Of a stretch of 64,000 nucleotides of DNA, positions 1 through 64,000 are shown in pieces. Both the position numbers and the translations under genes were made by a program. The notes beneath the pieces were generated by a model. It saw only the letters and a list, made by a program, of their open reading frames with translations. It did no database searches and was not told the DNA's origin. The DNA is from an uncultured Chloroflexota bacterium. Lineage in GTDB: Bacteria; Chloroflexota; UBA11872. Within the stretch, counting starts at the first letter, position 1; each line of letters starts with the position of its first letter. The DNA is taken from positions 3,752 through 67,751 of the forward strand of contig CAZFVB010000002.1 of assembly GCA_964522375.1 (NCBI GenBank). The letters are read 5' to 3'.

Positions 1-497
1 AAACATTTCGTCCATTCATCAATAGATCGGTAGTGATAATGACCAAGACGACGATTTACCATTTCAAGGGTTTTCTCGCCGTGCTCACACATGATTCTTG
101 AAGCAAATGCAGGGGCAGGCACCGTAAACACGAAACGACCGCCGGGTCGAAGAACGCGGGCAACCTCGCGGATTGCTGCCAAGTCATCAGGAATATGCTC
201 GAAGACACTATGGCTGTAGACAGTTCCGTACACATCCGACATCACCGGGGCCTGAACCCCGCTCCCCTGCATCACAAAACGGTAGGTATCCGAAGCACTT
301 GCCACCCGAGCTTCCGCACCAACTAGTTCGAGTCCATCGATCGGCCAATGCGAACGAAGCACAGATCGAGCAACTTCACCGTTACCACAGCCATAATCCA
401 GCACAGGACCCTGGAAAGTCAGGTCACGGAGCATGATGAACTCCGTTGCCCGCCACAGGCCAATAGCTGGTTGGTGAAGATGGGCGCGTAACGCCAT
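1..497 (-). CDS. Class I SAM-dependent methyltransferase, partial; the C-terminus runs off the window start
   Basis: Minus-strand frame translates as MALRAHL...VLDYGCGNGEVAR (motif I GxGxG) ...VFEHIPDDLAAIREVARVLRPGGRFVFTVP (motif II/III). Start ATG is at 495-497 on the complement. The ORF is missing from the supplied track because it lacks a stop inside the window. Confidence 0.7.
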   Translation of the reverse strand, partial: MALRAHLHQPAIGLWRATEFIMLRDLTFQGPVLDYGCGNGEVARSVLRSHWPIDGLELVGAEARVASASDTYRFVMQGSGVQAPVMSDVYGTVYSHSVFEHIPDDLAAIREVARVLRPGGRFVFTVPAPAFASRIMCEHGEKTLEMVNRRLGHYHYRSIDEWTKC

Positions 498-549
498 TCT
501 GAGAATTTCAAGATCGCTATGCGCGACCAGAGCCGTGGGAAAACTCTTA

Positions 550-1599
550 TTACTTCCCAAGAGCCGCCTCGACCAGTTGCCGCATACGTACTTCATATGT
601 GTGGTCTCGTTCTACACGGCGCCGTCCGGCCACAGCGATGTCATGTCGAGCTTGCGGGTCACCAAGATACCGATCAATCAACGTAAGCAGGTCGTCGCTG
701 TCCTTATAAACCGCCAGTTCTGTTCCAACATCAAATAAATCCGCCATGCGAGTTTTGTAATCAGTAAGTTGAAATGCCCCAGCCGAAGGAATCTCGAAGG
801 TCCGCATATTGGGGGCTTCTCGCATTTGGGCATGGTGAACATTCAAAGAAATCTTGGCTCCCCGATACGCCCGGGCAACCGCAGCCGCTGGCAAGAGCGT
901 GAGACCACGATGCACCGACCCAACCTTATAGTTAGCCTCAAGCTTCTCCCAACCACGACCCCATACCGCAAGCGACACATCGGCCTGCGCAATCGCCTCA
1001 ACAATATCGACACGATACCGATCCTCGGGCAGATGACCCATGTTGTGACGGGCATCGCCAACAAAAATGATGTCGACGGTATCGCTACCAGCATCATCGC
1101 CGACCCATATCGAAGGATCGGCCGCATGAGGCAAAAACTGAGCTGTTACGTTGCGGGCCTCAATATCTTGAGCATAACTTGGATCGGCCAGAAAGAATCG
1201 ATCATATAGATGAGCCGCGGCCACAATATTTGGGAACCAAGTTGGATCATCACCGCTCCAGTGAACCATGGGGCCATCGGTCAGGTGACCGATCCGCTCG
1301 ATCGTCTCAGGAAGCAACACTTCGCCCTTGAGCACTACCGTCAGCTCCGGACGATGCTGAGCAGCAACCTTGAGAACGTCTAAATTGTCGCGTCGTAATA
1401 CGCCAAGCACCCGTTCCATATGAAACCGATCTGCGCCAACGAGCCGTCGCTGCAACCTAGCCCAAGGTCCGGCCGGTCGATCAAGACCGGCACTGTAGCG
1501 ATGCATCACCACGTCATGACCAATACCAACAAGCCCCGCGGCACAGTATTCAACCCATTGACCGGTATCCCAAGCAGGTCCGATTAGGAGGACACGCAT
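550..1599 (-). CDS. CgeB-like glycosyltransferase (DUF3880 N-terminus plus Glyco_trans_1_2-type C-terminus)
   Basis: The 364-aa ORF carries an RTFEIPSAGAFQLTDY motif typical of the CgeB / spore-maturation glycosyltransferase family. Likely start is MRVLLIGP at 1599. An AGGAGG-looking string at 1585-1590 lies inside the coding sequence and is not an RBS. Confidence 0.65.
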   Translation of the reverse strand: MRVLLIGPAWDTGQWVEYCAAGLVGIGHDVVMHRYSAGLDRPAGPWARLQRRLVGADRFHMERVLGVLRRDNLDVLKVAAQHRPELTVVLKGEVLLPETIERIGHLTDGPMVHWSGDDPTWFPNIVAAAHLYDRFFLADPSYAQDIEARNVTAQFLPHAADPSIWVGDDAGSDTVDIIFVGDARHNMGHLPEDRYRVDIVEAIAQADVSLAVWGRGWEKLEANYKVGSVHRGLTLLPAAAVARAYRGAKISLNVHHAQMREAPNMRTFEIPSAGAFQLTDYKTRMADLFDVGTELAVYKDSDDLLTLIDRYLGDPQARHDIAVAGRRRVERDHTYEVRMRQLVEAALGK

Positions 1600-2741
1600 G
1601 CGCGCTCGATTGCTCCCCATAAATTGTGTGCTGCCGCCTTCCATGTGAAGGCTTCAGCCCGCCTTATTCCACGACCAATCATGTCTGATCGAAGCTGCTG
1701 ATCACCAGAAAGTCTGGCGATGGCACTGGAAATAGCAGCCGGGTCCTCGGGGTTCACAAGAAGACCAGCCTCGCCTACCACCTCAGACAATCCAGCATCG
1801 TCTGCGGCGATAACAGGAACACCCGACGCCATTGCCTCCAACGCCGGCATGCCAAACCCTTCGTCACGAGCAACACTGATAAAAGCAGTGGCCCCGGCGA
1901 TAAGCAGTGGAAGATCATCTTCAGCAACCCGACCAATACACCGAGCCACAGCAGGGCCAGCCTGCTCAATGGCTTCAATCGACGACTCGGACTGCCACCC
2001 AGCAGCCCCCGCAATAACAAGTTGTCTTCCTACCCCCTGAGCGTGATCTCGAGTCACTGCTTCAACGAGGGTGGGGATGTTCTTCCGAGGCTGGATGGTT
2101 CCAACAAAAATCACGTAATCACTCTCGATATGGTGTCTACGACGGCACGCCGCTATATCTTCCGAATCGTAATTCGGATGAAACCGCTTGGAATCAACGC
2201 CGTGGTGAGCCGTCAATATCTTGGTTGGTGAAACACCGTAACTCCGAGCAACATCCCGGGCCACGACGTCAGAAACAGCAACAACAATTGTGGCGGCATG
2301 CACGTTAACGGCGGTCCACCGATCAAGTTCGGCAATCAACGCTTCATCAAAGTTTTCTTGTGCATCCGGATGAATAAAAGCCAGATCGTGGACGATGACG
2401 ACCCGTGCACCAATCCCAAACGCGGGCGGCGGCTCATGAGCGCTCTGGACGTAAACGTCCCACCTACGTAGCAAACCCTGGATTGCTACTCGAAGCCGAT
2501 ACCACGGATCAGCTTCCAGGATTCCCCTGAGCACCCTGTTGCCTGCCGGAAACGGCCGAAGTACTCGAGCGCCCTGGCTAAGATTTTCGGAACCTGAAAA
2601 TCGAAGTGGAGCATCACATAGGTACTCCACCATATGGCCACCGGGGATCTTCGCCATCTCCCGAACCAGCGCCCGCATGCTCTCACCATGCCCATCCGGA
2701 ATACCCAAATTGGCATTACGTATATTCACAGCCACACGCAT
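1584..2741 (-). CDS. Glycosyltransferase family 4 (GT-B, Glycos_transf_1)
   Basis: Has the C-terminal EGFGMPALEAMASGVPVIA E-x7-E motif and a typical MRVAVNI start with GGGAG 12 nt upstream. Start ATG sits 1 nt after the flippase TGA. Confidence 0.85.
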   Translation of the reverse strand: MRVAVNIRNANLGIPDGHGESMRALVREMAKIPGGHMVEYLCDAPLRFSGSENLSQGARVLRPFPAGNRVLRGILEADPWYRLRVAIQGLLRRWDVYVQSAHEPPPAFGIGARVVIVHDLAFIHPDAQENFDEALIAELDRWTAVNVHAATIVVAVSDVVARDVARSYGVSPTKILTAHHGVDSKRFHPNYDSEDIAACRRRHHIESDYVIFVGTIQPRKNIPTLVEAVTRDHAQGVGRQLVIAGAAGWQSESSIEAIEQAGPAVARCIGRVAEDDLPLLIAGATAFISVARDEGFGMPALEAMASGVPVIAADDAGLSEVVGEAGLLVNPEDPAAISSAIARLSGDQQLRSDMIGRGIRRAEAFTWKAAAHNLWGAIERACVSS

Positions 2742-2742
2742 A

Positions 2743-4206
2743 TCAGCTTGACACTCCCATACCATCTCTCCGTCGAAGCGCCCCAAGCTCTACCTGCAGT
2801 GCCCGACGATCAATGACATACAGAACACCGAGGTAAACCGCAGCAACAACCAGGCATCCTTGAATCAGCAGTACCGCATCAGTAAGCAGTGGAAGTAATA
2901 CAAATCGTCCAACAACACCGGCTATGACGGCAGCAACGAACGGTCGAACCATACGCCGAACCACACGCAACCCAAACTCCCGTCTGCCAATTGGGATCAA
3001 CACCATCGTGGCCACAGCCTGAGAAACAGCGAGTGCAATCGGAATAGACAGAAACCCAACGCCTGCCGTCATAAGACCCACTGCCAACACCCACGCCCCG
3101 ATTGCCCAGACCACAGCCACCGTAAGCACCACTCTCGTTTTTCCAATCGCAATGAGAATAGGCGTGATAAGACCATTAATTGGCACAAGAACCGCGTTAA
3201 GGACGAAAATGTATAGAGCAGGAACCGCTGGCAACCACTGATCGCCGTAGATAAGGCTTGCGACTTCAGGACCAAACGAAATAAGCGCGGCGAACGCGGG
3301 CAACGTAACAATCGCATTCCACTTAAGCGTCAATTCCGCCCCCCGTCGAACCCGTTCTGGATTATCTTGAATTCGAGAAAATGCCGGGAGGCTGACACGA
3401 GCCACCAGTTGTGTCATGACCAGAGGCTGGGAAGAGACACGATTTGCCCAGCTCAATAATCCGGTCGCTGAGGCGCCGAATGCTCGTGGCGCGAACAAGG
3501 GAACAAGCGAATCCTTGATCGTTAGCGCAATACGGGATGCCTGAAACCTGGCGCCAAAATTCACGTGGGAACGAAGCACCCTAAGCCGCATCGTCGGGAT
3601 CGGCCACCAGGGTCTCGCCACAACAACAGCGACCGTTGAAATAATGCTGGCACCGACATGGGCAATCACGAGACTCCAGACCCCAGCCGCACCAATCGCG
3701 AAACCTATTCCCAAGCTGAAGTAGCAAAAACTTCCCAAAATATCGGCCGTTGCCAAACGACCAAACTGCAGATGCCGTTCGAGTAACGCGGCCGGCACTA
3801 CTCGAAACGCTGACAAAAATATTGACAATGCGAACACCCGAGTCATCCAAGGATCAATTGCAGCGTTCAAAAGGCTGTCGACAACAACGGGGCCACCTAG
3901 AAACAACAACAACCCACCGATAATCACTAGCCCAAGTTGTCCGGTGAACACCGCGCGTAAATCCTGACTATTGGGTTCGGATCCACGTTGAATAAGGCTC
4001 GGCTGCAAACCAAGATCAGCAAACTGTTTGACCAACCCTGCTAGAAATGCAATCGGAACAATAACGCCGAAGTCAGCAGGCGTTAGCAAGCGAAAGAGCG
4101 CAATGTTTCCTGCAAAAGCAACAAGTTTCATGCCACCTTCACGAAGACCAAGGCTGACAACCCCACGTATCGCTTGCTGCCCCAAGTCGCCCGATGGTCT
4201 ACTCAT
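2743..4206 (-). CDS. Wzx-like oligosaccharide flippase (MOP superfamily polysaccharide biosynthesis protein)
   Basis: About 12-14 predicted hydrophobic helices and a length (~490 aa) and composition typical of PST-family flippases. Start ATG at 4206 overlaps the upstream GT4 stop (gATGAgTAG). Confidence 0.7.
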   Translation of the reverse strand: MSRPSGDLGQQAIRGVVSLGLREGGMKLVAFAGNIALFRLLTPADFGVIVPIAFLAGLVKQFADLGLQPSLIQRGSEPNSQDLRAVFTGQLGLVIIGGLLLFLGGPVVVDSLLNAAIDPWMTRVFALSIFLSAFRVVPAALLERHLQFGRLATADILGSFCYFSLGIGFAIGAAGVWSLVIAHVGASIISTVAVVVARPWWPIPTMRLRVLRSHVNFGARFQASRIALTIKDSLVPLFAPRAFGASATGLLSWANRVSSQPLVMTQLVARVSLPAFSRIQDNPERVRRGAELTLKWNAIVTLPAFAALISFGPEVASLIYGDQWLPAVPALYIFVLNAVLVPINGLITPILIAIGKTRVVLTVAVVWAIGAWVLAVGLMTAGVGFLSIPIALAVSQAVATMVLIPIGRREFGLRVVRRMVRPFVAAVIAGVVGRFVLLPLLTDAVLLIQGCLVVAAVYLGVLYVIDRRALQVELGALRRRDGMGVSS

Positions 4207-5323
4207 CAAGCCGATATCCAAGCGAGCCGGCATATATGTCTAGAAGTTGATCAACGGACCTCCGCCACGTCATCGCGGCTACCCGACGACGGGCCCCCGC
4301 AGCTAGGGCCTCCCACCGCGCATCGTCAGTCAGCAGTTCCCGGACCGCCCGCAGAAGTTCGCTCGCATTGTCAGGGGCAACAAGAAGGCCATTCATATTG
4401 TGTACAACCGGTTCTTCTGCACCGCAGTCACGAGTACTTACTACGGGAGTTCCACAAGCATTCGCTTCAAGCAACACCAAACCGAACCCTTCAAAGTCGC
4501 TTTTCCACGACCGATACGGCATTACGACCAAACGGGCCCTGTGGTACCACTCGGCAAGTTCTTGCTGGCTAACCACACCTGTGAAAGTGACCCGGCCCTG
4601 TAGATCAAGCGCGTTAATCCGTGCCTGCAACCGTTGGACATACGGAGACGAAGAATTGTAGGGCCCGACAATCACATAACGATCAGCGACACCTTCTGAC
4701 CTAAGCGTCGCAAACGCCTCCAACATTACGTCGTAGCCTTTGCGTGGCTTCGGCTCTCCAACAGACACGATTAATCTTGGCTCGCGTACGGGAGGATTGG
4801 ATTGGGCAAAATCATCAGCTCTTACCGCAAGCGGAACCACAGAAGCCTGCAGCACTCCTGTATCCGCCTCGATACGTTCTCTCGTGTATCGACTGATGGC
4901 CGGAAGACCTCGAGCTCGCCGTAGCGCCCAGCGAAGAGCCATCCCTTCAATACGGGGACGGCCTGACGGAAGTGCATAAGTCCCGACCAGCGAAACAAAA
5001 TACGGACGCTGACCGGAAGCTGCGGCAACAACGGGAGCAAAGGGCTCGATCATGCAATGAACTACATCTACTCCCCGAAGCGCTCGGACAAGAGGTGCAA
5101 ATGTCCGAATGAACACTCGCACGGGATGGCGACTCCCATACTGGAACGACGGAATACTCAAGTGATCAGAGTGAGAACGTAGTTTGGGGATCGCAAGCCG
5201 ATCCCGTGGACTCACCAAACGAACATCCACCCCTGAGGAAATTAGCTCATCAGCAATTTCACCAGCGTACCGACCCCACCCGGTAGTGGGATCGAGTACA
5301 TCACTGACCAGTGCTAACTTCAT
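4199..5323 (-). CDS. Glycosyltransferase family 4
   Basis: Begins MKLALVSDV...; carries FEGFGLVLLEANACGTPVV (E-x7-E); 374 aa. Confidence 0.85.
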   Translation of the reverse strand: MKLALVSDVLDPTTGWGRYAGEIADELISSGVDVRLVSPRDRLAIPKLRSHSDHLSIPSFQYGSRHPVRVFIRTFAPLVRALRGVDVVHCMIEPFAPVVAAASGQRPYFVSLVGTYALPSGRPRIEGMALRWALRRARGLPAISRYTRERIEADTGVLQASVVPLAVRADDFAQSNPPVREPRLIVSVGEPKPRKGYDVMLEAFATLRSEGVADRYVIVGPYNSSSPYVQRLQARINALDLQGRVTFTGVVSQQELAEWYHRARLVVMPYRSWKSDFEGFGLVLLEANACGTPVVSTRDCGAEEPVVHNMNGLLVAPDNASELLRAVRELLTDDARWEALAAGARRRVAAMTWRRSVDQLLDIYAGSLGYRLDE

Positions 5324-7890
5324 GTTCTATCAATCCGCCAACCCAACACGAGCAAAACCAGCAATACACCAACTCCGAGCATCGACAAGAAAATCGCCTG
5401 AGGAAATCCAGGGGGCATGTACGACATAACGATGGTGTGAACCCCGCTGTTATTGACAGGAACCCCACGCATCATCGTATTGACAGTAATCATTTCTACA
5501 GGCTGGCCATCAATAGTGGCTTCCCATCCTGGATACATCGCCTCATTAAGAACCACAAGTCCGTGTCCATCCGTTACCACTTGAATCTTCAGGTGGCGTG
5601 GCGAACGGAGAATCTGATACTCCAGCAAGCCTGTTTCAGAAGCATCACGCGGCAACCCAGGATCACGGTCTACCATAGCGACAGCTGGTCTACGCGCAAT
5701 CGCATCCCAAACGTCGATAGATGCTGAAGCCACATCAATGGTCTTCCAGTCCCGCGCGAACCACACACGTGGAAACCAATCACGTAATTCATAGACGTAC
5801 AAAGATTGTTGAACCGGCGACCAGTTCGGCAGATCGATCAACCCGGATTGACGTTCTACCAGTTGCGGATGCTCAAGCTTCACCCCAGACAGCACATACC
5901 GAACGTTTCCAACGGCCAAAGCTGGCAACCTGCGACCCAACATGTCGGCTCGCTCGTCGCCATTGATTCCTGAATCAACAGCAAAACCATTAACGGTGGT
6001 CCGTTCGCTACCGACGTATGCAAGATAGTCGGCTACAGGACGGGACATAAGGTTTTCATATCCGTCGATCGAAGCCCATGCCCGAGTAAATGGCAAATTC
6101 GGGGTCAATGTCTCGTTAAGAAAAATGTATTCGAGTAAATCACGCCGTGACCGGCCAATATCAGTGCCGGCGGCTGTCGACAGCTCAAATTTCTGGGCCA
6201 ATCCCCGATATGAGAAGACCCGCCACTCATCGGTCGAATGGCCGGGCATAACAGCAGCCGCTCGTGGTTCTCGTGCATACCAACCAGTGTCGCTGGTAGG
6301 AATCATATGACCCGGGGCCACCAAAACATCGACCACGAGAATGCCCACCAGCATCACCTGTGCACGCTGCGCTTCGATGTGGCGGCGCATAAAACCCCAT
6401 AAAACAGCTGCCGTCAGGAGCGCCGCCAACAACGTCCAGCGAGGTGTCCAAAACTCAAGACTGAATGCGGTCGCCATCCGCTCATAAAGCTGATCGAACG
6501 TCCGGTAATAACGCTCGGCGGAGAGAAATCGGCCCTCGGAACCCACAATAGCCCGATCGATATAGTCGTATCCATACGGAACTATTACGAACGCTAATCC
6601 GCTCAACACAATAGTCGCTATCACAGTACCCGCACCAACAAGCCCAGCAGCCCACAGCCAAATCTTCGTTACCCATTTGGCGGCAACACTCCCCCGAAGA
6701 TCAACCGAACGAATCTGATCAATACCAATCGCCGCAAGATAAGCCAAGCCAAAGCTCGCCACGATCCCAAACCTCGCCGGTTGCCGAAAAAACCCAAAAA
6801 GCGGGATCTTGTGCAGCAAGGGAAACCCGAGACTGAACGAGCCCATGGCGAAGATCCAGCTCAGGATGACCAGACCAGTCAAGAACCACACCAACCGATG
6901 GCGATTTCTCGAACAAAGAGCCAAAAGGGCAAGAGCCGGTGTTGCAAAACCCAAATACAACAGTTCTTCGGCGTTGAGCCGATCACCCAACACCTTTGGA
7001 ATCTCAAAAGACGGGAAGAGGTACCCGAGAACCAGGCTCCATGGCGGAATCGAGCCCTGAGCCGCGATCTCAAAATCAAGCCCAGACGCACGTACAGAAA
7101 GCGCGGTGGTACTCACCGTAGGTAACAAACGAACCGCACTGACAAGCAACCCGGCAGCCACCGCCACGGTGATCCATACGATCGACTTCGCAGCAGAGCG
7201 AAATTTTCCATCACGCCATGCGCACAACAATCGATACGAGATAAAGATCATCCAGGTAAACCCAAACAACAGCGCTATTTGCGGATGCCCCGCAACCCCC
7301 ATGACCGCCGCACACAACCCAAGCAGCGCCAGATACCGTCTATGCCCACGAGTAACTAACTCAATCGCGGCAATGCCAGCAGGAAGAGCAAAGTAAATGT
7401 CGGCATAGTTGAGGAACCGAGAAGTTGCAAACACAAAGGCGCCGTACGTAAACAGAAATGCGGCGAGATACGCAGCCAGCCGACTCAATCCCCAGACCCG
7501 GCCAAGCCAATAAGCCGCCACCGCCGCAAACACTAACCCCAGCGCCAATTCCAATGTGTATGCACGAAGAGGATCGAGAACCCTCAGCAACATCCAAGTC
7601 AACGGATAGAACCAGCCAAACTCAGAAAACGCGATAGGAAATCCCGATAACATCCCATCCGTCCAGAGCGGAATATGCCCGTCCCGGATACCGTTCGCCA
7701 GAACCGTATATCGGGGCTGATAACTCAGAAGTAGATCAAGATCCAGCCACGCAGATCCGTTAAATAAAAGCTCTCGATAAAGCAGCAAAAGGGGCCATAG
7801 CAAACCAACCCCAACTAAAACGCGACGTCGTGCTAGAGACCCGGTGGTTGCTGCATGTACAACCCGATCCATAACCTGTCCAAATCTCAT
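5320..7890 (-). CDS. YfhO-family polytopic membrane protein (extracytoplasmic glycosyl transfer to polymers)
   Basis: N-terminal motif GHIPLWTDGMLSGFPIAFSEFGWFYP matches the YfhO signature. Many TM helices precede a ~350-aa C-terminal soluble domain. Start ATG at 7890 overlaps the upstream GT4 stop (ATGA); the 7947 start in the ORF track is probably too long. Confidence 0.7.
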   Translation of the reverse strand: MRFGQVMDRVVHAATTGSLARRRVLVGVGLLWPLLLLYRELLFNGSAWLDLDLLLSYQPRYTVLANGIRDGHIPLWTDGMLSGFPIAFSEFGWFYPLTWMLLRVLDPLRAYTLELALGLVFAAVAAYWLGRVWGLSRLAAYLAAFLFTYGAFVFATSRFLNYADIYFALPAGIAAIELVTRGHRRYLALLGLCAAVMGVAGHPQIALLFGFTWMIFISYRLLCAWRDGKFRSAAKSIVWITVAVAAGLLVSAVRLLPTVSTTALSVRASGLDFEIAAQGSIPPWSLVLGYLFPSFEIPKVLGDRLNAEELLYLGFATPALALLALCSRNRHRLVWFLTGLVILSWIFAMGSFSLGFPLLHKIPLFGFFRQPARFGIVASFGLAYLAAIGIDQIRSVDLRGSVAAKWVTKIWLWAAGLVGAGTVIATIVLSGLAFVIVPYGYDYIDRAIVGSEGRFLSAERYYRTFDQLYERMATAFSLEFWTPRWTLLAALLTAAVLWGFMRRHIEAQRAQVMLVGILVVDVLVAPGHMIPTSDTGWYAREPRAAAVMPGHSTDEWRVFSYRGLAQKFELSTAAGTDIGRSRRDLLEYIFLNETLTPNLPFTRAWASIDGYENLMSRPVADYLAYVGSERTTVNGFAVDSGINGDERADMLGRRLPALAVGNVRYVLSGVKLEHPQLVERQSGLIDLPNWSPVQQSLYVYELRDWFPRVWFARDWKTIDVASASIDVWDAIARRPAVAMVDRDPGLPRDASETGLLEYQILRSPRHLKIQVVTDGHGLVVLNEAMYPGWEATIDGQPVEMITVNTMMRGVPVNNSGVHTIVMSYMPPGFPQAIFLSMLGVGVLLVLLVLGWRIDRT

Positions 7891-9098
7891 GAGACCAATT
7901 GATCCGGGCTTAAGAAAATCACGATACTTTCGGCCCGCTTTGTCCAAGTCATATCTTCAACTTCCGCGCGCGCAACTTGCGCCAACGCACGGGCGAGCAC
8001 ATGATCATTTAACAGGCGGGTTACAGCGTCAGCGAGCGCTTCAGGCTCGTCGGGAGTAACAAGAAGCGCATTTTCTCCGTCCCGCAAGATCTCGCGAAGC
8101 GAAGGTAAATTGCTAGCCACGATCGGCCGTTGGGCCGCCATATACTCAAAAAGTTTGAGCGGCGAAGTGTAACTGCGAGCAATTTCTTCACGGGCACTGA
8201 ATGGAATCACCGCAACGTCAGCCGCAAGAAGATATTTGCGAGCGAGCGAAGGTGAGAGATGGCCTATTACATGAACATTGTTATGGCCAGACGCAGCCGA
8301 ACGAATGCGCTCAAGATCTGGTGATACACCACCAACGATATACCAGTGCACATTCTGATCCATGTGATCGACAGCCTGCACCAAGACATCCACCCCCTTC
8401 CAAGGATATAGATGTCCGATATAGCAGGCTATAGGCGCCGCTTCAGGCAAGTCCAAATCTTGGCGCGACATCACCTGACCATCTGGGTCAAACGCTGCCA
8501 CATCAACCGCATCGGCAGCTACCAGGACTCGGGAGGGATCAAATCCAGCATCCAAATACCACTGCCGAAGCCCTGCGGTAATGGTCACTACGCCGTCCAT
8601 GCGACGTACAGCCCACCGGTGCAATGCTGACGAAAATTTGGATCGAGGCACCGTGTGAGCCTCAAACGCAAACTTGGCCTCACGCCTCGTAATAAGTCTG
8701 AGCACCGTGAGCGGAAGGAGGTCGCGACTAATCACAATGTCACCTCGCCATCGCTCAGCCATAAATGCAGCAGAAATAGTAAAAGTCCAAAGCTGCAAGA
8801 AGTGAGCCGCCAGTCGTATTGGCGCCACATTTAACAACGGCCAATCGATAGTCACTCGTTTAATCGCGTCAATCGTCGGAAGCCCGACTAATCTGAAACT
8901 TCTGGCCACATTGGCATAGTCGAACGGATCACCGACCTTTCGCATAGCAACCGTGTTCGCTCTCCGGGCATAGGCAAGCGTGACTTGCGCACCGTTACTA
9001 GCAAACGCTGCCGCCATATGCATGATCTGCATAGGATGGGCTCGTTCGCTCGGAATACGTGCATTGGCGATCATCACAATCCGCAAGGGGTGACTCAT
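7887..9098 (-). CDS. Glycosyltransferase family 4
   Basis: GT-B architecture with a C-terminal PFSAREEIARSYTSPLKLFEYMAAQRPIVAS motif (EX7E-like); 403 aa. Confidence 0.8.
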   Translation of the reverse strand: MSHPLRIVMIANARIPSERAHPMQIMHMAAAFASNGAQVTLAYARRANTVAMRKVGDPFDYANVARSFRLVGLPTIDAIKRVTIDWPLLNVAPIRLAAHFLQLWTFTISAAFMAERWRGDIVISRDLLPLTVLRLITRREAKFAFEAHTVPRSKFSSALHRWAVRRMDGVVTITAGLRQWYLDAGFDPSRVLVAADAVDVAAFDPDGQVMSRQDLDLPEAAPIACYIGHLYPWKGVDVLVQAVDHMDQNVHWYIVGGVSPDLERIRSAASGHNNVHVIGHLSPSLARKYLLAADVAVIPFSAREEIARSYTSPLKLFEYMAAQRPIVASNLPSLREILRDGENALLVTPDEPEALADAVTRLLNDHVLARALAQVARAEVEDMTWTKRAESIVIFLSPDQLVS

Positions 9099-9101
9099 GA
9101 A

Positions 9102-10907
9102 TTAAATCCGGTAGACAAGAGCAATCCTTGCTCCGGATTCGATATGACCAAAGCGAATGCGACTCGATCGACGCGTCCATCGCACGTGGGTCTTAACTTC
9201 CAGTCCTTTGGCCTTGACCGGTAATCGATACTGCACATCATGAAGCCGGCCTGAAGCCTCGAGTTCATCGCGAACCAGCACGGATGTCTCCTCAACACGA
9301 TAAGTCCGACGAATCCCAACATTCGAATGGACAGTTCCATCCATATCGGCAATCCCAGACATAATGACCAAGGCATCACCATCAACATGTACAGTGCTTT
9401 TCGTCGCGTGACTTGACGAACTACGACGATGCGATCGAAACATCGGCAGGGAAAACTTTCGCCAAATCAATCCTGCGGCATGCTGCCATCGACCCGCCCG
9501 CGCATGCGATCTAGCAATGTGTAACACGAACCGATTTTCACGACCGCGACTACGAACTGAACTAGCGACGATTGATGGCCCGGACCGTCGGACTGACCAA
9601 GACGCTTCTGGCTCATCGGGTTCCGACTCAAACTGGATCATGTTTCGCCAATCGTCATCCTTGTTACCAACATAAACCAAGCCCCCACCGCCAACACGAC
9701 CGCCCACAAGACGGTCAGCGGAGCGCTTGTCAGTTCGAACAATTGCACACGCCGTTCGTGAACCTATCCGGGCGACACCAGCATCAGCTGCATACATCGG
9801 GCCAGAGGGATCAATATCCGTGGCATCCACATTTCGTTCATCAAGCTGCGCAGCAGCATACGCACGAGCAAGCCAAGCCAAATCAGCCGTATGAAAAACC
9901 CGACAGACAAAACTAGCGGACCCCGAAGTAGCTTCCAGGAATCCTGATGGCGTTACAGCTGCAATGCTCTGAGCCGCCACTCGACAGGCCAATGGAATCA
10001 TCGACTTTCTTCCATCGGTTGCAAGCACATAAGCATCGTACGCAGACGAACCAGCTTCAGTATCGGCGTCCCAAAACCACCGTTTCCCTTCCAAGCCCAG
10101 CGGCTTAAGACCGTCGGGGCGAAGCACCGTACACAAAAAATCAGCACCAGTTCGCAAAGCATCCTCAAATTCAGCCTCGGCACCAAAAAGACGAAGCGCA
10201 TAACGAGAAAAGCCTACGCATCGACTGTGGTAATACACGGTTAGATCGGAAACACCCACACCTTCACCAAGGGTTTTAGCGTCTTGGACATACCGAAACG
10301 AGCCATCGGGTCGCATCTCGGCAAAGGAACGATCAATCGCCTGTTTGACCGGTAGGCGCCACGCGGTCTCATCCAAAGCCACGGATGCCGCTGCTAAACC
10401 CATCGCTCCCCACAAGCGCTGATTAGTAACCGGCTTCGCGACAACGTTATGGATCAAGTAAGTCTCACAACACAGTCGAACCGATTCCTCGATGGCCTGA
10501 CGTTCTAAGAGATCCAGGGTGTCTCCTGGATGCATTAGCAACGTAGCCAACGCATCGACACATTCACCCGCATCAATAATGTTCGTGGAGTTGTTTCGAT
10601 AGTCATGGAGGCCTGGGAAAAAGACCCAAGCACCATCCGCCGCAGAATCTGGGGCTAGACGAGACACTATCCCTCGAGCCGTCTGACGAGCCCTCGACAG
10701 GTAGCGATCCTCACCCGTGTGCCGATGAAGAGCACAGTCGATAACGATGGATCGGGAAGATTTACCCGTGTGATCAACGCCGTGCTCCGGACAGCGCATA
10801 TATCCGTAGTCATTACGCAGCCGATTGAATAGGTCCGAAGCGGCCGATAACGCCTCCGCCGCATCCGGTGTTAGTGCCGAAACAGCGGAAGCACCGATCG
10901 GCATCAC
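9102..10907 (-). CDS. 601-aa soluble protein of unknown function; possibly a heparinase II/III-like or alginate-lyase-like (alpha/alpha-toroid plus beta-sandwich) polysaccharide-modifying enzyme
   Basis: No TM segments or signal peptide are apparent. Size and context (between an acetyltransferase and GT4s) match heparinase II/III-family proteins common in EPS loci. No catalytic motif could be verified by eye. Confidence 0.35.
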   Translation of the reverse strand: MMPIGASAVSALTPDAAEALSAASDLFNRLRNDYGYMRCPEHGVDHTGKSSRSIVIDCALHRHTGEDRYLSRARQTARGIVSRLAPDSAADGAWVFFPGLHDYRNNSTNIIDAGECVDALATLLMHPGDTLDLLERQAIEESVRLCCETYLIHNVVAKPVTNQRLWGAMGLAAASVALDETAWRLPVKQAIDRSFAEMRPDGSFRYVQDAKTLGEGVGVSDLTVYYHSRCVGFSRYALRLFGAEAEFEDALRTGADFLCTVLRPDGLKPLGLEGKRWFWDADTEAGSSAYDAYVLATDGRKSMIPLACRVAAQSIAAVTPSGFLEATSGSASFVCRVFHTADLAWLARAYAAAQLDERNVDATDIDPSGPMYAADAGVARIGSRTACAIVRTDKRSADRLVGGRVGGGGLVYVGNKDDDWRNMIQFESEPDEPEASWSVRRSGPSIVASSVRSRGRENRFVLHIARSHARAGRWQHAAGLIWRKFSLPMFRSHRRSSSSHATKSTVHVDGDALVIMSGIADMDGTVHSNVGIRRTYRVEETSVLVRDELEASGRLHDVQYRLPVKAKGLEVKTHVRWTRRSSRIRFGHIESGARIALVYRI

Positions 10908-11513
10908 CTAAATGCGCTCGCCAATCACGCGTGCTGGAACTCCACCTACGATGCTGTAAGGAGCGATATCTTCCGTCACCACTGCCCGGACTGCTACGAC
11001 AGCTCCGTCACCAATCGTTACGCCAGGAAGCACAACGACCTCGCTGTAGATCATCACGTCGTCACCAATGACGACCGGACTCTCCTCGATAGGCGCCTGC
11101 AAGATCGGGACATCACGACGACTGGTGTCATGCCGGTGTGAATAAATCGTGGATTCGCGTCCAATATGCGAGTTTTTACCAATCGTAATTCCACCAGTAC
11201 AGTCCAGCCGGACTCCAGATAACACCTCTGTTCCAGAGCCTATTTCAAGTGCCACATCAGGCTGATAATCCGACTCGGCGCCAACCCGCACGTCACGTTT
11301 GATATGCACCCCAGCACCCATAGTGATTTTCAGACCACTGGGGTAGTAAAAACGACTATCGATCTTGACATCGGACCCAACCTCAACACCAGAAGCACCA
11401 CGAAGGAGCGCCGCCCTGACAATCCAAATTATCTGCTGATAGCGTCGGAACACCCGAAAGTCGGGAAAGTGACCGACGAACCGTGCGAGCTGACGCGCAA
11501 CATCTGGTCTCAT
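10908..11513 (-). CDS. Hexapeptide-repeat (left-handed beta-helix) sugar O-acetyltransferase, WcaF/NeuD-like
   Basis: Repeated [LIV]-G-x-x-x-x hexads: IGKNSHIGRESTIY, VVIGDDVMIYSEVVVLPGVTIGDGAVVAVRAVV; 201 aa. Confidence 0.8.
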   Translation of the reverse strand: MRPDVARQLARFVGHFPDFRVFRRYQQIIWIVRAALLRGASGVEVGSDVKIDSRFYYPSGLKITMGAGVHIKRDVRVGAESDYQPDVALEIGSGTEVLSGVRLDCTGGITIGKNSHIGRESTIYSHRHDTSRRDVPILQAPIEESPVVIGDDVMIYSEVVVLPGVTIGDGAVVAVRAVVTEDIAPYSIVGGVPARVIGERI

Positions 11514-12649
11514 AACTCAGACCGTCTTTCCGCCACCGAAGGAAAATCAGGACGGTCTCCACGTTTGACCGAATCAAAAACTTCCACCAATTTTCCGACC
11601 AGACCGTCAGCCCCATGCCCTTCAACTACTGACGTACGTAAACGACTTATAGTCGCATCGAGAAGATTTGGATGTAATCCGAGAACTCCATCGATCCCAC
11701 GAGCTAGTTCAGCAGGCGTATCACCCACCAAGAAGTTGTGCGCAAGTTTGCCCATAACGTTCCGATACGAGCTGTTGTTGGTTATCAACGGAATCCCACA
11801 CGCCATCGCCTCGAGCCCAGTCTTATCCAATGAGGGTTGCATCCGCCAGTTCACAAAAACGCTAAGCGACCGGTAAAACTGAGCCATGCTATCTCCTCGG
11901 ACTGGCCCGACAAACTCGACTGCCTGGTCAACCGCAAGTTCAGTGGCCAAAAGCCGTAAATCCTTAACATATTGGTGATCGGCTGAGTAAAAAGGTTCCC
12001 CTGCAATCCGTAACGAGGCATTCGGGTAACCGTTATTCCGCAACGTCGCGAGAGCCCTGATGCCAGTGTCGAATCCCTTTAGAGGGGTAAGTCGACCAGC
12101 CATGCCAAGCACCGCTCCGGTCCCAGACAATGGCAGACCGGACGGAGCAAACCGTTGAGTGTCGATCCCATGCCCAAGCAAAAATGCCCGATTGCTTGGG
12201 ATCGGATAACTCTCCACGGAAGCCGTCACTGCCGCATTTACAATCCTATTGGCCCATATAAGCGCCGATGACTTGCCATGGCTCGTGTACCAAAGCACCA
12301 AGGGCGCCCTGGCAAGACGAGCAACTGGACCAATCGCCACTGCATAAGCAGGCACCATATGAGCGAACACTGCATTTACCCGGCCACTTGCCAACAAGGA
12401 CACGCACGTCGCGCCAAATTGGTAAACCCGGCGCCCACGAGATCGACTGGATTCACAGCCCATACTATGGACGTACACATTAGGAGGCAGCTCCGTATCT
12501 ACGACTCGGCCGGCAAGCACATGAACAGAGTCCACTCGCTTGGCTAACTCACCCGTCCAGTTGTGCGCGACGGCCAAATTTACACTTGAGGAATTGAGTT
12601 CTTGCGTGACAAACAGGATCCGAAGACCCTGGCCGGGTCCATTAGTCAT
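11510..12649 (-). CDS. Glycosyltransferase family 4
   Basis: LRILFVTQE start; C-terminal GLEAMACGIPLI motif; 4-nt overlap with the downstream gene. Confidence 0.8.
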   Translation of the reverse strand: MTNGPGQGLRILFVTQELNSSSVNLAVAHNWTGELAKRVDSVHVLAGRVVDTELPPNVYVHSMGCESSRSRGRRVYQFGATCVSLLASGRVNAVFAHMVPAYAVAIGPVARLARAPLVLWYTSHGKSSALIWANRIVNAAVTASVESYPIPSNRAFLLGHGIDTQRFAPSGLPLSGTGAVLGMAGRLTPLKGFDTGIRALATLRNNGYPNASLRIAGEPFYSADHQYVKDLRLLATELAVDQAVEFVGPVRGDSMAQFYRSLSVFVNWRMQPSLDKTGLEAMACGIPLITNNSSYRNVMGKLAHNFLVGDTPAELARGIDGVLGLHPNLLDATISRLRTSVVEGHGADGLVGKLVEVFDSVKRGDRPDFPSVAERRSEL

Positions 12650-13769
12650 CTACTGACTTCAGTGCCAGTTGCCGATATGCAGCTGCATAGGCGTCCAAAA
12701 CTACCGACTTTTCAAAATGCACTGTCGATGCAGCCGCTGCAACACCGATAGCGCTCAGAACATCTGAGTTCCCCAGCACCTCAAGCACGAGCGATGCTCC
12801 GGCGTCCTGGTCCCATGGTAGTAACCATCCATTCTCGCCATGTTCAATAGTTTCAGGCATGACACCGACCGGCGTCGCAAACACAGCTGTCCCACACGAC
12901 ATCGCTTCAAGACATACACGGGGCCCACCTTCGCTCAAAGAGGGGCAAACCAGAGCATTCAGACCTCTATAGATCTCAGCCAGTTGTTGGGTGGTTTCGA
13001 GCCAGCCCATGAACGTGACTTTATTGAGGACTCCGACGCGTGCCAACTCGACTTGAAACGATCCACGTTCAGGTCCTTCACCCACGACGACAAACCTAGC
13101 CGAGGGCCATCTGGCTGCCACAGATTCAAACACTCGAGCCACATACCGTAAATTTTTGTTGGCCACCAACCGGCCCACAAACCCCAAGGCGTATTCCTTG
13201 CTCGTGCTACCAGGATGAAAAACTGATCGATCGATATATGCCGACGGGAGTACAAGTATTCGACTCGTGGGAATGCCCCAACGACGCAATAGGGTTGGAA
13301 CCTCCGAGCGATTTACAACACGAACCGCAACCGCAGCTCGCGCTACACGGGTCAAATACACGCGATAAATGATTTTCTCGATAGCTTCCCACCACTGGGC
13401 TCGTCGAGGATGCCCGGGCACATGGTGGATTTCGCTCACGTACGGCGTTCCATACTTCCGCGACAGGAACGAAGCAGCCCGTCCGTTTGAAAATATGCCG
13501 TAATCATGACTCACGATCAGATCGTGGCCATGCGCGTCCATAAGTTCCGCTCCGCGTTTACGTAACCAAGACGTCTGTCGCAACCGAGACACTGGCGACG
13601 ATTCAACAGAAACACCAATGTGGGGATTCGTCCTCGAGTTACTACCGACATTTGGAGTTAGGACATCTATTCGGTCAAATTCAGTCGCCAACCCTTCTAG
13701 GGTTGTGGCAAAAGGACCCGACCGACCGATCACAACATCACGATCACCGCTGAGCATAAGCAACTTCAC
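12642..13769 (-). CDS. Glycosyltransferase family 4
   Basis: MKLLMLSGD start; EGGPRVCLEAMSCGTAVFAT motif; overlaps its neighbours by 4-8 nt. Confidence 0.8.
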   Translation of the reverse strand: MKLLMLSGDRDVVIGRSGPFATTLEGLATEFDRIDVLTPNVGSNSRTNPHIGVSVESSPVSRLRQTSWLRKRGAELMDAHGHDLIVSHDYGIFSNGRAASFLSRKYGTPYVSEIHHVPGHPRRAQWWEAIEKIIYRVYLTRVARAAVAVRVVNRSEVPTLLRRWGIPTSRILVLPSAYIDRSVFHPGSTSKEYALGFVGRLVANKNLRYVARVFESVAARWPSARFVVVGEGPERGSFQVELARVGVLNKVTFMGWLETTQQLAEIYRGLNALVCPSLSEGGPRVCLEAMSCGTAVFATPVGVMPETIEHGENGWLLPWDQDAGASLVLEVLGNSDVLSAIGVAAAASTVHFEKSVVLDAYAAAYRQLALKSVDD

Positions 13770-14929
13770 GCTTTTGGATGCCCGTTACATCGAGTCACAT
13801 TGAGCAAGATTTGCATGGTCTCATCGACCAATCGATCCCATGCAAAATGCGAGAGGTTCGTAGAAGCTATCCCGCTTAACCGCTCGCCAAGCGCCGGGTC
13901 ATTCAACACCCGATTTACCGCGGCAACAAATGATTCCGAGTCCCCAAAGGGCACTAGAAGAGCATTTTCTTCATTCGTGAGAATCTCTCGGTTTCCACCA
14001 ATATCCGTGGTCACGATCGGTGTCCCTATAGTCCGAGTCTCGATAAGCGTGTGAGACAGACCCTCATACGCCGTATTCAGCACGAACACATCAGCCGCTC
14101 GAAGATACATAGGCACGTCTTCATGAGCTACACGACCTACAAAATGAACCCGGTCTATAACACCCAGATCTCGTGCGCACCGTTCAAGAAAATTTTGCTC
14201 GGGTCCGTCACCAACAACCACCAGAGTCGCACTCTTCGCAAATGCTGGAACCATGTCAATGAGATCATCCACGCGTTTCCATGCATAAAGACGTGCAACC
14301 GTACAGACCACCGGTCCATTCAAACCCAACTCTCGTTTAGCCTCGTCGCGCGTGTGCTCAACCAAAGGGGTTTCGGTTAACGCATTCTGAACAACTCGAA
14401 TCTTTGATTCACTGATGCCCCAGCCTTTTACGAGCTGCCCTACATATGAACTCGGAACGATAACTGTACTCGCCAATCGACTATAGGCTCGCTGAACAGC
14501 CCGAAACGCCCGCACTCTAAGCGGATGACGAGCCTCCTGAAAGGCTTCAATTCCATCACGTGTAAGTTCACGACGAATCGAAGACTCCCAAGCCCAATCA
14601 CCAACGATCTTAAGCACACGAGGACGTCCAGCCAACAATGCAGCGAGGGTGGAGGGAAGCTCAATCCCGTTGATATACACCACATCGGACCTACGCGCTG
14701 CATGCCACGTGTACCAAAACACTAGCAAGTAGCGCCAGATCACTGGTGTGGCCCACGACACCCGCTTTATGGGAAAAGGGGTTTGAACAAGTCCCTCTGG
14801 ATCATCAGGACACACTACGGCCCGGACATCGTGCCCACGGTCGTAAAGAGTTTGAGCCAGGTGATAAATGTGCGTAGCAGGTCCACCAACCGTCGGAGGA
14901 AATATGTTCGAAACAAATGTGACACGCAT
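13766..14929 (-). CDS. Glycosyltransferase family 4
   Basis: MRVTFVSNIFPPTVGGPATHIYHLAQTL (canonical GT4 N-terminus) plus EGLSHTLIETRTIGTPIV. Confidence 0.85.
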   Translation of the reverse strand: MRVTFVSNIFPPTVGGPATHIYHLAQTLYDRGHDVRAVVCPDDPEGLVQTPFPIKRVSWATPVIWRYLLVFWYTWHAARRSDVVYINGIELPSTLAALLAGRPRVLKIVGDWAWESSIRRELTRDGIEAFQEARHPLRVRAFRAVQRAYSRLASTVIVPSSYVGQLVKGWGISESKIRVVQNALTETPLVEHTRDEAKRELGLNGPVVCTVARLYAWKRVDDLIDMVPAFAKSATLVVVGDGPEQNFLERCARDLGVIDRVHFVGRVAHEDVPMYLRAADVFVLNTAYEGLSHTLIETRTIGTPIVTTDIGGNREILTNEENALLVPFGDSESFVAAVNRVLNDPALGERLSGIASTNLSHFAWDRLVDETMQILLNVTRCNGHPKA

Positions 14930-15027
14930 TAGCTGGACGCTAGCATCGAGCCCGCAGCGTCACAACGTTACCAGCTCATACTCAAGAAACTTCGATATCC
15001 AGCTCAGCAAACACAGCCCATTGCAGA

Positions 15028-16131
15028 CTACTCGGTCGAAGATGCCTTAGAAACATCATGAGAGCCATTTTGAAGGACTGGTAACGAACTCTCCCCCGTA
15101 ACCACCCCACGAGCACTAGAAAACAGACTCCATGCGGCGCCATCATCCTGCCAAACAGCGTCGCAGCCACGACACAACTTGTAGTCCTCTAATTCCCCGT
15201 CCACATGCGCCTGTCGGATCGCCTGATATTCCTTACTGTTCCATATGTCCCGAATCGATTGGGTCGACAAGTCCCCCATAATCTGATCCTCAGCGAAGTC
15301 AGCGCAGCATGACGGAACCTTGCCATCCCAATATATGGCCATCGACTTCCACAACCAGTTGCACGGAAAGTAATTAGGCCCATGCGGACGTGCCGTGTAG
15401 AAATCCGAAGTCTCCATCTGTCCGGCCCACCCATGAGCCCAAAACGTATCCCACTCGTCTACAGGGAGCCCGCTGAACCGATCAAGAAAGTGTTGGGGAA
15501 TAGTAGGTAGCGCACCCTTGGCATAATCCGAATTCCAGAGTTGAATCACCTGCATCACCATGTAGGGACGCTTACCAGATCTAGTCTTCATCGCCCGTAA
15601 TAATTGCAACACCCGCTCCAGGGTGTGATCAAACTTGGCTCCCTTACGCATTTCCTCATATTCACCAGGCTCACCAGAATCAAAACTGACAGTGAGCTTG
15701 CTCGGGCGAGCATCCAATAATTGATCGATTTTCTCATCACGTAGTAGTGTGGCGTTTGTGTTTATGTGCGCAGCGATGCCGGCTTCCTCACTCACCCGAA
15801 TCATCTCGTAGATGTCCTTGTGCATCATCGATTCACCGCGAAAGAACAAATTAGCCTCCGTTGTGAAATCCTTGGCCTCATTAATGATCTTTCGAAAAAG
15901 GTCCATTTCCATAAAACCGTTGTGCTCATTCGCACCCACACTTTGGGGACACATCGGACAACGAAGATTGCAAAAGCTCGTGGGCTCAATGTGAATCTTA
16001 AGAGGCCCATAAGGAACTTCCGTGGACCCTTTCATCCAGTGATAAACAAATCGACCAAGAGCCGGTCGCAAGATTGCACGGTGACGCCGATACTTGAGGA
16101 GCAAGTCTTTCGCTTGGCCAACCCTGTTCAC
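15028..16131 (-). CDS. Radical SAM enzyme with C-terminal SPASM/twitch auxiliary Fe-S domain
   Basis: CNLRCPMC (CX3CX2C) at residues ~53-60. C-terminal Cys cluster CNWLW...SCCADF...CRGC matches SPASM. 367 aa. Its start overlaps the stop of the upstream Trm112-like ORF by 4 nt. Confidence 0.8.
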   Translation of the reverse strand: MNRVGQAKDLLLKYRRHRAILRPALGRFVYHWMKGSTEVPYGPLKIHIEPTSFCNLRCPMCPQSVGANEHNGFMEMDLFRKIINEAKDFTTEANLFFRGESMMHKDIYEMIRVSEEAGIAAHINTNATLLRDEKIDQLLDARPSKLTVSFDSGEPGEYEEMRKGAKFDHTLERVLQLLRAMKTRSGKRPYMVMQVIQLWNSDYAKGALPTIPQHFLDRFSGLPVDEWDTFWAHGWAGQMETSDFYTARPHGPNYFPCNWLWKSMAIYWDGKVPSCCADFAEDQIMGDLSTQSIRDIWNSKEYQAIRQAHVDGELEDYKLCRGCDAVWQDDGAAWSLFSSARGVVTGESSLPVLQNGSHDVSKASSTE

Positions 16132-16361
16132 GAAGTGCTATCGACCGTCTCGCCGTTCGGCGGAATTGCCTCATCCCACAGCATGTTAGGGATTCCATCC
16201 TCGACTTTGTAACCGTAGCCGCAAACCGTGCATTCCAGCATCTTTCCACTTATGCGAAGCACACCGTCATCACGACTATGCTCATTGTTTACACAACGAA
16301 GCATCGCCAAGAAATCATCAGGGATGATTGACGAAGCTTTGGAACTGTCACGATCGACCAT
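16128..16361 (-). CDS. Trm112-like / UPF0434 (YcaR-like) small zinc-ribbon-like protein
   Basis: 77 aa; LRCVNNEHSRDDGVLRISGKMLECTVCGYGYKVEDGIPNMLWDEA matches the Trm112p-like (DUF343) pattern; translationally coupled to the rSAM gene. Confidence 0.6.
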   Translation of the reverse strand: MVDRDSSKASSIIPDDFLAMLRCVNNEHSRDDGVLRISGKMLECTVCGYGYKVEDGIPNMLWDEAIPPNGETVDSTS

Positions 16362-16396
16362 AGATCAATATTACGTCAAATTGCGTCTCTCGGAAG

Positions 16397-18643
16397 CTAG
16401 AGCATGAGATGAAGAGTGTCAAAGCCAATAAGCAGAGACGCAAAGCCCACGACGGATCCAACTTGCATTACTCGCGCCATCCGTGAACGGAGAAACATTC
16501 TCTTGGTTAAGCCAATCCAGGCCCCAAGCGCAAGGAATTGCAGGCCTAACAGCATGACGGCTACCCAAACCAACACTACCGGATAAGCGAGAAAACTTTC
16601 GGTTAATCCCATCGACCAAAAATCAAGGCCAAGACCATTTTCTGGACGTTGAGGTATAGCATCCACACCAAATCGGGACCACGGCGTACGGCTTAAAGCA
16701 TCGGCCAAGAAATCGGTCCGGTCAGGTGCAAGAAGATTCACAGCGTCAGCTCGCAACAACCACGCATGGCCAAGTAGTGGTGAAAACTGATAGGAGTAGA
16801 GAACAGCTGCATAATCGCCCTCAGGTTGGATGGATGACCACGGCTGGTAGTCCGAACCGCCATAAATCGCACCACTCAGAGGCACTGCGCCAGCCACTTG
16901 CTGTTGGAATACGTCTAGATAGCCCGTGAAATCCTTTGACACACCCATAAGTTGCGGTACGACACTGATTGCTACCGTTAGAGCAAGCACAACTTTTAAC
17001 AACCGCCTACGCGAACAACGAAACATGTGATCGATGAGTGGTGCGCCCAAAACAATAAGGAAAGGTAGCGTGGGGACTAGATAGCGCGGTCCCCAAGCAT
17101 TGCCGCCGTACCACACCTGCTTCCGGCTATATAGCAGCACATAAACGATTGGAATAGCGACAAAGAAGAATGATCGCCAGCCATGACGACGGATAAACCA
17201 CGGTATAACAGGAACAGTTAAAAGAAGGATTGGGTTGTACCACAACACACCTTTCCCCCAACTCGTGAGTAATCCCCCCAAACCAAGACCAAGAGGTAGC
17301 TCAAGCCATCCGCGCTGAAGACCACCGATGAGTTCCTGCTCATAGAGCAAGCGAAAATCAAAAAACACCCCGGCGACCAGAAGTACCGTAGGCACAACCA
17401 AAAGGAATGGCGCCAGCAGAATCATCTGCAGCTGCAGTGACGGTCGAAAACCAGCAAACCACCCATTTCCCCGACTTTCTCGGACGAGAATCGCCAACAA
17501 GAAAACTGGGATTGCTATAACAGAAACATATTTGGTTAGTACCGCTGCGAATATGGCTACTCCAGCCAAGAGCACATACCGGCGACGATTGGTGGAATCG
17601 AAGACAAGAATCAGCCACGCCGCAGGCAGCAGTAATGTCGTGACTAGAGGCTCAGCAAAATCATATTTGGCGTAAGGCCATGCCATAGTTCCCAAACCGT
17701 AGATCAGGGCCATCACAATCGACACCTGCTCCGAATACCCCAAACGTCTAACTATTCGAAAGACCAAAACCACTGCGAAAGCCGTGATTAGAGCATTGGC
17801 TGCAGGCACCCATAACCGACGAAAAAACTCCTGATTCTGTCGCTCGGACCAGACACGCCCGACTCCAGGCCCATCTATCCATCGACCTCCAGATATCCGA
17901 AGAGCTAGGCCGTCGACGTAAAGGTTTCCGGTCGGCCGTAAATATGTAATCTCAGCGCTCGCGAGCTCCAAAGGCGGATCGAACTCCCATGTCGCCGCGT
18001 AATAGTAGGCCCGAGCATTACCGATATGTCTGGCCACTGGTTTGGGTTGGTCATGTTGAATTACTGCACGAACATCACCACGATCGTATGCCCACTCTGC
18101 TGTCTCAACTCCGACACGAATGGGGTAAGTCGTAACTTGTCCCGAAGATTGAATTAGCGAAACTCGAGCAATTTCAGTGCCCTGAGCAAACTCTGCGCTA
18201 AGCCCACTGTGCGAAACGAGAGTCATTCGATCATAGGTGCCCGGCTTAATTGAAAGATCCAACCCTCCTTTAACTCCGTGACCTCCCGTCCCACCAATTG
18301 GATGAAAATTGACAAGCAACACATCGTGTTCTGCAAGAGGAATACGGTCCCGTTGTGGTGCCGCACGAGCGATAGGTTCGGCAAGGGCCACGAAAGGCAG
18401 CAAGACCGTAGGAAGACCTACGCCCCACCTGGCAAAGTTCTTGTTTTGATCCCGTAGGTACGCATGGCCTGGATCAACCATCACACTCTTGGCCATCTCG
18501 AAGGCAAAAGTCCCGTCAGCGCTATATCCAGCCCCATTACGCCCCATGCCTAGCGTCATTGCATAAATAGAGAATATGAACAAAAAAAGAAGTAGCGCAG
18601 GCCGACAGTTCGCCCGACCGATAAGTGAGCGCATCCCAGTCAT
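16397..18643 (-). CDS. Large polytopic membrane protein, possibly a GT-C-fold / YfhO-like extracytoplasmic glycosyltransferase
   Basis: 748 aa. One N-terminal TM anchor, then a ~270-residue soluble domain, then more than 10 hydrophobic helices and a C-terminal TM. No catalytic motif was confidently recognised. Confidence 0.45.
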   Translation of the reverse strand: MTGMRSLIGRANCRPALLLFLFIFSIYAMTLGMGRNGAGYSADGTFAFEMAKSVMVDPGHAYLRDQNKNFARWGVGLPTVLLPFVALAEPIARAAPQRDRIPLAEHDVLLVNFHPIGGTGGHGVKGGLDLSIKPGTYDRMTLVSHSGLSAEFAQGTEIARVSLIQSSGQVTTYPIRVGVETAEWAYDRGDVRAVIQHDQPKPVARHIGNARAYYYAATWEFDPPLELASAEITYLRPTGNLYVDGLALRISGGRWIDGPGVGRVWSERQNQEFFRRLWVPAANALITAFAVVLVFRIVRRLGYSEQVSIVMALIYGLGTMAWPYAKYDFAEPLVTTLLLPAAWLILVFDSTNRRRYVLLAGVAIFAAVLTKYVSVIAIPVFLLAILVRESRGNGWFAGFRPSLQLQMILLAPFLLVVPTVLLVAGVFFDFRLLYEQELIGGLQRGWLELPLGLGLGGLLTSWGKGVLWYNPILLLTVPVIPWFIRRHGWRSFFFVAIPIVYVLLYSRKQVWYGGNAWGPRYLVPTLPFLIVLGAPLIDHMFRCSRRRLLKVVLALTVAISVVPQLMGVSKDFTGYLDVFQQQVAGAVPLSGAIYGGSDYQPWSSIQPEGDYAAVLYSYQFSPLLGHAWLLRADAVNLLAPDRTDFLADALSRTPWSRFGVDAIPQRPENGLGLDFWSMGLTESFLAYPVVLVWVAVMLLGLQFLALGAWIGLTKRMFLRSRMARVMQVGSVVGFASLLIGFDTLHLML

Positions 18644-18664
18644 CGGATATTCGATACGGCTCGA

Positions 18665-20245
18665 TCAGTTGTCAACGAAGCCCGCCACTAGCTCAAGAAG
18701 ACGCACACGGAACGCTTCAGCGCTGAACTTCCTGCTCGATATACGCGCCCGGGCGGCCATCGAGCTGCACAGCTCCGGATCACGAATTAATTGCCACGTA
18801 CGCTCACGCAGATTCTCTGCCTTAGACCAAACAAAGCCATCATGACTATCGGTCACTAGTTCTGGCAGTCCCCCTTGATCTAACACAACAGGTACCGCCG
18901 AACTCGCCATCGCCTCAACAACTGAAATCCCAAAATGCTCGAATCGGACTGGATTTCGATCCGGTCGCTCCCCATACCCCGCAGCATGCCAGTAAATCTG
19001 AGCGTCACCGTACATCTCGCGAAGCTTATCGAAAGGCACATCTACCGCAAATTCGATGGGATAACCCTCAGCCCGCCGCCTCAACTCTTCTGTGTACGCA
19101 ACGTCAATCTCTCGACCACTTTGATGTCCGGCAAGACAAAGTGTCCAACCATCTAGGCCTTCGCGACACATACGCTTGAACTGATCAATCATTACTCCAT
19201 GCTTTTTTTCATGCGTCCCTCGATAAAACCTTCCCACCGTCAGAATTGTGTGTGTCTTGGCTCGAGTCAGCGCCCAACTGATGTCAACGGGTGGATACAG
19301 GATCGGCCCGCTTATCCCCCAGTACATTTCCATCCAATGACGACTGTATTTCGAAATCGGACTAATCACGTCATACGTATCAAGATGATCAAGAGAATAA
19401 AACGTAGGCAGGCCTTCAAGCCGGAGCCCAAGCTCACGAAACGCCTTTCGGAAAACGATTTCATATAAATAATGGCGAAAATGTCGAACCCGTACGTCGG
19501 TGACAGCCAGGCCTACCTCCCGATTGTCAGCTCCCTCAAACCGATCGATGGGATTAAACGTTGGCGATTCAAGAACTAACTCGACGGTGTTCCCGTGCAT
19601 ACAACTCGGATCGATATCGATCTGCCAAGTTTCAAAACAGCCAGGATTAGGAGGGAAGGTGCGTTCAGCAATAACCTCACCATCAACGAGACATCGGACC
19701 GGAAGTTCCACATCCTCTCGAAAGTTTCCTCCAACGATCTCAATGGAGGCAGTTCGAGTAGCCGAAGGGACTCGAACCCTGATATTCGCTTGCCTAGTGG
19801 CGTAGCGAAACCACCCGGAACCAAGTTCCTGAACGTCGTAAAACCCATCCAACCATTCGGGCAACAGGAGTTCACGCGTAAGGAATCGACCGACAGCCTG
19901 CCGCATCCTTGCCCCTCGACTTCGATCGATTGGGGAAGGGAATAGAACCAGCATCATGCTGTGAGCCGCTTCTGAAGGCTGGTTCGTCATAAAAGAGGAA
20001 TTGACAAATAGATCAAACTCGCGCGTAAACGCCGCAAACCGATTCGGTGGCAGTGCAGGAATGACTCGCACCGTCACGTTACTCAGATCAATATTTAAGG
20101 CATCGGAAAGTTCTTCGCAGGAAATAGGTCGATGAGTCACCAGTTCAGTTTCGAACCGCTCTGAGAGAACCTGCGCGGCCATAGCAGAATGTCTTTCCCC
20201 TCCACCTTTTTGATGGAGCCAACGGTTGTACACCGCCGCTTTCAC
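18665..20245 (-). CDS. GT4-type glycosyltransferase with an extra ~300-aa N-terminal domain of unknown function
   Basis: C-terminal FEHFGISVVEAMASSAVPVV (E-x7-E) and a GT-B C-lobe. The N-terminal half has no recognisable motif. Confidence 0.7.
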   Translation of the reverse strand: MKAAVYNRWLHQKGGGERHSAMAAQVLSERFETELVTHRPISCEELSDALNIDLSNVTVRVIPALPPNRFAAFTREFDLFVNSSFMTNQPSEAAHSMMLVLFPSPIDRSRGARMRQAVGRFLTRELLLPEWLDGFYDVQELGSGWFRYATRQANIRVRVPSATRTASIEIVGGNFREDVELPVRCLVDGEVIAERTFPPNPGCFETWQIDIDPSCMHGNTVELVLESPTFNPIDRFEGADNREVGLAVTDVRVRHFRHYLYEIVFRKAFRELGLRLEGLPTFYSLDHLDTYDVISPISKYSRHWMEMYWGISGPILYPPVDISWALTRAKTHTILTVGRFYRGTHEKKHGVMIDQFKRMCREGLDGWTLCLAGHQSGREIDVAYTEELRRRAEGYPIEFAVDVPFDKLREMYGDAQIYWHAAGYGERPDRNPVRFEHFGISVVEAMASSAVPVVLDQGGLPELVTDSHDGFVWSKAENLRERTWQLIRDPELCSSMAARARISSRKFSAEAFRVRLLELVAGFVDN

Positions 20246-21603
20246 TGCGGCTCCAAAAAAGGATTGAGCTCCCGTCCGTCTAACGGAGCATGACGCCCTT
20301 CATTCACTCGTAGTTGGAACGTTCGAGGAGCAGCCGTTACGACTTGCAGCAGAGCCCGTACACGGGATATCGAGAGAGCTATCGACGTCCCGTCCAGCTG
20401 AAAGATTCCGACTCGTGCATCATTCCAAGCGTACTTCGTGGCTGCGGCCATATGACGAAAAGTCCACAGGACCGGGGCATTCTTGGTAAGCATACGAAGT
20501 TTTCCAAACTCAACGTTTCGGGTAAAACCTGGCGACCATTCTTTGCTAAATGCGGCATGTTCATGACGCACAACCGAGGCTGGCTCGTAGCAAAAGATCC
20601 ATCCGCGCCTACGAGCCCGCCATGCAAGATCCGCGTCCTCGTAATACATAAAAATCCCATCGTCTAGATAATCCAGCTCGTCCAACATGTCCCGGCGATA
20701 CAGCACAGCTGCACCTTTTGGAGCAAAAATTTCACGCCGGTCGTCGAACGCCGAACTATCCCAAGCTGACCACGGGACTCCTTGCAGAACACGAGTACCT
20801 CGATCACGCATCGAACCATCAGGTAAAGGCACAATCCCAGCACTCTCGATCGCCGGCCGCGCCATCGTCGAAACAACATCGTCCTTGAACGGAATCTCAT
20901 TTGTTGTCCGCCCTGGATTCAACTCAATGCGTCCAAGCTCACAACTTCCAACAAGAACTTTGACAGGCACCCCGTGACGACCATCCCCCGCAGCCAATTC
21001 CAACTTCATAAGAGTGGAACCTTCAACCACCGGCAGTGAGAAATCCACACAACTCATTGACCAACGAAACGCACGTCCACCACCGTCCTGTTCCACACCA
21101 TACGCGCCATTCGTAACATCGGCCCGACCGACATCTGATCTAAGACCATATATCCGAACCCCAAGTCTTCGAGCATCCGAACCAGAAGGAACAAACTCGG
21201 GAACCTCAAGGCGGATCGGCAACCGGTCGTGAAGGTGAAGAATTTTTGGCGCAACACCTCCGACTGATGAATCTTCAGTTAATCGGTCAACAAGAGGCTT
21301 TAACCAGTCAGGGTCAACAATGGTGTCCGGATTTAATAGGCCAACATATGGCTCAGTAGCCATTCGTAATGCCTGATTGTTGCCTCGAGAGAATCCGACA
21401 TTTTCACCATTCGCAATTACTTCAACCGACGGGAATTCCTGACGTACTCGATCAACAGAATCGTCTGTCGAAGCGTTGTCTACGACTGTTACACGAAGAT
21501 CTGGATATTTGGTTTCGGCAAGACTTTTCAAACACCCTTCAATTCGACCAGCGCCGTTATAGTTCAGAACGACAACACGAACAGGGGGAAGTTTTTGAGT
21601 CAT
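20242..21603 (-). CDS. Glycosyltransferase family 2 (GT-A) with C-terminal extension
   Basis: VRVVVLNYNGAGRIEGCLKSL...VVDNASTDDS (DxD-containing GT2 N-terminus); 453 aa. Confidence 0.85.
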   Translation of the reverse strand: MTQKLPPVRVVVLNYNGAGRIEGCLKSLAETKYPDLRVTVVDNASTDDSVDRVRQEFPSVEVIANGENVGFSRGNNQALRMATEPYVGLLNPDTIVDPDWLKPLVDRLTEDSSVGGVAPKILHLHDRLPIRLEVPEFVPSGSDARRLGVRIYGLRSDVGRADVTNGAYGVEQDGGGRAFRWSMSCVDFSLPVVEGSTLMKLELAAGDGRHGVPVKVLVGSCELGRIELNPGRTTNEIPFKDDVVSTMARPAIESAGIVPLPDGSMRDRGTRVLQGVPWSAWDSSAFDDRREIFAPKGAAVLYRRDMLDELDYLDDGIFMYYEDADLAWRARRRGWIFCYEPASVVRHEHAAFSKEWSPGFTRNVEFGKLRMLTKNAPVLWTFRHMAAATKYAWNDARVGIFQLDGTSIALSISRVRALLQVVTAAPRTFQLRVNEGRHAPLDGRELNPFLEPQ

Positions 21604-23306
21604 TCCACCCGAATAGAACGCACGGCAAGCCCCAGCGGCCGAGTGTCAGAATCAAGACCAATTTCGGCTGGGACGAGCGGATCTTCGACTTCTATTACAA
21701 GCTCATGCGTCTCAGGACTTATAACAGGGTCAAGTGGAATAACGATGTCTTCAAAATCCATCCCGTGTACAGGAACTGTGGCGATATGACGACCGTTTAC
21801 GGTCACCGACGCCCGCGTGGTTCCTCGTCCATGCAACGGACGACACGCGGATAGCACCAATGCCCCTTGGCCAACGTCCTGTCTAACGTAGGCAACAGCG
21901 CGTGGCGCCGTCCAACGAATGTGTGGAGGCCAGTCTTCAGCCGGAAACCAGCCTTCACCGAGCCATTCATCATCCCGAGAACCCATAATCAACTCTTCAG
22001 GTGGCAGAGTCCAAAAAGGACCAGCAGCCTCGGTAATCATGTCGGGCTGTACTATTGGCTCGCCGGCGAGCTGAAGTTCGTCTTCGACAGCGGCCGTCGA
22101 TACCCGCCATCTTGCAGGAATCACCGTCACACCACGTAATCCAACAGCTGCTTTGCCCACGAAAAAAGTCATAGCATTTGGCCAAATGTGAAATGGGCGC
22201 ATCCTGTCGGCCGATGGCCACGCCCCAATCGAAACCATATAGGTTCCAGGGCCAAGCGGGAGTGGGCCAAGTTCACACTCCACTCGAGTTCTACCGGGTT
22301 GGAGATCTGTCGGACCAATGGTTGTCGCTGTCGAAGTTTCGTGAATCAGCAGCCCATCGCTTCGTCGAACAGCAAAGCCAACAACAACGTCCTCGAAATA
22401 ACCGCTGGAATCCAACTCGAGTTCAAGCCTGGAAATATTTCCCGGCAAATAAGCGTAGCGTTCAGAACCCGTGTCCACATCACGAGCAAGCGCCGCTCGA
22501 ATCTGGACTTCACCCGTACCGAGTTCAGTTAATTCATTTCTTGCAACCTGACTCGCGACATGGCCAGAACCGCGCATATGCGCGAGATAATCTTGAATGA
22601 CCTCACGTGGATTCCCCTCAGCACGGACCTTGCCAGCATCAACCCACACGACACGGTCACAAAATCGTCGGACTTGAATTGGATCGTGTGAAACAAACAC
22701 GATTGTTTTTCCGCGCTGCTTGATCTCAGCAAGAGCGTCGTAACACTTAGCGGTGAACCGCGCATCGCCAACAGCAAGAACTTCGTCAATTAAGAGAATG
22801 TCTGGATCCAAGCTGATGGCAATTGCGAATCCCAATCGCATGAACATTCCCGACGAATAGTGGCGAACAGGTGTGTCAATAAATCGCTCAAGTTCAGCAA
22901 ACTCAACAATGTCCTTATAGCGCCGTCGCATTTCGGCCCGCCCAATCCCAAGAAACGAGCCATTAAGGAAGATATTCTCCCGCCCTGTCAGGTCGGGATG
23001 CATCCCAGCACCTAGCTCAAGAAGACCAAAAACCTTTCCATCCAACCTAATTTTCCCTGAGGTCGGGGAAATAGTGCCGGCCAACAGCTTTAGGATTGTG
23101 GTCTTTCCGGACCCGTTCGGCCCAATAATCCCAACCGTTTCGCCTTCTTTCACCGCTAAGTCCACCCGATCGAGGGCCCAAAACTCCTCGTGCTCAATCT
23201 GGCGCCGACCAAGTAGCGCTAACGCCATCCCCTGCCATGTACGAGACGATTCATGCCGAATAGAAAATCTCTTACGTACTTCTTCTAAAACGATTACGTT
23301 CGACAC
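21600..23306 (-). CDS. Wzt/TagH-type polysaccharide-export ABC transporter ATP-binding protein with a C-terminal ~320-aa carbohydrate-binding-like domain
   Basis: Walker A GPNGSGKTT, signature YSSGMFMRLGFA, Walker B LLIDEVLAVGD, H-loop FVSHD; the long C-terminal extension follows. Confidence 0.85.
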   Translation of the reverse strand: MSNVIVLEEVRKRFSIRHESSRTWQGMALALLGRRQIEHEEFWALDRVDLAVKEGETVGIIGPNGSGKTTILKLLAGTISPTSGKIRLDGKVFGLLELGAGMHPDLTGRENIFLNGSFLGIGRAEMRRRYKDIVEFAELERFIDTPVRHYSSGMFMRLGFAIAISLDPDILLIDEVLAVGDARFTAKCYDALAEIKQRGKTIVFVSHDPIQVRRFCDRVVWVDAGKVRAEGNPREVIQDYLAHMRGSGHVASQVARNELTELGTGEVQIRAALARDVDTGSERYAYLPGNISRLELELDSSGYFEDVVVGFAVRRSDGLLIHETSTATTIGPTDLQPGRTRVECELGPLPLGPGTYMVSIGAWPSADRMRPFHIWPNAMTFFVGKAAVGLRGVTVIPARWRVSTAAVEDELQLAGEPIVQPDMITEAAGPFWTLPPEELIMGSRDDEWLGEGWFPAEDWPPHIRWTAPRAVAYVRQDVGQGALVLSACRPLHGRGTTRASVTVNGRHIATVPVHGMDFEDIVIPLDPVISPETHELVIEVEDPLVPAEIGLDSDTRPLGLAVRSIRVE

Positions 23307-24149
23307 CTAGAGTTCTTCCGCAAATCGATTGGATAAGCGCCGGAAGATTGACCATCCCAAACCGAGTAAAACAACCGCACCGACTACGGTGATCAGGGTA
23401 TGGCGAATTGGCAGAAAACCCCACATAAAGGCGTATCGGTAATCCGTAACCAATGTCGCCATTGGGTTAAGAATGAACACCCAGCGATGAACATCCAGGC
23501 CTAAAACCGTGCTGTTCGGAACAATTGACATGGCATAAAAGATCGGAGTCAGGAAGAACCAAGCCAAAAGACCAACTTCTACGATGTGCTCTGTGTCGCG
23601 AAAATAAACATTGATCGCAGCAAGAAGCAACCCAAGTCCCAACACAAACACCAGATGCAACAGCATGATGGCCGGCAAAAACACCATGGCTCCTGTTACA
23701 CCTACCCCAAACGGAATAGCAACCAACCAAAAAACACCGTAAGCCAGAAGGAAGTTCACAAAGCTCGCCAGGATTGCGCTCAAAGGTAGAAGCTCACGAG
23801 GGAAATACACCTTTTTAATTAACTGGGCGTTGGACGTAATGCTTCGCATAGCAGAGGTGAGAGCTTGCTGGGTAAACAGCCATGGAACTAGCGCAGCTAG
23901 TAGAAAAAATGGGTATCGCTCAATAGGATCCGTCTTCGCCAACACCTGAAAAACAAGCGTAAAGACCGCCATCATCAGAAGTGGATTAAGCAATGACCAG
24001 CCGAACCCAAGCACCGAACCTCGATAGCGAACCTTGAGGTCTCGAACCACCAAGTTTCGTAACAGATCACTGTAACTACTCAGTTCGCGAATGGACCTCA
24101 AAAATCTTCGGGCAGCGTAAGCACGCCCTTTAACAGCATTAGCAGCCAT
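23307..24149 (-). CDS. Wzm/TagG-type ABC-2 family permease
   Basis: 280 aa, 6 TM helices, ABC-2 topology; it directly abuts the Wzt start with no gap. Confidence 0.75.
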   Translation of the reverse strand: MAANAVKGRAYAARRFLRSIRELSSYSDLLRNLVVRDLKVRYRGSVLGFGWSLLNPLLMMAVFTLVFQVLAKTDPIERYPFFLLAALVPWLFTQQALTSAMRSITSNAQLIKKVYFPRELLPLSAILASFVNFLLAYGVFWLVAIPFGVGVTGAMVFLPAIMLLHLVFVLGLGLLLAAINVYFRDTEHIVEVGLLAWFFLTPIFYAMSIVPNSTVLGLDVHRWVFILNPMATLVTDYRYAFMWGFLPIRHTLITVVGAVVLLGLGWSIFRRLSNRFAEEL

Positions 24150-24282
24150 GTATAGCCCCAGCTAGGGACCCAGAGATATTAGCGCAGCGAACAGGAAATC
24201 CGACGTATTGACCTCGCGTGTTACGCTAAATTGCATTACGGTCCCGATGAGAGTCGGGAGCCCCTTGGAGCTCCGTTCGCGC

Positions 24283-26587
<2,305 letters not shown>

Positions 26588-26654
26588 CCAGCCTGGATTC
26601 GATCCACGTGACTTCAACTCCCATCCCCACAACTATTCAACAGTTGAATCGCGT

Positions 26655-27950
26655 ATGAGCACTGTAGCCATACTCGGCGCCCAATGGGGCGATGAAGGCA
26701 AAGGCAAAGTCGTTGATCGATTTGCTCAACAAGCTGAAATGGTCATCCGTTTTCAAGGAGGAAACAACGCGGGTCATACTGTCATCAACGATCGCGGTAC
26801 GTTCGCACTACACCTCATCCCTTCAGGAATATTCAATCCGTCCGTAGACAACATTCTCGGGCCAGGCACAGTAGTAAACCCCCCTTCCCTCATCGAAGAA
26901 ATGACAGAACTTCGAAGTTCGAATGATCTTTCGTTTGATCGGTTCTGGATCGCCGAACGTGCCCACGTAGTCATGCCGTACCACATTGCGCTCGATGCAG
27001 CAGAAGAAGCCCAGCGAGGTGAGTTGGCCCAGGGCACAACCCTCAGAGGTATAGGGCCTGCATACGCCGATAAATCAGCGCGCTCAGGAATCCGTATTGG
27101 CGATCTTCTAGATGCGGATCATTTGCAAACGTGGCTGCCCGCTGTGCTTGAGCCCAAGAATCGTCTACTAGAGCATGGATACGGCGTTACACCACACGAT
27201 CCCCAAGCCTTAATTGACCAAGCACTTGCCTGGGGCGAACAACTTGCACCCCACATTGTTGACACGCTACCCATCGTAGATCGGGCTCTCTCGAATGGCC
27301 TCCGGATACTCCTCGAAGGACAACTCGGTGTAATGCGAGATCTTGACTGGGGCCACTATCCTTATGTGACTTCTTCCAGCCCGTCGGCAGCAGGTGCATG
27401 TGCTGGCGCCGGTATAGCTCCCCGATCGCTGGATCAAGTCTGGGGCGTCGCAAAAGCATTCACATCGTCAGTTGGAGAAGGACCGTTCCCCACCGAGATA
27501 CACGGCGCAACCGCGGATCATCTTCGGGAAATCGGCGGTGGCGAATATGGAGCCTCGACAGGACGACCACGTCGATGTGGATGGTTTGACGCGGTCGCCG
27601 TCAGAACAGCAGCCTGCCTGAGTGGAATTGATCGTCTGGCATTAACAAAAATCGACTGTCTTGACGCATTGGATGTTATTAAGGTTGCCGTCGCATACAA
27701 GATAGACGGCTCACGTGTGGAACTAGCACCTGACACACGTCAACTCGAAAAAGCCGAGCCAATTTACGAGGAATTCCCCGGATGGAAGACATCCACAGCC
27801 GGAACCACAAGATTGGAAGATCTTCCACCCAACGCTCAGAGTTATATCAAGTCGATAAGTGAGATCACCGATGTACCAATTGGCCTACTGGGAACAGGCC
27901 AACATCGTAACGATGCAATCGTTCTTGAACACCCTTTTTCCACACCTTAA
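26655..27950 (+). CDS. purA: Adenylosuccinate synthetase
   Basis: MSTVAILGAQWGDEGKGKVVD P-loop and GGNNAGHTV motif; start is the ATG at 26655. Confidence 0.95.
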   Translation: MSTVAILGAQWGDEGKGKVVDRFAQQAEMVIRFQGGNNAGHTVINDRGTFALHLIPSGIFNPSVDNILGPGTVVNPPSLIEEMTELRSSNDLSFDRFWIAERAHVVMPYHIALDAAEEAQRGELAQGTTLRGIGPAYADKSARSGIRIGDLLDADHLQTWLPAVLEPKNRLLEHGYGVTPHDPQALIDQALAWGEQLAPHIVDTLPIVDRALSNGLRILLEGQLGVMRDLDWGHYPYVTSSSPSAAGACAGAGIAPRSLDQVWGVAKAFTSSVGEGPFPTEIHGATADHLREIGGGEYGASTGRPRRCGWFDAVAVRTAACLSGIDRLALTKIDCLDALDVIKVAVAYKIDGSRVELAPDTRQLEKAEPIYEEFPGWKTSTAGTTRLEDLPPNAQSYIKSISEITDVPIGLLGTGQHRNDAIVLEHPFSTP

Positions 27951-28097
27951 CCTGCACTCCACAGATCAAGAACTATGGCGGTCCGACCAGACAGATATGA
28001 AGCCCGTCCGCGGCCTTTTGCCTAGCCAAAACACAAAATCAACGTCAGTGCCCAACAAAACATAGAGCGTCCAGTACTCTACGTCGGAGAAATCGCA

Positions 28098-28586
28098 ATG
28101 ACCGGAACAAACAATATGACGCCTATTTCATTAGGAGTGCAAGCACCAGAGTTTGAGCTTGCGTCAACCAATGGCGGAACGTTCGTCCTGAGTTCAGAAC
28201 GCGGAAAATCAAACTTGGTCATTTTTTTTCTTAATTCGACCACCGGGGGAACAGATACCCAGATCGCAGAATCGTTTCGAGACGCGTCGGAGTTGTTTCG
28301 TGGGGCACGAACCACAATCGCAGGAATATGCTCGGCACCACTCGACGAGCTACAAGCATTAAAAGAAAAGCTATCCCTTCCGTACGAACTCCTGAGCGAC
28401 GACGAAACGACTGGCCTCATATACGGAGTGCACGTACGACACGGATTTGGCCCTTTTTCACGTCAAAAGTTTTCTCGAAGCACGTTTCTCCTTGATCGAA
28501 CAGGAGTAATTCGACGAATCTTCCGGGATTTGGACGTGAAAGATCACATCAATGAAGTACTGGCATCACTCGATACTGACCTGTAA
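28098..28586 (+). CDS. AhpC/TSA (Bcp-like) thioredoxin-fold protein lacking the peroxidatic cysteine
   Basis: Alkyl-hydroperoxide-reductase-like fold signature (VIFFLNSTTGGTDTQ replaces F-P-x-D-x-T-P-G-C-T). GGAGAAA RBS 5 nt upstream of the ATG. Confidence 0.55.
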   Translation: MTGTNNMTPISLGVQAPEFELASTNGGTFVLSSERGKSNLVIFFLNSTTGGTDTQIAESFRDASELFRGARTTIAGICSAPLDELQALKEKLSLPYELLSDDETTGLIYGVHVRHGFGPFSRQKFSRSTFLLDRTGVIRRIFRDLDVKDHINEVLASLDTDL

Positions 28587-28605
28587 ATACCGTTAGTTTC
28601 ACCGG

Positions 28606-28636
28606 TTTCTCAGATATGCCAATAACCCTATATAAT
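28606..28636 (+). promoter_or_regulatory. Putative sigma-A-type promoter of the pyr operon
   Basis: TTCTCA at 28608-13, 17-bp spacer, then TATAAT at 28631-36 (extended tatataat). It lies ~10 nt upstream of the PyrR-binding leader. Confidence 0.45.
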
Positions 28637-28642
28637 CATCTG

Positions 28643-28745
28643 GCCTTTAATCCGACCCGGCGAGGCGGAAAGGCATAGCGCTGAGATCAATTCATCCCCT
28701 CTCGGCGGACTAAAGGCCTTCGGGCCTTTTTTTTTTGCCCAAGAG
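28643..28745 (+). promoter_or_regulatory. PyrR-binding RNA attenuator (binding loop / anti-antiterminator plus intrinsic terminator) in the pyr operon leader
   Basis: UUUAAUCCGACCCGGCGAGGCGGAAAGGC resembles the PyrR binding-loop consensus (UCC-GAGAGGCU). It is followed by the GGCC-UUCG-GGCC hairpin and a U10 run, immediately upstream of pyrR. Confidence 0.7.
28712..28736 (+). terminator. Intrinsic (rho-independent) terminator hairpin of the pyr attenuator
   Basis: AAAGGCC-TTCG-GGCCTTT stem-loop at 28712-28729 followed by T10 (28727-28736). Confidence 0.8.
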
Positions 28746-28761
28746 ATTCGTGGGAGGCTGT

Positions 28762-29343
28762 GTGAAGTCGAACGCCGACGGCGAGCGGTTGGTGATGTCG
28801 GCTGACGATTTGCGTCGTGCCCTTACACGTATTGCGCACGAAATTGTCGAGAGAAATCGTGGCCCTGCAAATCTAGTCTTTGTAGGCGTGCCTAGACCAG
28901 GGCCAGTTCTTGCAAAACGACTGGCACACGTCGTTGCCGAATTCGAGAAAGATCCCATTCCAACTGGATCAATCGACATTTCGCTCCACCGGGATGATCT
29001 CAAGCAACGGAGCACTACCCCAGCGATTTACCCTACCGAGATCCCAGAGGACGTTACTGGTCGGGACGTAGTACTCGTTGATGATGTCCTCTACACCGGA
29101 AGATCGGCACGGGCAGCACTAGACGCGCTCACAGACTTTGGCCGACCAAAATCAATCCAACTTGCCGTCGTGGTTGATCGTGGCCACCGCGAGCTACCAA
29201 TTAGAGCCGATTATGTAGGCAAGAACGTACCCACAGCAGCAGCAGAGAGCGTTCACGTGCACCTTGTTGAATTGGACGGTGAAGACTGTGTCCGAGTCAT
29301 CAACGACGGTGAGAAGCAGGAAAGCCATGCCGCTGCACCGTAG
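28762..29343 (+). CDS. pyrR: Bifunctional pyrimidine operon regulatory protein / uracil phosphoribosyltransferase PyrR
   Basis: DLRRALTRIAHEIVERNRG and the PRPP-binding VVLVDDVLYTGRS motif. GTG start at 28762 has GGGAGG 4 nt upstream; alternative starts are the ATG at 28795 and the ORF-track 28735. Confidence 0.85.
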   Translation: MKSNADGERLVMSADDLRRALTRIAHEIVERNRGPANLVFVGVPRPGPVLAKRLAHVVAEFEKDPIPTGSIDISLHRDDLKQRSTTPAIYPTEIPEDVTGRDVVLVDDVLYTGRSARAALDALTDFGRPKSIQLAVVVDRGHRELPIRADYVGKNVPTAAAESVHVHLVELDGEDCVRVINDGEKQESHAAAP

Positions 29344-30268
29344 ACATCTGATCGATATCGCCGATTTTTCTCGGGATGAGTTTGATTCCGTATTGGAAAC
29401 AGCCGTGTCTATGCGACAAGTGCTGGACCGTCCTATCAGTCGCGTTCCAACCCTACGTGGAAAATCTATAGTTAACGTGTTCTTCGAAGCCAGCACACGG
29501 ACCCGCGTATCCTTTGAACTCGCCGGGAAATCGCTTAGTGCGGACGTCGTAAACGTCGCCTCTTCCGGAAGCAGCATTGAAAAAGGCGAATCGCTCATTG
29601 ACACATTTCATACGATTCAGGCGCTTGGAGCCGATCTTGTCGTACTTCGGCACCCAAAAGCCGGTGCTCCAGATCTAGCCGCCCGGAACCTTTCGTGTAG
29701 TGTCGTAAATGCTGGTGATGGCCTAAGGGGCCATCCCAGCCAAGCGCTGCTTGACCTATTCACGGTTCAACAACATACCGGAGACCTCGAGGGCTTAAAA
29801 ATCGTGATTGTGGGAGATGTACTCCATAGCCGAGTGGCCCGTTCCGGCATCTGGGCATTTGCACGAATGGGTGCTCATGTATACCTAAGTGGTCCACCTA
29901 CGCTCCTGCCACAGCACTTCAATAAGCTTGTTAATGGCGACGGCATAGTCCGAATAGAGTATGACCTCGACCGAGCCATTGACGGTGCTGACGTCGTCAT
30001 GGCCTTAAGGATCCAAAAAGAACGCATGCACTTAGGGATGCTGCCTGATCTTCGTGAATATGCCCGCCGCTGGGGAATTACATCAGCGCGCCTTTCACGT
30101 GCTGATCGACGAGCCCTGTTGATGCATCCGGGTCCTATGAACCAAGGAATTGAAATATCTCCTGATGTGGCCTACGGAAAACACTCAGTCATATCTGAAC
30201 AAGTAACAAACGGCGTGGCGGTGCGCATGGCGATTCTCTACCTATTACTTGCCGGAACCCCCACATGA
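29327..30268 (+). CDS. pyrB: Aspartate carbamoyltransferase catalytic subunit
   Basis: STRTR carbamoyl-phosphate motif (FFEASTRTRVSFE) and HPSQALLD. Start ATG at 29327 with AGGAAA RBS; overlaps the pyrR end. Confidence 0.95.
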   Translation: MPLHRRHLIDIADFSRDEFDSVLETAVSMRQVLDRPISRVPTLRGKSIVNVFFEASTRTRVSFELAGKSLSADVVNVASSGSSIEKGESLIDTFHTIQALGADLVVLRHPKAGAPDLAARNLSCSVVNAGDGLRGHPSQALLDLFTVQQHTGDLEGLKIVIVGDVLHSRVARSGIWAFARMGAHVYLSGPPTLLPQHFNKLVNGDGIVRIEYDLDRAIDGADVVMALRIQKERMHLGMLPDLREYARRWGITSARLSRADRRALLMHPGPMNQGIEISPDVAYGKHSVISEQVTNGVAVRMAILYLLLAGTPT

Positions 30269-30885
30269 CCGGATATACGGCTCTCCCCTTACGATTAATC
30301 TTGCCGGGCCTATACCAATGGACTGTAGCTTGGCCTCGTTATCCGTTGGAGTCCTATCTGATCGAAACCGGTGATGGCTGCATAGCAATTGATCCCCAAG
30401 ACGCACATCCAAACGTGTTTGGAAACAGTCACAGTAATGTCCGACATGTCATCCTCACGAACCATTACCACGAACGAGCAGCAGCGATATGGAAACATCG
30501 ATATGGAGCCACTGTATGGGCGCCAAAAGCCGATATGAATAACCTTGAAACCATTGCTGCCGACGAGGCTTACTCCCAAAACTCCATGTTGCCTGGCGGG
30601 ATACAGGCGGTTCACCTTGGTGGAATCACAGAGGGTGAACATGCGTTGCTGTGGCCAGAAAACCGCGGAGTGCTCTTTGTAGGCGACGCTCTAGGCACTA
30701 CAAGCTACTGGACCCATGGCGAAGGTGAACTCGGCGCACATCCGAAATTTCGCCCGCCCACTCGGCTCGCAAAATTACTGGAGCTTGATTTCACCAGCTT
30801 GGTAGTAGGACATGGTGAACCCATCCTGGATCAAGCAAAAACCGCTCTGGCCAAGCACCTGGAAATGATGGCCCATGACACCTAG
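30265..30885 (+). CDS. MBL-fold-like protein wedged between pyrB and pyrC (a bbc-like bridging ORF) with a degenerate HxHxDH motif
   Basis: 206 aa. IETGDGCIAIDP, HVILTNHYHERAA (partial HxHx), AVHLGG, FVGDALG and VVGHGEP correspond to MBL motifs 1-5. ATGA overlap with the pyrB stop and an 11-nt overlap with the pyrC start. Confidence 0.6.
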   Translation: MTGYTALPLRLILPGLYQWTVAWPRYPLESYLIETGDGCIAIDPQDAHPNVFGNSHSNVRHVILTNHYHERAAAIWKHRYGATVWAPKADMNNLETIAADEAYSQNSMLPGGIQAVHLGGITEGEHALLWPENRGVLFVGDALGTTSYWTHGEGELGAHPKFRPPTRLAKLLELDFTSLVVGHGEPILDQAKTALAKHLEMMAHDT

Positions 30886-32230
30886 ACAACCCCTCGTTAT
30901 TAGAGGAGGACGTCTCATTGACCCTTCTCAAAAATTGAACCGGATTGCCGACCTTGTGATCGAAGACGGGAAAATCTCAGCAATAGATCCGCCCGCAGGT
31001 CAACTTCCACTCGGGGAACCGACCGTTCTGGACGCCTCCGGGCTTGTAGTTACCCCGGGGTTCGTTGACATCCATGCGCACCTCAGAGTTCCGGGATTCG
31101 AATATAAAGAAACACTTGTTTCAGGAACTCGCGCAGCTGCAGCCGGAGGGTTCACCACTGTTTGTGCCATGCCTAACACAAACCCTGTTATCGATTCGCG
31201 CAGCGTTCTTGAATCAGTTTTAGAACAGGCAACAGAACAAGCCGTTGTTAATGTCCACGTTCACGCAGCAATCAGTATTGGACAAGAAGGTGTACAACTC
31301 GCTGAACTAGGTGACTTAAGTGACGCTGGTGCAATCGGGTTTACTGATGACGGCATACCGCTCGCAAACTCCAAGCTCATGCGCCACGCGCTGGAGTACG
31401 CAACCCAGCTTGGCCGCCCAGTAAGCAACCACGCGGAAGATCCAGCCCTTATTGCCGGTGCAGCTATGCACGAAGGGGTGATTTCCGCCCGGCTAGGTCT
31501 TCCTGCTGCGCCACGACAAGCTGAAGAAATCATGCTGTCCCGAGACTTGTTACTTGCCGAGCTAACAGCAGGCCGCTATCACTGTATTCATGTCAGCTCA
31601 GGAGGTTCAGTCGATCTCATAAAACGCGCAAAGGACCGAGGCGTAAATGTCACTGCCGAGGTAACACCCCACCACCTTACGCTTACCGACGCGTTGATTG
31701 CCGGAAGAACTGAGCCAGTAAGTGCCGCTTTACCGCCTTACGACACAAACACCAAGGTTGCGCCTCCGTTACGAGAGCAATCGGACTGTGAAGCCTTAAT
31801 TCAGGCGTTAGTAGACGGCACGATTGACTGTATTGCAACCGACCACGCTCCTCACGCTTTACACGATAAAGATGTGGAATTCGCAGATGCTGCCGTCGGC
31901 TTTACCGCACTCGAAACAGCCCTCGCGTCTGTCCTGAGTTTAGTTCACACGAACCAGCTTAAACTCGCAACAGCAATCGAACTTCTGACCGTAGGTCCGG
32001 CGCAATGCTACGGATTGCCAGCAGGCACACTAAAGCTAGGAAGCCCAGCGGATGTCACAGTCTTCGACCCTGACGAAGAATTCATCGTCGACCCGACAAG
32101 CTTTCACTCACGTGGGAAGAACACACCACTTGCCGGACTCCCGTTGCATGGTGTCGTTCATCACACGTTTGTAAACGGCACTCATGTCTATGACCGATCA
32201 TCTCCTGAAGCTGGAACTCTGAGTGCCTGA
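30875..32230 (+). CDS. pyrC: Dihydroorotase
   Basis: PGFVDIHAHLRVPG (metal-binding HxH) and the DHAPH-type motif IATDHAPH; 451 aa. Confidence 0.9.
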   Translation: MTPRQPLVIRGGRLIDPSQKLNRIADLVIEDGKISAIDPPAGQLPLGEPTVLDASGLVVTPGFVDIHAHLRVPGFEYKETLVSGTRAAAAGGFTTVCAMPNTNPVIDSRSVLESVLEQATEQAVVNVHVHAAISIGQEGVQLAELGDLSDAGAIGFTDDGIPLANSKLMRHALEYATQLGRPVSNHAEDPALIAGAAMHEGVISARLGLPAAPRQAEEIMLSRDLLLAELTAGRYHCIHVSSGGSVDLIKRAKDRGVNVTAEVTPHHLTLTDALIAGRTEPVSAALPPYDTNTKVAPPLREQSDCEALIQALVDGTIDCIATDHAPHALHDKDVEFADAAVGFTALETALASVLSLVHTNQLKLATAIELLTVGPAQCYGLPAGTLKLGSPADVTVFDPDEEFIVDPTSFHSRGKNTPLAGLPLHGVVHHTFVNGTHVYDRSSPEAGTLSA

Positions 32231-33419
32231 GCGACCATCCATTCTTGCGCTTGAAACCGGCGATGTGTTCTATGGCTTTGCTTTCGGCGCTGATGTCACA
32301 GGTACAGGAGAAGTCGTGTTCAATACAAGCATGACTGGCTACCAGGAGATATCAACCGACGCATCTTACCGAGGCCAGCTTGTCGTGATGACCTATCCGC
32401 TAATAAATAATTACGGTATTAACAAAGACGACGTTGAATCTCGCAGACCATGGATATCCGGCATGGTGGTTCGAGAACTCGCAACTACCCGCAACAACTG
32501 GCGAATGGCATCGGATCTGAGCACCTATTTTTGCGAGCATGAAATTCCTGGAATCGAAGGCATCGATACAAGAGCACTGACACGTATTCTTCGGACGCGA
32601 GGACCGCAGCGCGGCGTGATAATTCAAGCACCTACAAATATTGCCAATGGCTCTGATCGTTTTTCGTGGATTAAGGGAAGGTCCGCTGCTGCAGCAGAAT
32701 GGGCCGAAAGCCAGATCCAAGAGGCTCAGACTCTTGCTCCATATTCCAACCATGACTACGTGAACGACGTAACCACTCAAAATCCATATATAGCTGATGA
32801 AAGCCCATGGGAACCATGGCCTACCGCCAAAGTTCGAGATAACAAGCCACGAATCACGCTACTGGACGTAGGTGTGAAAACAAATATTGTCCGCTCACTG
32901 ACACATCGTGGCTGTGTGGTCACAGTGCTTCCATATGGGTCCAGCATCGCCGACGTGGAGAGTACAAATCCCGATGGTGTTGTTGTCTGTAACGGACCGG
33001 GAGACCCTGAGCAAGCCGGTCAAGCTGTAGAAACGGTCCGAGGTCTAATAGGTCGTCTACCGATAATGGGTATCTGCCTCGGCCACCAAGTTCTCGGTCT
33101 AGCAATCGGCGCCACCACGAGTCGCCTCCCCTTCGGTCACCGGGGCGCCAATCAACCGGTAAAAGAACTACTGTCGGGTCGCGCCTATATCACCTCCCAA
33201 AACCATGGTTACCAGGTCGATGCCTCATCAATACCTCAGGAAAGCGGATTCCGGGTAAGCCACATCAATCTTAATGACGGGTCTGTTGAAGGCCTAGCCC
33301 ACGAATCACTCCCGGTATTTTCGGTCCAATACCATCCCGAAGCCAGCCCCGGGCCACAGGATAACCAGTACTTATTTGACAGGTTTTTGAACCTCATCGA
33401 AAAGGAACCCTCCGCATGA
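32223..33419 (+). CDS. carA: Carbamoyl-phosphate synthase small (glutamine amidotransferase) subunit
   Basis: GICLGHQ catalytic-Cys motif and a CPSase small-chain N-domain. GTG start overlaps the pyrC stop by 8 nt. Confidence 0.95.
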   Translation: MPERPSILALETGDVFYGFAFGADVTGTGEVVFNTSMTGYQEISTDASYRGQLVVMTYPLINNYGINKDDVESRRPWISGMVVRELATTRNNWRMASDLSTYFCEHEIPGIEGIDTRALTRILRTRGPQRGVIIQAPTNIANGSDRFSWIKGRSAAAAEWAESQIQEAQTLAPYSNHDYVNDVTTQNPYIADESPWEPWPTAKVRDNKPRITLLDVGVKTNIVRSLTHRGCVVTVLPYGSSIADVESTNPDGVVVCNGPGDPEQAGQAVETVRGLIGRLPIMGICLGHQVLGLAIGATTSRLPFGHRGANQPVKELLSGRAYITSQNHGYQVDASSIPQESGFRVSHINLNDGSVEGLAHESLPVFSVQYHPEASPGPQDNQYLFDRFLNLIEKEPSA

Positions 33420-33455
33420 ATTCTCCCCGCAACACGTTTGGCCCAAGAAAATCCC

Positions 33456-36400
33456 ATGCCTGATCTTTCGTCAGTCCTCATTATTGGCTCCGGTCCTATT
33501 GTGATTGGCCAAGCCGCAGAATTCGACTATGCCGGCACACAGGCGTGCAAGGCGATGCGGGAAGAAGGTGTTCGATCGATTCTGGTGAATTCAAATCCAG
33601 CAACAATCATGACTGACGAAGATGTGGCAGACCGGGTATACATTGAGCCCCTTACCGTTCCGGTTCTCGAGCGTGTAATCGATCGCGAAAGACCCGATGG
33701 GTTACTCGCCTCAATGGGTGGCCAAACCGCTCTTAACCTCGCGGTAGAACTCGAAGACGCCGGGATCCTCGAGAAATACGACCTTAAGCTACTTGGAACT
33801 CCTGTTACAGCAATACAAGATGCCGAGGATCGCGAACGATTCCGGAACCTAATGCACGATATTGGCGAGCCGGTTCCAGATAGCCGGATCGTCACGTCCT
33901 TACCCGAAGCATGGGATTTCGCACGATCATGCGGATTCCCGCTCATCATCCGCCCCGCCTACACACTCGGAGGAAGTGGCGGCGGAGTCGCCCGCCACGA
34001 AGATGAATTTGAGGCCGTAGTGACTCAGGGACTACAAACCAGTCCAATCCGCCAGGTGCTCGTAGAACGTTCCTTAATCGGATGGAAAGAAGTTGAGTAC
34101 GAGGTCATGCGGGATGGTGGGGACAACTGCATCACAATCTGCAACATGGAAAATTTTGACCCCATGGGAGTCCACACTGGAGATTCTATTGTCTTCGCCC
34201 CTTCTCAAACGCTGAGCGACAAGGAGTACCAAATGCTCCGAAGCGCTTCGCTAAAGATCATTCGAGCCTTGGGGGTGGAAGGTGGATGCAACGTCCAATT
34301 AGCCCTAGACCCCAACTCCTTCGATTACTTTGTAATTGAGGTGAATCCACGAGTTAGCCGGTCCTCAGCACTCGCCTCAAAAGCTACCGGATACCCAATC
34401 GCCCGAATTGCAGCCCGAATAGCACTGGGTTGGAAACTTGACGACCTTCGTAATCCGATTACGCAGAGCACATCAGCAGCATTCGAACCTTCCCTTGATT
34501 ACGTGGTTACCAAGATCCCACGATGGCCTTTTGACAAGTTCAGCCATGCTGACCGTCGCCTCGGAACCCAAATGAAAGCTACCGGCGAAGTAATGGCCAT
34601 TGAACGAACAATTGAAGCATCGCTAAACAAAGCGGTTAGAGGAATGGAGAACGGTGGTCGAACCCTTCTGTGGGAGGACTCTCGATGGACCGACGATGAA
34701 TCGGCCATCTGGTGGCGCATTGAACACGCCCATGACGAACGACTGTGGGCAATCATGGCTGCACTTCGGCGCGGTGCTACAGCATCTGAGATTTCCCGGA
34801 GATCGGGGATTGATCGATTTTTTGTCGACAAGATGGCTAATTTACTCACGACCGAACGTCGATTACTAGGCAATCCCCTGTCACCAGACCTGGTATGGCA
34901 CGCCAAACGACAAGGGTTTTCGGACCACATGATCGCCTCGTTGAGCGATACGCTTCCGGAAAAAGTCCGTGAATTACGGGAAGCCTCGGATATACGGCCG
35001 ACATACAAAATGGTCGATACGTGTGCTGCAGAGTTCGACGCAGCCACTCCCTATTTTTGGAGCACGTACGAAACTGAAAACGAAGCTGTTCCGTCCGGAA
35101 ATCCCTCCGCTGTAGTACTCGGGAGCGGCCCAATAAGAATCGGCCAAGGTATCGAGTTCGATTACTGCTCAGTACATTCGGCATGGGCCTTAGGTGAAGC
35201 CGGATTCGACAGCGTTATGATCAACTCAAACCCTGAAACCGTCAGCACCGACTTCGATACGTCAACACGACTGTACTTCGAAGCGCTTGATGAAGAGAGC
35301 GTTACAGAAGTCCTGCAAAACGAAAAGACCTCCGGTAGTAACGCACCTCCACTAGTCGCCCAATTCGGTGGACAAACCGCGATAAACCTTGCTGGCCCCC
35401 TTTACACCGCTGGGTTTGAAATCGCAGGTAGCGGCGTTGCGAGCATCGATCAAGCCGAGAATCGGGATAAATTTGATCGTTTCCTGGAAAAACTGGGCAT
35501 TCTGCGTCCCCCGGGAGCTGCTGTAACCCAAATGTCCGATGCCCTCGACATAGCCGAACGGCTCGGATACCCAGTGGTTGCTCGTCCCTCGTACGTGCTC
35601 GGTGGCCGTGCCATGCAAGTTGTTGATGACCGAGCCGATCTCGAGCGCTACATAGCCGAGGTCGTCCAGCCATCTCCTGAACACCCAGTTTTAATCGACA
35701 AATACCTTCAAGGTCTTGAGGTCGAGGTAGATGCGATCTGCGACGGTACTTCCACACTGGTACCTGGAATCATGGAGCATATTGAACGAGCGGGGGTTCA
35801 TTCTGGCGACAGTTTCGCGGTCTACCCGCCGATAAGTGTCGATGCAGAGCAACAAGCTTCGCTTTTAGACGCTACCCAACGAATTTGCGCTGGACTCAGC
35901 GCACGAGGTCTCGTCAACATCCAGTATGTACTGCACGACGGCAAAGTCTATGTGATTGAGGTCAATCCTCGAGCCAGCCGGACTGTACCTTTCTTAAGCA
36001 AGGCGACCGGCATACCTATGGTCAAGCTCGCGACCAAGACAATGTTTGGCTCCACTCTAAAAGAACTTGGATACGAGTCAGGATTAGCCGAAACTCGACC
36101 GTTGGTAGCCGTAAAAGCGCCGGTTTTTTCAATGTCAAAGCTTTCAGGCGTTGACACATATCTCGGGCCGGAAATGAAATCCACGGGTGAGGTAATGGGC
36201 CTAGGCGCTTCATTCCCCACCGCATTGAGAAAAGCGATGATTTCAGCTGGGATCGACGTCCCTGAACAAGGTGACGTGCTGGTCTCCATTGCTGACCGAG
36301 ACAAAGCTGAAGCCGCTCCGATCATCTCAAGATTATCGGAGCTTGGGTTTGGATTGGTGGCCACGGAAGGAACAGCAGCGTTTATTGAATCGTCTCTTGA

Positions 36401-36668
36401 ACTTTCCGTGCAAAGAATCAGCAAGATCAGGGCGGGAAGTCCAAATGTTGAAGAATTCATTCGTGAAGGACGTGTGGTCTTGGTCATTAACACTCTGACC
36501 GGACGCCGCGAAGCACTTCAGGATGGTCACTACATGCGACGGGCTGCGGCCGAAACCCAAACGCCTTGCTTAACTTCTCTGGATACGGCCCGAGCATTAG
36601 TGGATGCGATTGCCGACAGAGAAAATCCGTACCAAGTACAAACTATAGATGAGTATCGAGGAGACTAG
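33456..36668 (+). CDS. carB: Carbamoyl-phosphate synthase large subunit
   Basis: Duplicated ATP-grasp halves ([21 protein letters not shown] ... [18 protein letters not shown]) and a C-terminal MGS-like domain; ~1070 aa. Confidence 0.95.
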
Positions 36669-36670
36669 GG

Positions 36671-37498
36671 TTGCGCAAGCGGCTTGAAGTTGCGCATGTG
36701 ATTCGAAATGTTCAAATCACACAGCGCCTCTGGTGGTGTGAATATAACGCTCCTGAAATTGCGTCTTCCGCCTTACCCGGCCAATTTGCCCACGTTCTAT
36801 GCAGCGAGCCTGAGCAGTTTGATCCATTACTTCGACGACCATTGAGTTTTTCAAGAATTGATCCATCCAAAGGCCATGTGGCCTTTCTCCTCGACACTGT
36901 CGGACGGGGCACATCGTGGCTGGTGCAACAACCCACCGGCGCCGAAATTGACATGCTAGGCCCGCTCGGCACCCCGTTTGAATTCCAATTTGCCGAATCA
37001 AACGTACTCTTGGTCGGTGGTGGAATCGGTCTGGCTCCACTAATTGCCCTGGCTGACACGGCCCCACAACGCGGTATCAACGTCCGCCTGCTTGGTGGAG
37101 GACGAGATGTCGAACAGATCACGCCTCAAGAATGGCTACACCCAGACACGACGTACCTGATCTCCACCGATGACGGAACCGCTGGCCACCACGGATTCGT
37201 CACCGACCTTGTGCCGGAACACTACAACTGGAGTGACCAAATCTGCGTTTGTGGACCAACTCCCATGATGCAGGCGATGGCACAACTTTCGCCTCGGCTT
37301 GCCAAGAAACATGGGCACGTCCCGGTCCACACATCTCTCGAGGCGCGAATGGGCTGTGCGATGGGTGTCTGTTATTCGTGTGTCGTCAAAACAACCGAGG
37401 GGGTCAAGCGTGTCTGTCATGACGGCCCGGTATTCGACCAAAACCACCTGACGTGGGAATGGAATCACGTAGCTCCGGTGCACGGTCAACAGAATTGA
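36671..37498 (+). CDS. pyrK: Dihydroorotate dehydrogenase electron-transfer subunit (FAD / 2Fe-2S)
   Basis: RPLSF FAD-binding motif, GGGIGLAP NAD-binding motif and a C-terminal C-x-MGVC-x-SC Fe-S cluster. TTG start has GAGGAG 8 nt upstream and sits 3 nt after the carB stop. Confidence 0.85.
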   Translation: MRKRLEVAHVIRNVQITQRLWWCEYNAPEIASSALPGQFAHVLCSEPEQFDPLLRRPLSFSRIDPSKGHVAFLLDTVGRGTSWLVQQPTGAEIDMLGPLGTPFEFQFAESNVLLVGGGIGLAPLIALADTAPQRGINVRLLGGGRDVEQITPQEWLHPDTTYLISTDDGTAGHHGFVTDLVPEHYNWSDQICVCGPTPMMQAMAQLSPRLAKKHGHVPVHTSLEARMGCAMGVCYSCVVKTTEGVKRVCHDGPVFDQNHLTWEWNHVAPVHGQQN

Positions 37499-37533
37499 TC
37501 GACCGTAAAAACTATCCGCCCGAACAAGGCATC

Positions 37534-37980
37534 TCAGGCGTCTCGCCAGAGCCTTCCCCTCGACCTAACACGAGACAATAGCGAAACATCGAAACTCGGC
37601 AAGTCGAACCCGTCCGGCTGTGGGGCCCCGTGAATCCCAAGCTTGGCTTGAATTTCCGGCCTCGTGTAATACGCGTTGTAGGTCTGACGAACGAGCTCAG
37701 CAAATGCTTCCGGGGCTGACATCTCCACAAGCTTAAGAATTTCTATCCGTTCTTCAGGATTACGTTGTAAAAACGGTGCATCGCCTGCAGCCTTCTCAAT
37801 GGCATCCAAAGCTAGGAACATAAGCTCGTGTATCTCCTCGCGTTCTCGAAGAAACTCGTCAACAATCGAGGCCGAACCAACCGACCCCGCGGCAGGCATA
37901 CCGTCTTCAGCAGGAATCAATTGATTCTGAACCTCCGTAAGGAGTGCAAGCTGCTGGGCGTTAAACAAACGTTCAGTCAT
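37534..37980 (-). CDS. Gluconate 2-dehydrogenase subunit 3 family small protein (GMC oxidoreductase partner)
   Basis: About 148 aa, immediately downstream of and ATGA-overlapping the GMC oxidoreductase. No twin-arginine signal is visible. Start taken at MTERLF (37980). Confidence 0.55.
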   Translation of the reverse strand: MTERLFNAQQLALLTEVQNQLIPAEDGMPAAGSVGSASIVDEFLREREEIHELMFLALDAIEKAAGDAPFLQRNPEERIEILKLVEMSAPEAFAELVRQTYNAYYTRPEIQAKLGIHGAPQPDGFDLPSFDVSLLSRVRSRGRLWRDA

Positions 37981-39596
37981 GCATATAAATCCTGAAAGTT
38001 TCGACTCACCCAGTCCGCGCACCGAAGCGCGATCGCCTGAATCGTACTCGTTGGATTTACGGCTCCAGAAGTCGTAAACACGCTGCCATCGATGACAAAC
38101 AGGTTACGGCACTCGTGCGAGCACCCCCATTGATCGACGACAGAACGCTCGGGATCATTGCCCATCCGACAGGTACCCATTAAATGCCAACCACTGTCCT
38201 GCACTAGCGGATCAACCAACACCTCGGCTGCACCAGCCGCCTCACATAATTCTTGAGCCCGCGCTATTGCAAACGGCATCATCTTTTTGGTGTTCGCACC
38301 TAACCGGTAACACACAAGGGGCGCAGGTATTCCATCTGCGTCGGTAAGCTGTGGATCAATCGTGACCCGATTTATTTCCTCCGGAAGGTCTTCGCCCATC
38401 ACCGTAATAGTGATTGCATGGCGATAAAGTTTTCCGAGCGCACGATGATGGCCCGCTCCCCATGCCACTGGAACTCCAGACAAGCCTCCATTCGCAGTAG
38501 TCAACGGACCAACACTCCGACTGAGTTGCAATTCGAACCCTCGAACGAACCCTCGAGACATGTCTGTTTCGTAAAACTCCTGGCAATTCATAAGCCCACC
38601 AAGAGGGCCCCGCTGCGCATCTAACAGCTCATCAAACACCCCCGTCACAAACCCCACCGGATGGAACATAAGATGGGTTCCAACCAACCCTGAATGATTA
38701 GCCAGACCTTTCGGAAACTGTGACGACACTGAATTGAGCAGCAACCTCGGTGTTCCTACCCCATTGGCGGCCACAATAACGACTCGAGCCGTATGCTCGC
38801 GCCGGATACCCGACTCATCCCAGAAAACCACGCCTCGGGCACGGCCGTCACCATCCACAGTGACCTCCTCGACCCGAGCATGTGTAATCAGCTCAACGCC
38901 ATTTTCAATAGCCATCGGCCAATACGTAACGTGAGCGCTCGACATCGATGCTGTGGGACAACCAATGTCGCATGGACCGCAGGCATTACACGCAGATCGG
39001 TCCTGCCCAAATGCCTCGCTGATAAGGGCGTTATCAGACGGCCACCAATGCCAGCCCAATTTATCCAGACCCCGAAAATATGCTTCGCAAGCAGCATCAA
39101 ACCCTAGAGGAGGTGTCTGACGTGCACCTCGAGACGGATTCCCTGGATCTCCGGAAAGTCCTGACACGCCAATCATCGAGTCATTTAGTTCGTAGAACGG
39201 CTCAAGATCCCAATACGTCAGCGGCCAGTCATCAGCTATGCCATCCAGAGTACGCACACGGAAATCAGAAGGACGCATGCGCGGAAAGTGTCCTGACCAA
39301 TGCACCGTGCTTCCGCCCACGGCATTCATCATTAAAGGTCGAATCGGGGTGCCTGAGGCATTAATCGGGTAGTCCTCTGGCCATCGACGCACATTAGGAT
39401 CCTTGTGAAATTCTGACTGGCGAGCCAACTCGTAGTCAGGCCGTCCGTGCGCATATTCAGAATTCTCGATCCACCGCCCCTGTTCCAGACAGGTCACCTT
39501 CAACCCACTTCGCGACAAAGACCAGGCGGCCGCTGCGCCCGCAGCACCCGCACCAACAATTAGAACGTCTGACTCAAGCACCCGTACTGCTCTCAT
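37977..39596 (-). CDS. GMC-family FAD-dependent oxidoreductase
   Basis: N-terminal DVLIVGAGAAGAAAAWSLSRSG Rossmann motif and the GMC C-terminal domain; 539 aa. Confidence 0.85.
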   Translation of the reverse strand: MRAVRVLESDVLIVGAGAAGAAAAWSLSRSGLKVTCLEQGRWIENSEYAHGRPDYELARQSEFHKDPNVRRWPEDYPINASGTPIRPLMMNAVGGSTVHWSGHFPRMRPSDFRVRTLDGIADDWPLTYWDLEPFYELNDSMIGVSGLSGDPGNPSRGARQTPPLGFDAACEAYFRGLDKLGWHWWPSDNALISEAFGQDRSACNACGPCDIGCPTASMSSAHVTYWPMAIENGVELITHARVEEVTVDGDGRARGVVFWDESGIRREHTARVVIVAANGVGTPRLLLNSVSSQFPKGLANHSGLVGTHLMFHPVGFVTGVFDELLDAQRGPLGGLMNCQEFYETDMSRGFVRGFELQLSRSVGPLTTANGGLSGVPVAWGAGHHRALGKLYRHAITITVMGEDLPEEINRVTIDPQLTDADGIPAPLVCYRLGANTKKMMPFAIARAQELCEAAGAAEVLVDPLVQDSGWHLMGTCRMGNDPERSVVDQWGCSHECRNLFVIDGSVFTTSGAVNPTSTIQAIALRCADWVSRNFQDLYA

Positions 39597-39666
39597 CTAT
39601 CACCGTCTTCCACACACCCCTGCAGCGCGCGTCAGTCAATATGGATTCCGCTAATTGGTACTCGGA

Positions 39667-40638
39667 TTAGTTCCATCGGTGCACCTCGGGATCAACACTG
39701 GTCGGCACTACCCGATCCAGTTCGGGCCATATTTCCTCGGGAATTTCGTGAGCTGCCAAAACCAACGTTTGCTCTATTCGACCCGATCTACTTGCACCTA
39801 CGTTTGTGGACGTAATGCGCGGATCCCGTAACGAGATCTGCAGTGACGCGGCGGCTAAAGGATCCTGATACCGGTCACAAATCCGCTCAAGTTCGTAGGC
39901 CCGACGCACGACATCTTCGTCTGCGTTCTGGTAGGCGTATCTTGGATAGGCCTTCGGACCACGGGAAAGGATTCCACTACCATACGGAGCCGCATTCAAG
40001 ACCGCTACATTTCGAAGAGCCGCGATCTCTAGCAACGGTTCCGCGGAGCGATTGAGGAGGGTATACCGATTGTGAGTAACCACAACCTCAAAACACCCCG
40101 TCTCAACATACCGGATTTCCTGATCAATAGGGCCACCTGCCACACCCAGATGATCAATTAATCCCTCTTCCTTCATCGACAGCAAAACTTCCACAGGTCC
40201 ACCCGGTGCCATAATCGACTCATAGGTCGAGTGTTCTGCATCATGAAGATGCACGAGTTGGAGACGTTCGAGACCCAAAAGATCAAGACTTCGTTCCACG
40301 GACTTACGCATCTGCGCCCCGCTGAAATCACCAGTTTTCAGATCACGATCAGCCTTCGTCCCAATAACCCAACCCCCGGGAATCCCCCCAATTTCTCGTA
40401 AGACATTGCCGATCCGCCGTTCACTTTCTCCATCCCCATACGACGCTGCGGTATCGACAAAATTTATGGGGCCTGTAAACACCTCCCGCAGCATGCCAAC
40501 AGCCTCATCTTCTGCTACCTCATAGGCAAAAACTTCCGGCATATCTCCAAGGGCAGCTGTCCCCACAGATAAAGGCGTGACTCTTAGACCAGTCGTCCCC
40601 AGAACTCGAAGCGAAAAATAGTCGCCTGGTTTGCTCAT
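39667..40638 (-). CDS. Aldo/keto reductase family oxidoreductase
   Basis: LGTTGLRVTPLSVGTAALG N-terminus, DTAASYGDGESE and an AKR (alpha/beta)8 signature. Confidence 0.85.
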   Translation of the reverse strand: MSKPGDYFSLRVLGTTGLRVTPLSVGTAALGDMPEVFAYEVAEDEAVGMLREVFTGPINFVDTAASYGDGESERRIGNVLREIGGIPGGWVIGTKADRDLKTGDFSGAQMRKSVERSLDLLGLERLQLVHLHDAEHSTYESIMAPGGPVEVLLSMKEEGLIDHLGVAGGPIDQEIRYVETGCFEVVVTHNRYTLLNRSAEPLLEIAALRNVAVLNAAPYGSGILSRGPKAYPRYAYQNADEDVVRRAYELERICDRYQDPLAAASLQISLRDPRITSTNVGASRSGRIEQTLVLAAHEIPEEIWPELDRVVPTSVDPEVHRWN

Positions 40639-40880
40639 TACGACGGCACTTTGATAACAGCAGATGGCACTGAGAGAGAGACTCTGTCTCGGCCGAGAGC
40701 ACGACGACCTTCAACAGGTTCCATCGCGATCAAGATCGTTCGATAGGCTTCCAAAGCAATCCGCCCCTCATCAACACCGGACAACGATTGCAGGCGATAA
40801 AAACCCCATGTGACATCTGCCTAACCCGCCGTTGAATGCAACTACGCAAGCTACACCATGCAGAGCACAGGTCTTCTGGC

Positions 40881-42272
40881 TCAGCCACAAATACCCCTTG
40901 ACTCAACACTCGCTGCAGCCTCAGCATGCGACTCGACAAAACCAAGTGCAAGCTCCCGCGCACGCTCCAAGTCATGGGGCTCAAGAGCCCCGTCAAGCAC
41001 AAGATCGAGCAAGTATTGCTTAATCGGCTTGATCCAAATTCCCGGCTCTCGACCAAACAATTCCATCAAGGCATGCCCATCAAGCGGGGATTCAAGGGCC
41101 GCAACATCCTGTTCAGCCTGTAATTGCTCACACCGCGCCTGCAATTCCGCCACTCGTGCTAGACCGGCTTCAACCCGTCTCGGACGATAGCTGGTGATAT
41201 CTGCTCGAGATAATGCAAGAAGGGACTGAAGTTCATCTCCAGCTTCACGAATGAAACGGCGCACAGCGCCGTCGGTCCAATCCGTCTCGTACGAATTGGC
41301 CCGCATATGCAAGCGGACAATGTGAATCACGCTGTCCATCAATCGGCCGTCAACCTTAAGCCGACGCAGTATGCGAGCCGCAATCCTCGCCCCCCGTTCC
41401 TCATGTCCAAAGAACCGTACTCGTCCACGACGAATAGTCTTTGTTTCGGGTATGCCTACATCATGAAACAGTGCGGCCCAACGAAGTTGAGCCATGTCGG
41501 GAACGCCGGCTACTACCCGCATGGTGTGGCCGAAAACATCCTTGTGCTGTCGCTTTTCTTCCTGCTCGGTTTGTTGCAACGGAATAAGTTCGGGTATCAC
41601 TAAATCCAGAATTCCGAGTTCAAGCATCATGACAAGACCACGATCAGGCCGGCGGGCCAGCAGAATCAACTCAAGTTCAGCCGCAATACGCTCAACGCTG
41701 ATGTTGGAAAGTTCGCGGGCATTACGACGTACTGCTGCGGCAGTGTCCGCCTCTACTTCAAAATCGAGTTGGACTGCAAATCTCACACAACGAAGCACAC
41801 GCAAGGGATCCTCACGGAACCTTTCATCCGGTACGCCAACGGCCTTGATTTGACCGGAAACCACGTCAGCCACCCCACCATGCGGATCAATGATCTGCCC
41901 AGACTGAACATCTTGGGCCATCGCATTTATCGTGAAATCCCGGCGACCAAGATCTTCTTCGAGTGAAGTCCCAAACTGTACCTCCGGCTTCCTTGAACCA
42001 GATTCGTAAATCTCCGACCTAAAGGTCGTAATCTCCAATTTCTGTTGTTCGAAAATGACCCCGATCGTCCCAAACCGCTCACCAACCGAATAGATGTCGG
42101 AAGCACCCGCACGACGAGCTAGCACCTTGATACGGTCGGGGTGGGCATCAGTCGTTAGATCAATATCGTGCGGAGCACGTCCCATTAGTCGGTCACGAAC
42201 CGGGCCTCCGACCAAATATAAATCGAAACCGGCCTGTCTGAACACGCGTGCAAGACGTCCAGTAGGATTCAT
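40881..42272 (-). CDS. CCA tRNA nucleotidyltransferase / poly(A) polymerase family protein with HD domain
   Basis: GGPVRDRLMGRAPHDIDLTT (PolyA_pol head, DxD) and a downstream HD motif LFHDVGIPET...HE. Start chosen at MNPTGRL (42272). Confidence 0.8.
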   Translation of the reverse strand: MNPTGRLARVFRQAGFDLYLVGGPVRDRLMGRAPHDIDLTTDAHPDRIKVLARRAGASDIYSVGERFGTIGVIFEQQKLEITTFRSEIYESGSRKPEVQFGTSLEEDLGRRDFTINAMAQDVQSGQIIDPHGGVADVVSGQIKAVGVPDERFREDPLRVLRCVRFAVQLDFEVEADTAAAVRRNARELSNISVERIAAELELILLARRPDRGLVMMLELGILDLVIPELIPLQQTEQEEKRQHKDVFGHTMRVVAGVPDMAQLRWAALFHDVGIPETKTIRRGRVRFFGHEERGARIAARILRRLKVDGRLMDSVIHIVRLHMRANSYETDWTDGAVRRFIREAGDELQSLLALSRADITSYRPRRVEAGLARVAELQARCEQLQAEQDVAALESPLDGHALMELFGREPGIWIKPIKQYLLDLVLDGALEPHDLERARELALGFVESHAEAAASVESRGICG

Positions 42273-42288
42273 AAAGATGTCGCCTGAC

Positions 42289-42981
42289 CTAGGCGGGGCG
42301 AGACAAATACCAGCTGATTCTCCGCAATTTCCCAACCATCCCACACGCTGATCTTACACGTTCATTTAGTCGACTCAGGATTTCTCGTGGTCCGCCAAGC
42401 AGCCGACGAATCCCAACATCTACAACAAACAGTACAAGAGCAATTACCAACAAGTGGGTCCGATCGAATCGTTTCTCGTGACCGTGGAGCTTCGGCAACA
42501 ACTTCACGTCATCAATAGAATTAAGTCTTACACCGCCCGTCAGTATCGCGACCCGACCCAACACGTTCGAATCAGCGTTCACACGGCGATTATCACTAGC
42601 TGCCGGCACCACTACGCCACCCAAACCAATATCAGTCCGATCAGGAGACGTCATTGCGTCAACCCGAATCTCATAGGCCCCAGGCGCCAGATCACGAACT
42701 TCCGCCCGATACCGACCAGGAGCATTCTGCACAGCGTTAACCGTTCGATCTTTTCCATCAGGACCAATTATGGATATTTGCACGTCACGCCCGTCGACAA
42801 ACTTAAGATTTATGTCAAACCATTCAACCGTAATCTGTGTCAGTCCGTCGGCATAACTGGCATCAACATACGGCACTCCTCCACGAAGCCCCCGGGCGGC
42901 GGAGCCGCCCAATCTGTCGCTTGACCAATAAACGATGAAAACATCTCCCAGTTGCGCCAATCGCTCGCCCACTCCGTACCG
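42289..42981 (-). pseudogene. C-terminal TM-anchored segment in an alternative frame, probably the continuation of the upstream vWA gene across a frameshift (or sequencing indel)
   Basis: The 133-nt stretch 42840-42972 is open in two minus-strand frames. The 227-aa frame has no credible start near the other frame's stop and ends with a TM helix (LLVIALVLFVVDVGI). A C5/G3 homopolymer at 42889-42896 lies inside the overlap. Confidence 0.4.
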
Positions 42982-44933
42982 TCATCCGACATCCACGCAA
43001 CAACACGACCACGACCAAAATGCCATTGGGCAAGGATTGGATCGTTGCGATCGGACACCAACACTAATTCCGCTTCAGGTTTCGGACGCGTCCGAACAAA
43101 CCCGGTCAAATCAGGAAGGACCCGGCCGGCAAGCTCGCCGGAAAAAATCGGACTGGCAGCACGAAGCCTCGGCTGAAATTTGTACTCGGCGATTGCATAC
43201 TGGCCAGCAGTTCGAGCTTCTGCTGTTAACACCCTCGGAATCGCCTCAGGATCGGGAACAAAGTAATAGCGTCCACCACCGATCCTGGCGATCTTGCTGA
43301 GAAGTCCCTGATCAGAATCCTCCCCAATCGCAATTGTAGAAACAGTCATATCCCGTCGACGCATCGACCGGGTCAGACTCTCAAAATCGCCATGGTGGGC
43401 ACGTCCATCCGTCAAAAGAACTACGTGCTTGATCGATGCATCAACCTGATCTAGCCGGGCTCGTGTAAAAAACATTGCACGATAGAGGTCTGTCGACGTA
43501 CCCATCTTGATGCCACGAATACGATCGATGACGGAATCAACTTGGTCCGACGAAGTAAGTTCACGGGGTGGAACCACCCACTGTGCATCCAGATCGAACG
43601 CCAGCACGCCAAGAACATCGCCTTCGTCCAACAGCTCCGCCGCATCAACGGCGGCCTCCACTGCTAGATCGAACTTGGCATTCCCCTCACTTGTCCCCAC
43701 AGCCATACTTGTCGACTTGTCAATCACCAGTATCAAGGCTAGACGGGGCTCGGGTCTATCTTCCGCAGGGTCGGACCATACCGGCAAAACGTCATCAAAT
43801 GCAGTCCCCTGATATCCGCCCACGGCATAGCTCTGTGGGCCACCCATGACAATTAGTCCGTGGCCGGCTGCCACGTAGCTCCTTAGAGCATCGACGGATC
43901 TCGGACCGAGCGATTCAGCAGAAACATCTACAAGAATCACCACATCATGCGTGGTCAAATCATCGTCATCCATATTTTCCGGCTGTATCCACTGGACTAC
44001 TCTCCCATCGACCAATAGTGCTGCAGCCACCTCGTCATCGGTGCCGACAACAAGCACACTACTTGGATCCAGTACATGCACGAATGTCTCAGCGACGTTG
44101 TTGGATAAACGACTGTCGCCATCCTTCAATAGTTCTCCTCGGAGCCGGTGAAATCCCGGAGCAAGATCTAGAACACCCACTCGATAGGCATGTGTCCCGG
44201 CAGCTATCGGAATCGAAGTGTCACTGACCAACTGGCTCCCGTCCCAAATCCGAAGCCGTGCCAGGGTCTTACGTGGAGATTCAACCCATACTCGGATCTC
44301 TGGCCTCGCGCCAACTCGCACTTTTTCAGGGACTTCCACCATGAGCAGGGACACATCGCTGTTTCGCACAACATCGACCGGCAAAACGGATATAGGCACA
44401 CCGCGTGCCGCAGCCCGATACGCCGATGCTTCCAAAGCCGAACTATCACCAGTCCCGTCAGATATGAGCACCAATTGTCCGCCAGCCTCCGGGTCAAGCA
44501 AACCCAGACCCGTAGCTATGGCCGAGGCGTAGTCAGTCCCACGACCATCTACGCGGTCGGATAGATCAGGAGCTACCTGAAGCCTCTGGGGCACCGAAAG
44601 CACCCTGGCTTCAGCACCGAACTGAATTACACCCACAGGGCTTTGGTGATCTGTGTTCGACAGGTAGTCATCAATAATTTCACTAGATTTGAGCCACTCT
44701 GAAGCCAGCATGCTGTCCGACGTATCAACCAGGAAAACTGTGGCCGGCCGACTATCGCTCCCAATCCAAAACCCGGCCATAGCCAAAACCAGCGCTGTGA
44801 GCGCGACTCCACGAACACCCGTTGCCAAGGTCATCCGTAACTTGGCGTGTCCACTCACGCTGGTCATAGCCCACCACACCACAAGCGGCAGCACACCGAG
44901 AAGTATGAGCAGCCATGGAGTGTCTATCCCCAT
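42840..44933 (-). CDS. vWA-domain protein (BatB-like) with N-terminal double-TM Bat domain
   Basis: VFLVDTSDSM (MIDAS DxSxS), a second vWA-like region and GATase1-like/DUF4159-like C-terminal features. Its 3' end is open in a second frame (see the next feature). Confidence 0.7.
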   Translation of the reverse strand: MGIDTPWLLILLGVLPLVVWWAMTSVSGHAKLRMTLATGVRGVALTALVLAMAGFWIGSDSRPATVFLVDTSDSMLASEWLKSSEIIDDYLSNTDHQSPVGVIQFGAEARVLSVPQRLQVAPDLSDRVDGRGTDYASAIATGLGLLDPEAGGQLVLISDGTGDSSALEASAYRAAARGVPISVLPVDVVRNSDVSLLMVEVPEKVRVGARPEIRVWVESPRKTLARLRIWDGSQLVSDTSIPIAAGTHAYRVGVLDLAPGFHRLRGELLKDGDSRLSNNVAETFVHVLDPSSVLVVGTDDEVAAALLVDGRVVQWIQPENMDDDDLTTHDVVILVDVSAESLGPRSVDALRSYVAAGHGLIVMGGPQSYAVGGYQGTAFDDVLPVWSDPAEDRPEPRLALILVIDKSTSMAVGTSEGNAKFDLAVEAAVDAAELLDEGDVLGVLAFDLDAQWVVPPRELTSSDQVDSVIDRIRGIKMGTSTDLYRAMFFTRARLDQVDASIKHVVLLTDGRAHHGDFESLTRSMRRRDMTVSTIAIGEDSDQGLLSKIARIGGGRYYFVPDPEAIPRVLTAEARTAGQYAIAEYKFQPRLRAASPIFSGELAGRVLPDLTGFVRTRPKPEAELVLVSDRNDPILAQWHFGRGRVVAWMSDDGTEWASDWRNWEMFSSFIGQATDWAAPPPGGFVEECRMLMPVMPTD

Positions 44934-44936
44934 GCC

Positions 44937-46772
44937 TTAACGGACCCCGCGCACCCTGTTAAACAGCCACCACTCACCGACCAGCACCAAGAATGCAGCT
45001 CCGACCAACCAGGGAGCAAGGTCGATTATTTCTTGAGCGACGGTTTTTCTTGTTCCTATGGGATCCATCAACCGAGGCACGGGCGAAAGTTTGGCAGTAC
45101 CACTCCTAACCTTCGGCGAGAACTCGATAGTTGCCTCGCCTATCAGTGATTCCTGAGAAAATTGCTGAACGCTATATGGACCAGGAGCAGTGACGTAAAG
45201 CGTTGCATTACGACCATCGGTAAATTCGGTTTGTGATCCATCAGGGCTAACTACCACTAACCGATCCGCCCGCGGGTGCCTTACTAATTGAACTGGATCA
45301 GCTGAAACGAGCTTGGTCCCGCTCGGAAGCGGCCGAAATGGATCTGCCCAACGAAGAACGTTGGCCCAAAACATGGGATACCAAAACGCCTGACTTACAC
45401 CGGGACCGACCAAGTCCAGACCTACAAATACCGTTCGACGACCATGGACAATCCCGTGGCCTACTACAGCGTGGCCAGCATCTCCAATATCTGCGCTGGC
45501 CCAGCCTGGCACCGTATAGGTCAAATTGTTTGGCAGTTGAATATCACGGGCATCAATCGCTCGCATAATTGGACTCTTAGGCCGAGGAATTGCAAGCAAT
45601 CCTCGTCCGCCCTTTCGCTCCAATGACAGAGCCGGAACATCAGGCGGTCGAACCAATACCACTGAAGCAGCAGGAAATTCAGCCGGCACAAAACCCTGAA
45701 ACACGTAAAGGTCGGCAACCTCAGGATCCTTACGAAATGCGTCGATCCCTGAGGCCACAACACTGACGCCAGGGAACAATTTCAGCACGCGAACGATAGG
45801 GTCTGGATCCTCTCCAACCACCATCACTCTCATCAACATCTCGTCATCCAGAGTCGCAACCGCGTCATCGTCAGCCCCAAACACATCGCTTGGCGAGATC
45901 ACCGAGGCTGTATACCTGTCGACAACTGGCAAACCTTCTACGACCACGATGTTGCTTGCTCCCGGTCCAATCCTCACGCTTCTAACGACGGGAGCCTTTG
46001 ATCCGGGAGAAATTCTCAGGCGCACATCAACCGGTTGACTTCCATCGTTGCGAACGATGACCAGCGCTTGAACACCAGCGCCTACATTTAATCCTCGTCG
46101 AACTTCCAATGCTTCAACGGCGACATTTGAGACGGAAGATCCCACGCCCATTAGACGAACCCCCGCGTACACAGGCGGTGGATCGCCAAGCGCACTGTCT
46201 GTAAAGAGGTATATCTGACCTCCACGATCTGGATCGGCGATAGATCTCGCAACGTCGATCGCAAGCTCCACATGGCCAACCGAACTTTCTGGACCCACCC
46301 CTTCAAGTGACCGGTCGATCGCCACTCGATCAGTTTCATTTGCCACAAGCACCCGAGGAATTTGACCAGCTGCAATCACCGTGATCCGGGCCGACGAGTC
46401 GAGAGATCGAAGAAGACGTCGTGCCTCCGTACGAGCTTTATCCATGCGAGATCCACCATCAGCTTCAATCGCCATTGAAGGCGATGTGTCCATGACCAGA
46501 GCTACCGGCGACCCATGTTCCACAGTGCCGAGCTGTTCAGGACGCGCCAGAGCCAGCGCCACAAGCACAATCGCCAACAATTGAAGGAGCAACACCACAC
46601 GACGTCGAAGCCATGCCAGCCACCCATCAGCTTCACGTTGGCTGATCGTTCGACGCCAGACGAGCAACGAAGCAACAACGATTCGTTGACGGCGGGGCCT
46701 AAGAAGATAAAAAGCCAGAATGAGTCCGGCCAAGGCTGCCCATCCAAGCGAAGCCAACGAGCCCCAATTCAC
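44937..46772 (-). CDS. BatA-like vWA-domain membrane protein
   Basis: N-terminal WAALAGLILAFYLLRPRRQRIVVASLLVW (Bat N-terminal motif) and a vWA MIDAS motif VALVMDTSPSM. Confidence 0.75.
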   Translation of the reverse strand: MNWGSLASLGWAALAGLILAFYLLRPRRQRIVVASLLVWRRTISQREADGWLAWLRRRVVLLLQLLAIVLVALALARPEQLGTVEHGSPVALVMDTSPSMAIEADGGSRMDKARTEARRLLRSLDSSARITVIAAGQIPRVLVANETDRVAIDRSLEGVGPESSVGHVELAIDVARSIADPDRGGQIYLFTDSALGDPPPVYAGVRLMGVGSSVSNVAVEALEVRRGLNVGAGVQALVIVRNDGSQPVDVRLRISPGSKAPVVRSVRIGPGASNIVVVEGLPVVDRYTASVISPSDVFGADDDAVATLDDEMLMRVMVVGEDPDPIVRVLKLFPGVSVVASGIDAFRKDPEVADLYVFQGFVPAEFPAASVVLVRPPDVPALSLERKGGRGLLAIPRPKSPIMRAIDARDIQLPNNLTYTVPGWASADIGDAGHAVVGHGIVHGRRTVFVGLDLVGPGVSQAFWYPMFWANVLRWADPFRPLPSGTKLVSADPVQLVRHPRADRLVVVSPDGSQTEFTDGRNATLYVTAPGPYSVQQFSQESLIGEATIEFSPKVRSGTAKLSPVPRLMDPIGTRKTVAQEIIDLAPWLVGAAFLVLVGEWWLFNRVRGVR

Positions 46773-47653
46773 CGAAGAACTCCGTGCTGCCGTAGGCTAC
46801 GCAGCACAATGTCCTCCACCGACCACTCGGACATGAGGGGAACATATCGAACCCTACGACTATGGCAAAAGCTTCGAAGTTCCTCGATCCATCTACCAAC
46901 CGCTCGACGATAGGCGCGGAGGAGTTCCTCATGACCAAAAATCTCGATAGCCTCTCCTCCTTCTGCATCCACCAACTGAACTTCGTCAGTAAGAAATGGA
47001 TCCACAAAGTTCTCGTCAAGAACATGAAGTACTGTCAGTTCGTGGCCAGCTTTCACCAGTCGACTAACTGATTCTGTAGCGCTCGGGGTAAGCAGATCCG
47101 AAACAAGAATAGAAACACCTTGAGGAAGGTCACGAGCGTTGTAGGCGGCCACGGCTCGGGAAAGATCGGTTTCTCCGGACGGGTGTAGTCGAGCCACAAA
47201 ATCAAAAAATCGTCCGATATGAGAATGTCCATGCCCAGCAGAAAAATCAGTATTTACACCTATGTTCAGGCTGGCTGCCGAGAGCACATCACTACCTGTG
47301 AGCACCCGCCAACCCAAAGCGGCAACAACCGCCCGGGCAGTTTCAAATTTTGACGGACATCCAGACGCCATTGAACCACTCGAGTCCAATAACAAATGCA
47401 CAACAAGAGCTTCCTCTGATTCTCGAACCTTAACGAAAAGCGCATCAGTTCTCGCATACACATTCCAATCGATGTGCCGATAGTCATCTCCTGCGCTATA
47501 CGCACGATGATCAACCACCTCAAGCGAACTGCCGCTCGTTGGACTCCGGCGAGATCCAGTGTGTGCGTAGCCATGGGATCGCCGGGAAACAATCGAAAGT
47601 TGGGATAATCTGGCTCGAAGGACAGCATCGGGCACAAACTCCGAACGATCCAC
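46769..47653 (-). CDS. DUF58-domain protein (MoxR-associated)
   Basis: DYRHIDWNVYARTDALFVKV...LLLDSSGSM is the characteristic DUF58 core; 4-nt overlap with batA. Confidence 0.8.
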   Translation of the reverse strand: MDRSEFVPDAVLRARLSQLSIVSRRSHGYAHTGSRRSPTSGSSLEVVDHRAYSAGDDYRHIDWNVYARTDALFVKVRESEEALVVHLLLDSSGSMASGCPSKFETARAVVAALGWRVLTGSDVLSAASLNIGVNTDFSAGHGHSHIGRFFDFVARLHPSGETDLSRAVAAYNARDLPQGVSILVSDLLTPSATESVSRLVKAGHELTVLHVLDENFVDPFLTDEVQLVDAEGGEAIEIFGHEELLRAYRRAVGRWIEELRSFCHSRRVRYVPLMSEWSVEDIVLRSLRQHGVLR

Positions 47654-47657
47654 AAAA

Positions 47658-48659
47658 TCAGGTATGCCGGTCTCCTGCTTGTGATGTCGTCATAAGAATT
47701 TCATCAAGAATGTTTTCGGAAGAAATGCCATCCGCCTCGGCCTCAAAATTGGGGAGAATCCTATGGCGCATTGCGGGTTTCGCAGCCGCACGCACATCCT
47801 CGAACGCAGCGTTGTACCGACCGTCAAGCAAGGCGTACACCTTGGCAGCCAGTACCATCGCTTGGGCCGCTCGCGGAGAACACCCATATCGCACGTAACG
47901 CTGGGTCATTCCAGGGGCACCGGGTTTGTTGGGATGGGTAGCCTCTACAAGATCAACCACATAACGCTCAACATGCGGGGCTACAACAATTCGTCTTACA
48001 AACTCACTCATTGCAACCAAATCATCTGCGGTTGCAATGCGATCAACGGAGGGACTCCTTGCTCCGGTAGTCTGACCCAGAATCTTGACCATCTCTTCGG
48101 TTGAAGGAAACTCAACAAGCAACTTGAACATGAACCGGTCAATCTGTGCCTCTGGTAGCGGGTATGTCCCTTCCATCTCTATCGGGTTTTGGGTGGCTAC
48201 GACAAAAAATGGCAGCTCAAGTCTGTGAACTTCCCGAGCAACCGAAACCTGCTGCTCCTGCATCGCTTCCAATAAAGCCGATTGCGTTTTAGGCGTAGCT
48301 CGATTTATCTCATCAGCCAAGATCAGGTTCGAAAAAATAGGTCCCGGCTCAAACCGAAAGGCGCGTCTTCCTTTTTCACCATCCATCAACACGTTCGTCC
48401 CCGTAATATCAGCTGGCATCAAATCCGGGGTGAATTGAATACGACTGAATTTCAGATCAAGCACACGTGCTAAGGTTCGAACCAATTCAGTCTTTCCGAG
48501 ACCAGGCACCCCTTCTATCAGGACGTTACGACCTGAAATGAGACATACCACAGTGTCTCGAATCACTTCGCGCTGACCAATAATTACGTTGCTGACTTGA
48601 TCAACCACAGCCGCCGCAAGCCCCTGAAATAGTTGAGCTTGTTGTTCAGTAGTTACCAA
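47658..48659 (-). CDS. MoxR-family AAA+ ATPase
   Basis: Walker A GVPGLGKT, Walker B LILADEINRATP, sensor motifs. A TTG start at 48659 with a GTGAGG SD avoids a 56-nt overlap with the upstream gene (the ORF track gives 48722). Confidence 0.85.
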   Translation of the reverse strand: MVTTEQQAQLFQGLAAAVVDQVSNVIIGQREVIRDTVVCLISGRNVLIEGVPGLGKTELVRTLARVLDLKFSRIQFTPDLMPADITGTNVLMDGEKGRRAFRFEPGPIFSNLILADEINRATPKTQSALLEAMQEQQVSVAREVHRLELPFFVVATQNPIEMEGTYPLPEAQIDRFMFKLLVEFPSTEEMVKILGQTTGARSPSVDRIATADDLVAMSEFVRRIVVAPHVERYVVDLVEATHPNKPGAPGMTQRYVRYGCSPRAAQAMVLAAKVYALLDGRYNAAFEDVRAAAKPAMRHRILPNFEAEADGISSENILDEILMTTSQAGDRHT

Positions 48660-48666
48660 CAGGACC

Positions 48667-50121
48667 TCACTTAGATGAAAAATATCGATAGATCGTCGGC
48701 AGAAAATCGATGGGCGTAACACGACTAAAGTCCCGACGCCCTACTGCCACCCCACCATCCACATCATAAGACGCTTGTTGACGAACGTTGCTCGGCCCCA
48801 CATCGTTCAATCGATACGGCTTCAACTCTGTCCCCTTAGGAACAGGCTCTATTCTGACAACCTCCAAGCGGCCTTCCACACTTAATCGCTCCTTCGAAGA
48901 CAATGCTTCTATATCCCCGTCAACCAGCGTTCCTCCCGAAGCCGAAGAACTCGTCCCCTTACCAGTCACCGAACCCACCAATGATCCAGACACGTCGGAC
49001 GTACCGATAGCGGCAGCTAACTGACGCTCTAAACCTCGAACCTTCCCGTCAATCTGGTTGTTTGTTTCTACCGTGACACCCATTACTTTGACCTCGGATG
49101 CCAAGTTATCCATGGCCGAGCGAGCGTCACTGATACGACCTCGTTCAAGCGCGTCAGCCACGCCCTCTAAACGCGCAGCAAAATCCGAATCATATGGTTT
49201 GGCTTTTAGGGAAGCCTGCCGGAAGCCCTCAGCAAGATTTTCCTGCGAGGCCCTGGTGAGCCCAGAAGCTTGACTGGCCAAGTCGTGTATCGCTGCTACC
49301 GCTGGGCGAAAATCACCACTTGCAAGCGCCCTCCCAACATGCCTGCCTTCTGACGTCAGCCTTAAACTTTCGGACGCCTCCTGAAATGCCGCCGCCGCAT
49401 CGACCGCCCGAGAATCACGTTGTTGCTTAAGCTCGGAAATCGCATACCGAAGCTGTTCAATTCGTGGATCAACAGGCGGTCGGCGGTCAGTCTGTGTTTG
49501 TGCCCCACCACTTTTAGGGACAGCCGCTAACAAGTCTTCATCGGCACGTAGAGCAAACTTACCTGGAGCCCACCCCAAAACCACAACAAGCAGCCATCCA
49601 CCCAATGCACCGGCTGCTATAACCAGAAATATTTTCCCATGCTCATGTAACGCATACGGAAACGAACTGGACTCATCGACCGCATCAAGCACTCGAATTG
49701 CATCATTTTGCTGAAGCCGTCGGATTTCTGGATCCTCGTGAAGACTTGGGACAACCGCCGTTGACAAACGCTCCCGGAGCTGAAGCCGACGATCGTACGC
49801 CAGCGCCACTTCCCGCACCGGTGGCACTACCAATAAACGAGCAGCCAACGTCAAACCACCAAATGTGATGACAAGCACGGTCACAACAATTGACAACGCT
49901 GCAGGAATAAACGCCGCGGCAAAAACACCAAGCACAACGCTCAGACCAGACACTACGAAGATCACACGCGGAGCATCCTGGAACGTTCGATAGTGTTGCC
50001 ACCGCCTGGCAAGGCGTAGCAGTCGCTGTTCAACAGGACCAACTGAATATTCAGAGCGTCGATACATTGGATGAGCCTGAACAGAAAACCTGTGCAAGGC
50101 AGAACGGAAAGACAGCCCCAT
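48667..50121 (-). CDS. Hypothetical membrane-anchored coiled-coil protein of the MoxR module (DUF4350/DUF4129-like?)
   Basis: Two N-terminal TM helices, then a long Ala/Arg/Glu-rich helical region and a Gly/Ser-rich tail. No catalytic motifs. Confidence 0.45.
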   Translation of the reverse strand: MGLSFRSALHRFSVQAHPMYRRSEYSVGPVEQRLLRLARRWQHYRTFQDAPRVIFVVSGLSVVLGVFAAAFIPAALSIVVTVLVITFGGLTLAARLLVVPPVREVALAYDRRLQLRERLSTAVVPSLHEDPEIRRLQQNDAIRVLDAVDESSSFPYALHEHGKIFLVIAAGALGGWLLVVVLGWAPGKFALRADEDLLAAVPKSGGAQTQTDRRPPVDPRIEQLRYAISELKQQRDSRAVDAAAAFQEASESLRLTSEGRHVGRALASGDFRPAVAAIHDLASQASGLTRASQENLAEGFRQASLKAKPYDSDFAARLEGVADALERGRISDARSAMDNLASEVKVMGVTVETNNQIDGKVRGLERQLAAAIGTSDVSGSLVGSVTGKGTSSSASGGTLVDGDIEALSSKERLSVEGRLEVVRIEPVPKGTELKPYRLNDVGPSNVRQQASYDVDGGVAVGRRDFSRVTPIDFLPTIYRYFSSK

Positions 50122-50258
50122 CTACATCTCCTCGAGCCCCATATAAGCCAGTTCGTCGATTTCAAGCACGGGGGTCATCTCTCGGAACAAGCCATCGGCC
50201 AATACGCTGTGCTTCGTGGCCAGCACTTCGAATGCCCCACACAAAATATTGGTACCGG

Positions 50259-51989
50259 CTATGCGGACTGACGGGCAAGCTTCCATGATCGAGCCGACGA
50301 CAGCAGATCACGAGCAACCCGGCGACCAGCCGTCGTAGATGCACCACTCATCGCCGAAATTTCATCGACCACGTCTGCACCTTCAAGCCGTAGAACACGG
50401 CTCCGTGATTCTCCGTGACTCTCGCTTTTTTCAACCACAAAATGCACGTCAGCGAACGCCGCGACAGGTGCAAGGTGCGTAATGCATATGACCTGATGGG
50501 AAATAGCTAGAGCCGCCAATTTCTGGCCAACAATATCCCCAGCACGTGACCCTACGCCAACATCGATCTCATCAAATACTAGGGTTGCCGTGTCGTCCAC
50601 ATCTGCCAGCACAACCTTGAGACCTAGAAGTATTCTGGAACGCTCGCCTTCAGACGCCACTTCAGCGAGTTTTCGCAGCGGCTGGCCAGGATTAACACTG
50701 AGAAGGAATTCCCCAAGATCAACACCTGACTCGTCAAACTGAACCGGAGGCGAATCTGAATCGAGCGCAATACCATCCGGATCAGGTTTTCGTTCCAGTC
50801 GGGTCTCAAATTCGGCAGTCGGCATGTTGAGATCTGCCAATTGCTCGATCACAACCGTAGCGAGATCCTGGGCAGCTTCTCGTCGCCGTTCCGACAAGTC
50901 TCCTGCCTGCCGTCCCAGCTCACGTACCAGCTCGTCTTCACGACCTTGCAACCCTTCAAGACGTGTATCGCTCGTACGGATCGTCACCAACCGCGCACGT
51001 GCCGTCTCTCCATAAGCGACGATATCGTCTGACGTGTCGCCGTATTTCTGCATCAGCATGCCAATCATGTGTAATCGCTCATCCACCTGCCGTAGCCGAT
51101 CCGCATCCGCTTCAACCCTCTCGGCATAGGTGCGAAGCGCCAAGGCAAGATCACTTGAGAGTTCCTGAAGCGTTGAGGCCTGTTCAGCGAACCCCCGAAC
51201 ATTCGGGTCCATGGAGGTGATCTCCTCGGTGATTTCCCTCACTACGCCGAACACATCCTCTGCCGTCGATGGATCGTCCACCTGCAATCTTCCAGCGGCG
51301 GTTCTCGCGAGAGACTGCAGTCGGTCGGCGTTCCCAAGCAAGCTACGCTCTTGACGTAAGGCTTCTCCCTCACCGGCCTGTAACTGAGCCAAATCAATCT
51401 CTTCAACTTCAAACGACAACCTCTCGATCTCGCGAGCCAAGTCTTTCTCGTCCCGTTGCAAAGATCCGATCTCACTTCGAACCCCACGTAGTTCATTGGC
51501 GAGCTGGGCCACACGAGTCCTTCGATCGAGCAACTCGGCAAACTCGTCGAGGTATTCGAGTTGCCGAGGCCGATGAAACAGGGATTGATGATCGCTCTGC
51601 CCGTGCACATCAACCAGCACCGTCCCAAGTTCAGCAAGAGCACGCACAGGCACCGATCGGCCATTTATGCGAGCAATCGAGCGGCCTTCGCCAAGCACTT
51701 CCCTCGACACAATGAGAGATTCGTCTGGCTCGACACCATACTTCTCAAATATTGAGTCGGTTTTTTCCGAAGCTGTAGATAAATCGAACACCGCCTCTAT
51801 ATAAGCTGCTGTAGCCCCAGGCCGGACATCCGATGGGTCAGCCCGACGACCCAAGACAAGGCCAAGCGCATCTATAAGAATCGACTTGCCAGCACCAGTT
51901 TCACCCGTAAGCACATTTAGCCCAGATGCCAGTTCCAATTGCACTTCGTCAACAAGCGCAAAGTCCCGGATCAAGAATCGGGATAGCAT
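50259..51989 (-). CDS. recN: DNA repair protein RecN
   Basis: N-terminal Walker A LTGETGAGKSIL, long coiled-coil, C-terminal signature and D-loop (LVFDEIDVGVG). Confidence 0.9.
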   Translation of the reverse strand: MLSRFLIRDFALVDEVQLELASGLNVLTGETGAGKSILIDALGLVLGRRADPSDVRPGATAAYIEAVFDLSTASEKTDSIFEKYGVEPDESLIVSREVLGEGRSIARINGRSVPVRALAELGTVLVDVHGQSDHQSLFHRPRQLEYLDEFAELLDRRTRVAQLANELRGVRSEIGSLQRDEKDLAREIERLSFEVEEIDLAQLQAGEGEALRQERSLLGNADRLQSLARTAAGRLQVDDPSTAEDVFGVVREITEEITSMDPNVRGFAEQASTLQELSSDLALALRTYAERVEADADRLRQVDERLHMIGMLMQKYGDTSDDIVAYGETARARLVTIRTSDTRLEGLQGREDELVRELGRQAGDLSERRREAAQDLATVVIEQLADLNMPTAEFETRLERKPDPDGIALDSDSPPVQFDESGVDLGEFLLSVNPGQPLRKLAEVASEGERSRILLGLKVVLADVDDTATLVFDEIDVGVGSRAGDIVGQKLAALAISHQVICITHLAPVAAFADVHFVVEKSESHGESRSRVLRLEGADVVDEISAMSGASTTAGRRVARDLLSSARSWKLARQSA

Positions 51990-51995
51990 CAACGC

Positions 51996-52862
51996 CTACG
52001 AAGAACCAGGAATAGGACGTGGCATGTCACGCGGAACCCGCCAACGCAATTTTTCGGCGAGCGTTGCATAGAAGTAATCACGCTCCCGGAATCTGGCAAA
52101 CCGAGCCACATGCTTTGAGGCCTGACACACAATTTTGTCACCCGATGCCAAGAGATGGTCGGTCTGACCATCAATCGATAATGTGGCCTCATGCGTGGTG
52201 TACACGAGTAATTCAACGCGCACGTCATGACCGACCACAATCGCGTTACTCGGGGTAAGAAACGGAACAATAGGATTGATAACAAGATCACGAACCTCAG
52301 GATGTAAGACCGGACCGTTAGCCGCCTGAACATACCCCGTCGTCCCGGTAGGCGTTGCAACGATTACACCGTCAGCCATATACGTCGTGAGCACCACACC
52401 ATTAATGCGAACTTCGATTTCAACGACCCGCGCAATACGGCCGCGCCCAACCACCACATCCGCGGCAGCTAGTCCTGCGGTTGACTCGACGCCGTTGGCA
52501 TGATGAGTCCAGTCAAGCAGCACCCGTTCTTCTACCCACGACACCCCATCAACTACCCGATCGAGCTGCGCATCAAATTCGTCTGGGTCGAACTCCGTGA
52601 GAAAACCCAGACGACCGTAGTTAACCCCGACACAGGCCGCGCCAAATGGCGCGGCAGCTCGTGCGGCTCGCAAAAGAGTGCCATCACCGCCAAACGTGAT
52701 AACTAGATCACTACCTTCAAGAGCTTGAGATTGTTCAGTCACAGTCCACGATGAATCGCACCAAGTATCCACAGCTCTCCCCGCGAGCTTCTCCTGTATA
52801 CGTCGCGCGTGAGCTTCTGAAGCTTTAATCCGTGGCTGAAATAGCAGACCTATGCGCATCAA
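51996..52862 (-). CDS. nadK: NAD+ kinase
   Basis: GGDGT motif (DLVITFGGDGTLLRAA) and NYGRLGFLTE; 288 aa. Confidence 0.9.
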   Translation of the reverse strand: MMRIGLLFQPRIKASEAHARRIQEKLAGRAVDTWCDSSWTVTEQSQALEGSDLVITFGGDGTLLRAARAAAPFGAACVGVNYGRLGFLTEFDPDEFDAQLDRVVDGVSWVEERVLLDWTHHANGVESTAGLAAADVVVGRGRIARVVEIEVRINGVVLTTYMADGVIVATPTGTTGYVQAANGPVLHPEVRDLVINPIVPFLTPSNAIVVGHDVRVELLVYTTHEATLSIDGQTDHLLASGDKIVCQASKHVARFARFRERDYFYATLAEKLRWRVPRDMPRPIPGSS

Positions 52863-52910
52863 GCACTCTCTCTTACGTTTCGAAGATCATCATAATCGCT
52901 GTCGTACGTC

Positions 52911-53708
52911 TCACGGGAGTGGCCATGGAGGACGTAGCAACACAAAAGACTCCTGATTCCCGTCTCCTCCGGTAACGTCACTTGCCACTGTACCAACGAC
53001 ATTAAAGCCGCCTTGATTGGACCACTGGAGAAAACAAGAAAGAACCGAGTTTCGAACAACATGATCCTTGATAACTCCATCTCGAGGAACATCTTGGCCC
53101 GACAACTCGAATTGAGGCTTAAGCAGTCCAATGATCTGCGTAGCCGAACTAGCACACGTCGCAACGGCACCAAGCACGTCACGAAGTCGTATGAACGACA
53201 CATCTATCACCACAAGATCAGCTTCTGGATGCAATAACGGCAGCTCCCGCACGTCAGTCTGCTCACGAACCTGAACCCGGTCATCGGCCCGCAGTCGCGG
53301 ATCCAACTGGTCACGTCCCACGTCGACGGCAATCACGCATGCAGCCCCCCGACGCAACAGACAATCGGTGAAACCTCCCGTTGAAGCCCCAACGTCAAGT
53401 GCCGTACGTCCGCGGACATCGATGTGCCAATGATCCAGTGCCGACGCAAGCTTGCGACCCGCTCGGCTCACATACGGAGGTATTACCCCAACAATCTCAA
53501 ACACAGCGTCTACAGTCACGCGACGTGACGGTCTTTTTTCTGACACCCCATTCACTAGGATCTGCCCGTCCAAAATCAGCTGGCGTGCAGCGCTACGACT
53601 TCTGGTCATACCACGCTGCGCCACCGCCTGATCAAGACGCAATCCAGACCGATTTGAAGATGCTGTCACCTTAGTCGGTGAGCGTACCTTTGGTGCTGGG
53701 CACATGAC
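52911..53708 (-). CDS. tlyA: TlyA-family rRNA (cytidine-2'-O)-methyltransferase / hemolysin-like
   Basis: S4-like N-terminus RLDQAVAQRGMTRSRSAARQLILDGQILVNG and an FtsJ-like MTase DVGASTGGFTDCLL. The start is uncertain (ATG at 53708 overlapping hisB, or the GTG at 53669). The long N-terminal extension in the ORF track is unlikely to be translated. Confidence 0.75.
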   Translation of the reverse strand, partial: VMCPAPKVRSPTKVTASSNRSGLRLDQAVAQRGMTRSRSAARQLILDGQILVNGVSEKRPSRRVTVDAVFEIVGVIPPYVSRAGRKLASALDHWHIDVRGRTALDVGASTGGFTDCLLRRGAACVIAVDVGRDQLDPRLRADDRVQVREQTDVRELPLLHPEADLVVIDVSFIRLRDVLGAVATCASSATQIIGLLKPQFELSGQDVPRDGVIKDHVVRNSVLSCFLQWSNQGGFNVVGTVASDVTGGDGNQESFVLLRPPWPLP

Positions 53709-54273
53709 CCGCACGGCGAGGATCGAGAGCAGTAGCTTGGTCCAGGGCCCGCGCCAAAGCCTTAAATATTGCCTCCGCCTTGTGATGATCATCATCACCA
53801 GCAAGCAAGCGCACATGAACAGCAGCCCCCATGTGCCTAGCCAACGCCGCCACGATGTGGGGAACAAGGCTTGTTTCGAGATCGCCAATCCTGTCTTGAC
53901 GGAATTCGCCCTCGAAAGCAGCAAAGTCCCGACCAGCAAGATCGACCGCCACGTGCGCGAGAGCCTCGTCCATAGGCACCGTGGCATCGCCCATACGCCG
54001 AATACCGGCCCTATCACCGAGCGCATCGCTGAACGCTCGACCTAGAACAATGCCCACGTCTTCGGCGGTGTGATGCGAATCCACATGTAGATCACCAGTT
54101 GCTGTTATCTCAATGTCGAACAAGCCGTGCCGAGCAACCTGGTCCAGCATGTGATCAAGAAAACCCACACCTGTTCCACCACTGAACTCGCCACGACCGT
54201 CAATTGCGACATTGACAGTTACTTCTGTCTCTGCAGTAGCCCGTCGAACACTGGCCTTTCGATCAGACATCAT
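53671..54273 (-). CDS. hisB: Imidazoleglycerol-phosphate dehydratase
   Basis: Duplicated Dx5HxxE-type motifs (GFLDHMLDQVARHG, HHTAEDVGIVLG, HHKAEAIFKALA); 200 aa. Confidence 0.9.
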   Translation of the reverse strand: MMSDRKASVRRATAETEVTVNVAIDGRGEFSGGTGVGFLDHMLDQVARHGLFDIEITATGDLHVDSHHTAEDVGIVLGRAFSDALGDRAGIRRMGDATVPMDEALAHVAVDLAGRDFAAFEGEFRQDRIGDLETSLVPHIVAALARHMGAAVHVRLLAGDDDHHKAEAIFKALARALDQATALDPRRAGHVPSTKGTLTD

Positions 54274-54306
54274 GACCTACTAAATGTTTGTTACATCTCA
54301 TTGTAG

Positions 54307-55656
54307 TCAGCTTTTGCCCCGACGATCTGCCGCACGTGCATGTCCCTCCAATCCCTCCGCACGAGCCATGCGCGCAGCAACCGGAGCAAGCGTCGAAGCC
54401 TGTTCTGCTGGTAAACGAACAATAGCCATGGATTTCAGAAACGATCGGACCCCCAGCGGGGACATAAAACGGGCTGTCCCACCGGTCGGCATGATGTGAC
54501 TCGGCCCAGCAACATAATCCCCAAAAACCTCGGGAGACGTCTTGCCCACAAACACCCCACCTGCGTGAACAATGTTCGGGAGCAGGACATCCGGGTCCGC
54601 TACCAACAAACACAAGTGCTCAGGAGCATATTCGTTGGCCAAAACAATGGCCTCAGCCAGCGTGTCAATGACCCCTATCCCACCGCGCTTTACAAAACTG
54701 TCGCATGCCACAGATCCTCGAGGGAGCGTTGAAACCTGGGACGAAAATTCCTCGACTATACGACTGGCCAAACTGGCCTCGGTTGTTAAACATATTGGAC
54801 TGGCTGGACCGCCATGCTCGGCCTGCGCGATTAAATCGGCCGCAACATCGGCCGGGTCTGCCGATGCGTCCGCCACAACAAGCGTTTCTGTTGGACCCGG
54901 AAGAAGGGCGATCCCAGCAGTACCGTAAAGTGCCTGCTTCGCCAGAACTACCCACGCGTTGCCAGCACCAGCAATAACGTCACATCGAGGAACAGCTTCT
55001 GTCCCAAGCGCCATAGCTGCAATCGCCTGAGCTCCACCGATCCCAAACACTCGATCGACATTAGCAATCCGAGCTGCCAGCGCTATCGCAGGTGACACAC
55101 CTTGAGGACCTATAGGGGTCGACACAACGATCTCAGAGACACCCGCCACACGCGCAGGGATTGCTGACATCAGTAGCGTGGACGCGAGAGGCGCAGCCAA
55201 GCCAGGCACATGGATGCCAGCCCGATCAACTGGAACCCAACGTTGACCTATCCCCAGCTCAGGGTTGTCGGTCGCACTCGGCATCTCATGCTCGCTGAAC
55301 GCGCGAATACGATCAGCCGCAAGATTGAAATCAGCGTCGAGCCCTGGATCCACACGATCACACGCAGCCGATAGTATGTCCGCCGAGAGTTCGAAGGATG
55401 GCAACGATTCATCCCCAAGGCCTTGGGCAATCCGCCGTACACCGTTATCACCCTGTGCCCGAACGATCTCAATGACCCTGGCCACAAACTCCTGAGGCGA
55501 TAGGGCTTCACCAAAAACCTGCGAGGCCATTTCTACCGCCGATGGATCCACGGTGACAATGTCAGAGGTTCGCTGCAACAACGTCTCTCGAACTGAAGAC
55601 TGACCGTAAAAAATTCGACCCGTTAGGGTTCTTATTCCTGAGTCCTCGTTCAGCAC
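54307..55656 (-). CDS. hisD: Histidinol dehydrogenase
   Basis: NAD-binding and Zn-binding signature regions (IDTLAEAIVLANEYAPEHLCLLV..., AEHGG); 449 aa; its start abuts the dtd stop. Confidence 0.9.
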   Translation of the reverse strand: MLNEDSGIRTLTGRIFYGQSSVRETLLQRTSDIVTVDPSAVEMASQVFGEALSPQEFVARVIEIVRAQGDNGVRRIAQGLGDESLPSFELSADILSAACDRVDPGLDADFNLAADRIRAFSEHEMPSATDNPELGIGQRWVPVDRAGIHVPGLAAPLASTLLMSAIPARVAGVSEIVVSTPIGPQGVSPAIALAARIANVDRVFGIGGAQAIAAMALGTEAVPRCDVIAGAGNAWVVLAKQALYGTAGIALLPGPTETLVVADASADPADVAADLIAQAEHGGPASPICLTTEASLASRIVEEFSSQVSTLPRGSVACDSFVKRGGIGVIDTLAEAIVLANEYAPEHLCLLVADPDVLLPNIVHAGGVFVGKTSPEVFGDYVAGPSHIMPTGGTARFMSPLGVRSFLKSMAIVRLPAEQASTLAPVAARMARAEGLEGHARAADRRGKS

Positions 55657-56151
55657 TTAGGCCACCCCATCACTGAAATTAGACGTCTTCTGGCGTCTCG
55701 GTTGCTCTTTTTCCTTGCTATCAATCACGATTGTTACCGGCCCCCAATTCACCAGAGTCACATCCATGTTTGCCTGAAACTGGCCCGACCGCACCCGAAT
55801 CCCTAGTGCAACCAAGGCCCGCTCGAGGTTCTCCATACGTAAAGCAGCGATACCAGGCTCCTCTGCTGCACCGAAGCTGGGGCGTCGACCCCTGCGGGTG
55901 TCCGCTAGAAGCGTGAACTGTGAGACCAACAAAACTTCCCCATCCAACTCCATGACCGATGAATTCAATCGGCCATCGTCATCGTTAAACACGCGAAGAT
56001 GCGCAACCTTGTTTGCGATATACATGACATCTTCATCAGTGTCCCCCCGAGCTACACCTACCAACACAAGCATCCCCGTATCAATGCTAGACACTGTCTC
56101 ACCGTCAACATCAACACAAGCTCTCCGCACTCGCTGGATCACTACTCGCAC
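55657..56151 (-). CDS. dtd: D-aminoacyl-tRNA deacylase
   Basis: MRVVIQRV N-terminus, SQFTL motif and C-terminal NWGPVT; ~150 aa core. Confidence 0.9.
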   Translation of the reverse strand: MRVVIQRVRRACVDVDGETVSSIDTGMLVLVGVARGDTDEDVMYIANKVAHLRVFNDDDGRLNSSVMELDGEVLLVSQFTLLADTRRGRRPSFGAAEEPGIAALRMENLERALVALGIRVRSGQFQANMDVTLVNWGPVTIVIDSKEKEQPRRQKTSNFSDGVA

Positions 56152-56182
56152 AGGAACATTTCACACAGGCCATCCGGAACGT

Positions 56183-56533
56183 TTAACCGGAATCGCCCGC
56201 CTTCTTCTTAGTTGTCGCTTTGTTTGGTTTTTCGGATTTTGTTGTGGAAGTCGATTTGGACGGCTTTTCACCTGCACCGTCTGACTTGACCGGTTTGGAT
56301 TCTTCTGATGACGATGTCGGCTTACCATCATCGGTGTATTTTTTCTTTTCTGATCCAGATCGACTATCGGTGACGTACCAACCACCACCCTTAAATATCA
56401 CACCAGCTGGATGAAACACTTTCGACAGCTTGCCAGAACAATCCGGGCATTCAACTAACGGATCGTCATTAAAGCTCTGGAACACCTCATGGCGGCGTTC
56501 ACATTGCGAGCACTCGTACTCATAGGTAGGCAC
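56183..56533 (-). CDS. FmdB-family zinc-ribbon protein with a Lys/Ser/Thr-rich low-complexity tail
   Basis: MPTYEYECSQCERRHEVFQSFNDDPLVECPDCSG...GGGWYVTD is the FmdB signature. C-terminal ~60 aa are K/S/T/E-rich. Confidence 0.75.
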   Translation of the reverse strand: MPTYEYECSQCERRHEVFQSFNDDPLVECPDCSGKLSKVFHPAGVIFKGGGWYVTDSRSGSEKKKYTDDGKPTSSSEESKPVKSDGAGEKPSKSTSTTKSEKPNKATTKKKAGDSG

Positions 56534-56779
56534 GGACGAACATCTCCTAAAGCATTTTGTGGGCTAGCGCTCCTTGCGAAACGAGCACCGTACGAGATTA
56601 TAAAACCACTGTAGACCTGTACGAACATCGAGACAGGTAAAAATCTTCGTGAATTTCACCCCCGAGGATTTAAGACCTGCAAACCCAAGTTCCAGCTTTC
56701 GGTGATATTCAGAACAAAAACATCGAGTCCTCGGTGCTAGCATCTGTACAGCGAACATTCCGTCTCACATAAGGTCACC

Positions 56780-57124
56780 ATGCGCTGTCCAGAGTGCGAA
56801 CACGACAACACTGAAGGAGCATGGCTCTGTATCAATTGCGGTTCTAAGCTCCCTCGGCCCGAAGATGATGCTCCCGAAATCGAAATGGCAGAGCAGCCCC
56901 AAGCTCCGGACCCGCAACACGAGGAGCCAAGCCGCTTTGCACCACAAATTAGTGAAAACCTCAGAAAACTTCGTGACCGCACCGAACGTGAACGAGAACA
57001 AAAACGTCCAACGCCACGTATAGCGGCTCCGTCCGGGGCGATTCTGGGACTGCCATTGGCAGTCTGGGGGCTCGTAGCTTTTATATTTGTGATCTTTATA
57101 TACGTCGTGTCCTCACTTCAGTGA
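56780..57124 (+). CDS. Zinc-ribbon (CxxC...CxxC) protein with C-terminal transmembrane anchor
   Basis: MRCPECEHDNTEGAWLCINCGSKL, then an acidic/Pro-rich linker, then LGLPLAVWGLVAFIFVIFIYVV (TM). Confidence 0.5.
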   Translation: MRCPECEHDNTEGAWLCINCGSKLPRPEDDAPEIEMAEQPQAPDPQHEEPSRFAPQISENLRKLRDRTEREREQKRPTPRIAAPSGAILGLPLAVWGLVAFIFVIFIYVVSSLQ

Positions 57125-57303
57125 AGCAAGCGAGATCCAGATTCGATCAGACACAAGCAATCCAGCGTGACCGCGTGTTTCGACGAAACCCCGCACCGCT
57201 ACCAACAGCCCCATGCCTCGGATGTGGACGACCTATCGTTGCCATCAGCGGAAGTCGGCTCGCAATATGCCACTACTGCGGGTTTAAAGACCCGTGCTGC
57301 TGA
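57121..57303 (+). CDS. Small Cys-rich zinc-ribbon-like ORF (60 aa), ATGA-coupled to the preceding ORF
   Basis: CLGCGRPIVAISGSRLAICHYCG (C-x2-C ... C-x2-C). No homology is recognisable by eye. Confidence 0.3.
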   Translation: MKQARSRFDQTQAIQRDRVFRRNPAPLPTAPCLGCGRPIVAISGSRLAICHYCGFKDPCC

Positions 57304-57391
57304 AACGTCTTGCATCTGTGTCGGTGCAGGCTGCTTGCAGAATCACCCGCACTGAGCACTACTCGTTCTGGTTACGCTCAAAACACGAGGA

Positions 57392-58501
57392 ATGACGTCT
57401 GAGACCCGTCTAGGAAAACACTTGCGAGCATGCGTTTCACAATCAGGCCCACTGCCATTTCATGAGTTCATGGAAATAGCGCTCTACGATCCCATCGATG
57501 GTTACTACACAAAACAAGCCCACCCGTACCAAGACTATTTCACCAGCGTATCGGTGCATCCATCACTATTTGGGAAGATGCTAGCGGCTCATCTGCAGGA
57601 CATGTGGTTTGCACTGGGTAAGCCACGGCCGTTCCGAGTGGTTGAGCTTGGATCCTCAGATGGCCGCTTGGCAAAACAAATCCGAGCAGCCTCTTCCACA
57701 TACGAGTGGGGACCACTGCTCGAATACACAGGAGTTGAGCGCGGCTCCACCACCCGAGGCTCTGGAGCTCTGGACACACTTCACCGAACAATCGATGAGA
57801 TCCCACCGGCAGAGTCTAGAGCCGTGATCTCAAATGAATTCTTTGACGCTCTGCCTGTTCGGAGAGCTCGACGAGTGACCAGTGGGTGGGTCGAAGAGTG
57901 CGTCAGCTACGAAGGAACTACGGCACGTTTTGTTGACCAGCCTCCGCCGAACGAAATCTTGGTGTACACAGATCAGTACGGAAACGATGTCCCGGTGGGC
58001 GGACACCTTGAGATTCGGCAGAACATCGATTGGGTATATGCCCAGATATCAAGAATCGGAGAACGGGTCGTGATGACAACAATTGACTACGGAGGACCCA
58101 GCGAAGCGGTACATGGCCAAAGATTAGCTGCGGGAACTCTGTTGTCATATCAAAGCCACCATGCGTCCGATGACGTTCTCACTAACCCTGGCCAATCGGA
58201 TCTCACCTCACACGTGAACTTCACCCAGCTTATTGACGTTGGCCACAACCACGGGTTTGATCAGCAGCGGATGACCATGCAGGCCGACTTCCTAAGTAAC
58301 CTTGGCATTGGCAACCACTTGGTTACCATGCAAACGCAATCAGACTTAACTGTGGCTGAATATGCCGCGGAGCGTGAAGCCGTGTTTCAACTGGTATCGC
58401 CCTCCGATCTTGGGCGATTTCAGGTGCTAACCCAAGCCAAAGATGTCAACCTCGACACAATTCGAGGACTTGAACATGCGCCTGGTCACCAAGGCACATG
58501 A
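57392..58501 (+). CDS. MidA/NDUFAF7-like (DUF185) SAM-dependent methyltransferase
   Basis: PLPFHEFMEIALYDPIDGYY and VVELGSSDGRLA motifs typical of DUF185; 369 aa. Confidence 0.75.
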   Translation: MTSETRLGKHLRACVSQSGPLPFHEFMEIALYDPIDGYYTKQAHPYQDYFTSVSVHPSLFGKMLAAHLQDMWFALGKPRPFRVVELGSSDGRLAKQIRAASSTYEWGPLLEYTGVERGSTTRGSGALDTLHRTIDEIPPAESRAVISNEFFDALPVRRARRVTSGWVEECVSYEGTTARFVDQPPPNEILVYTDQYGNDVPVGGHLEIRQNIDWVYAQISRIGERVVMTTIDYGGPSEAVHGQRLAAGTLLSYQSHHASDDVLTNPGQSDLTSHVNFTQLIDVGHNHGFDQQRMTMQADFLSNLGIGNHLVTMQTQSDLTVAEYAAEREAVFQLVSPSDLGRFQVLTQAKDVNLDTIRGLEHAPGHQGT

Positions 58502-58517
58502 AAGGACCGCTCAAATT

Positions 58518-59930
58518 ATGACCACTCGCATTGAACAGGATCCCCTGGGGGAACTGGAGGTACCAAACCACGCCCTTTTTGGGGTTCAAACACAACGGGC
58601 AGTTGAAAACTTCCCGATTAGCGGACTCCGTCCCCATCCTGCGTTTGTCTGGGCTACCGTTCTGATAAAAAAGGCTGCAGCAGTCACACATAAAGCGACC
58701 GGCAGACTTGACGACGACTTATCTGATGCAATCGTAAGCGCGGCAGATGAAGTATTAGCTGGAGAGCACGCTGACCAGTTCGTTGTAGACGTCTTTCAAG
58801 CGGGTGCTGGAACCTCCCACAACATGAACGCGAATGAGGTTCTTGCAAACCGCGCCAACGAGATCATGGGCCACGCCCGTGGAACCTACGACCCAATTCA
58901 TCCTAATGATCACGTCAACATGGCACAGTCGACCAACGATCTAATCCCCACGGCTATCGCTTTAGCAGCCTTACGACTACTACCAGACCTCGATACGTCT
59001 CTGGACACGCTTGCCACAAGCCTTGAAACCAAGGCAGCCGCCTGGGACCACATTGTCAAATCTGGACGTACTCACCTGCAAGACGCCACACCGATACGAC
59101 TTGGCCAGGAGTTTGGGGGATACGCGGCAGCGATTCGTCGAAACAAAGCTGCTATTCAGACGGCCGCCATTCCTGTCGGAGAGCTCAGCATTGGCGGCAC
59201 CGCGGTAGGGACCGGGCTAAACGCAGAGCCGAGCTACCGAACCCATATCATCGATGTTCTAACCGACCTTACGGGCTTCCAACTTCAGGCTCCCGAGGAC
59301 TACTTTTACTCGATGCAAAGCATGGCTCGGTTTTCACAGTTATCGAGTGCGCTGCGAACCCTTGCTATTGATCTGAACCGAATTGCCAATGACTTTCGCT
59401 TACTGGGATCAGGCCCACGAACAGGCCTGTCGGAGCTTCGAATGCCCCCCGTACAACCCGGTTCTTCAATCATGCCCGGGAAAGTGAATCCGGTTATGGC
59501 TGAATGTCTAAACATGATCTGCTTTCAGGTTTTCGGAAACGACGAAACCATCGCTTCGGCAGCAGCGGCTGGCCAACTTGAACTAAACGTGATGATGCCA
59601 ATCATTGCCCATAACCTCTCCCAATCAATCGAGATCCTCGCTACTGGATCTAGCACATTCGCCCAAAAGGGTGTGGACGGGCTCGAAATTGACGATGAAA
59701 TGATTAAATTTTGGCTAGAACGAAACACCATGCTAGCCACCGCGCTCGCACCGACAATCGGTTATGCCGCAGCTGCTGAAATAGCTAAAACTGCTGTAAC
59801 TACCGGTGAGACAGTACCAACCGTTGCTCGTCGCCTGACAGAATTATCAGAAGATGAACTGGTTGAAGCTCTGGACCCGGCTCCCATGACCGAGCCTGGT
59901 GTTCGCGCCGGTTCTGGAGGCGGCGGATAA
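58518..59930 (+). CDS. aspA: Aspartate ammonia-lyase (class II fumarase/aspartase family)
   Basis: GVQTQRAVENFPIS, DVFQAGAGTSHNMNANEVLAN and HPNDHVNMAQSTND track E. coli AspA more closely than FumC; signature GSSIMPGKVNPV. Start is MTTRIEQD with an AAAGGA RBS. Confidence 0.75.
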   Translation: MTTRIEQDPLGELEVPNHALFGVQTQRAVENFPISGLRPHPAFVWATVLIKKAAAVTHKATGRLDDDLSDAIVSAADEVLAGEHADQFVVDVFQAGAGTSHNMNANEVLANRANEIMGHARGTYDPIHPNDHVNMAQSTNDLIPTAIALAALRLLPDLDTSLDTLATSLETKAAAWDHIVKSGRTHLQDATPIRLGQEFGGYAAAIRRNKAAIQTAAIPVGELSIGGTAVGTGLNAEPSYRTHIIDVLTDLTGFQLQAPEDYFYSMQSMARFSQLSSALRTLAIDLNRIANDFRLLGSGPRTGLSELRMPPVQPGSSIMPGKVNPVMAECLNMICFQVFGNDETIASAAAAGQLELNVMMPIIAHNLSQSIEILATGSSTFAQKGVDGLEIDDEMIKFWLERNTMLATALAPTIGYAAAAEIAKTAVTTGETVPTVARRLTELSEDELVEALDPAPMTEPGVRAGSGGGG

Positions 59931-60113
59931 AGCTCGACCGCAACAAAGAGCGGGCGCAGATTTGTCTTGAAATACCGTTCCACTCACAGATTGGGGCGTG
60001 ATACCAGAACATAGAGCTTGTCTTCGGCCTAAAATCGTCTGGTCAGAAACACTCCAACAAACATTACGTCGATAGCTGAACTCTACGAGTTCCCCGCCGC
60101 CTTCTTAACGGCC

Positions 60114-62084
60114 TTGCTTCCGCTCTTAGCAGGCATCCAAGTCGCACGATGGCTGATGCCTGGTGAACGTCGAGGCATCGTCGTAATAGGAACCGGGACA
60201 TCTATTGGGATAGGTCTCGTTACATTCCTAGTTTCCACATGTGTGAGATTTTTGCCCTTCACCACAGCTGTCGCCCTGACCTACGCGATAACCGTCGCTA
60301 TCACGATTTTCGCAGTCTGGAAGTGGCGTACGTCTCCGGCGCTCAAGTGGGATCTGAGCAAGCCTCTTTTGGGACTTGTCGTGACCATGCTTGGCATCGT
60401 GCTGCTCGTAACGATTTTGGGTTATGTATCAAGCGTCTGGTACGCCAATTCACACGAAAACTTGTTGATTCAGCTCGCACTCACCGAGCACGTAACAGCT
60501 GGAAACTGGCCACCGGTCCACCCGTGGGAACCTGACACTCTCCAGGTCTATCGCTTTGGCGGCCAGTTGTGGGCAGCCTCCATCAGCACCTCGACTGGCG
60601 CAAGCGTCTTTACAGTAGGACTAGCAGTTACCGTGATCGCTGTATTGGCCCTGCTTTTGGGGTTGATAGCTGCCCTAACCCTACTCAGCAACAAAACCAC
60701 TGGTCTTGTGGGCGCGATGCTGTTTGCCGTTGCTGGGCCTCAGAATTTTTTGGCTCTCACTAAATCCCCGTTTGGGGAATTCACCCCATCCACTGCTCAC
60801 GCACTAACCATTCATAGAAGTCGCCTCCTGCAGGGCTACATCCACGCCTCATCATTTGAGCAACTAGTCTCCTTCAGCTTTACGACACTGGTCGGACTAT
60901 CAGCTGCCGCAGGCGTTGGAGCAATCGCCCTGGCCATAGCCCAAGGGCGAGCACGAATTCTTCCAAGCCTCGTTATAGGCAGCGCCGCATTCGCTGGCAT
61001 GAGCGTCACCAGCGAGCATCTGCTTCCCGTGATGGCAGGAATGCTGTTCCTGGGATCCCTAGCGCTATCGATAGCGAAGCAACCAAAACCGGCGATCTCC
61101 CTTGCCGGACTCGTTGGTTTCGGATCGATCCTTGCCGTAGTCCCATATGGCCCCCTAGCGACCCTGCTTACACCAACCCCGTCGTCCCCTCGTTCCTTCC
61201 TACGACTTGGACTTGATCAGCTATTCACCCTGCCAACTCGTGAATCCCTGTCGCCAGGATCACAATCCCTTTTCTTTCTAACAGATCCTGTTCCTCGCGT
61301 AAGCCTTATTGACCCGCTCATGTGGAAACAGTTCGGATGGGTCCTTGTCGCGATCGCTGGGTCCGGCATCATCGCTATCTGTCGTAGACGTCCTCGCCTT
61401 GCTATCCCCGGCACAGGAGCCCTTCTAGCCCTACTGATCCCGGGAATTCTGCATGACGACTTAAACCCCCACAACACCGCACGTTTCACAACGGTCGGGA
61501 TCCTTCTAGCGTCCACGGCCTTAGCCATAGTGATCGTTAACCTCTGGCGCTGGCGGCCAGCCACTATGCACATTGGCCGACCAATCGCCGTCTGCCTCAC
61601 CGGACTCGCATCGGGCACATGGCTTGTGACCCTTGGCCTTTTACCCAGCCTGGTTTACCAGACAGAAAGTCCGGTTTTGGACCAAGAGTTGTCAGCTACG
61701 TCGTTCACATCCACATTGCCATATCCCCAACGCGCACTGCTCCTTCCCGGACCCCGAACATTCGCAGAACTCAACAGCAGCCTTTATGACGGAATGCACA
61801 AATACGCTGTCACGTTCGGCCGGCTACAGGTTCCGATGGGCTTCGATAATCTAGGGGACCGAGATCGCTACGCTGCCCTTTACGCTCAAGCGCAAGACAC
61901 ACTACAGGCTGACGATCTTGCAGCACTGAGCATTAACCTCCTTTACGTCGCACCAAACCTCCTAACAGCACCACAAAAAGACCTGATCCAAACAGCATTA
62001 GCCAAAGGAACCATCCAACCGATCTTTCAGAGTTCAGGAGGAGCGAGGATGCTCTATCAGGTAACCCCTCATGCCGCCACTTAA
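60114..62084 (+). CDS. Polytopic integral membrane protein of unknown function (more than 14 predicted TM helices; possibly a GT-C-like or polymerase-like protein)
   Basis: 656 aa, almost entirely hydrophobic helices with short loops; no recognisable motif; start uncertain. Confidence 0.45.
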   Translation: MLPLLAGIQVARWLMPGERRGIVVIGTGTSIGIGLVTFLVSTCVRFLPFTTAVALTYAITVAITIFAVWKWRTSPALKWDLSKPLLGLVVTMLGIVLLVTILGYVSSVWYANSHENLLIQLALTEHVTAGNWPPVHPWEPDTLQVYRFGGQLWAASISTSTGASVFTVGLAVTVIAVLALLLGLIAALTLLSNKTTGLVGAMLFAVAGPQNFLALTKSPFGEFTPSTAHALTIHRSRLLQGYIHASSFEQLVSFSFTTLVGLSAAAGVGAIALAIAQGRARILPSLVIGSAAFAGMSVTSEHLLPVMAGMLFLGSLALSIAKQPKPAISLAGLVGFGSILAVVPYGPLATLLTPTPSSPRSFLRLGLDQLFTLPTRESLSPGSQSLFFLTDPVPRVSLIDPLMWKQFGWVLVAIAGSGIIAICRRRPRLAIPGTGALLALLIPGILHDDLNPHNTARFTTVGILLASTALAIVIVNLWRWRPATMHIGRPIAVCLTGLASGTWLVTLGLLPSLVYQTESPVLDQELSATSFTSTLPYPQRALLLPGPRTFAELNSSLYDGMHKYAVTFGRLQVPMGFDNLGDRDRYAALYAQAQDTLQADDLAALSINLLYVAPNLLTAPQKDLIQTALAKGTIQPIFQSSGGARMLYQVTPHAAT

Positions 62085-62817
62085 CCACCGGTGGTTAAGC
62101 GGGCTACTAGTCACGATCACGCTTGCCTCGTGGCTATGGATCTTGCTAGTTCCCATTGCATGGCCGTTGAACCAACCGGACAGGACTGGATTCCGCCTTG
62201 GTCCTGTATCTGAAGACGTTCGAGCAGGCCAAACCTTCGTTGCTTCCGAAGCTTTCAACATTGTTGCTGTTCCAATTTGGCTGGGAGCACCTTTTGGAAA
62301 CCGCCTCGACCTTCAGGCAACCCTTCAAGCTGGGGGCGTCGATGGTGCCCACGTTGCAGCATCGCGTCCGACGCCTGCTTACTCAAGAGAGAGCGGCCCA
62401 GACGTCGTCGAATTTATCTTTGAGTCCACGCTGCCCAGGGACATCTCACTGTACTTGGAGATTCAGGTCCCACGAAGCTCGCCGTGGCCAGTGTTCCTTA
62501 TCGCAACTCGGGGGGATAGAGACTCAACCGGACGTCTGGTTATGAATAGAAACTTCGGCCATGTGGACCAAGATCTGATCTATCAATTACTCCGCCAACA
62601 ATCCGTCTATTCCAGAATGTCGCATTGGTCAACGCATCACCCGTTTGCCCTAGTTGTCGCTATTACGCTGATCACCTTGGTCCACGTCCTCACCTACATG
62701 ACTGTTAGAACTCTTCGCGAAACCGTACAACAACACCTCCCAAGCCCGAGCCTCATGATGCTCACACTCGGTTCATTAGTCACAGGAACATATTTCGCCC
62801 TTGTCATGGTTCGCTGA
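62071..62817 (+). CDS. Hypothetical membrane-anchored protein (N-terminal TM, ~180-aa soluble domain, C-terminal TM)
   Basis: Overlaps the preceding membrane-protein ORF by 14 nt in another frame. Composition is consistent with an extracytoplasmic domain. Confidence 0.4.
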   Translation: MPPLNHRWLSGLLVTITLASWLWILLVPIAWPLNQPDRTGFRLGPVSEDVRAGQTFVASEAFNIVAVPIWLGAPFGNRLDLQATLQAGGVDGAHVAASRPTPAYSRESGPDVVEFIFESTLPRDISLYLEIQVPRSSPWPVFLIATRGDRDSTGRLVMNRNFGHVDQDLIYQLLRQQSVYSRMSHWSTHHPFALVVAITLITLVHVLTYMTVRTLRETVQQHLPSPSLMMLTLGSLVTGTYFALVMVR

Positions 62818-62843
62818 TCCAAGAGCCTGGCCGCCAGCCCCAA

Positions 62844-63581
62844 TTAGTTCGTACGCCGTACCTGGCGTATTAGCAACACCAGTACCACCAACCAGATCGG
62901 AGTGAACACAATTACGTTGGCCACGACCGGTCCCGCCGCCGGCACATAGTCGTCCGGGTTGTGAAGGCTGGTGATATGCACCAGATGCTCCATGGTTTCA
63001 GCAACCGCCGCCGGGATCGAGAGAATACTTACCAAGCCAAACACCGCGAGCATCACGCACAGATATCCCATCCGTAATTCACGCATCCGCCCAACCGAAC
63101 CAAGGAGAAGTCTGGCCGCAAGATGAAACCCATAGATCACAGCACCGGTGATCGCCAACGCCAATCCCTGCCACAAACCCACGCGGAAGTCGATATCGAG
63201 TCGTTGGTTTTCCCGGTCAATACGTGATTGAAGCCCTCGTGCATCATCAAGGGCCTGTGGTTTTTCGGCTTGACCATCCGTATTTGGAGATCCCAAAGCT
63301 TCAGATTCATCGAGGAATGGCTCCCTTATCAACTCTCGCCCATAACTGAATTCCGGACTGATGATCTTGCTCAAACCTGCATTAACCGCCTGAGAGCCTC
63401 CAATAGCCGTCACCAACATGCCCGCAAAAGCCGCAACATACACATAGACCACAAGAAAACCGGCGAGCGAAAATCGAAAGGATCGCTGGGACCGAACCTG
63501 AGAAATCAAATAACCCGCCGAGCCCAGCAGCCCAACGACGATGATCAGAGTAGTAACCACCCCAACTAATTCTGCGCCCAT
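62844..63581 (-). CDS. Hypothetical membrane protein (4-5 TM helices with a central soluble loop)
   Basis: 245 aa; hydrophobic N- and C-terminal segments; no motif recognised. Confidence 0.4.
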   Translation of the reverse strand: MGAELVGVVTTLIIVVGLLGSAGYLISQVRSQRSFRFSLAGFLVVYVYVAAFAGMLVTAIGGSQAVNAGLSKIISPEFSYGRELIREPFLDESEALGSPNTDGQAEKPQALDDARGLQSRIDRENQRLDIDFRVGLWQGLALAITGAVIYGFHLAARLLLGSVGRMRELRMGYLCVMLAVFGLVSILSIPAAVAETMEHLVHITSLHNPDDYVPAAGPVVANVIVFTPIWLVVLVLLIRQVRRTN

Positions 63582-63669
63582 GTGTCACCCCACTCCTGTA
63601 GCGGCGATCTTCGAAACCGCCTTCAATGCTATGACAAACGAGGTTTCAGTTTTTCGGTAGAACCACAAC

Positions 63670-63999
63670 CTATTGACACGCATCCCCCGAGGCGCGAACG
63701 ACAACTGAAACCGTTTGGTTGCCAAACCATCGCACCTGCTCCTTGACCATGCCAATACGCACCTCATACGCACCTGGGTCTGTGGGCGTTGGGATCGGAC
63801 CTTCAAACACGTATCCACCGCCTGGTGGGATTTGAATCCATGGAGAATCCTGCTCGTCGTAAGGGACCGTGAGCCTTCCTTCCAACACATCAAGATCATC
63901 CATCACAAACCGACCATCCGGAACCCGCCACTGGGAACCCAACCGATATTCCCTATCCCACGCGATAGCCCCGGTATTTAAGACTTCAGCCTGAATCAC
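63670..63999 (-). CDS. Hypothetical protein; the ORF begins at a GTG at 63999, one codon from the window edge, and may extend beyond the window
   Basis: Open frame with ordinary amino-acid composition (Pro/Gly-rich beta-type); the N-terminus is unverifiable. Confidence 0.3.
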   Translation of the reverse strand: MIQAEVLNTGAIAWDREYRLGSQWRVPDGRFVMDDLDVLEGRLTVPYDEQDSPWIQIPPGGGYVFEGPIPTPTDPGAYEVRIGMVKEQVRWFGNQTVSVVVRASGDACQ

Positions 64000-64000
64000 C

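Follow-up and report, generated by a model that had tools for sequence, protein, structure and literature searches.

Why is a radical SAM (rSAM) gene joined to the gene of a 77-aa Trm112-like protein inside an operon for a cell-surface glycan? The question is raised by a 64,000-nucleotide stretch of DNA from an uncultured Chloroflexota bacterium (the window; all positions below are those of the window, and all features lie on its minus strand). The function of bacterial UPF0434/Trm112 proteins was called unknown in 2017 (PMC5372719). The sole bacterial Trm112 partner proposed so far is a methyltransferase, predicted in a 2026 preprint (bioRxiv 10.64898/2026.07.15.738315). Neither literature searches that combined Trm112 and radical SAM (some of them also polysaccharide) nor a search that combined SPASM, polysaccharide biosynthesis and glycosyltransferase brought up anything relevant. 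No report of an rSAM partner for UPF0434/YcaR proteins was found in these searches, nor any paper describing a Trm112-like and rSAM pair, in agreement with the original prediction that the pairing was undescribed. An uncharacterised radical SAM gene has reportedly been seen beside a glycosyltransferase on a Brachyspira plasmid.

The radical SAM enzyme and its likely chemistry

The original prediction rested on a 367-aa ORF with a CX3CX2C motif, and both are in place. The gene starts with GTG and occupies 15028..16131, and its translation contains the motif CNLRCPMC (C54, C58 and C61; 15949..15972). The enzyme belongs to the Radical_SAM superfamily (Pfam PF04055, 63.4 bits against a cut-off of 29.5). 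The three motif cysteines, predicted ligands of the radical-SAM [4Fe-4S] cluster, are invariant among 37 aligned homologues. In a sequence search against the PDB they align with C16, C20 and C23 of BtrN, which have been named as cluster ligands of that enzyme (PMC9012708).

The Cys-rich C-terminal region had been described as a SPASM or twitch cluster; the twitch assignment stands, whereas full SPASM does not. SPASM proper has a seven-Cys pattern, CX9-15GX4C ... CX2CX5CX3C ... C, with two auxiliary [4Fe-4S] clusters. The twitch domain of the BtrN type is a truncated SPASM with one auxiliary cluster and four Cys ligands. The Pfam SPASM model matches the enzyme (61.9 bits against a cut-off of 21.5), but the only cysteines conserved in its C-terminal domain among the 37 homologues are C257, C275 and C320, which are invariant, and C323, which is nearly so. 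They are arranged as C257-x17-C275 (more exactly C257-x12-G-x4-C275) and C320-x2-C323 (15163..15363), and no CX5CX3C segment follows the latter. The NCBIfam twitch model N_Twi_rSAM matches residues 257-324. Four conserved C-terminal cysteines are consistent with one auxiliary cluster of the twitch type, and the enzyme fits a BtrN-type twitch protein with a single predicted auxiliary cluster.

BtrN is also the closest solved structure by two measures. It is the best sequence match in the PDB (E 1.7e-12), and its structure 4m7t is the top Foldseek match (E 4e-14, TMt 0.75) of the AF2 model of the rSAM enzyme, which has a pLDDT of 89.4. C275, C320 and C323 align with BtrN residues 187, 232 and 235, and C257 is spaced as a fourth auxiliary-cluster ligand would be. 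In BtrN, the auxiliary cluster has four Cys ligands and has been proposed to act as electron acceptor in the two-electron oxidation of an alcohol (PMC9012708, PMC10337720). The second sequence match in the PDB is BlsE. Both BlsE and DesII, which are sugar-acting rSAM enzymes, are among the top fold matches behind BtrN and SuiB, and the Foldseek list further includes CteB, SkfB, anSME and EpeE (with SuiB, E 1e-12 to 1e-8).

The profile search against rSAM/SPASM subfamilies that had been recommended was carried out, and no curated NCBIfam family claims the enzyme. None of the curated NCBIfam rSAM/SPASM equivalogs (anSME, PqqE, NirJ, AhbD, W-cofactor maturase, sactipeptide maturases and others) was reached. 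All 52 NCBIfam matches are far under their cut-offs and mostly cover the core only (residues 45-196); the best, TIGR04317, scores 104.9 bits against a cut-off of 380, and rSAM_BlsE scores 38 bits. No RRE or other peptide-binding domain was found in the enzyme. These results support a sugar-acting, BtrN-like enzyme rather than a peptide maturase. The type of reaction is an extrapolation, because identity to BtrN is about 20% and no NCBIfam equivalog was reached. C-methylation of the glycan, one of the modifications first suggested, has no support, given the lack of a B12 domain and of an extra conserved Cys pair; a radical SAM methylase was rejected since HemN-like and RlmN-like features are missing as well. 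An epimerase with a Cys donor, of the NeoN or PoyD type, is unlikely because no cysteine is conserved beyond the seven cluster ligands.

Ahead of residue 45 the enzyme carries three short helices (residues 4-12, 14-17 and 23-34 in the model) and no domain. This N-terminal extension of about 40 aa (16012..16131) is, by model and alignment, specific to the Chloroflexota clade: distant homologues begin to align at residues 14-43 of the query, and the first cluster cysteine of BtrN is its residue 16. The extension is possibly a docking or membrane-interface element. In total, 157 homologues of the enzyme were found, and the broader family comprises 493 clusters (50% identity) at E <= 1e-30 across many phyla.

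The Trm112-like protein and its coupling to the rSAM gene

The small partner is encoded at 16128..16361. Is this ORF a gene at all? It is also predicted by independent gene callers. Compared with its relatives it shows a dN of 0.22-0.33 with saturated dS, and a dN/dS of about 0.10-0.15 where computable. The 77-aa ORF is a real gene under purifying selection, and the concern that it might not be conserved is answered by its presence across related loci at dN/dS <= 0.15.

Its identity emerged from the family and not from the single sequence. Membership of Trm112/UPF0434 (PF03966, COG2835) is recognised by a zinc-knuckle fold with [C/D]PX[C/D]...CX2C and a (D/E)GIPxML strand. The 77-aa protein has C23-x4-H28 in place of CPxC in its first knuckle, C44-x2-C47 as its second knuckle and the hallmark strand DGIPNML. 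On its own it does not reach the Pfam Trm112p threshold, and NCBIfam Trm112_arch scores 26.7 bits against a cut-off of 77. Single-sequence searches of Pfam and the PDB gave noise-level matches only (rubredoxin, Pol gamma B), the sole Pfam match at E <= 0.1 being Rubredoxin (E 0.024). In contrast, 15 of 24 aligned family members match PF03966, and the family profile matches the UPF0434/Trm112-like structures 2kpi, 2jny, 2jr6, 2hf1, 2js4 and 2pk7 (E 6e-11 to 2e-7) over nearly the whole domain, with 2kpi the best (E 6e-11). The Trm112-like identity first suggested for the protein was borne out by these orthologue and profile matches, on which the assignment rests. Profile-to-PDB searches took the place of a fold search because the AF2 model, built from alignment A3 with 43 sequences, was poor (pLDDT 56, pTM 0.34).

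Within the subfamily of the window, C23, H28, C44 and C47 are invariant. Across the wider rSAM-linked clade the DGIPxML strand is invariant but the metal ligands vary: the protein of locus L002 keeps two cysteines only, and that of L030 is an insertion-bearing variant. An invariant strand beside varying ligands argues for a structural or binding role of the small protein. In eukaryotic Trm112, the C-terminal β4 strand contacts the methyltransferase (PMC5372719). The small protein has a short and variable C-terminal tail, which lacks any conserved residue that could be modified and is missing from proteins of the L030 type.

The two genes are tightly coupled. They had been predicted to overlap at ATGA; the 4-nt start/stop overlap is there (16128..16131), but it reads GTGA, in keeping with the GTG start. 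Among relatives, GTGA is found in 16 loci and ATGA in 20. The co-occurrence analysis that had been called for was run, and a Trm112-like gene adjoins the rSAM gene in 43 of 48 Chloroflexota loci: 36 with the 4-nt overlap, three upstream with a gap and four in swapped order. Searched from the Trm112-like side, an rSAM gene overlaps downstream in all nine places found. The pairs in swapped order (L030-L033) lie outside any glycan operon, among ATP synthase, MurA, MreB and RuvABC genes. The pair of locus L086 likewise lies outside a glycan operon in such a setting, which across L030-L033 and L086 also includes a gene for an Rce1-like protease. The swapped pairs thus stay together outside a glycan operon. 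The five related loci without an adjacent Trm112-like gene are L042-L046, two of which have ample upstream sequence. Remote rSAM homologues also have no adjacent Trm112-like gene and are still found within glycan loci. No natural Trm112-rSAM fusion was seen among 157 homologues and 150 representatives; longer rSAM homologues carry low-complexity C-terminal tails, and one (P0091) is a read-through into the downstream GT4 gene.

The glycan operon

The pair was described as lying between GT4 genes and a GT-C-like membrane protein, and Pfam matches confirm this arrangement. Directly upstream is a 748-aa GT-C-like protein (16397..18643) that resembles PMT (27 bits) and PMT_2 (26 bits, just below the 26.1-bit cut-off) and matches the NCBIfam LA_3751/LA_3752 family well under its cut-off. 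This gene is a conserved third neighbour, directly upstream of the pair in L001-L029, L034 and L035. Directly downstream of the rSAM gene is a GT4 glycosyltransferase gene (13766..14929), which is kept in most loci.

The upstream part of the operon (18665..24149) encodes Wzm (23307-24149; ABC2_membrane, 49.7 bits), Wzt with a Wzt_C domain (21600-23306; ABC_tran, 84.9 bits; Wzt_C, 43.1 bits), a GT2 (20242-21603) and a 526-aa GT1 (18665-20245), and its gene order is repeated in L001-L029. A permease, a Wzt_C ATPase and glycosyltransferases in one operon mark an ABC-transporter-dependent (Wzm/Wzt) glycan pathway. The co-directional downstream run, within 550..13769, holds two further GT4 genes (12642-13769 and 11510-12649) and a hexapeptide acyltransferase gene (10908-11513), together with genes for a 601-aa uncharacterised protein, a GT4, a YfhO-like GT-C, a GT4, a Wzx-type flippase, a GT4 and another glycosyltransferase (Pfam). 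The operon was inferred from co-direction and short or negative gaps; a promoter and terminator scan of 13500-24500 performed no better than shuffled sequence.

How general is this setting? The order Wzm, Wzt, GT2, GT1, GT-C-like, Trm112-like and rSAM recurs across genomes, with GT4 genes next in many loci, and at least one recognised glycan-pathway neighbour is found in about 40 of 48 close loci. In other phyla, rSAM homologues of 30-40% identity lie beside genes for GT4, NDP-sugar epimerase, hexapeptide acetyltransferase, DegT, Wzy_C and Wzx. Two single-ORF fusions join the rSAM domain to GT4 (P0191) and to GT39/PMT_2 (P0209); each is a singleton and a possible read-through artefact. The pair is a conserved, translationally coupled two-gene module of Chloroflexota cell-surface sugar operons. 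The broader rSAM family is an uncharacterised, glycan-locus-associated relative of BtrN, and it is probably a sign of undescribed sugar chemistry in the envelopes of little-studied bacteria.

Proposed function, alternatives and known systems

The best explanation, which is held with moderate confidence, is that the pair forms a two-subunit rSAM enzyme, which alters a sugar destined for a glycan exported by Wzm/Wzt. The proposed mechanism is as follows. C54, C58 and C61 would hold the SAM-cleaving [4Fe-4S] cluster, and C257, C275, C320 and C323 would hold one fully Cys-ligated auxiliary [4Fe-4S] cluster. Through the GTGA overlap, the small protein would be made in step with the rSAM enzyme, to which it most likely binds as a structural or activating subunit, as Trm112 does with SAM-dependent methyltransferases. 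The holoenzyme would work in the cytoplasm or at the inner membrane face, within the Wzm/Wzt-exported envelope-glycan pathway of these Chloroflexota. There, the 5'-deoxyadenosyl radical would take hydrogen from a carbon of a nucleotide-linked or polyprenyl-phosphate-linked sugar, possibly the one that the neighbouring GT-C-like protein uses as donor. As in BtrN, oxidation of the resulting radical via the auxiliary cluster would then give a keto-sugar. This keto-sugar may itself be the finished modification, or it may be an intermediate that is then epimerised or aminated; the window operon shows no obvious gene for a reductase or aminotransferase that would act on it. Precedent comes from ABC-transporter-dependent glycans, in which accessory enzymes modify sugars and so widen the set of lipid-linked donors open to GT-C enzymes (PMC11127046).

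A stronger proposal is advanced tentatively, as a possibility that we rather doubt: the bacterial Trm112/UPF0434 protein is an obligate rSAM subunit, and the holoenzyme installs a radical-derived keto or epimerised sugar in the Chloroflexota envelope glycan, possibly in that it remodels the polyprenyl-phosphate sugar used as donor by the neighbouring GT-C-like transferase. What counts against an rSAM client, a partial TIM barrel, is that all Trm112 clients characterised so far are methyltransferases with a Rossmann fold (PMC5372719; bioRxiv 10.64898/2026.07.15.738315).

Could the small protein instead serve a class I methyltransferase, with the rSAM enzyme acting alone and the two genes adjacent only because they share a glycan operon? 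A gene for a 410-aa class I methyltransferase is found two genes upstream of the small gene in L002, L004, L023-L029, L034 and L035, and in L079 a single protein, encoded next to an rSAM homologue, combines a Trm112-like domain with methyltransferase, B12-binding and rSAM parts. Fusions of Trm112 with a methyltransferase are known from bacteria (PMC5372719), and a mycobacterial UPF0434 protein has been predicted to activate the methyltransferase MtrP (bioRxiv 10.64898/2026.07.15.738315). However, the window operon was found to contain no methyltransferase gene; the window and its closest relatives (L001, L006-L022) keep the overlapping pair without one in that operon stretch, and none is among the annotated neighbours of the swapped pairs L030-L033. 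The small gene shares the 4-nt overlap with the rSAM gene and never adjoins the methyltransferase gene, which makes this reading unlikely. A slimmer chance is given to the small protein being a rubredoxin-like metal centre, either as electron donor to the rSAM enzyme or in the handling of its metal or clusters. rSAM enzymes need a one-electron donor, the second knuckle (CTVCGYGYKVEDGIP) is similar to the first one of rubredoxin, and the four invariant ligands of the window's subfamily could form a Cys3His site. Pfam Rubredoxin gives weak matches in 13 of 24 small-protein members (best E 0.006) and PDB rubredoxins match at E 0.016-0.1, but all are below significance and far poorer than the matches of the family profile to UPF0434/Trm112-like structures. 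Bacterial Trm112 orthologues have also been described in a review as zinc-coordinating (PMC5372719), and the variation of the metal ligands around an invariant DGIPxML strand speaks against a metal-centred role.

A small ORF immediately upstream of, and coupled to, an rSAM/SPASM gene is the typical layout of a precursor and its maturase. The small protein might then be the substrate of a peptide or protein maturase, comparable to RiPP precursors with protein-like leaders or to QhpC, on which QhpD acts. The variable tail of the small protein and the presence of SuiB, CteB, SkfB, anSME and EpeE among the fold matches lean in this direction. This reading is very improbable: BtrN is the best match by both sequence and fold, the enzyme has only its short N-terminal extension and no RRE, and the small protein is a member of a widespread folded family whose tail offers nothing conserved to modify. 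The wider rSAM family moreover occurs in glycan loci without an adjacent Trm112-like gene, and two of its members are fused to GT domains. The glycan itself may also be questioned as the target. The module could act on a membrane lipid, a polyprenol or a cofactor, its position in the operon being secondary; the pairs among housekeeping genes (L030-L033, L086) would suit this, the window has no nucleotide-sugar pathway genes alongside the pair, and the lipid-modifying rSAM enzyme GDGT-MAS is among the weak PDB matches. Such a substrate is improbable given the glycan-pathway neighbours of most close loci and of many distant ones, the rSAM-GT fusions and the similarity to BtrN, BlsE and DesII, which points to polyols or sugars. 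A polyprenyl-phosphate-linked sugar would suit both the glycan and the non-glycan reading.

The pair points to a possible enzyme partner of the bacterial Trm112-type proteins, about whose function little is known. It provides a second and unexpected candidate client in bacteria, and the pair is tightly coupled, small and easily co-expressed. If the obligate-subunit proposal is true, this would be the first Trm112 client other than a methyltransferase, and Trm112 would become a general partner of SAM-utilising enzymes. A real interaction would change the view of Trm112-type proteins and add the requirement for an accessory subunit to the enzymology of twitch rSAM enzymes, a point of weight since many orphan rSAM enzymes, when expressed alone, do not dissolve or show no activity.

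How does the proposed two-subunit enzyme compare with known systems? BtrN, the 2-deoxy-scyllo-inosamine dehydrogenase of the butirosin pathway (4M7T/4M7S), shares with it the CX3CX2C motif followed by a twitch domain, and in both, four Cys ligands apparently hold a single auxiliary cluster (predicted for the window enzyme). The substrate of BtrN is a sugar-like polyol. At only about 20% identity, however, the window enzyme is about 100 aa longer, with its N-terminal helical extension, an insert with the conserved motif GLPVDEWD..WAHGWAG and a C-terminal helix. BtrN has no Trm112-like partner, and the window operon has no aminoglycoside or 2-deoxystreptamine genes, so orthology to BtrN is not indicated. 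BlsE (cytosylglucuronate decarboxylase), DesII and SpeY are significant matches by sequence or fold and act on sugars or nucleotide-sugars, but their scores are far under the family cut-offs and they belong to antibiotic pathways rather than to an envelope glycan operon.

The logic proposed here for the rSAM enzyme would be the same as that of other routes that remodel a polyprenyl-phosphate sugar donor via a keto intermediate. Mycobacterial DprE1/DprE2 carry out a comparable remodelling. The three-component GT-C systems of Citrobacter youngae O1/O2 combine an ABC-transporter-dependent glycan, a GT-C and a donor-modifying epimerase (PMC11127046). Both sets of enzymes are flavin- or NAD-dependent and not radical SAM, and the genes beside the pair include no identified polyprenyl-phosphate sugar synthase or MATE flippase. 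The likeness is one of analogy and not homology.

For the small protein, the matching UPF0434/YcaR structures (2KPI, 2JNY, 2JR6, 2HF1, 2JS4 and 2PK7) share with mycobacterial ML1347/Rv1684 and its MtrP the theme of envelope biogenesis. UPF0434/YcaR genes are found in LpxK/KdsB neighbourhoods, and 2HF1 is even deposited as LpxK. The mycobacterial UPF0434 gene (ML1347/Rv1684) is found in the context of mycolic-acid export (bioRxiv 10.64898/2026.07.15.738315). The eukaryotic and archaeal Trm112-methyltransferase holoenzymes (Trm9, Trm11, Mtq2, Bud23 and METTL5) differ from the window pair in that the presumed client here is an rSAM partial TIM-barrel, the first knuckle is C-x4-H rather than CPxC and the interaction is a predicted one. 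Their small subunit belongs to the same zinc-knuckle family and has the same role as that proposed here, an obligate partner that stabilises or activates a SAM-using enzyme (PMC5372719).

Conservation of the Trm112-like/radical SAM pair

The radical SAM (rSAM) gene (367 aa, GTG start) lies on the minus strand at 16131 to 15028 and is preceded on that strand by the small Trm112-like gene (77 aa; 16361 to 16128). The small gene ends in ...GAT AGC ACT TCG TGA and the rSAM gene begins with GTG AAC AGG, so the two share a 4-nt GTGA, and not the ATGA of the original prediction. One genome per species was scanned, which gave 80 loci whose ORFs were called and then searched with a Trm112-like HMM and the window proteins. 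The rSAM homologues of at least 48% identity are all labelled Chloroflexota except for one contig labelled Sphingomonadaceae. Among the 48 close loci, which include a few genomes counted twice, the Trm112-like gene adjoins the rSAM gene in 43: upstream with a 4-nt overlap in 36 (ATGA in 20, GTGA in 16), upstream across a gap in three and immediately downstream in four (L030-L033). These counts bear out the expectation that the small ORF is conserved with its partner. No adjacent Trm112-like gene was found in the other five (L042-L046, among them L046, labelled Thermoflexus hugenholtzii, and L042, labelled TK10), two of which have too little upstream sequence to judge.

In L030-L033 and L086, all Chloroflexota chromosomes, the rSAM gene comes first and is followed by an 83-aa Trm112-like gene with an insertion of ~25 aa. 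These swapped-order pairs sit amid genes for ATP synthase, MurA, MreB, RuvABC and a Rce1-like protease and stand outside glycan operons; thus, the pair survives a complete change of neighbours. The opposite strand, a few kb downstream of the pair, carries a Gfo/Idh/MocA oxidoreductase gene and one for an NDP-sugar epimerase. In a reverse search from two Trm112-like proteins, an rSAM gene overlapped downstream in nine of nine places, where both genes were called by independent gene callers. Distant rSAM homologues (33-39% identity; Aminicenantes, Acidobacteriota, Omnitrophota and other phyla) have no adjacent Trm112-like gene except in L079, a Parcubacteria MAG. There, one 768-aa protein (L079:7671-9977) unites a Trm112-like zinc knuckle with class I methyltransferase, B12-binding and radical SAM domains; its gene lies directly upstream of one for a rSAM/SPASM homologue of the window enzyme and overlaps it by 4 nt. 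Conservation of the pairing goes well beyond chance.

The two proteins

When searched singly against Pfam, NCBIfam and PDB, the 77-aa protein gave only sub-threshold matches. It has 44 homologues, 43 at 58-96% identity and one near-identical longer sequence, and remoter orthologues beside rSAM homologues carry canonical CPxC...CxxC and reach PF03966. The family profile matches six bacterial UPF0434/Trm112-like structures (from 2kpi, E 6e-11, to 2pk7, 2e-7), followed in the ranking by eukaryotic Trm112. Against ten relatives, dN of the small gene was 0.22-0.33 with dS saturated, and dN/dS was ~0.10-0.15 where computable. Judged by its sequence, the ORF is a real gene for a divergent Trm112/UPF0434 protein. 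The window subfamily has a 5-residue insertion in the first knuckle, and its alignment shows invariant C23, H28, D31, D32, C44 and C47, which could form a candidate Cys3His or Cys3Asp metal site. The ligands are not conserved over the rSAM-linked Trm112-like clade, since the L002 protein has two Cys only; the Y..DGIPxML..EA strand is invariant throughout that clade.

The rSAM protein contains Pfam Radical_SAM (residues 48-181, 63.4 bits) and SPASM (257-324, 61.9 bits) domains. None of the NCBIfam families reached its curated cut-off; the top match, a tungsten-cofactor maturase model (105 bits against a cut-off of 380), covers the rSAM core only. The predicted CNLRCPMC motif (CX3CX2C) is present, coded at 15972-15949. 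In an alignment of 37 homologues (28-76% identity), C54, C58, C61, C257, C275 and C320 are conserved and C323 is nearly invariant. The C-terminal pattern of the translation is C-x12-G-x4-CC ... CRGC, and it lacks the CX5CX3C segment found in full SPASM domains; of the SPASM/twitch cluster originally proposed, the conserved C257, C275, C320 and C323 stand and the full SPASM does not.

The best PDB sequence match is BtrN, the 2-deoxy-scyllo-inosamine dehydrogenase of the butirosin pathway (E 1.7e-12), with BlsE second. The BtrN alignment takes in both the rSAM core and the C-terminal domain, pairing C54/C58/C61 with BtrN 16/20/23 and C275/C320/C323 with BtrN 187/232/235. In BtrN, C16/C20/C23 ligate the radical-SAM cluster, and the auxiliary cluster has four Cys (PMC9012708, PMC10337720). 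A confident AF2 model (pLDDT 89.4) also placed BtrN on top in Foldseek against PDB (E 4e-14, TMt 0.75), with SuiB, BlsE, DesII and anSME behind it. By sequence and model, the window protein is thus a predicted BtrN-like twitch enzyme. It differs from BtrN in an additional N-terminal helical stretch of ~40 aa, an insert with a highly conserved GLPVDEWD..WAHGWAG motif and an additional C-terminal helix.

The glycan gene run and the wider family

The pair belongs to a long co-directional run of ~19 glycan genes on the minus strand, from 24149 down to 550. Wzm (Pfam) opens it at the 24149 end, followed by Wzt with a Wzt_C domain (21600-23306), a GT2, a 526-aa GT1 (18665-20245) and a 748-aa GT-C-like (PMT-like) membrane protein (16397-18643; weak PMT and PMT_2 matches). 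After the Trm112-like and rSAM genes come three GT4 genes, a hexapeptide acyltransferase, a 601-aa protein (9102-10907), a GT4, an 875-aa YfhO-like GT-C membrane protein (5320-7947), a GT4, a Wzx-type flippase (2743-4233) and, towards 550, a GT4 and another GT. The 601-aa protein, conserved in relatives L006-L022, has a sub-threshold alginate-lyase match (E 0.006) that gives no family assignment. With an ABC exporter (Wzm/Wzt), a Wzx-type flippase and two GT-C-like proteins all present, this single run may serve two routes of export or decoration.

Gene order from Wzm to rSAM is retained in L001-L029, and the GT2-to-rSAM part is also found in L034-L035. In some of them, a gene for a 410-aa methyltransferase intervenes ahead of the GT-C-like gene; the window and its closest relatives keep the pair and lack this gene. 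The window Wzt has an extra C-terminal region past Wzt_C (residues ~390-568), which ends in the motif D.R.LGLAV..I.V and shares homology with the C-terminal end of the 410-aa methyltransferase (L002:6257-7489; BLASTP E 7e-8). A similar motif, REVGLAVTDVRVRH, is found in the 526-aa GT1, within its N-terminal half; the proteins may have a glycan- or membrane-binding module in common. In L001, three successive Gfo/Idh/MocA oxidoreductase genes (L001:11261-14584), candidate keto-sugar reductases or dehydrogenases, follow the rSAM gene in place of the GT4 genes. Across the window (1-64000, 2-kb bins), GC skew is negative in all bins and AT skew positive in all but one; the skew may track the coding strand, since it weakens over ~24-38 kb, where genes turn to the plus strand.

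When 1.84 billion representatives were scanned in full with HMMER, 493 rSAM clusters came up at E <= 1e-30, the majority of 320-360 aa and 30-40% identity. Their genes neighbour hexapeptide acetyltransferase, NDP-sugar epimerase/dehydratase and GT4 genes. Two homologues are single ORFs with a glycosyltransferase domain besides rSAM: P0191 with GT4, and P0209 with PMT_2/GT39 (NCBI: family 39 glycosyltransferase, Omnitrophota). Each is a singleton cluster that may be a read-through artefact, and both lie in polysaccharide loci with DegT, GT2, methyltransferase, Wzy_C, Wzx and Poly_export genes. With these fusions, a GT-C gene adjoining an rSAM gene is seen again in another phylum. The wider family is, by its gene neighbourhoods and fusions, linked to glycans. 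Distant homologues form tandem paralogue pairs in L057, L065, L073, L077, L080 and L082, mostly Aminicenantes MAGs (L073 is Aerophobetes); other Aminicenantes loci have a lone homologue near hexapeptide transferase and GT4 genes.

Proposed function and related systems

The best-supported reading is a two-subunit enzyme composed of a BtrN-like twitch rSAM protein and a Trm112-like subunit. We infer that the rSAM enzyme would take hydrogen from a sugar carbon and that its auxiliary cluster would receive the second electron, so that the product would be a keto-sugar. The Trm112-like protein would act as a stoichiometric structural or activating subunit.

A peptide maturase is a weak alternative: the rSAM enzyme has no RRE domain and counts BtrN, BlsE and DesII among its nearest relatives, no conserved core is seen in the small protein, and the wider family keeps its association with glycans in the absence of the small protein. 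For the mycobacterial UPF0434 protein, a methyltransferase client, MtrP, has been predicted (2026 preprint, bioRxiv 10.64898/2026.07.15.738315). The reading of the small protein as a methyltransferase partner is weakened here on two counts: the pair is kept in loci with no methyltransferase gene close by, and it is the rSAM gene in particular with which the small gene overlaps. A rubredoxin-like electron donor, proposed from one knuckle motif and sub-threshold matches, loses further ground because some members of the clade have lost metal ligands.

For the two-subunit enzyme, a polyprenyl-phosphate sugar donor is a possible substrate, since no third neighbour is as constant as the GT-C-like protein, which in P0209 is fused to rSAM. 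Twitch rSAM enzymes, Trm112-like proteins and Wzm/Wzt glycan operons are all known kinds; what is new is their combination, which is directly testable. No paper linking a Trm112-type protein to a radical SAM enzyme was found in the literature searched. Remodelling of a polyprenyl-phosphate sugar donor, as proposed, would have a parallel in DprE1/DprE2. It would likewise parallel the auxiliary epimerases that three-component GT-C systems possess (PMC11127046).

Follow-up and report, generated by a model that had tools for sequence, protein, structure and literature searches.

Most surface glycans are built and decorated outside the membrane by glycosyltransferases of the GT-C class (GT-Cs), enzymes whose recognition of polymeric acceptors is, to our knowledge, poorly understood. 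The accessory lectin or carbohydrate-binding module (CBM) sites known from this class lie at the C-terminus (ArnT-like enzymes, Emb, AftD and GT136), in a late loop (the MIR domain of PMTs, whose lectin-like luminal domain sits within a loop) or among extra N-terminal helices (Emb). Characterized members of the PMT and PMT_2 families use polyprenyl-monophosphate monosaccharide donors, and the transfer of polymers to their final acceptors is, in other systems, the task of WaaL, PglL or oligosaccharyltransferases. In Gram-positives, YfhO-type GT-Cs reportedly operate within multi-component transmembrane glycosylation systems and, in the cases studied, are said to put single sugars on teichoic acids.

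In the periplasm, O-antigens exported by ABC transporters are decorated by CBM-bearing GT-Cs that draw on polyprenyl-phosphate sugars (PMC11127046); one of these enzymes, the GT136 enzyme ORF12 of Citrobacter youngae O1, joins a GT-C to a CBM that binds the unmodified polymer backbone of an ABC-exported O-polysaccharide (PMC11127046). EmbB has a periplasmic jelly-roll CBM N-terminal to most of its membrane core, located between two extra transmembrane (TM) helices that precede the canonical core (PMC7341804).

A GT-C gene within a conserved Chloroflexota module

In the 64-kb stretch of Chloroflexota DNA analyzed here (hereafter, the window), an open reading frame starting with ATG on the minus strand encodes a 748-aa protein [Table 1]. 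Orthologues displaying 47-91% identity over ~100% of the sequence have the same length and N-terminus, and the ORF is a real gene coding, as originally predicted, for a membrane protein. Its product has more than 500 relatives, nearly all of them from Chloroflexota, and is a very divergent member of the known GT-C class of lipid-donor glycosyltransferases.

Table 1 Position in the window of the GT-C gene, its predicted segments and the neighbouring genes of the module.
Feature	Position	Strand	Description and basis
GT-C gene, whole	16397-18643	-	748-aa divergent GT-C-fold glycosyltransferase
Residues 1-35	18539-18643	-	Cytoplasmic N-terminus (R5, R10, R14) and TM1; hydropathy, AF2 helix 15-29
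Residues 36-94	18362-18538	-	Canonical GT-C first extracytoplasmic loop with S41-x-D43-G44 motif and three helices
Residues 95-266	17846-18361	-	Inserted jelly-roll beta-sandwich, carbohydrate-binding-module-like
Residues 267-570	16934-17845	-	Linker helix and TM2-TM11, conserved GT-C core; Pfam, NCBIfam, invariant columns
Residues 571-687	16583-16933	-	Helical extracytoplasmic region between TM11 and TM12; AF2
Residues 688-748	16397-16582	-	TM12 and TM13, C-terminus predicted outside; AF2 helices 688-716 and 721-747
Radical SAM/SPASM enzyme	15028-16131	-	Pfam
Trm112-like zinc-ribbon protein, 77 aa	16128-16361	-	NCBIfam Trm112_arch, E 4.6e-6, below cut-off
GT4 with internal insert	18665-20245	-	Pfam
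GT2	20242-21603	-	Pfam
Wzt with C-terminal Wzt_C domain	21600-23306	-	Pfam
Wzm	23307-24149	-	Pfam

The gene belongs to a conserved module of composition Wzm-Wzt(Wzt_C)-GT2-GT4-GT-C-Trm112-like-radical-SAM, present in 41/41 loci at 47% identity or above; in the same 41 loci, the order and strand of the upstream part (18665-24149, minus strand) were kept without exception. Orthologous loci bear a Pfam Trm112p annotation at the matching position, synteny having been assessed by tblastn, and the radical SAM gene adjoins the GT-C gene wherever a locus of 47% identity or above is complete, as well as in many relatives at 31-38%. The GT2 of the cluster is soluble and devoid of TM segments. The module is a tightly conserved surface-glycan module of Chloroflexota; it occurs in abundant marine and sponge-associated uncultured bacteria, and among its carriers are complete chromosomes of Chloroflexota MAGs such as OZ253587.1 and OZ240251.1.

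The YfhO-type protein expected elsewhere in the operon was found at 5320-7947, in the run of co-directional genes that also includes the GT-C gene, with Pfam YfhO matching only its last ~72 residues. The 748-aa protein is, as had been proposed, the cluster's second large membrane protein resembling a glycosyltransferase, with a domain order unusual for GT-Cs; the idea that it might be a divergent paralogue of the cluster's YfhO was discarded (BLASTP E 0.37). In orthologues at 48% identity, both the YfhO gene and that of a candidate Wzx-like flippase (2743-4233) fall outside the minimal conserved module, so that two of the three parts of a classical three-component system are unlinked to the GT-C gene. 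Neither a polyprenyl-phosphate-sugar synthase (membrane-anchored GT2 of the GtrB/CsbB type) nor an initiating phosphoglycosyltransferase was found in the 64-kb window. A 601-aa protein (9102-10907) considered as a third GT-C was rejected on account of having no TM segment and no family match; in one other locus (L004), a PMT_2 gene occupies the matching position. Between 38 and 54 kb, ten ORFs among those of at least 180 aa that were scanned were of housekeeping type.

Family placement, topology and the catalytic first loop

Pfam PMT (PF02366) matched the 748-aa protein with 27.0 bits (gathering cut-off 22.7) over profile positions 81-244 of 245 only, and PMT_2 (PF13231) with 26.0 bits for a cut-off of 26.1. 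Both matches fell on residues 275-433, leaving the N-terminal catalytic loop uncovered; upon in silico deletion of residues 95-266, the scores became 24.0 bits for PMT and 26.6 bits for PMT_2, and the match still stopped short of TM1 and loop 1. Precomputed PF13231 and PF02366 matches exist on orthologues, PF13231 on many of those at 68-70% identity, and several members of the protein's family were below the PMT cut-off or unmatched. The best NCBIfam match, NF047440 (LA_3751/LA_3752 putative glycosyltransferase), reached 38.1 bits for a cut-off of 200 over residues 273-563. Searching the PDB by sequence (phmmer, and hmmsearch with a 61-sequence profile) returned nothing meaningful, the only match being a designed propeller (E 0.27). 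Pfam yielded no YfhO or MIR match at E<=1, and no match to STT3 or to Wzy_C, which marks ligases of the WaaL/PglL type. In the predicted structure, by contrast with this sequence record, the membrane core superposes on solved GT-C enzymes.

Judging from these searches, the sequence link to PMT and PMT_2 appears marginal, and the protein seems to have no clean placement in any characterized family. The original prediction had found no GT-C signature, which holds for inspection by eye but not for profiles (PMT/PMT_2) or fold. The Foldseek comparison it had called for returned the GT-C fold for the core, with a weak match to the Emb arabinosyltransferases (E 4e-4, TM score 0.18-0.25), and no clear match to GT39 or GT83 with standard topology emerged from the scores above. 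As to the suggestion of a new family, it agrees with the lack of a clean characterized family but not with the naming of close orthologues in NCBI, which are already automatically designated 'glycosyltransferase family 39', 'phospholipid carrier-dependent glycosyltransferase' or 'ArnT family'.

The AF2 model (pLDDT 90.7, pTM 0.90) reveals four parts: TM1, the canonical GT-C first loop, a jelly-roll beta-sandwich of ~170 aa, and 12 more TM helices. Hydropathy and AF2 alike describe a polytopic protein in which a single TM helix at the N-terminus is followed by a long stretch outside the membrane and then by a helical bundle, and the predicted topology is one of 13 TM helices with a cytoplasmic N-terminus and the C-terminus outside. 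Positive charges gather in alternate loops of the core, K and R amounting to 23 of the 71 residues of predicted cytoplasmic loops versus 7 of the 41 residues of the short outside loops; K+R was higher inside than outside in 52/52 orthologues, and the loop connecting TM12 to TM13 is rich in both residues.

An acidic residue conserved in the first extracytoplasmic loop right after TM1, a feature of GT-C_A enzymes, is present: position 43 carries Asp in 60 of 61 homologues, the one exception having Glu, and is followed by a Gly in 55/61, yielding the D-G motif of this loop. Y27, in the preceding segment, is invariant. Asp43 is equated with the catalytic Asp of ArnT and PMTs by position and conservation only, since deletion of the insert gave no profile alignment in this region, and is predicted to serve as the catalytic acid/base. 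In the AF2 model, the three helices of the loop span residues 42-55, 61-73 and 76-94, the last one being hydrophobic, amphipathic and juxtamembrane. Relatives devoid of the insert keep both the S-x-D-[GE] motif and a K/R-G-x-G...L-P helix, the latter separated from TM2 by only ~7 uncharged residues, a gap probably like that beside the juxtamembrane helix of ArnT-like enzymes (PDB 5EZM). In the core, invariant or near-invariant residues map to loop 2 (F329, E331), loop 4 (G454, G457, S461, K464, Y469, P471) and loop 5 (W511, G514, W517-G518-P519-R520). Among 61 homologues, E331, W511, W517 and R520 are invariant and the position of K464 is K or R in 61/61; E331, K464 and R520, predicted ligands of the sugar-phosphate, lie in outside loops. 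The loop following TM7 (residues 429-472) is short and helical (AF2). In paralogues of 935-1040 aa, the region between TM11 and TM12 is enlarged, measuring about 290-350 residues. In the 748-aa protein, TM13 ends at residue 747 of 748 with no soluble domain beyond, the ArnT-type C-terminal domain being absent.

The architecture first proposed for this protein, that of a TM anchor followed by a 270-aa soluble domain and a polytopic core, is therefore retained in its succession of TM1, non-membrane stretch and bundle, but the intervening stretch of ~240 residues is not one domain. Residues 36-94 are GT-C loop 1, with its near-invariant S41-x-D43-G44 motif and a helix (76-94) that had gone unmentioned, and the true domain covers about residues 97-262. 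Nor does a soluble domain come first and the core last, for a second extracytoplasmic helical region (570-687) lies before the last two TM helices. Rather than inverting the GT-C arrangement, the protein accommodates an accessory domain within its canonical first loop, beyond the predicted catalytic Asp and the juxtamembrane helices.

A relocated beta-sandwich with a TAEWAYDR motif

The extra domain proper is a beta-sandwich of ~170 residues in the AF2 model, with a jelly-roll fold like that of known CBMs by fold comparison. Its conserved features are A-P-Q-R-D at the entry, G-x-E-T-A-E-W-A-Y-D-R, H197 and W265; the conserved E183, W184, Y186, D187, R188 and H197 are suggestive of a possible glycan-binding role. 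The insert is an accessory module spliced between the juxtamembrane helix and TM2 in the first outside loop, downstream of Asp43. The insertion point was set by inspection of motifs; the MAFFT alignment of N-termini scattered the short loop across the gap. Charge bias together with homology points to a location of the insert outside the cell, as the original prediction had presumed of its N-terminal domain.

The insert is missing from relatives P0090-P0099, which have ~72 residues at that place; P0092-P0099 display a soluble domain after the C-terminal end of the core instead. A profile search with the insert matched 1582 representative proteins, and the module followed the polytopic core in 73 of the best 145 of these. 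Of ten sampled module proteins, five matched Pfam YfhO; seven of the ten have the module behind the core, and four of these seven are among the five. The motif AG-x-[DE]-TAEWAYDRPDV...H was common to the two placements (loop 1 and after the core). The module, marked by this shared motif, is homologous to the beta-sandwich of YfhO-type GT-Cs and, given that it mostly follows the core in these enzymes, has been relocated in the 748-aa protein. Searching all six-frame ORFs of the window with the insert HMM returned only the GT-C gene itself, leaving the window's own YfhO without the module. The neighbouring cytoplasmic GT2 and GT4 both carry beta-rich inserts, which were dismissed as copies of the TAEWAYDR module (BLASTP E ~1 or worse; insert HMM negative).

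The TAEWAYDR sandwich is an accessory domain of GT-Cs that is widespread, sharply marked by its motif and as yet unnamed; it is absent from Pfam and may represent a new carbohydrate-binding family. The 748-aa protein is unusual only in having it in loop 1, related enzymes carrying it at their tail. Its presence in the catalytic first loop beside the Asp, and after the core in hundreds of YfhO-type enzymes, amounts to a natural domain-shuffling experiment that could show how acceptor-binding modules sit relative to the GT-C active site.

Proposed function and comparison with known systems

We favor, with slightly better than even confidence, a role for the 748-aa protein as an extracytoplasmic, polyprenyl-phosphate-sugar-dependent transferase acting on the ABC-exported glycan, whose polymer the insert would hold. 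Under this proposal, the GT-C (GT-C_A type, distantly PMT/ArnT-like) would work at the outer face of the cytoplasmic membrane, taking a sugar from a polyprenyl-phosphate-linked donor and adding it to the polysaccharide built by the cytoplasmic GT2 and GT4 and exported by Wzm/Wzt, such that the glycan would be decorated or extended post-export. Asp43 would act as the catalytic acid/base, E331, K464 and R520 would grip the sugar-phosphate, and the acceptor polymer would be captured by the beta-sandwich, which would offer it to the active site. The fold, the domain architecture, the conservation, the kinship of the insert with the YfhO-type module and the gene neighbourhood are shown by the data above; which donor and acceptor are used, and that the insert binds carbohydrate outside the cell, we infer. 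The basic residues K464 and R520 in outside loops lend indirect support to a lipid-phosphate-linked donor. Several points count against this transferase function, namely the lack of a donor synthase in the window, the unlinked flippase and YfhO, and the marginal PMT/PMT_2 relationship.

Another reading, to which we attach some weight but which we find doubtful, is that of a glycan ligase or en-bloc transferase moving the Wzm/Wzt-exported polymer from undecaprenyl-diphosphate to its final acceptor, be it a lipid, a polymer of the cell wall or a protein of the S-layer, the beta-sandwich then binding the polymer as donor. The module would suit such an enzyme, with its exporter endowed with a terminus-reading Wzt_C, its polymerizing glycosyltransferases, the Trm112-like methyltransferase partner and the radical SAM enzyme; orthologous loci additionally have a methyltransferase, suggestive of chain termination. 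As the minimal module holds no other candidate for the final ligation, there is room for the 748-aa protein in that capacity, and neither a lipid-monosaccharide synthase nor a flippase is linked to it. Yet the sole sequence-level affinities of the protein are with enzymes of the PMT/PMT_2 type, its translated sequence contains no WWDxG or WWD motif, no STT3-type C-terminal domain and no Pfam Wzy_C match, and its beta-sandwich is typical of YfhO-type enzymes. We deem unlikely a bolder version in which the protein supplies the final step, so far missing, of a surface-glycan pathway that depends on an ABC transporter, in a phylum without WaaL-type logic: a PMT-like GT-C would have turned into a polymer ligase or extender by gaining the TAEWAYDR sandwich in its catalytic loop, and the sandwich would read the GT2/GT4 chain as modified by the linked radical SAM and Trm112 proteins. 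If true, the ligase/extender reading would define a new GT family for CAZy as well as a new family of CBMs.

Protein rather than glycan could also be the acceptor, although we judge it quite improbable that the protein is a PMT-type bacterial O-glycosyltransferase that uses a polyprenyl-phosphate sugar to modify Ser/Thr-rich regions of secreted or S-layer proteins, the beta-sandwich taking the role of MIR. PMT is the best Pfam family, orthologues bear the NCBI name 'glycosyltransferase family 39', PMTs likewise have a loop-inserted lectin-like luminal domain, and streptococcal GT-Cs are reported to glycosylate membrane proteins in their Ser/Thr-rich regions (PMC12041528). The PMT match, at 27 bits, is nevertheless marginal and partial; D-G replaces the canonical D-E dipeptide; MIR is missing and the insert is in loop 1, not after TM7; the gene is strictly linked to those of a polysaccharide ABC exporter and of polymerizing glycosyltransferases, which points to a glycan and not a protein as acceptor; and the insert is shared with YfhO-type polymer-modifying enzymes. 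Were helix 76-94 truly transmembrane, the protein would have 14 TM helices and a cytoplasmic beta-sandwich meeting the GT2/GT4 machinery or Wzt, a notion for which the mean hydropathy of residues 74-92 (1.62, reaching the TM threshold used) and the beta-rich inserts of the neighbouring GT2 and GT4 may be invoked. We give it very little credence: it would flip all later loops, leaving the six K/R-rich ones on the outer side and violating the positive-inside rule in 52/52 orthologues; the hydrophobic moment of helix 76-94 (1.23, versus 0.06-0.6 for TM helices) is the highest among long hydrophobic helices; insert-less relatives hold the equivalent helix within ~7 uncharged residues of TM2; the insert has no sequence similarity to those of GT2 and GT4; and the homologous domain of YfhO-type proteins lies in a large loop which published topology work reportedly places outside the cell.

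The transferase function that we favor finds its closest parallels in several GT-C systems. Like ArnT and other PMT_2-type GT-Cs (GT83; PDB 5EZM, 5F15), the 748-aa protein is predicted to have 13 TM helices and a cytoplasmic N-terminus, with a predicted catalytic acidic residue just behind TM1; it also has loop-1 juxtamembrane helices and outside loops with conserved basic residues, and its PMT_2 match is borderline. It differs in displaying only 14% identity over the structural alignment and a PMT_2 score 0.1 bit under the cut-off, in the 170-residue beta-sandwich of loop 1, and in having a helical region between TM11 and TM12 but no soluble domain after the last TM; furthermore, ArnT modifies lipid A, whereas the present protein belongs to an ABC-exported glycan cluster in a monoderm-type phylum. 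PMTs (Pfam PMT, GT39; Pmt1/Pmt2 6P25/6P2R, and Pmt4), the best Pfam family, with a partial match above the gathering score, share with it a lectin-like domain within an outside loop, but the match is limited to profile positions 81-244, loop 1 reads D-G and not the D-E of PMTs, and a jelly roll in loop 1 stands in contrast to the MIR beta-trefoil after TM7. With STT3/PglB/AglB (GT66), the likeness is one of fold at the level of the GT-C core only.

The YfhO family (PF09586; teichoic-acid glycosylation) has in common with it the accessory beta-sandwich with the AG-x-[DE]-TAEWAYDR motif, a paralogue in the cluster and, as far as may be inferred for the 748-aa protein, extracytoplasmic polymer modification. 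It departs from this family in having no Pfam YfhO match, in its BLASTP E value of 0.37 to the window's YfhO, and in its single copy of the module in loop 1, YfhO-type proteins having it after the core, often as 2-4 tandem copies before the last TM. GT136 ORF12, compared by description along with other three-component periplasmic glycosylation systems, is a GT-C with an added CBM that decorates an ABC-exported polysaccharide, as would the 748-aa protein; its CBM forms an extracytoplasmic domain of its own and is not inserted in loop 1, and donor synthase and flippase genes absent beside the gene studied here lie alongside its own. Finally, Emb enzymes (GT53; EmbB 6X0O, EmbA/B 7BVC) combine a GT-C core with a jelly-roll module ahead of most of that core, and use a polyprenyl-phosphate sugar as donor for a polymer that has been exported, as would the 748-aa protein. 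The arrangement described here is thus not without parallel, EmbB providing a precedent for a CBM ahead of most of the core (PMC7341804). In the 748-aa protein, however, there are no extra TM helices and no C-terminal CBM: a single TM helix, directly followed by the Asp motif, precedes the insert, and the module lies inside canonical loop 1, downstream of the catalytic Asp, which extends the known range of GT-C architectures and does not overturn their current understanding.

Gene, homologues and family placement

The ATG-initiated open reading frame of 748 residues on the minus strand is a genuine gene, and the coordinates, length and general layout given for it in the original prediction were borne out by the ORF itself, the lengths of its homologues and its hydropathy. 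A word-indexed search of 5.8 billion proteins retrieved 105 homologues, about 50 of which measured 741-759 aa and shared 44-91% identity with the query at ~100% coverage; the start codon is supported by this near-equality in length and full coverage. When one genome was scanned for each GTDB species, at least 520 encoded relatives were detected, nearly all in Chloroflexota MAGs, the nearest being from 'Chloroflexi bacterium UBA6622' (91%). Tara Oceans sequences were present in the 90%-identity cluster, and some close orthologues bear the automatic NCBI names 'glycosyltransferase family 39 protein', 'phospholipid carrier-dependent glycosyltransferase' or 'ArnT family glycosyltransferase'. One 35%-identity relative (locus L046) lies on a contig binned to a Sphingomonadaceae MAG, all other matches being from Chloroflexota; its GT2-GT4-GT-C-radical SAM neighbours are the same as on a Chloroflexi contig (locus L045), and misbinning, not transfer, is the probable explanation. 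Paralogues of 935-1040 aa (29-37% identity; loci L003/L060 and L048-L071) retain the loop-1 insert and carry an extra domain of ~290-350 residues in the loop preceding the last two transmembrane (TM) helices. They are located outside the ABC-transporter module, and at least one adjoins a PMT_2 gene and a gene whose 964-aa product is of unknown family.

The protein is unambiguously a GT-C-fold enzyme. The Pfam PMT model (PF02366) passed marginally, with 27.0 bits against a gathering score of 22.7 and residues 275-433 aligned to profile positions 81-244; PMT_2 (PF13231) fell 0.1 bit under its gathering score, and the NCBIfam LA_3751/LA_3752 putative glycosyltransferase family was far sub-threshold (38 bits against a cut-off of 200). 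No meaningful PDB match emerged by sequence, whether the query was the protein itself or a 61-sequence profile. Its distance to every solved family is roughly the same, and sequence places the enzyme only at the fringe of the PMT/PMT_2 clan. What had been proposed as a possible new family of glycan transferases is indeed unusual and uncharacterised, but belongs to the GT-C fold.

Predicted topology and the first outside loop

In the hydropathy profile, a single TM segment at the N-terminus is followed by a long non-membrane region and, from ~residue 276, by a helical bundle; a further hydrophobic segment lies at residues 70-92. The single 270-aa soluble domain originally described, with no mention of the latter segment, was too coarse. 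The layout shown in the table was derived from AF2 secondary structure, loop charges and conservation, and predicts 13 TM helices with the N-terminus inside. The helices after TM2 alternate in a way that puts all K/R clusters into predicted cytoplasmic loops; K and R account for 23 of 71 residues in the inside loops versus 7 of 41 in the short outside loops, and inside exceeded outside in 52 of 52 orthologues. Because the hydrophobic moment of helix 76-94 (1.23) is far above that of the true TM helices (0.06-0.6), and because its crossing the membrane would flip all later loops against the positive-inside rule, we read this helix as the likely counterpart of the juxtamembrane helix that ArnT-type enzymes have in the outer leaflet. 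The all-beta, jelly-roll domain would then be extracytoplasmic, between the juxtamembrane helix and TM2.

Features of the gene string (window positions) and of the 748-aa GT-C (residues)
Feature	Position	Strand	Remarks
Wzm	23307-24149	-	
Wzt	21600-23306	-	with Wzt_C domain
GT2	20242-21603	-	soluble
GT4	18665-20245	-	with internal insert
This GT-C	16397-18643	-	
Trm112-like protein	16128-16361	-	77 aa
Radical SAM/SPASM enzyme	15028-16131	-	
Three GT4s	11510-14929	-	
Hexapeptide acyltransferase	10908-11513	-	
601-aa soluble protein	9102-10907	-	unknown family
Further GT4	7887-9098	-	
YfhO	5320-7947	-	
Further GT4	4199-5323	-	
Wzx-like flippase	2743-4233	-	
Two glycosyltransferases	550-2786	-	one GT4, one Glyco_trans_1_2 type
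N-terminus	residues 1-14		R5, R10, R14; predicted inside
TM1	residues 15-35		
First outside loop			near-invariant Y-S41-x-D43-G44 motif on helix 42-55; then helices 61-73 and 76-94
All-beta domain	residues ~97-262		
Short helix	residues 267-276		
TM2	residues 279-300		then R296/R299/R300 cluster
Predicted cytoplasmic K/R clusters	residues 352-355; 388-400; 485-491; 541-547; 713-724		NRRR; RESRGN...FR; RRHGWR; FRCSRRR; TKRMFLRSRMAR
Conserved outside-loop motifs			W322-P-Y-A...F329-x-E331-P; G454/G457/S461/K464/Y469/P471; W511/G514/W517-G-P-R520-Y

The distant homologues P0090-P0099 of alignment A1 (24-29% identity; 'ArnT family' is the name of one) retain the S-x-D-[GE] motif together with a K/R-G-x-G...L-P helix, and only ~72 residues separate the motif from TM2. 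Most of them carry a soluble domain of 250-300 residues past the final TM helix, the order usual for GT-Cs. CBM16 and CBM32 were among the Foldseek matches of the whole GT-C model. Among 1.84 billion representative proteins, 1582 matched a profile of the insert at E<=1e-3, and 736 of them did so at E<=1e-10. Among the best 145 matches outside the query alignment, the domain followed the polytopic core in 73, typically as a single copy or 2-4 tandem copies before one last TM helix, or else as two copies at the extreme C-terminus of ~840-aa proteins; 11 showed the loop-1 arrangement of the query, and most others looked fragmentary. Pfam has no model for the insert itself, and detected YfhO in five of ten sampled carriers, once together with PMT_2; a Blastocatellia 'YfhO family protein' forms one carrier cluster. 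The domain carries the motif AG-x-[DE]-T-A-E-W-A-Y-D-R-P-D-V...H...Y in both placements, and E183, W184 and H197 are conserved in all domain-bearing members of the query family. The insert is thus an accessory module that has moved, being normally post-core and here in the first loop. Since a normally post-core module lies in this loop, the inverted GT-C order of the original prediction had a real basis, although the core itself is not inverted; overall, its observation was partly confirmed and its interpretation partly supported.

The conserved gene cassette

The GT-C gene lies within a tightly packed string of co-directional genes. In tblastn comparisons of the neighbourhood proteins with 83 fetched loci, 41 loci had a GT-C of at least 47% identity, and all of these kept Wzm-Wzt-GT2-GT4-[GT-C]-radical SAM in unchanged order and orientation. 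Of the relatives at 31-38% identity, about a dozen were still near GT2, GT4 or radical SAM homologues, and the remaining 29-37% relatives, mostly longer paralogues, occupied other genomic settings. The downstream YfhO/Wzx part was missing from loci at 48% identity. Of all neighbours, the radical SAM/SPASM enzyme shows the most persistent linkage, even beside the 31-38% relatives; its best NCBIfam matches, all far under cut-off, are metalloenzyme or peptide maturases. The 77-aa ORF preceding it, whose stop overlaps the radical SAM start, displays a Trm112-like zinc-ribbon signature (NCBIfam Trm112_arch, E 4.6e-6, below cut-off), and orthologous loci have Pfam Trm112p annotated at the equivalent site. 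Proteins of the Trm112 type act as partners of methyltransferases. In orthologous clusters sharing 39-48% identity, a SAM methyltransferase gene lies immediately upstream of the GT-C; this gene is absent from the window, though the Trm112-like ORF is present. A search of the 64-kb window, covering ten of the ORFs of at least 180 aa at 38-54 kb, found neither an initiating phosphoglycosyltransferase nor a membrane-anchored polyprenyl-phosphate-sugar synthase.

The upstream soluble GT4 (526 aa) and GT2 (453 aa) each harbor a beta-rich insert of ~140 residues in the catalytic domain, devoid of sequence similarity to the GT-C insert; with the Wzt_C domain of Wzt, four consecutive proteins of the conserved module would thus bear a putative glycan-binding sandwich. 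Further downstream, the 601-aa protein has no Pfam or NCBIfam match and no TM segment, and within the cluster it is retained at identities as low as 43%; its position is taken by a PMT_2-type membrane protein at the 39%-identity locus L004. The 'known YfhO' originally placed at 5320-7890 does match Pfam YfhO, but just over its last ~72 residues (44.8 bits), and its longest ORF starts from a TTG at 7947. It has no NCBIfam match and lacks the TAEWAYDR beta-sandwich, which many other YfhO-type proteins carry. Base skews track the coding strand, with GC skew at ~ -0.10 to -0.18 in the minus-strand gene regions (1-24 kb and 38-56 kb) and just -0.02 to -0.07 in the plus-strand block (24-38 kb).

Proposed role and relation to known GT-Cs

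The GT-C has an Asp in loop 1, conserved E, K and R residues in its outside loops and a CBM-like module, common to YfhO-type polymer-modifying GT-Cs and inserted here beside the catalytic loop; its gene shows strict linkage to a glycan pathway that depends on an ABC transporter. We lean towards an enzyme that would work at the outer face of the membrane on the glycan exported by Wzm/Wzt, using a polyprenyl-phosphate-linked sugar donor while the beta-sandwich holds the polymer. Multi-component transmembrane glycosylation systems of Gram-positive bacteria reportedly provide one precedent. Another comes from CBM-bearing GT-Cs that glycosylate ABC-exported O-antigens in the periplasm, post-polymerisation (PMC11127046).

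The main alternative, that the protein is the ligase or en-bloc transferase of the pathway, appears rather unlikely. The minimal conserved module offers no other candidate for the ligation step, no donor synthase or flippase is linked to the GT-C, and the fold is almost as close to PglB/AglB as to ArnT/Pmt1; sequence affinities, however, are solely to the monosaccharide-transferring PMT/PMT_2 enzymes, and OST and Wzy_C signatures are missing. A PMT-like role in protein O-glycosylation is less probable still, and a cytoplasmic location of the insert, at odds with the predicted topology, is highly improbable. The leads of most value are the still unnamed beta-sandwich module with the TAEWAYDR motif and the conserved Wzm/Wzt-GT2-GT4-GT-C-Trm112-radical SAM cassette.

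Both the fold and the loop-1 acidic residue of the GT-C superfamily are present in this protein. With respect to GT39, its PMT score is marginal and covers part of the profile, and the D-E motif and the MIR domain are both missing; relative to GT83/PMT_2, its score is borderline and the C-terminal domain is lacking. By their membership criteria, it falls outside YfhO, Emb, STT3-type OST and NCBIfam LA_3751/2. Accessory CBMs on GT-Cs have precedents in EmbA-C, AftD and GT136 (PMC7341804, PMC11127046). In EmbB, the N-terminal CBM precedes the core and is anchored by two extra non-canonical TM helices (PMC7341804), whereas the jelly-roll of this GT-C is spliced into the canonical catalytic loop without extra helices, an arrangement with no counterpart in the solved structures or the literature searched. 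Because no such counterpart was found, we regard the protein as a variation on a known kind and not as a new kind of enzyme. Its GT-C family is uncharacterised, confined to Chloroflexota and set apart by the relocation of an accessory module.

Follow-up and report, generated by a model that had tools for sequence, protein, structure and literature searches.

A divergent PF14597 metallo-beta-lactamase-fold gene embedded between pyrB and pyrC in the pyrimidine operon of a Chloroflexota lineage

The window analyzed here, a stretch of 64,000 nucleotides from an uncultured Chloroflexota bacterium, carries a pyr operon that runs from pyrR to pyrK and that holds, between pyrB and pyrC, an additional open reading frame (ORF) that we call X (Table 1). 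The genes on either side of X are readily recognized. Homologues of pyrB encode proteins of 313 aa, and pyrC, which starts inside the 3' end of X, has intact HxH and TDHAPH motifs and a product whose best PDB matches are Aquifex dihydroorotase (DHOase) at 1e-106; no pyrI-like gene was seen in the operon. Upstream of pyrR, the minimum-free-energy fold of the leader pairs positions 28642-28649 with 28711-28718, a helix that is incompatible with the terminator. The leader gave no match to the Rfam PyrR RNA element at gathering or E-value thresholds, and the terminator scan found no convincing terminator around X. Based on its arrangement, the leader is probably a PyrR attenuator that controls the whole operon, X included, and because of this layout upstream, the expression of X most likely follows pyrimidine nucleotide levels.

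Table 1. Features of the pyr operon and of X in the window, with the residues of X that stand at canonical metal-ligand positions
Feature	Coordinates	Strand	Evidence or remark
Promoter-like site TTCTCA-18-TATAAT	28607-28636	+	Promoter scan; precedes leader
Leader region, probable PyrR attenuator (promoter-like site, terminator, competing long-range helix)	28607..28742	+	Scans and folding
GC hairpin and T-run, terminator of leader	28712-28738	+	Terminator scan; directly upstream of pyrR
pyrR (attenuation protein/UPRTase)	28735..29343	+	NF003549, 231 bits; PDB PyrR matches, 1e-59; exact start uncertain
pyrB (ATCase catalytic chain)	29327..30268	+	Pfam and NCBIfam NF002032, 386 bits; likely start ATG 29327
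X, MBL-fold ORF, divergent PF14597 (2p97-like) subfamily	30265..30885	+	206 aa
Reduced motif 2 of X, T65-N66-H67-Y68-H69-E70-R71	30457..30477	+	Sequence; alignments; hhalign; profile vs 2zwr
Motif-3 region of X, I121-T-E-G-E125-H126	30625..30642	+	Alignments, hhalign
G140-D141 of X (motif-4 Asp, invariant), then the clade's most conserved stretch (ALGTTSYWTHGE..LGAHP.R)	30682..30756	+	
H183 of X, motif-5 His (His/Asp in wider family)	30811..30813	+	Alignments
pyrC, type-I (Aquifex-like) dihydroorotase	30875..32230	+	TIGR00857, 413.8 bits
carA	32223-33419	+	
carB	33438-36668	+	
pyrK	36671-37498	+	End of operon
N66 of X = canonical H116			Lost
Y68 of X = canonical H118			Lost
Deleted position in X = canonical D120			Lost
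H69 of X = canonical H121, last His of HxHxDH			Kept
I121 of X = canonical H196			Lost
D141 of X = canonical D221			Kept
H183 of X = canonical H263			Kept

The first-pass annotation had described an ORF of 206 aa that joins pyrB through an ATGA and overlaps the start of pyrC by 11 nt, and its coordinates are exactly right. The ATG of X (30265-30267) and the TGA of pyrB (30266-30268) share the four letters ATGA, and the pyrC ATG at 30875 precedes the stop codon of X (30883-30885), so that pyrC and the 3' end of X share 11 nt. Other joins in the operon also overlap or nearly touch: pyrR and pyrB share ~17 nt (taking 29327 as the start of pyrB), pyrC and carA share 8 nt, and 2 nt separate carB from pyrK. 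Because overlaps are the rule across the whole operon, the coupling of X to its neighbors is real but not exceptional.

Is X a gene, or could it be a frame that is open by chance? With X as the query, a word-indexed search over 5.8 billion proteins returned ~30 close homologues at E < 1e-46, the next matches being generic metallo-beta-lactamase (MBL) proteins at 1e-8. When two X-specific peptide patterns were scanned over 185,579 species-representative genomes, they led to 34 loci, every one of them from uncultured Chloroflexota MAGs. By tblastn, the order pyrR-pyrB-X-pyrC-carA is found in all 35 distinct loci as far as the contigs reach; the ORF is thus kept in related pyr operons, always in the pyrB-pyrC slot, in support of the first-pass annotation. 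X measures 205 to 208 aa over these 35 loci and 205 to 206 aa in the 34 that were scanned, and even P0025, which at 52% identity has diverged furthest within the subfamily, has 208 aa and overlaps pyrC by 11 nt. The junctions are similarly constant: the join between pyrB and X is TGATG or ATGA (an overlap of 1 to 4 nt) in 33 of the 34 scanned loci, the sole exception being one locus, read twice (L001/L022), with a 148-nt gap ahead of X, and X overlaps pyrC by 4, 8, or 11 nt. Pairwise Nei-Gojobori comparisons gave a median dN/dS of 0.18 for X, next to 0.10 for pyrB, 0.14 for pyrC, 0.13 for pyrR, and 0.17 for carA, at a median dS of ~0.9 that is near saturation. X is under purifying selection. 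A chance open frame is hard to reconcile with this ratio, with a length that has been kept, with the lack of internal stops (0 of 35 sequences), or with the confident predicted fold and the profile match to a solved structure described below, and we give that explanation a vanishingly small chance. X is a real gene.

To what family does this gene belong? An AlphaFold2 model of X, built from a 23-sequence alignment (pLDDT 75, pTM 0.79), has the strand and helix order of the MBL sandwich, with residues 142-164 as its single low-confidence stretch (pLDDT 40-43); X has the alpha-beta/beta-alpha sandwich of the MBL superfamily. The best structural neighbor by both methods is PDB entry 2p97 (Ava_3068 of Anabaena variabilis; Foldseek TM 0.77), and a profile of 28 diverse family members matches 2p97 over its full length at E = 1.6e-41. 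The Pfam family PF14597 (Lactamase_B_5) was founded on 2p97. X itself scores 27.2 bits with the family model against a Pfam cut-off of 28.4, twelve of its close homologues carry a precomputed PF14597 match, and the remote relatives of ~200 aa drawn in by the clade profile score 72 to 169 bits on the same model. The family signature T-N/S-x-x-H-x-R, G-E, G-D, and [H/D]-G is present in X, along with the full-length likeness to 2p97. PF14597 is the sole Pfam match to X; PyrI and amidohydrolase models gave no match, and the GloB (hydroxyacylglutathione hydrolase) model TIGR03413 gave 19.9 bits against a cut-off of 200.8. The MBL fold assigned in the first pass is therefore one on which the Pfam match, the Foldseek neighbor, and the profile match agree.

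Within this family, X stands apart. When the clade profile was run exhaustively with HMMER against 1.84 billion representatives, 1025 proteins reached E <= 1e-3 but just 6 of them fell below 1e-30; on the strength of these profile comparisons, X is a sharply separated subfamily of PF14597. Some of the remote PF14597 relatives are fused to Cupin_2, Lip_prot_lig_C, PGPGW, or Smr domains. Between 2p97 and X, identity is just 22 to 24%, and the clade-specific residues H67, H126, H151, and H159 together with the GDALGTTSYWTHGE loop are features of X. Because 2p97 was itself deposited as a hypothetical protein, without known function, the match names a family and not an activity; our literature search found no functional study of the PF14597 family.

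The metal site is where X departs most clearly from the canonical binuclear glyoxalase-II-type MBLs (8ewo, 2zwr, and Limnocylindrales-type proteins), whose fold it shares. The first pass had credited X with motifs 1, 3, 4, and 5 and with a reduced motif 2. Motif 1 (D43), the Asp of motif 4 (GDAL), and motif 5 (VGHGEPIL) indeed align column for column with the canonical proteins, and D141 and H183 align with the motif-4 Asp/Cys (221) and the motif-5 His (263). Motif 3, in contrast, lacks its histidine: I121 occupies the column of H196, and H126 sits five residues downstream, in a column that is not a ligand position. As for motif 2, hhalign aligned X with a canonical glyoxalase-II-like MBL alignment at 99.6% probability and paired 'ILTNHY--HERA' of X with the canonical 'ILTHKHGDHAGS', and the same two-residue deletion appeared in a profile alignment with Thermus thermophilus TTHA1623 (2zwr). 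In neither alignment does motif 2 of X contain the canonical H-x-H-x-D-H; it is non-canonical when properly aligned, and the reduction goes further than had been claimed, leaving H69 as its one aligned histidine. With H116 replaced by N66, H118 by Y68, and H196 by I121, all three Zn1 ligands are absent, and D120 is deleted. A site comparison over 28 family members (28 to 70% identity) found P44, T65, H69, R71, and D141 invariant and D43, E125, and G184 near-invariant, with His or Asp at position 183; D141 and H183 are both invariant within the pyr clade, to which the conserved histidines H67, H126, H151, and H159 are particular.

What remains, then, is a site-2-like set (His, Asp, and His/Asp) beside an invariant Arg and a near-invariant Glu. 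Judged from the hhalign and profile alignments, the site is predicted to be unable to form the usual di-metal centre, which upholds the earlier suggestion of altered or absent di-metal catalysis, and its degeneracy is a signature of the whole PF14597/2p97 family rather than decay of X. That the pocket residues have been kept speaks for ligand or metal chemistry and against a dead scaffold. There is a precedent for an MBL-fold enzyme that works with one metal. The mono-zinc beta-lactamases of subclass B2 (CphA type) have Asn116 and carry out catalysis from the second metal site only, while retaining H118, D120, H196, and C221. X has Asn at the position of 116 as well; unlike the B2 enzymes, it is without H118, D120, and H196 and has Asp at 221, and the two have no sequence relationship beyond the superfamily.

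How did such a gene come to lie inside a pyr operon, and does the pathway need it? As an outgroup we took the next-closest PyrB group (67 to 69% identity), found by a PyrB search, and read its contigs. On two of these, L057 and L058 (3.3 and 3.7 Mb), the gene order is ABC-2, Lactamase_B_3, pyrG, purA, pyrR, pyrB, pyrC, carA, and carB; X is absent, and the end of pyrB is 5 nt from pyrC in both. Because the outgroup has the same synteny and a tight pyrB-pyrC junction without X, we conclude that X was inserted into a pre-existing tight junction, and because that operon does without X, the pathway does not need it. X is a lineage-specific accessory insertion that is dispensable in the sister lineage. 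PyrB and PyrC of the X clade align end to end with those of the outgroup at equal length, with indels of only 1 to 2 residues; no clade-specific docking insertions were found in either protein, and the FT/SDDG and HxH motifs are Aquifex-like in both groups. In the lineage of the window, an unrelated AhpC/TSA gene has likewise been inserted in this block.

These observations bear directly on the idea, raised in the first-pass annotation, that X is a DHOase-associated or regulatory subunit: a third member of an ATCase-DHOase complex, non-catalytic or regulatory, made in fixed ratio through translational coupling and serving stabilization or nucleotide feedback. There are precedents for accessory chains of ATCase, among them PyrI of the enterobacteria and the inactive DHOase-like chain of the Pseudomonas ATCase; these are extra or inactive-enzyme-like proteins found in assembly with ATCase, with genes beside pyrB and folds unrelated to that of X. 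The slot of X between pyrB and pyrC and its overlaps on both sides are invariant, its canonical catalytic di-metal centre has been lost, no pyrI-like gene was seen in the operon, and residues 142-164 are the most conserved part of X and yet are modeled with low confidence in isolation, as would be the case for a segment that becomes ordered on binding. Moreover, the closest resemblance of PyrB and PyrC is to the Aquifex proteins, of which DHOase and ATCase form a stoichiometric complex, a 6+6 dodecamer (PMC3880350), and the place of X exactly between the two corresponding genes would suit a subunit no less well than an enzyme. Set against this is a sister lineage that runs the same operon without X and whose PyrB and PyrC are just as long, with no indels that would compensate. 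The overlapping joins are general in the operon, and no fusion of PyrB to X or of X to PyrC was found. (Two candidate PyrB-X fusions, P0395 of 495 aa and P0446 of 392 aa, proved to be an internal duplication and a low-complexity insertion, respectively.)

Further evidence on the same question comes from homologues in other gene contexts. The sister clade nearest to X (P0107-P0111, 35 to 42% identity to X) was found on nine metagenome contigs, none of which (0 of 9) carries pyr genes, and it shares with X the motifs LESY, HER, GDALGT..W, and LG.HP. Because the loop after motif 4 (GDALGT..W.....LG.HP) and the pocket residues are common to X and this non-pyr clade, they belong to the family's own function and are no docking surface specific to PyrB or PyrC. 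The proposal of a necessary subunit is thus weakened by the outgroup and by the presence of X-defining residues in non-pyr relatives; a subunit role is still conceivable, but we consider it unlikely.

On the two sister-clade contigs scanned for neighbors, a galactonate dehydratase (NF010624, 411 bits) lies on one side and an M29 aminopeptidase on the other, a context that provides no consistent clue to a substrate. An N-acyl or N-carbamoyl amino acid substrate, considered on account of the enolase-superfamily neighbor, was set aside once that neighbor was identified as the galactonate dehydratase. The same neighbor suggests, as a weak lead, a lactonase-like activity.

If X is not a subunit, is it then simply a passenger, a PF14597 hydrolase unrelated to pyrimidines that sits in a strongly expressed, packed operon from which its removal would disturb the translation of pyrC? 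That the outgroup manages without X is consistent with such an account, as are the heterogeneous contexts and domain fusions of PF14597 members and the AhpC/TSA insertion in the same block. A mere passenger, however, would have to accommodate the observation that all subfamily members found (at least 52% identity) with enough flanking DNA lie in the pyrB-pyrC slot and none elsewhere. It would also have to accommodate the sharp separation of the subfamily from its next relatives, with just 6 representatives below 1e-30, and the retention of X through synonymous divergence that is near saturation (median dS ~0.9). We regard the passenger explanation as somewhat unlikely.

Another origin had been suggested on the basis of position. 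In a pyrR-led operon of Thermus strain ZO5, an ORF named 'bbc' reportedly bridges pyrB and pyrC (Van de Casteele et al., J Bacteriol, 1997), and the same authors are reported to have suggested a role for it in feedback inhibition. The first-pass annotation was reminded of this ORF, and the analogy of name and position is the sole support for homology; the likeness consists of the place between pyrB and pyrC within a pyrR-led operon. Starting from the T. thermophilus PyrR (1ufr), we reached Thermus and Meiothermus PyrR proteins and from them contigs of strains other than ZO5. In the pyr loci read (11 from Thermus and 2 from Meiothermus), no called gene separates pyrB from pyrC: the two genes overlap or abut in all 11 Thermus loci and are 23 nt apart in both Meiothermus loci, and the junction is crossed just by alternative-frame open stretches, as expected of GC-rich DNA of these genera. 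When 28 family members were compared by tblastn with nine of these loci, no X homologue was detected (best E = 0.05), and the genome-wide pattern scan returned Chloroflexota only. The link to bbc falls away on this evidence, and we consider homology very improbable.

In total, we tentatively favor, at somewhat less than even confidence, a model in which X is an accessory protein with a mononuclear site, either a hydrolase or a ligand binder, that is co-regulated with ATCase and DHOase. In this model, a compact MBL-fold gene of the 2p97/PF14597 type would have entered the junction of pyrB and pyrC in the common ancestor of a single Chloroflexota subclade and would have been retained since under purifying selection. 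X would be transcribed with pyrR-pyrB-pyrC-carAB-pyrK from the promoter and the PyrR-type attenuator, and through translational coupling on both sides, synthesis of X would always accompany that of ATCase and DHOase. Its metal centre is half of a normal one, with the Zn1 positions and D120 lost and H69, D141, H183, E125, and R71 kept, and we infer that it would bind one metal at most. We speculate that X acts on a carboxylate- or phosphate-bearing metabolite of the carbamoyl-aspartate/dihydroorotate part of the pathway, for example, in the clearance of a side product, and that it would not be an obligatory structural subunit. Mononuclear chemistry, the class of substrate, and the tie to pyrimidine metabolism are the presumptive parts of this proposal, which otherwise builds on what the analysis showed: that X is a gene, its fold and family, the make-up of its site, its place in the operon, its restriction to one lineage, and its dispensability in the sister lineage.

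The locus is best filed as a known operon with a new subfamily of a known, functionally uncharacterized protein family, and we found no study of the pyrB-X-pyrC arrangement in the literature. Few biosynthetic operons are as well studied as the pyr operon, and for its pyrB-pyrC core to hold additional conserved genes is unusual. In the present case, an MBL-fold family whose metal site is reduced to half is fixed in the pyrB-pyrC slot of at least 34 species-level genomes and evolves at about the rate of carA. The scope is a single clade of uncultured bacteria, and the pathway can evidently do without X; the X-less operons of the sister lineage are, for their part, natural controls. The system allows one to ask a more general question: can a type-I DHOase-ATCase have accessory partners? 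That X is an unrecognized component of de novo pyrimidine synthesis, whether as a third subunit for tuning or feedback regulation of the type-I DHOase-ATCase complex or as a mono-metal hydrolase for clearing a side product of the carbamoyl-aspartate/dihydroorotate step, is doubtful on balance. If it were true, either role would be the first function for PF14597, and X offers an entry point to that function.

In the two closest outgroup Chloroflexota loci (L057 and L058), the pyrG-purA-pyrR-pyrB-pyrC-carAB synteny is kept and X, the 206-aa metallo-beta-lactamase (MBL)-fold ORF of the PF14597 family that lies between pyrB and pyrC, is absent; there, pyrC is initiated by GTG, 5 nt past the pyrB end. 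A conserved ATCase motif of PyrB reads GDG-L/T/W-R-G-HP in the X-bearing clade, whereas it reads GDG-WHA-HP in the outgroup, a change that, as judged from the alignment, correlates with clade. Two PyrB homologues are unusually long, P0395 (495 aa) and P0446 (392 aa), one carrying an internal duplication of ~180 residues and the other a proline/alanine-rich low-complexity insertion; X was sought within both and found in neither.

Can X-bearing loci depart from the usual arrangement? A single MAG, jk18xAbins.55, holds two divergent pyrR-pyrB-X-pyrC-carA blocks (L012 and L032), whose X copies are 70% and 59% identical to that of the window; the two blocks probably reflect a mixed bin rather than duplication. 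One locus, read twice as L001 and L022, is the sole one with a 148-nt gap between pyrB and X, and there X starts with GTG; the 3' end of pyrB may be frameshifted or truncated in that assembly. Outside pyr operons, on marine metagenome contigs, the X homologue of the sister clade (35-42% identity) is flanked by galactonate dehydratase and M29 aminopeptidase genes, and an acyl-CoA dehydrogenase-like gene lies downstream in L048 and L049.

Upstream of pyrR in the window, a promoter-like site precedes a leader that is probably a PyrR attenuator, although the PyrR model of Rfam did not detect it. At the other end of the operon, no pyrD follows pyrK in the window from 37534 onward; the convergent genes there encode a gluconate 2-dehydrogenase subunit 3-like protein, a GMC oxidoreductase, and an aldo/keto reductase.

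Coordinates of features in the window and in related loci
Feature	Sequence	Positions
Second MBL-superfamily gene (Lactamase_B_3, PF13483, 228 aa)	window	24208-24894
AhpC/TSA peroxiredoxin gene, purA-pyrR interval	window	28098-28586
Promoter-like site, then leader with terminator hairpin (AAAGGCCTTCGGGCCTTT + T-run)	window	28607-28742
Competing long-range helix in leader	window	28642-28649 with 28711-28718
5' hairpin in leader	window	28644-28673
pyrB	window	29327-30268
pyrK (DHODB Fe-S subunit), last operon gene	window	36671-37498
pyrB-X gap	L001/L022	5852-6001
Pyr block without X	L057	5001-7300
Pyr block without X	L058	5001-7300
Sister-clade neighbourhood	L048	1955-5269
Sister-clade neighbourhood	L049	3814-6921
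Divergent pyr blocks	L012; L032	JAJEDE010000003; JAJEDE010000015

In the window, pyrG (CTP synthase) begins at 24884 and shares its first 11 nt with the Lactamase_B_3 gene, and the two genes are also neighbors in both outgroup loci; none of the NCBIfam models matched the product of the Lactamase_B_3 gene. Given that the window has the AhpC/TSA gene in its purA-pyrR interval, whereas L057 and L058 lack it at that site and the related locus L002 has a different gene there, the block has accepted more than one insertion.
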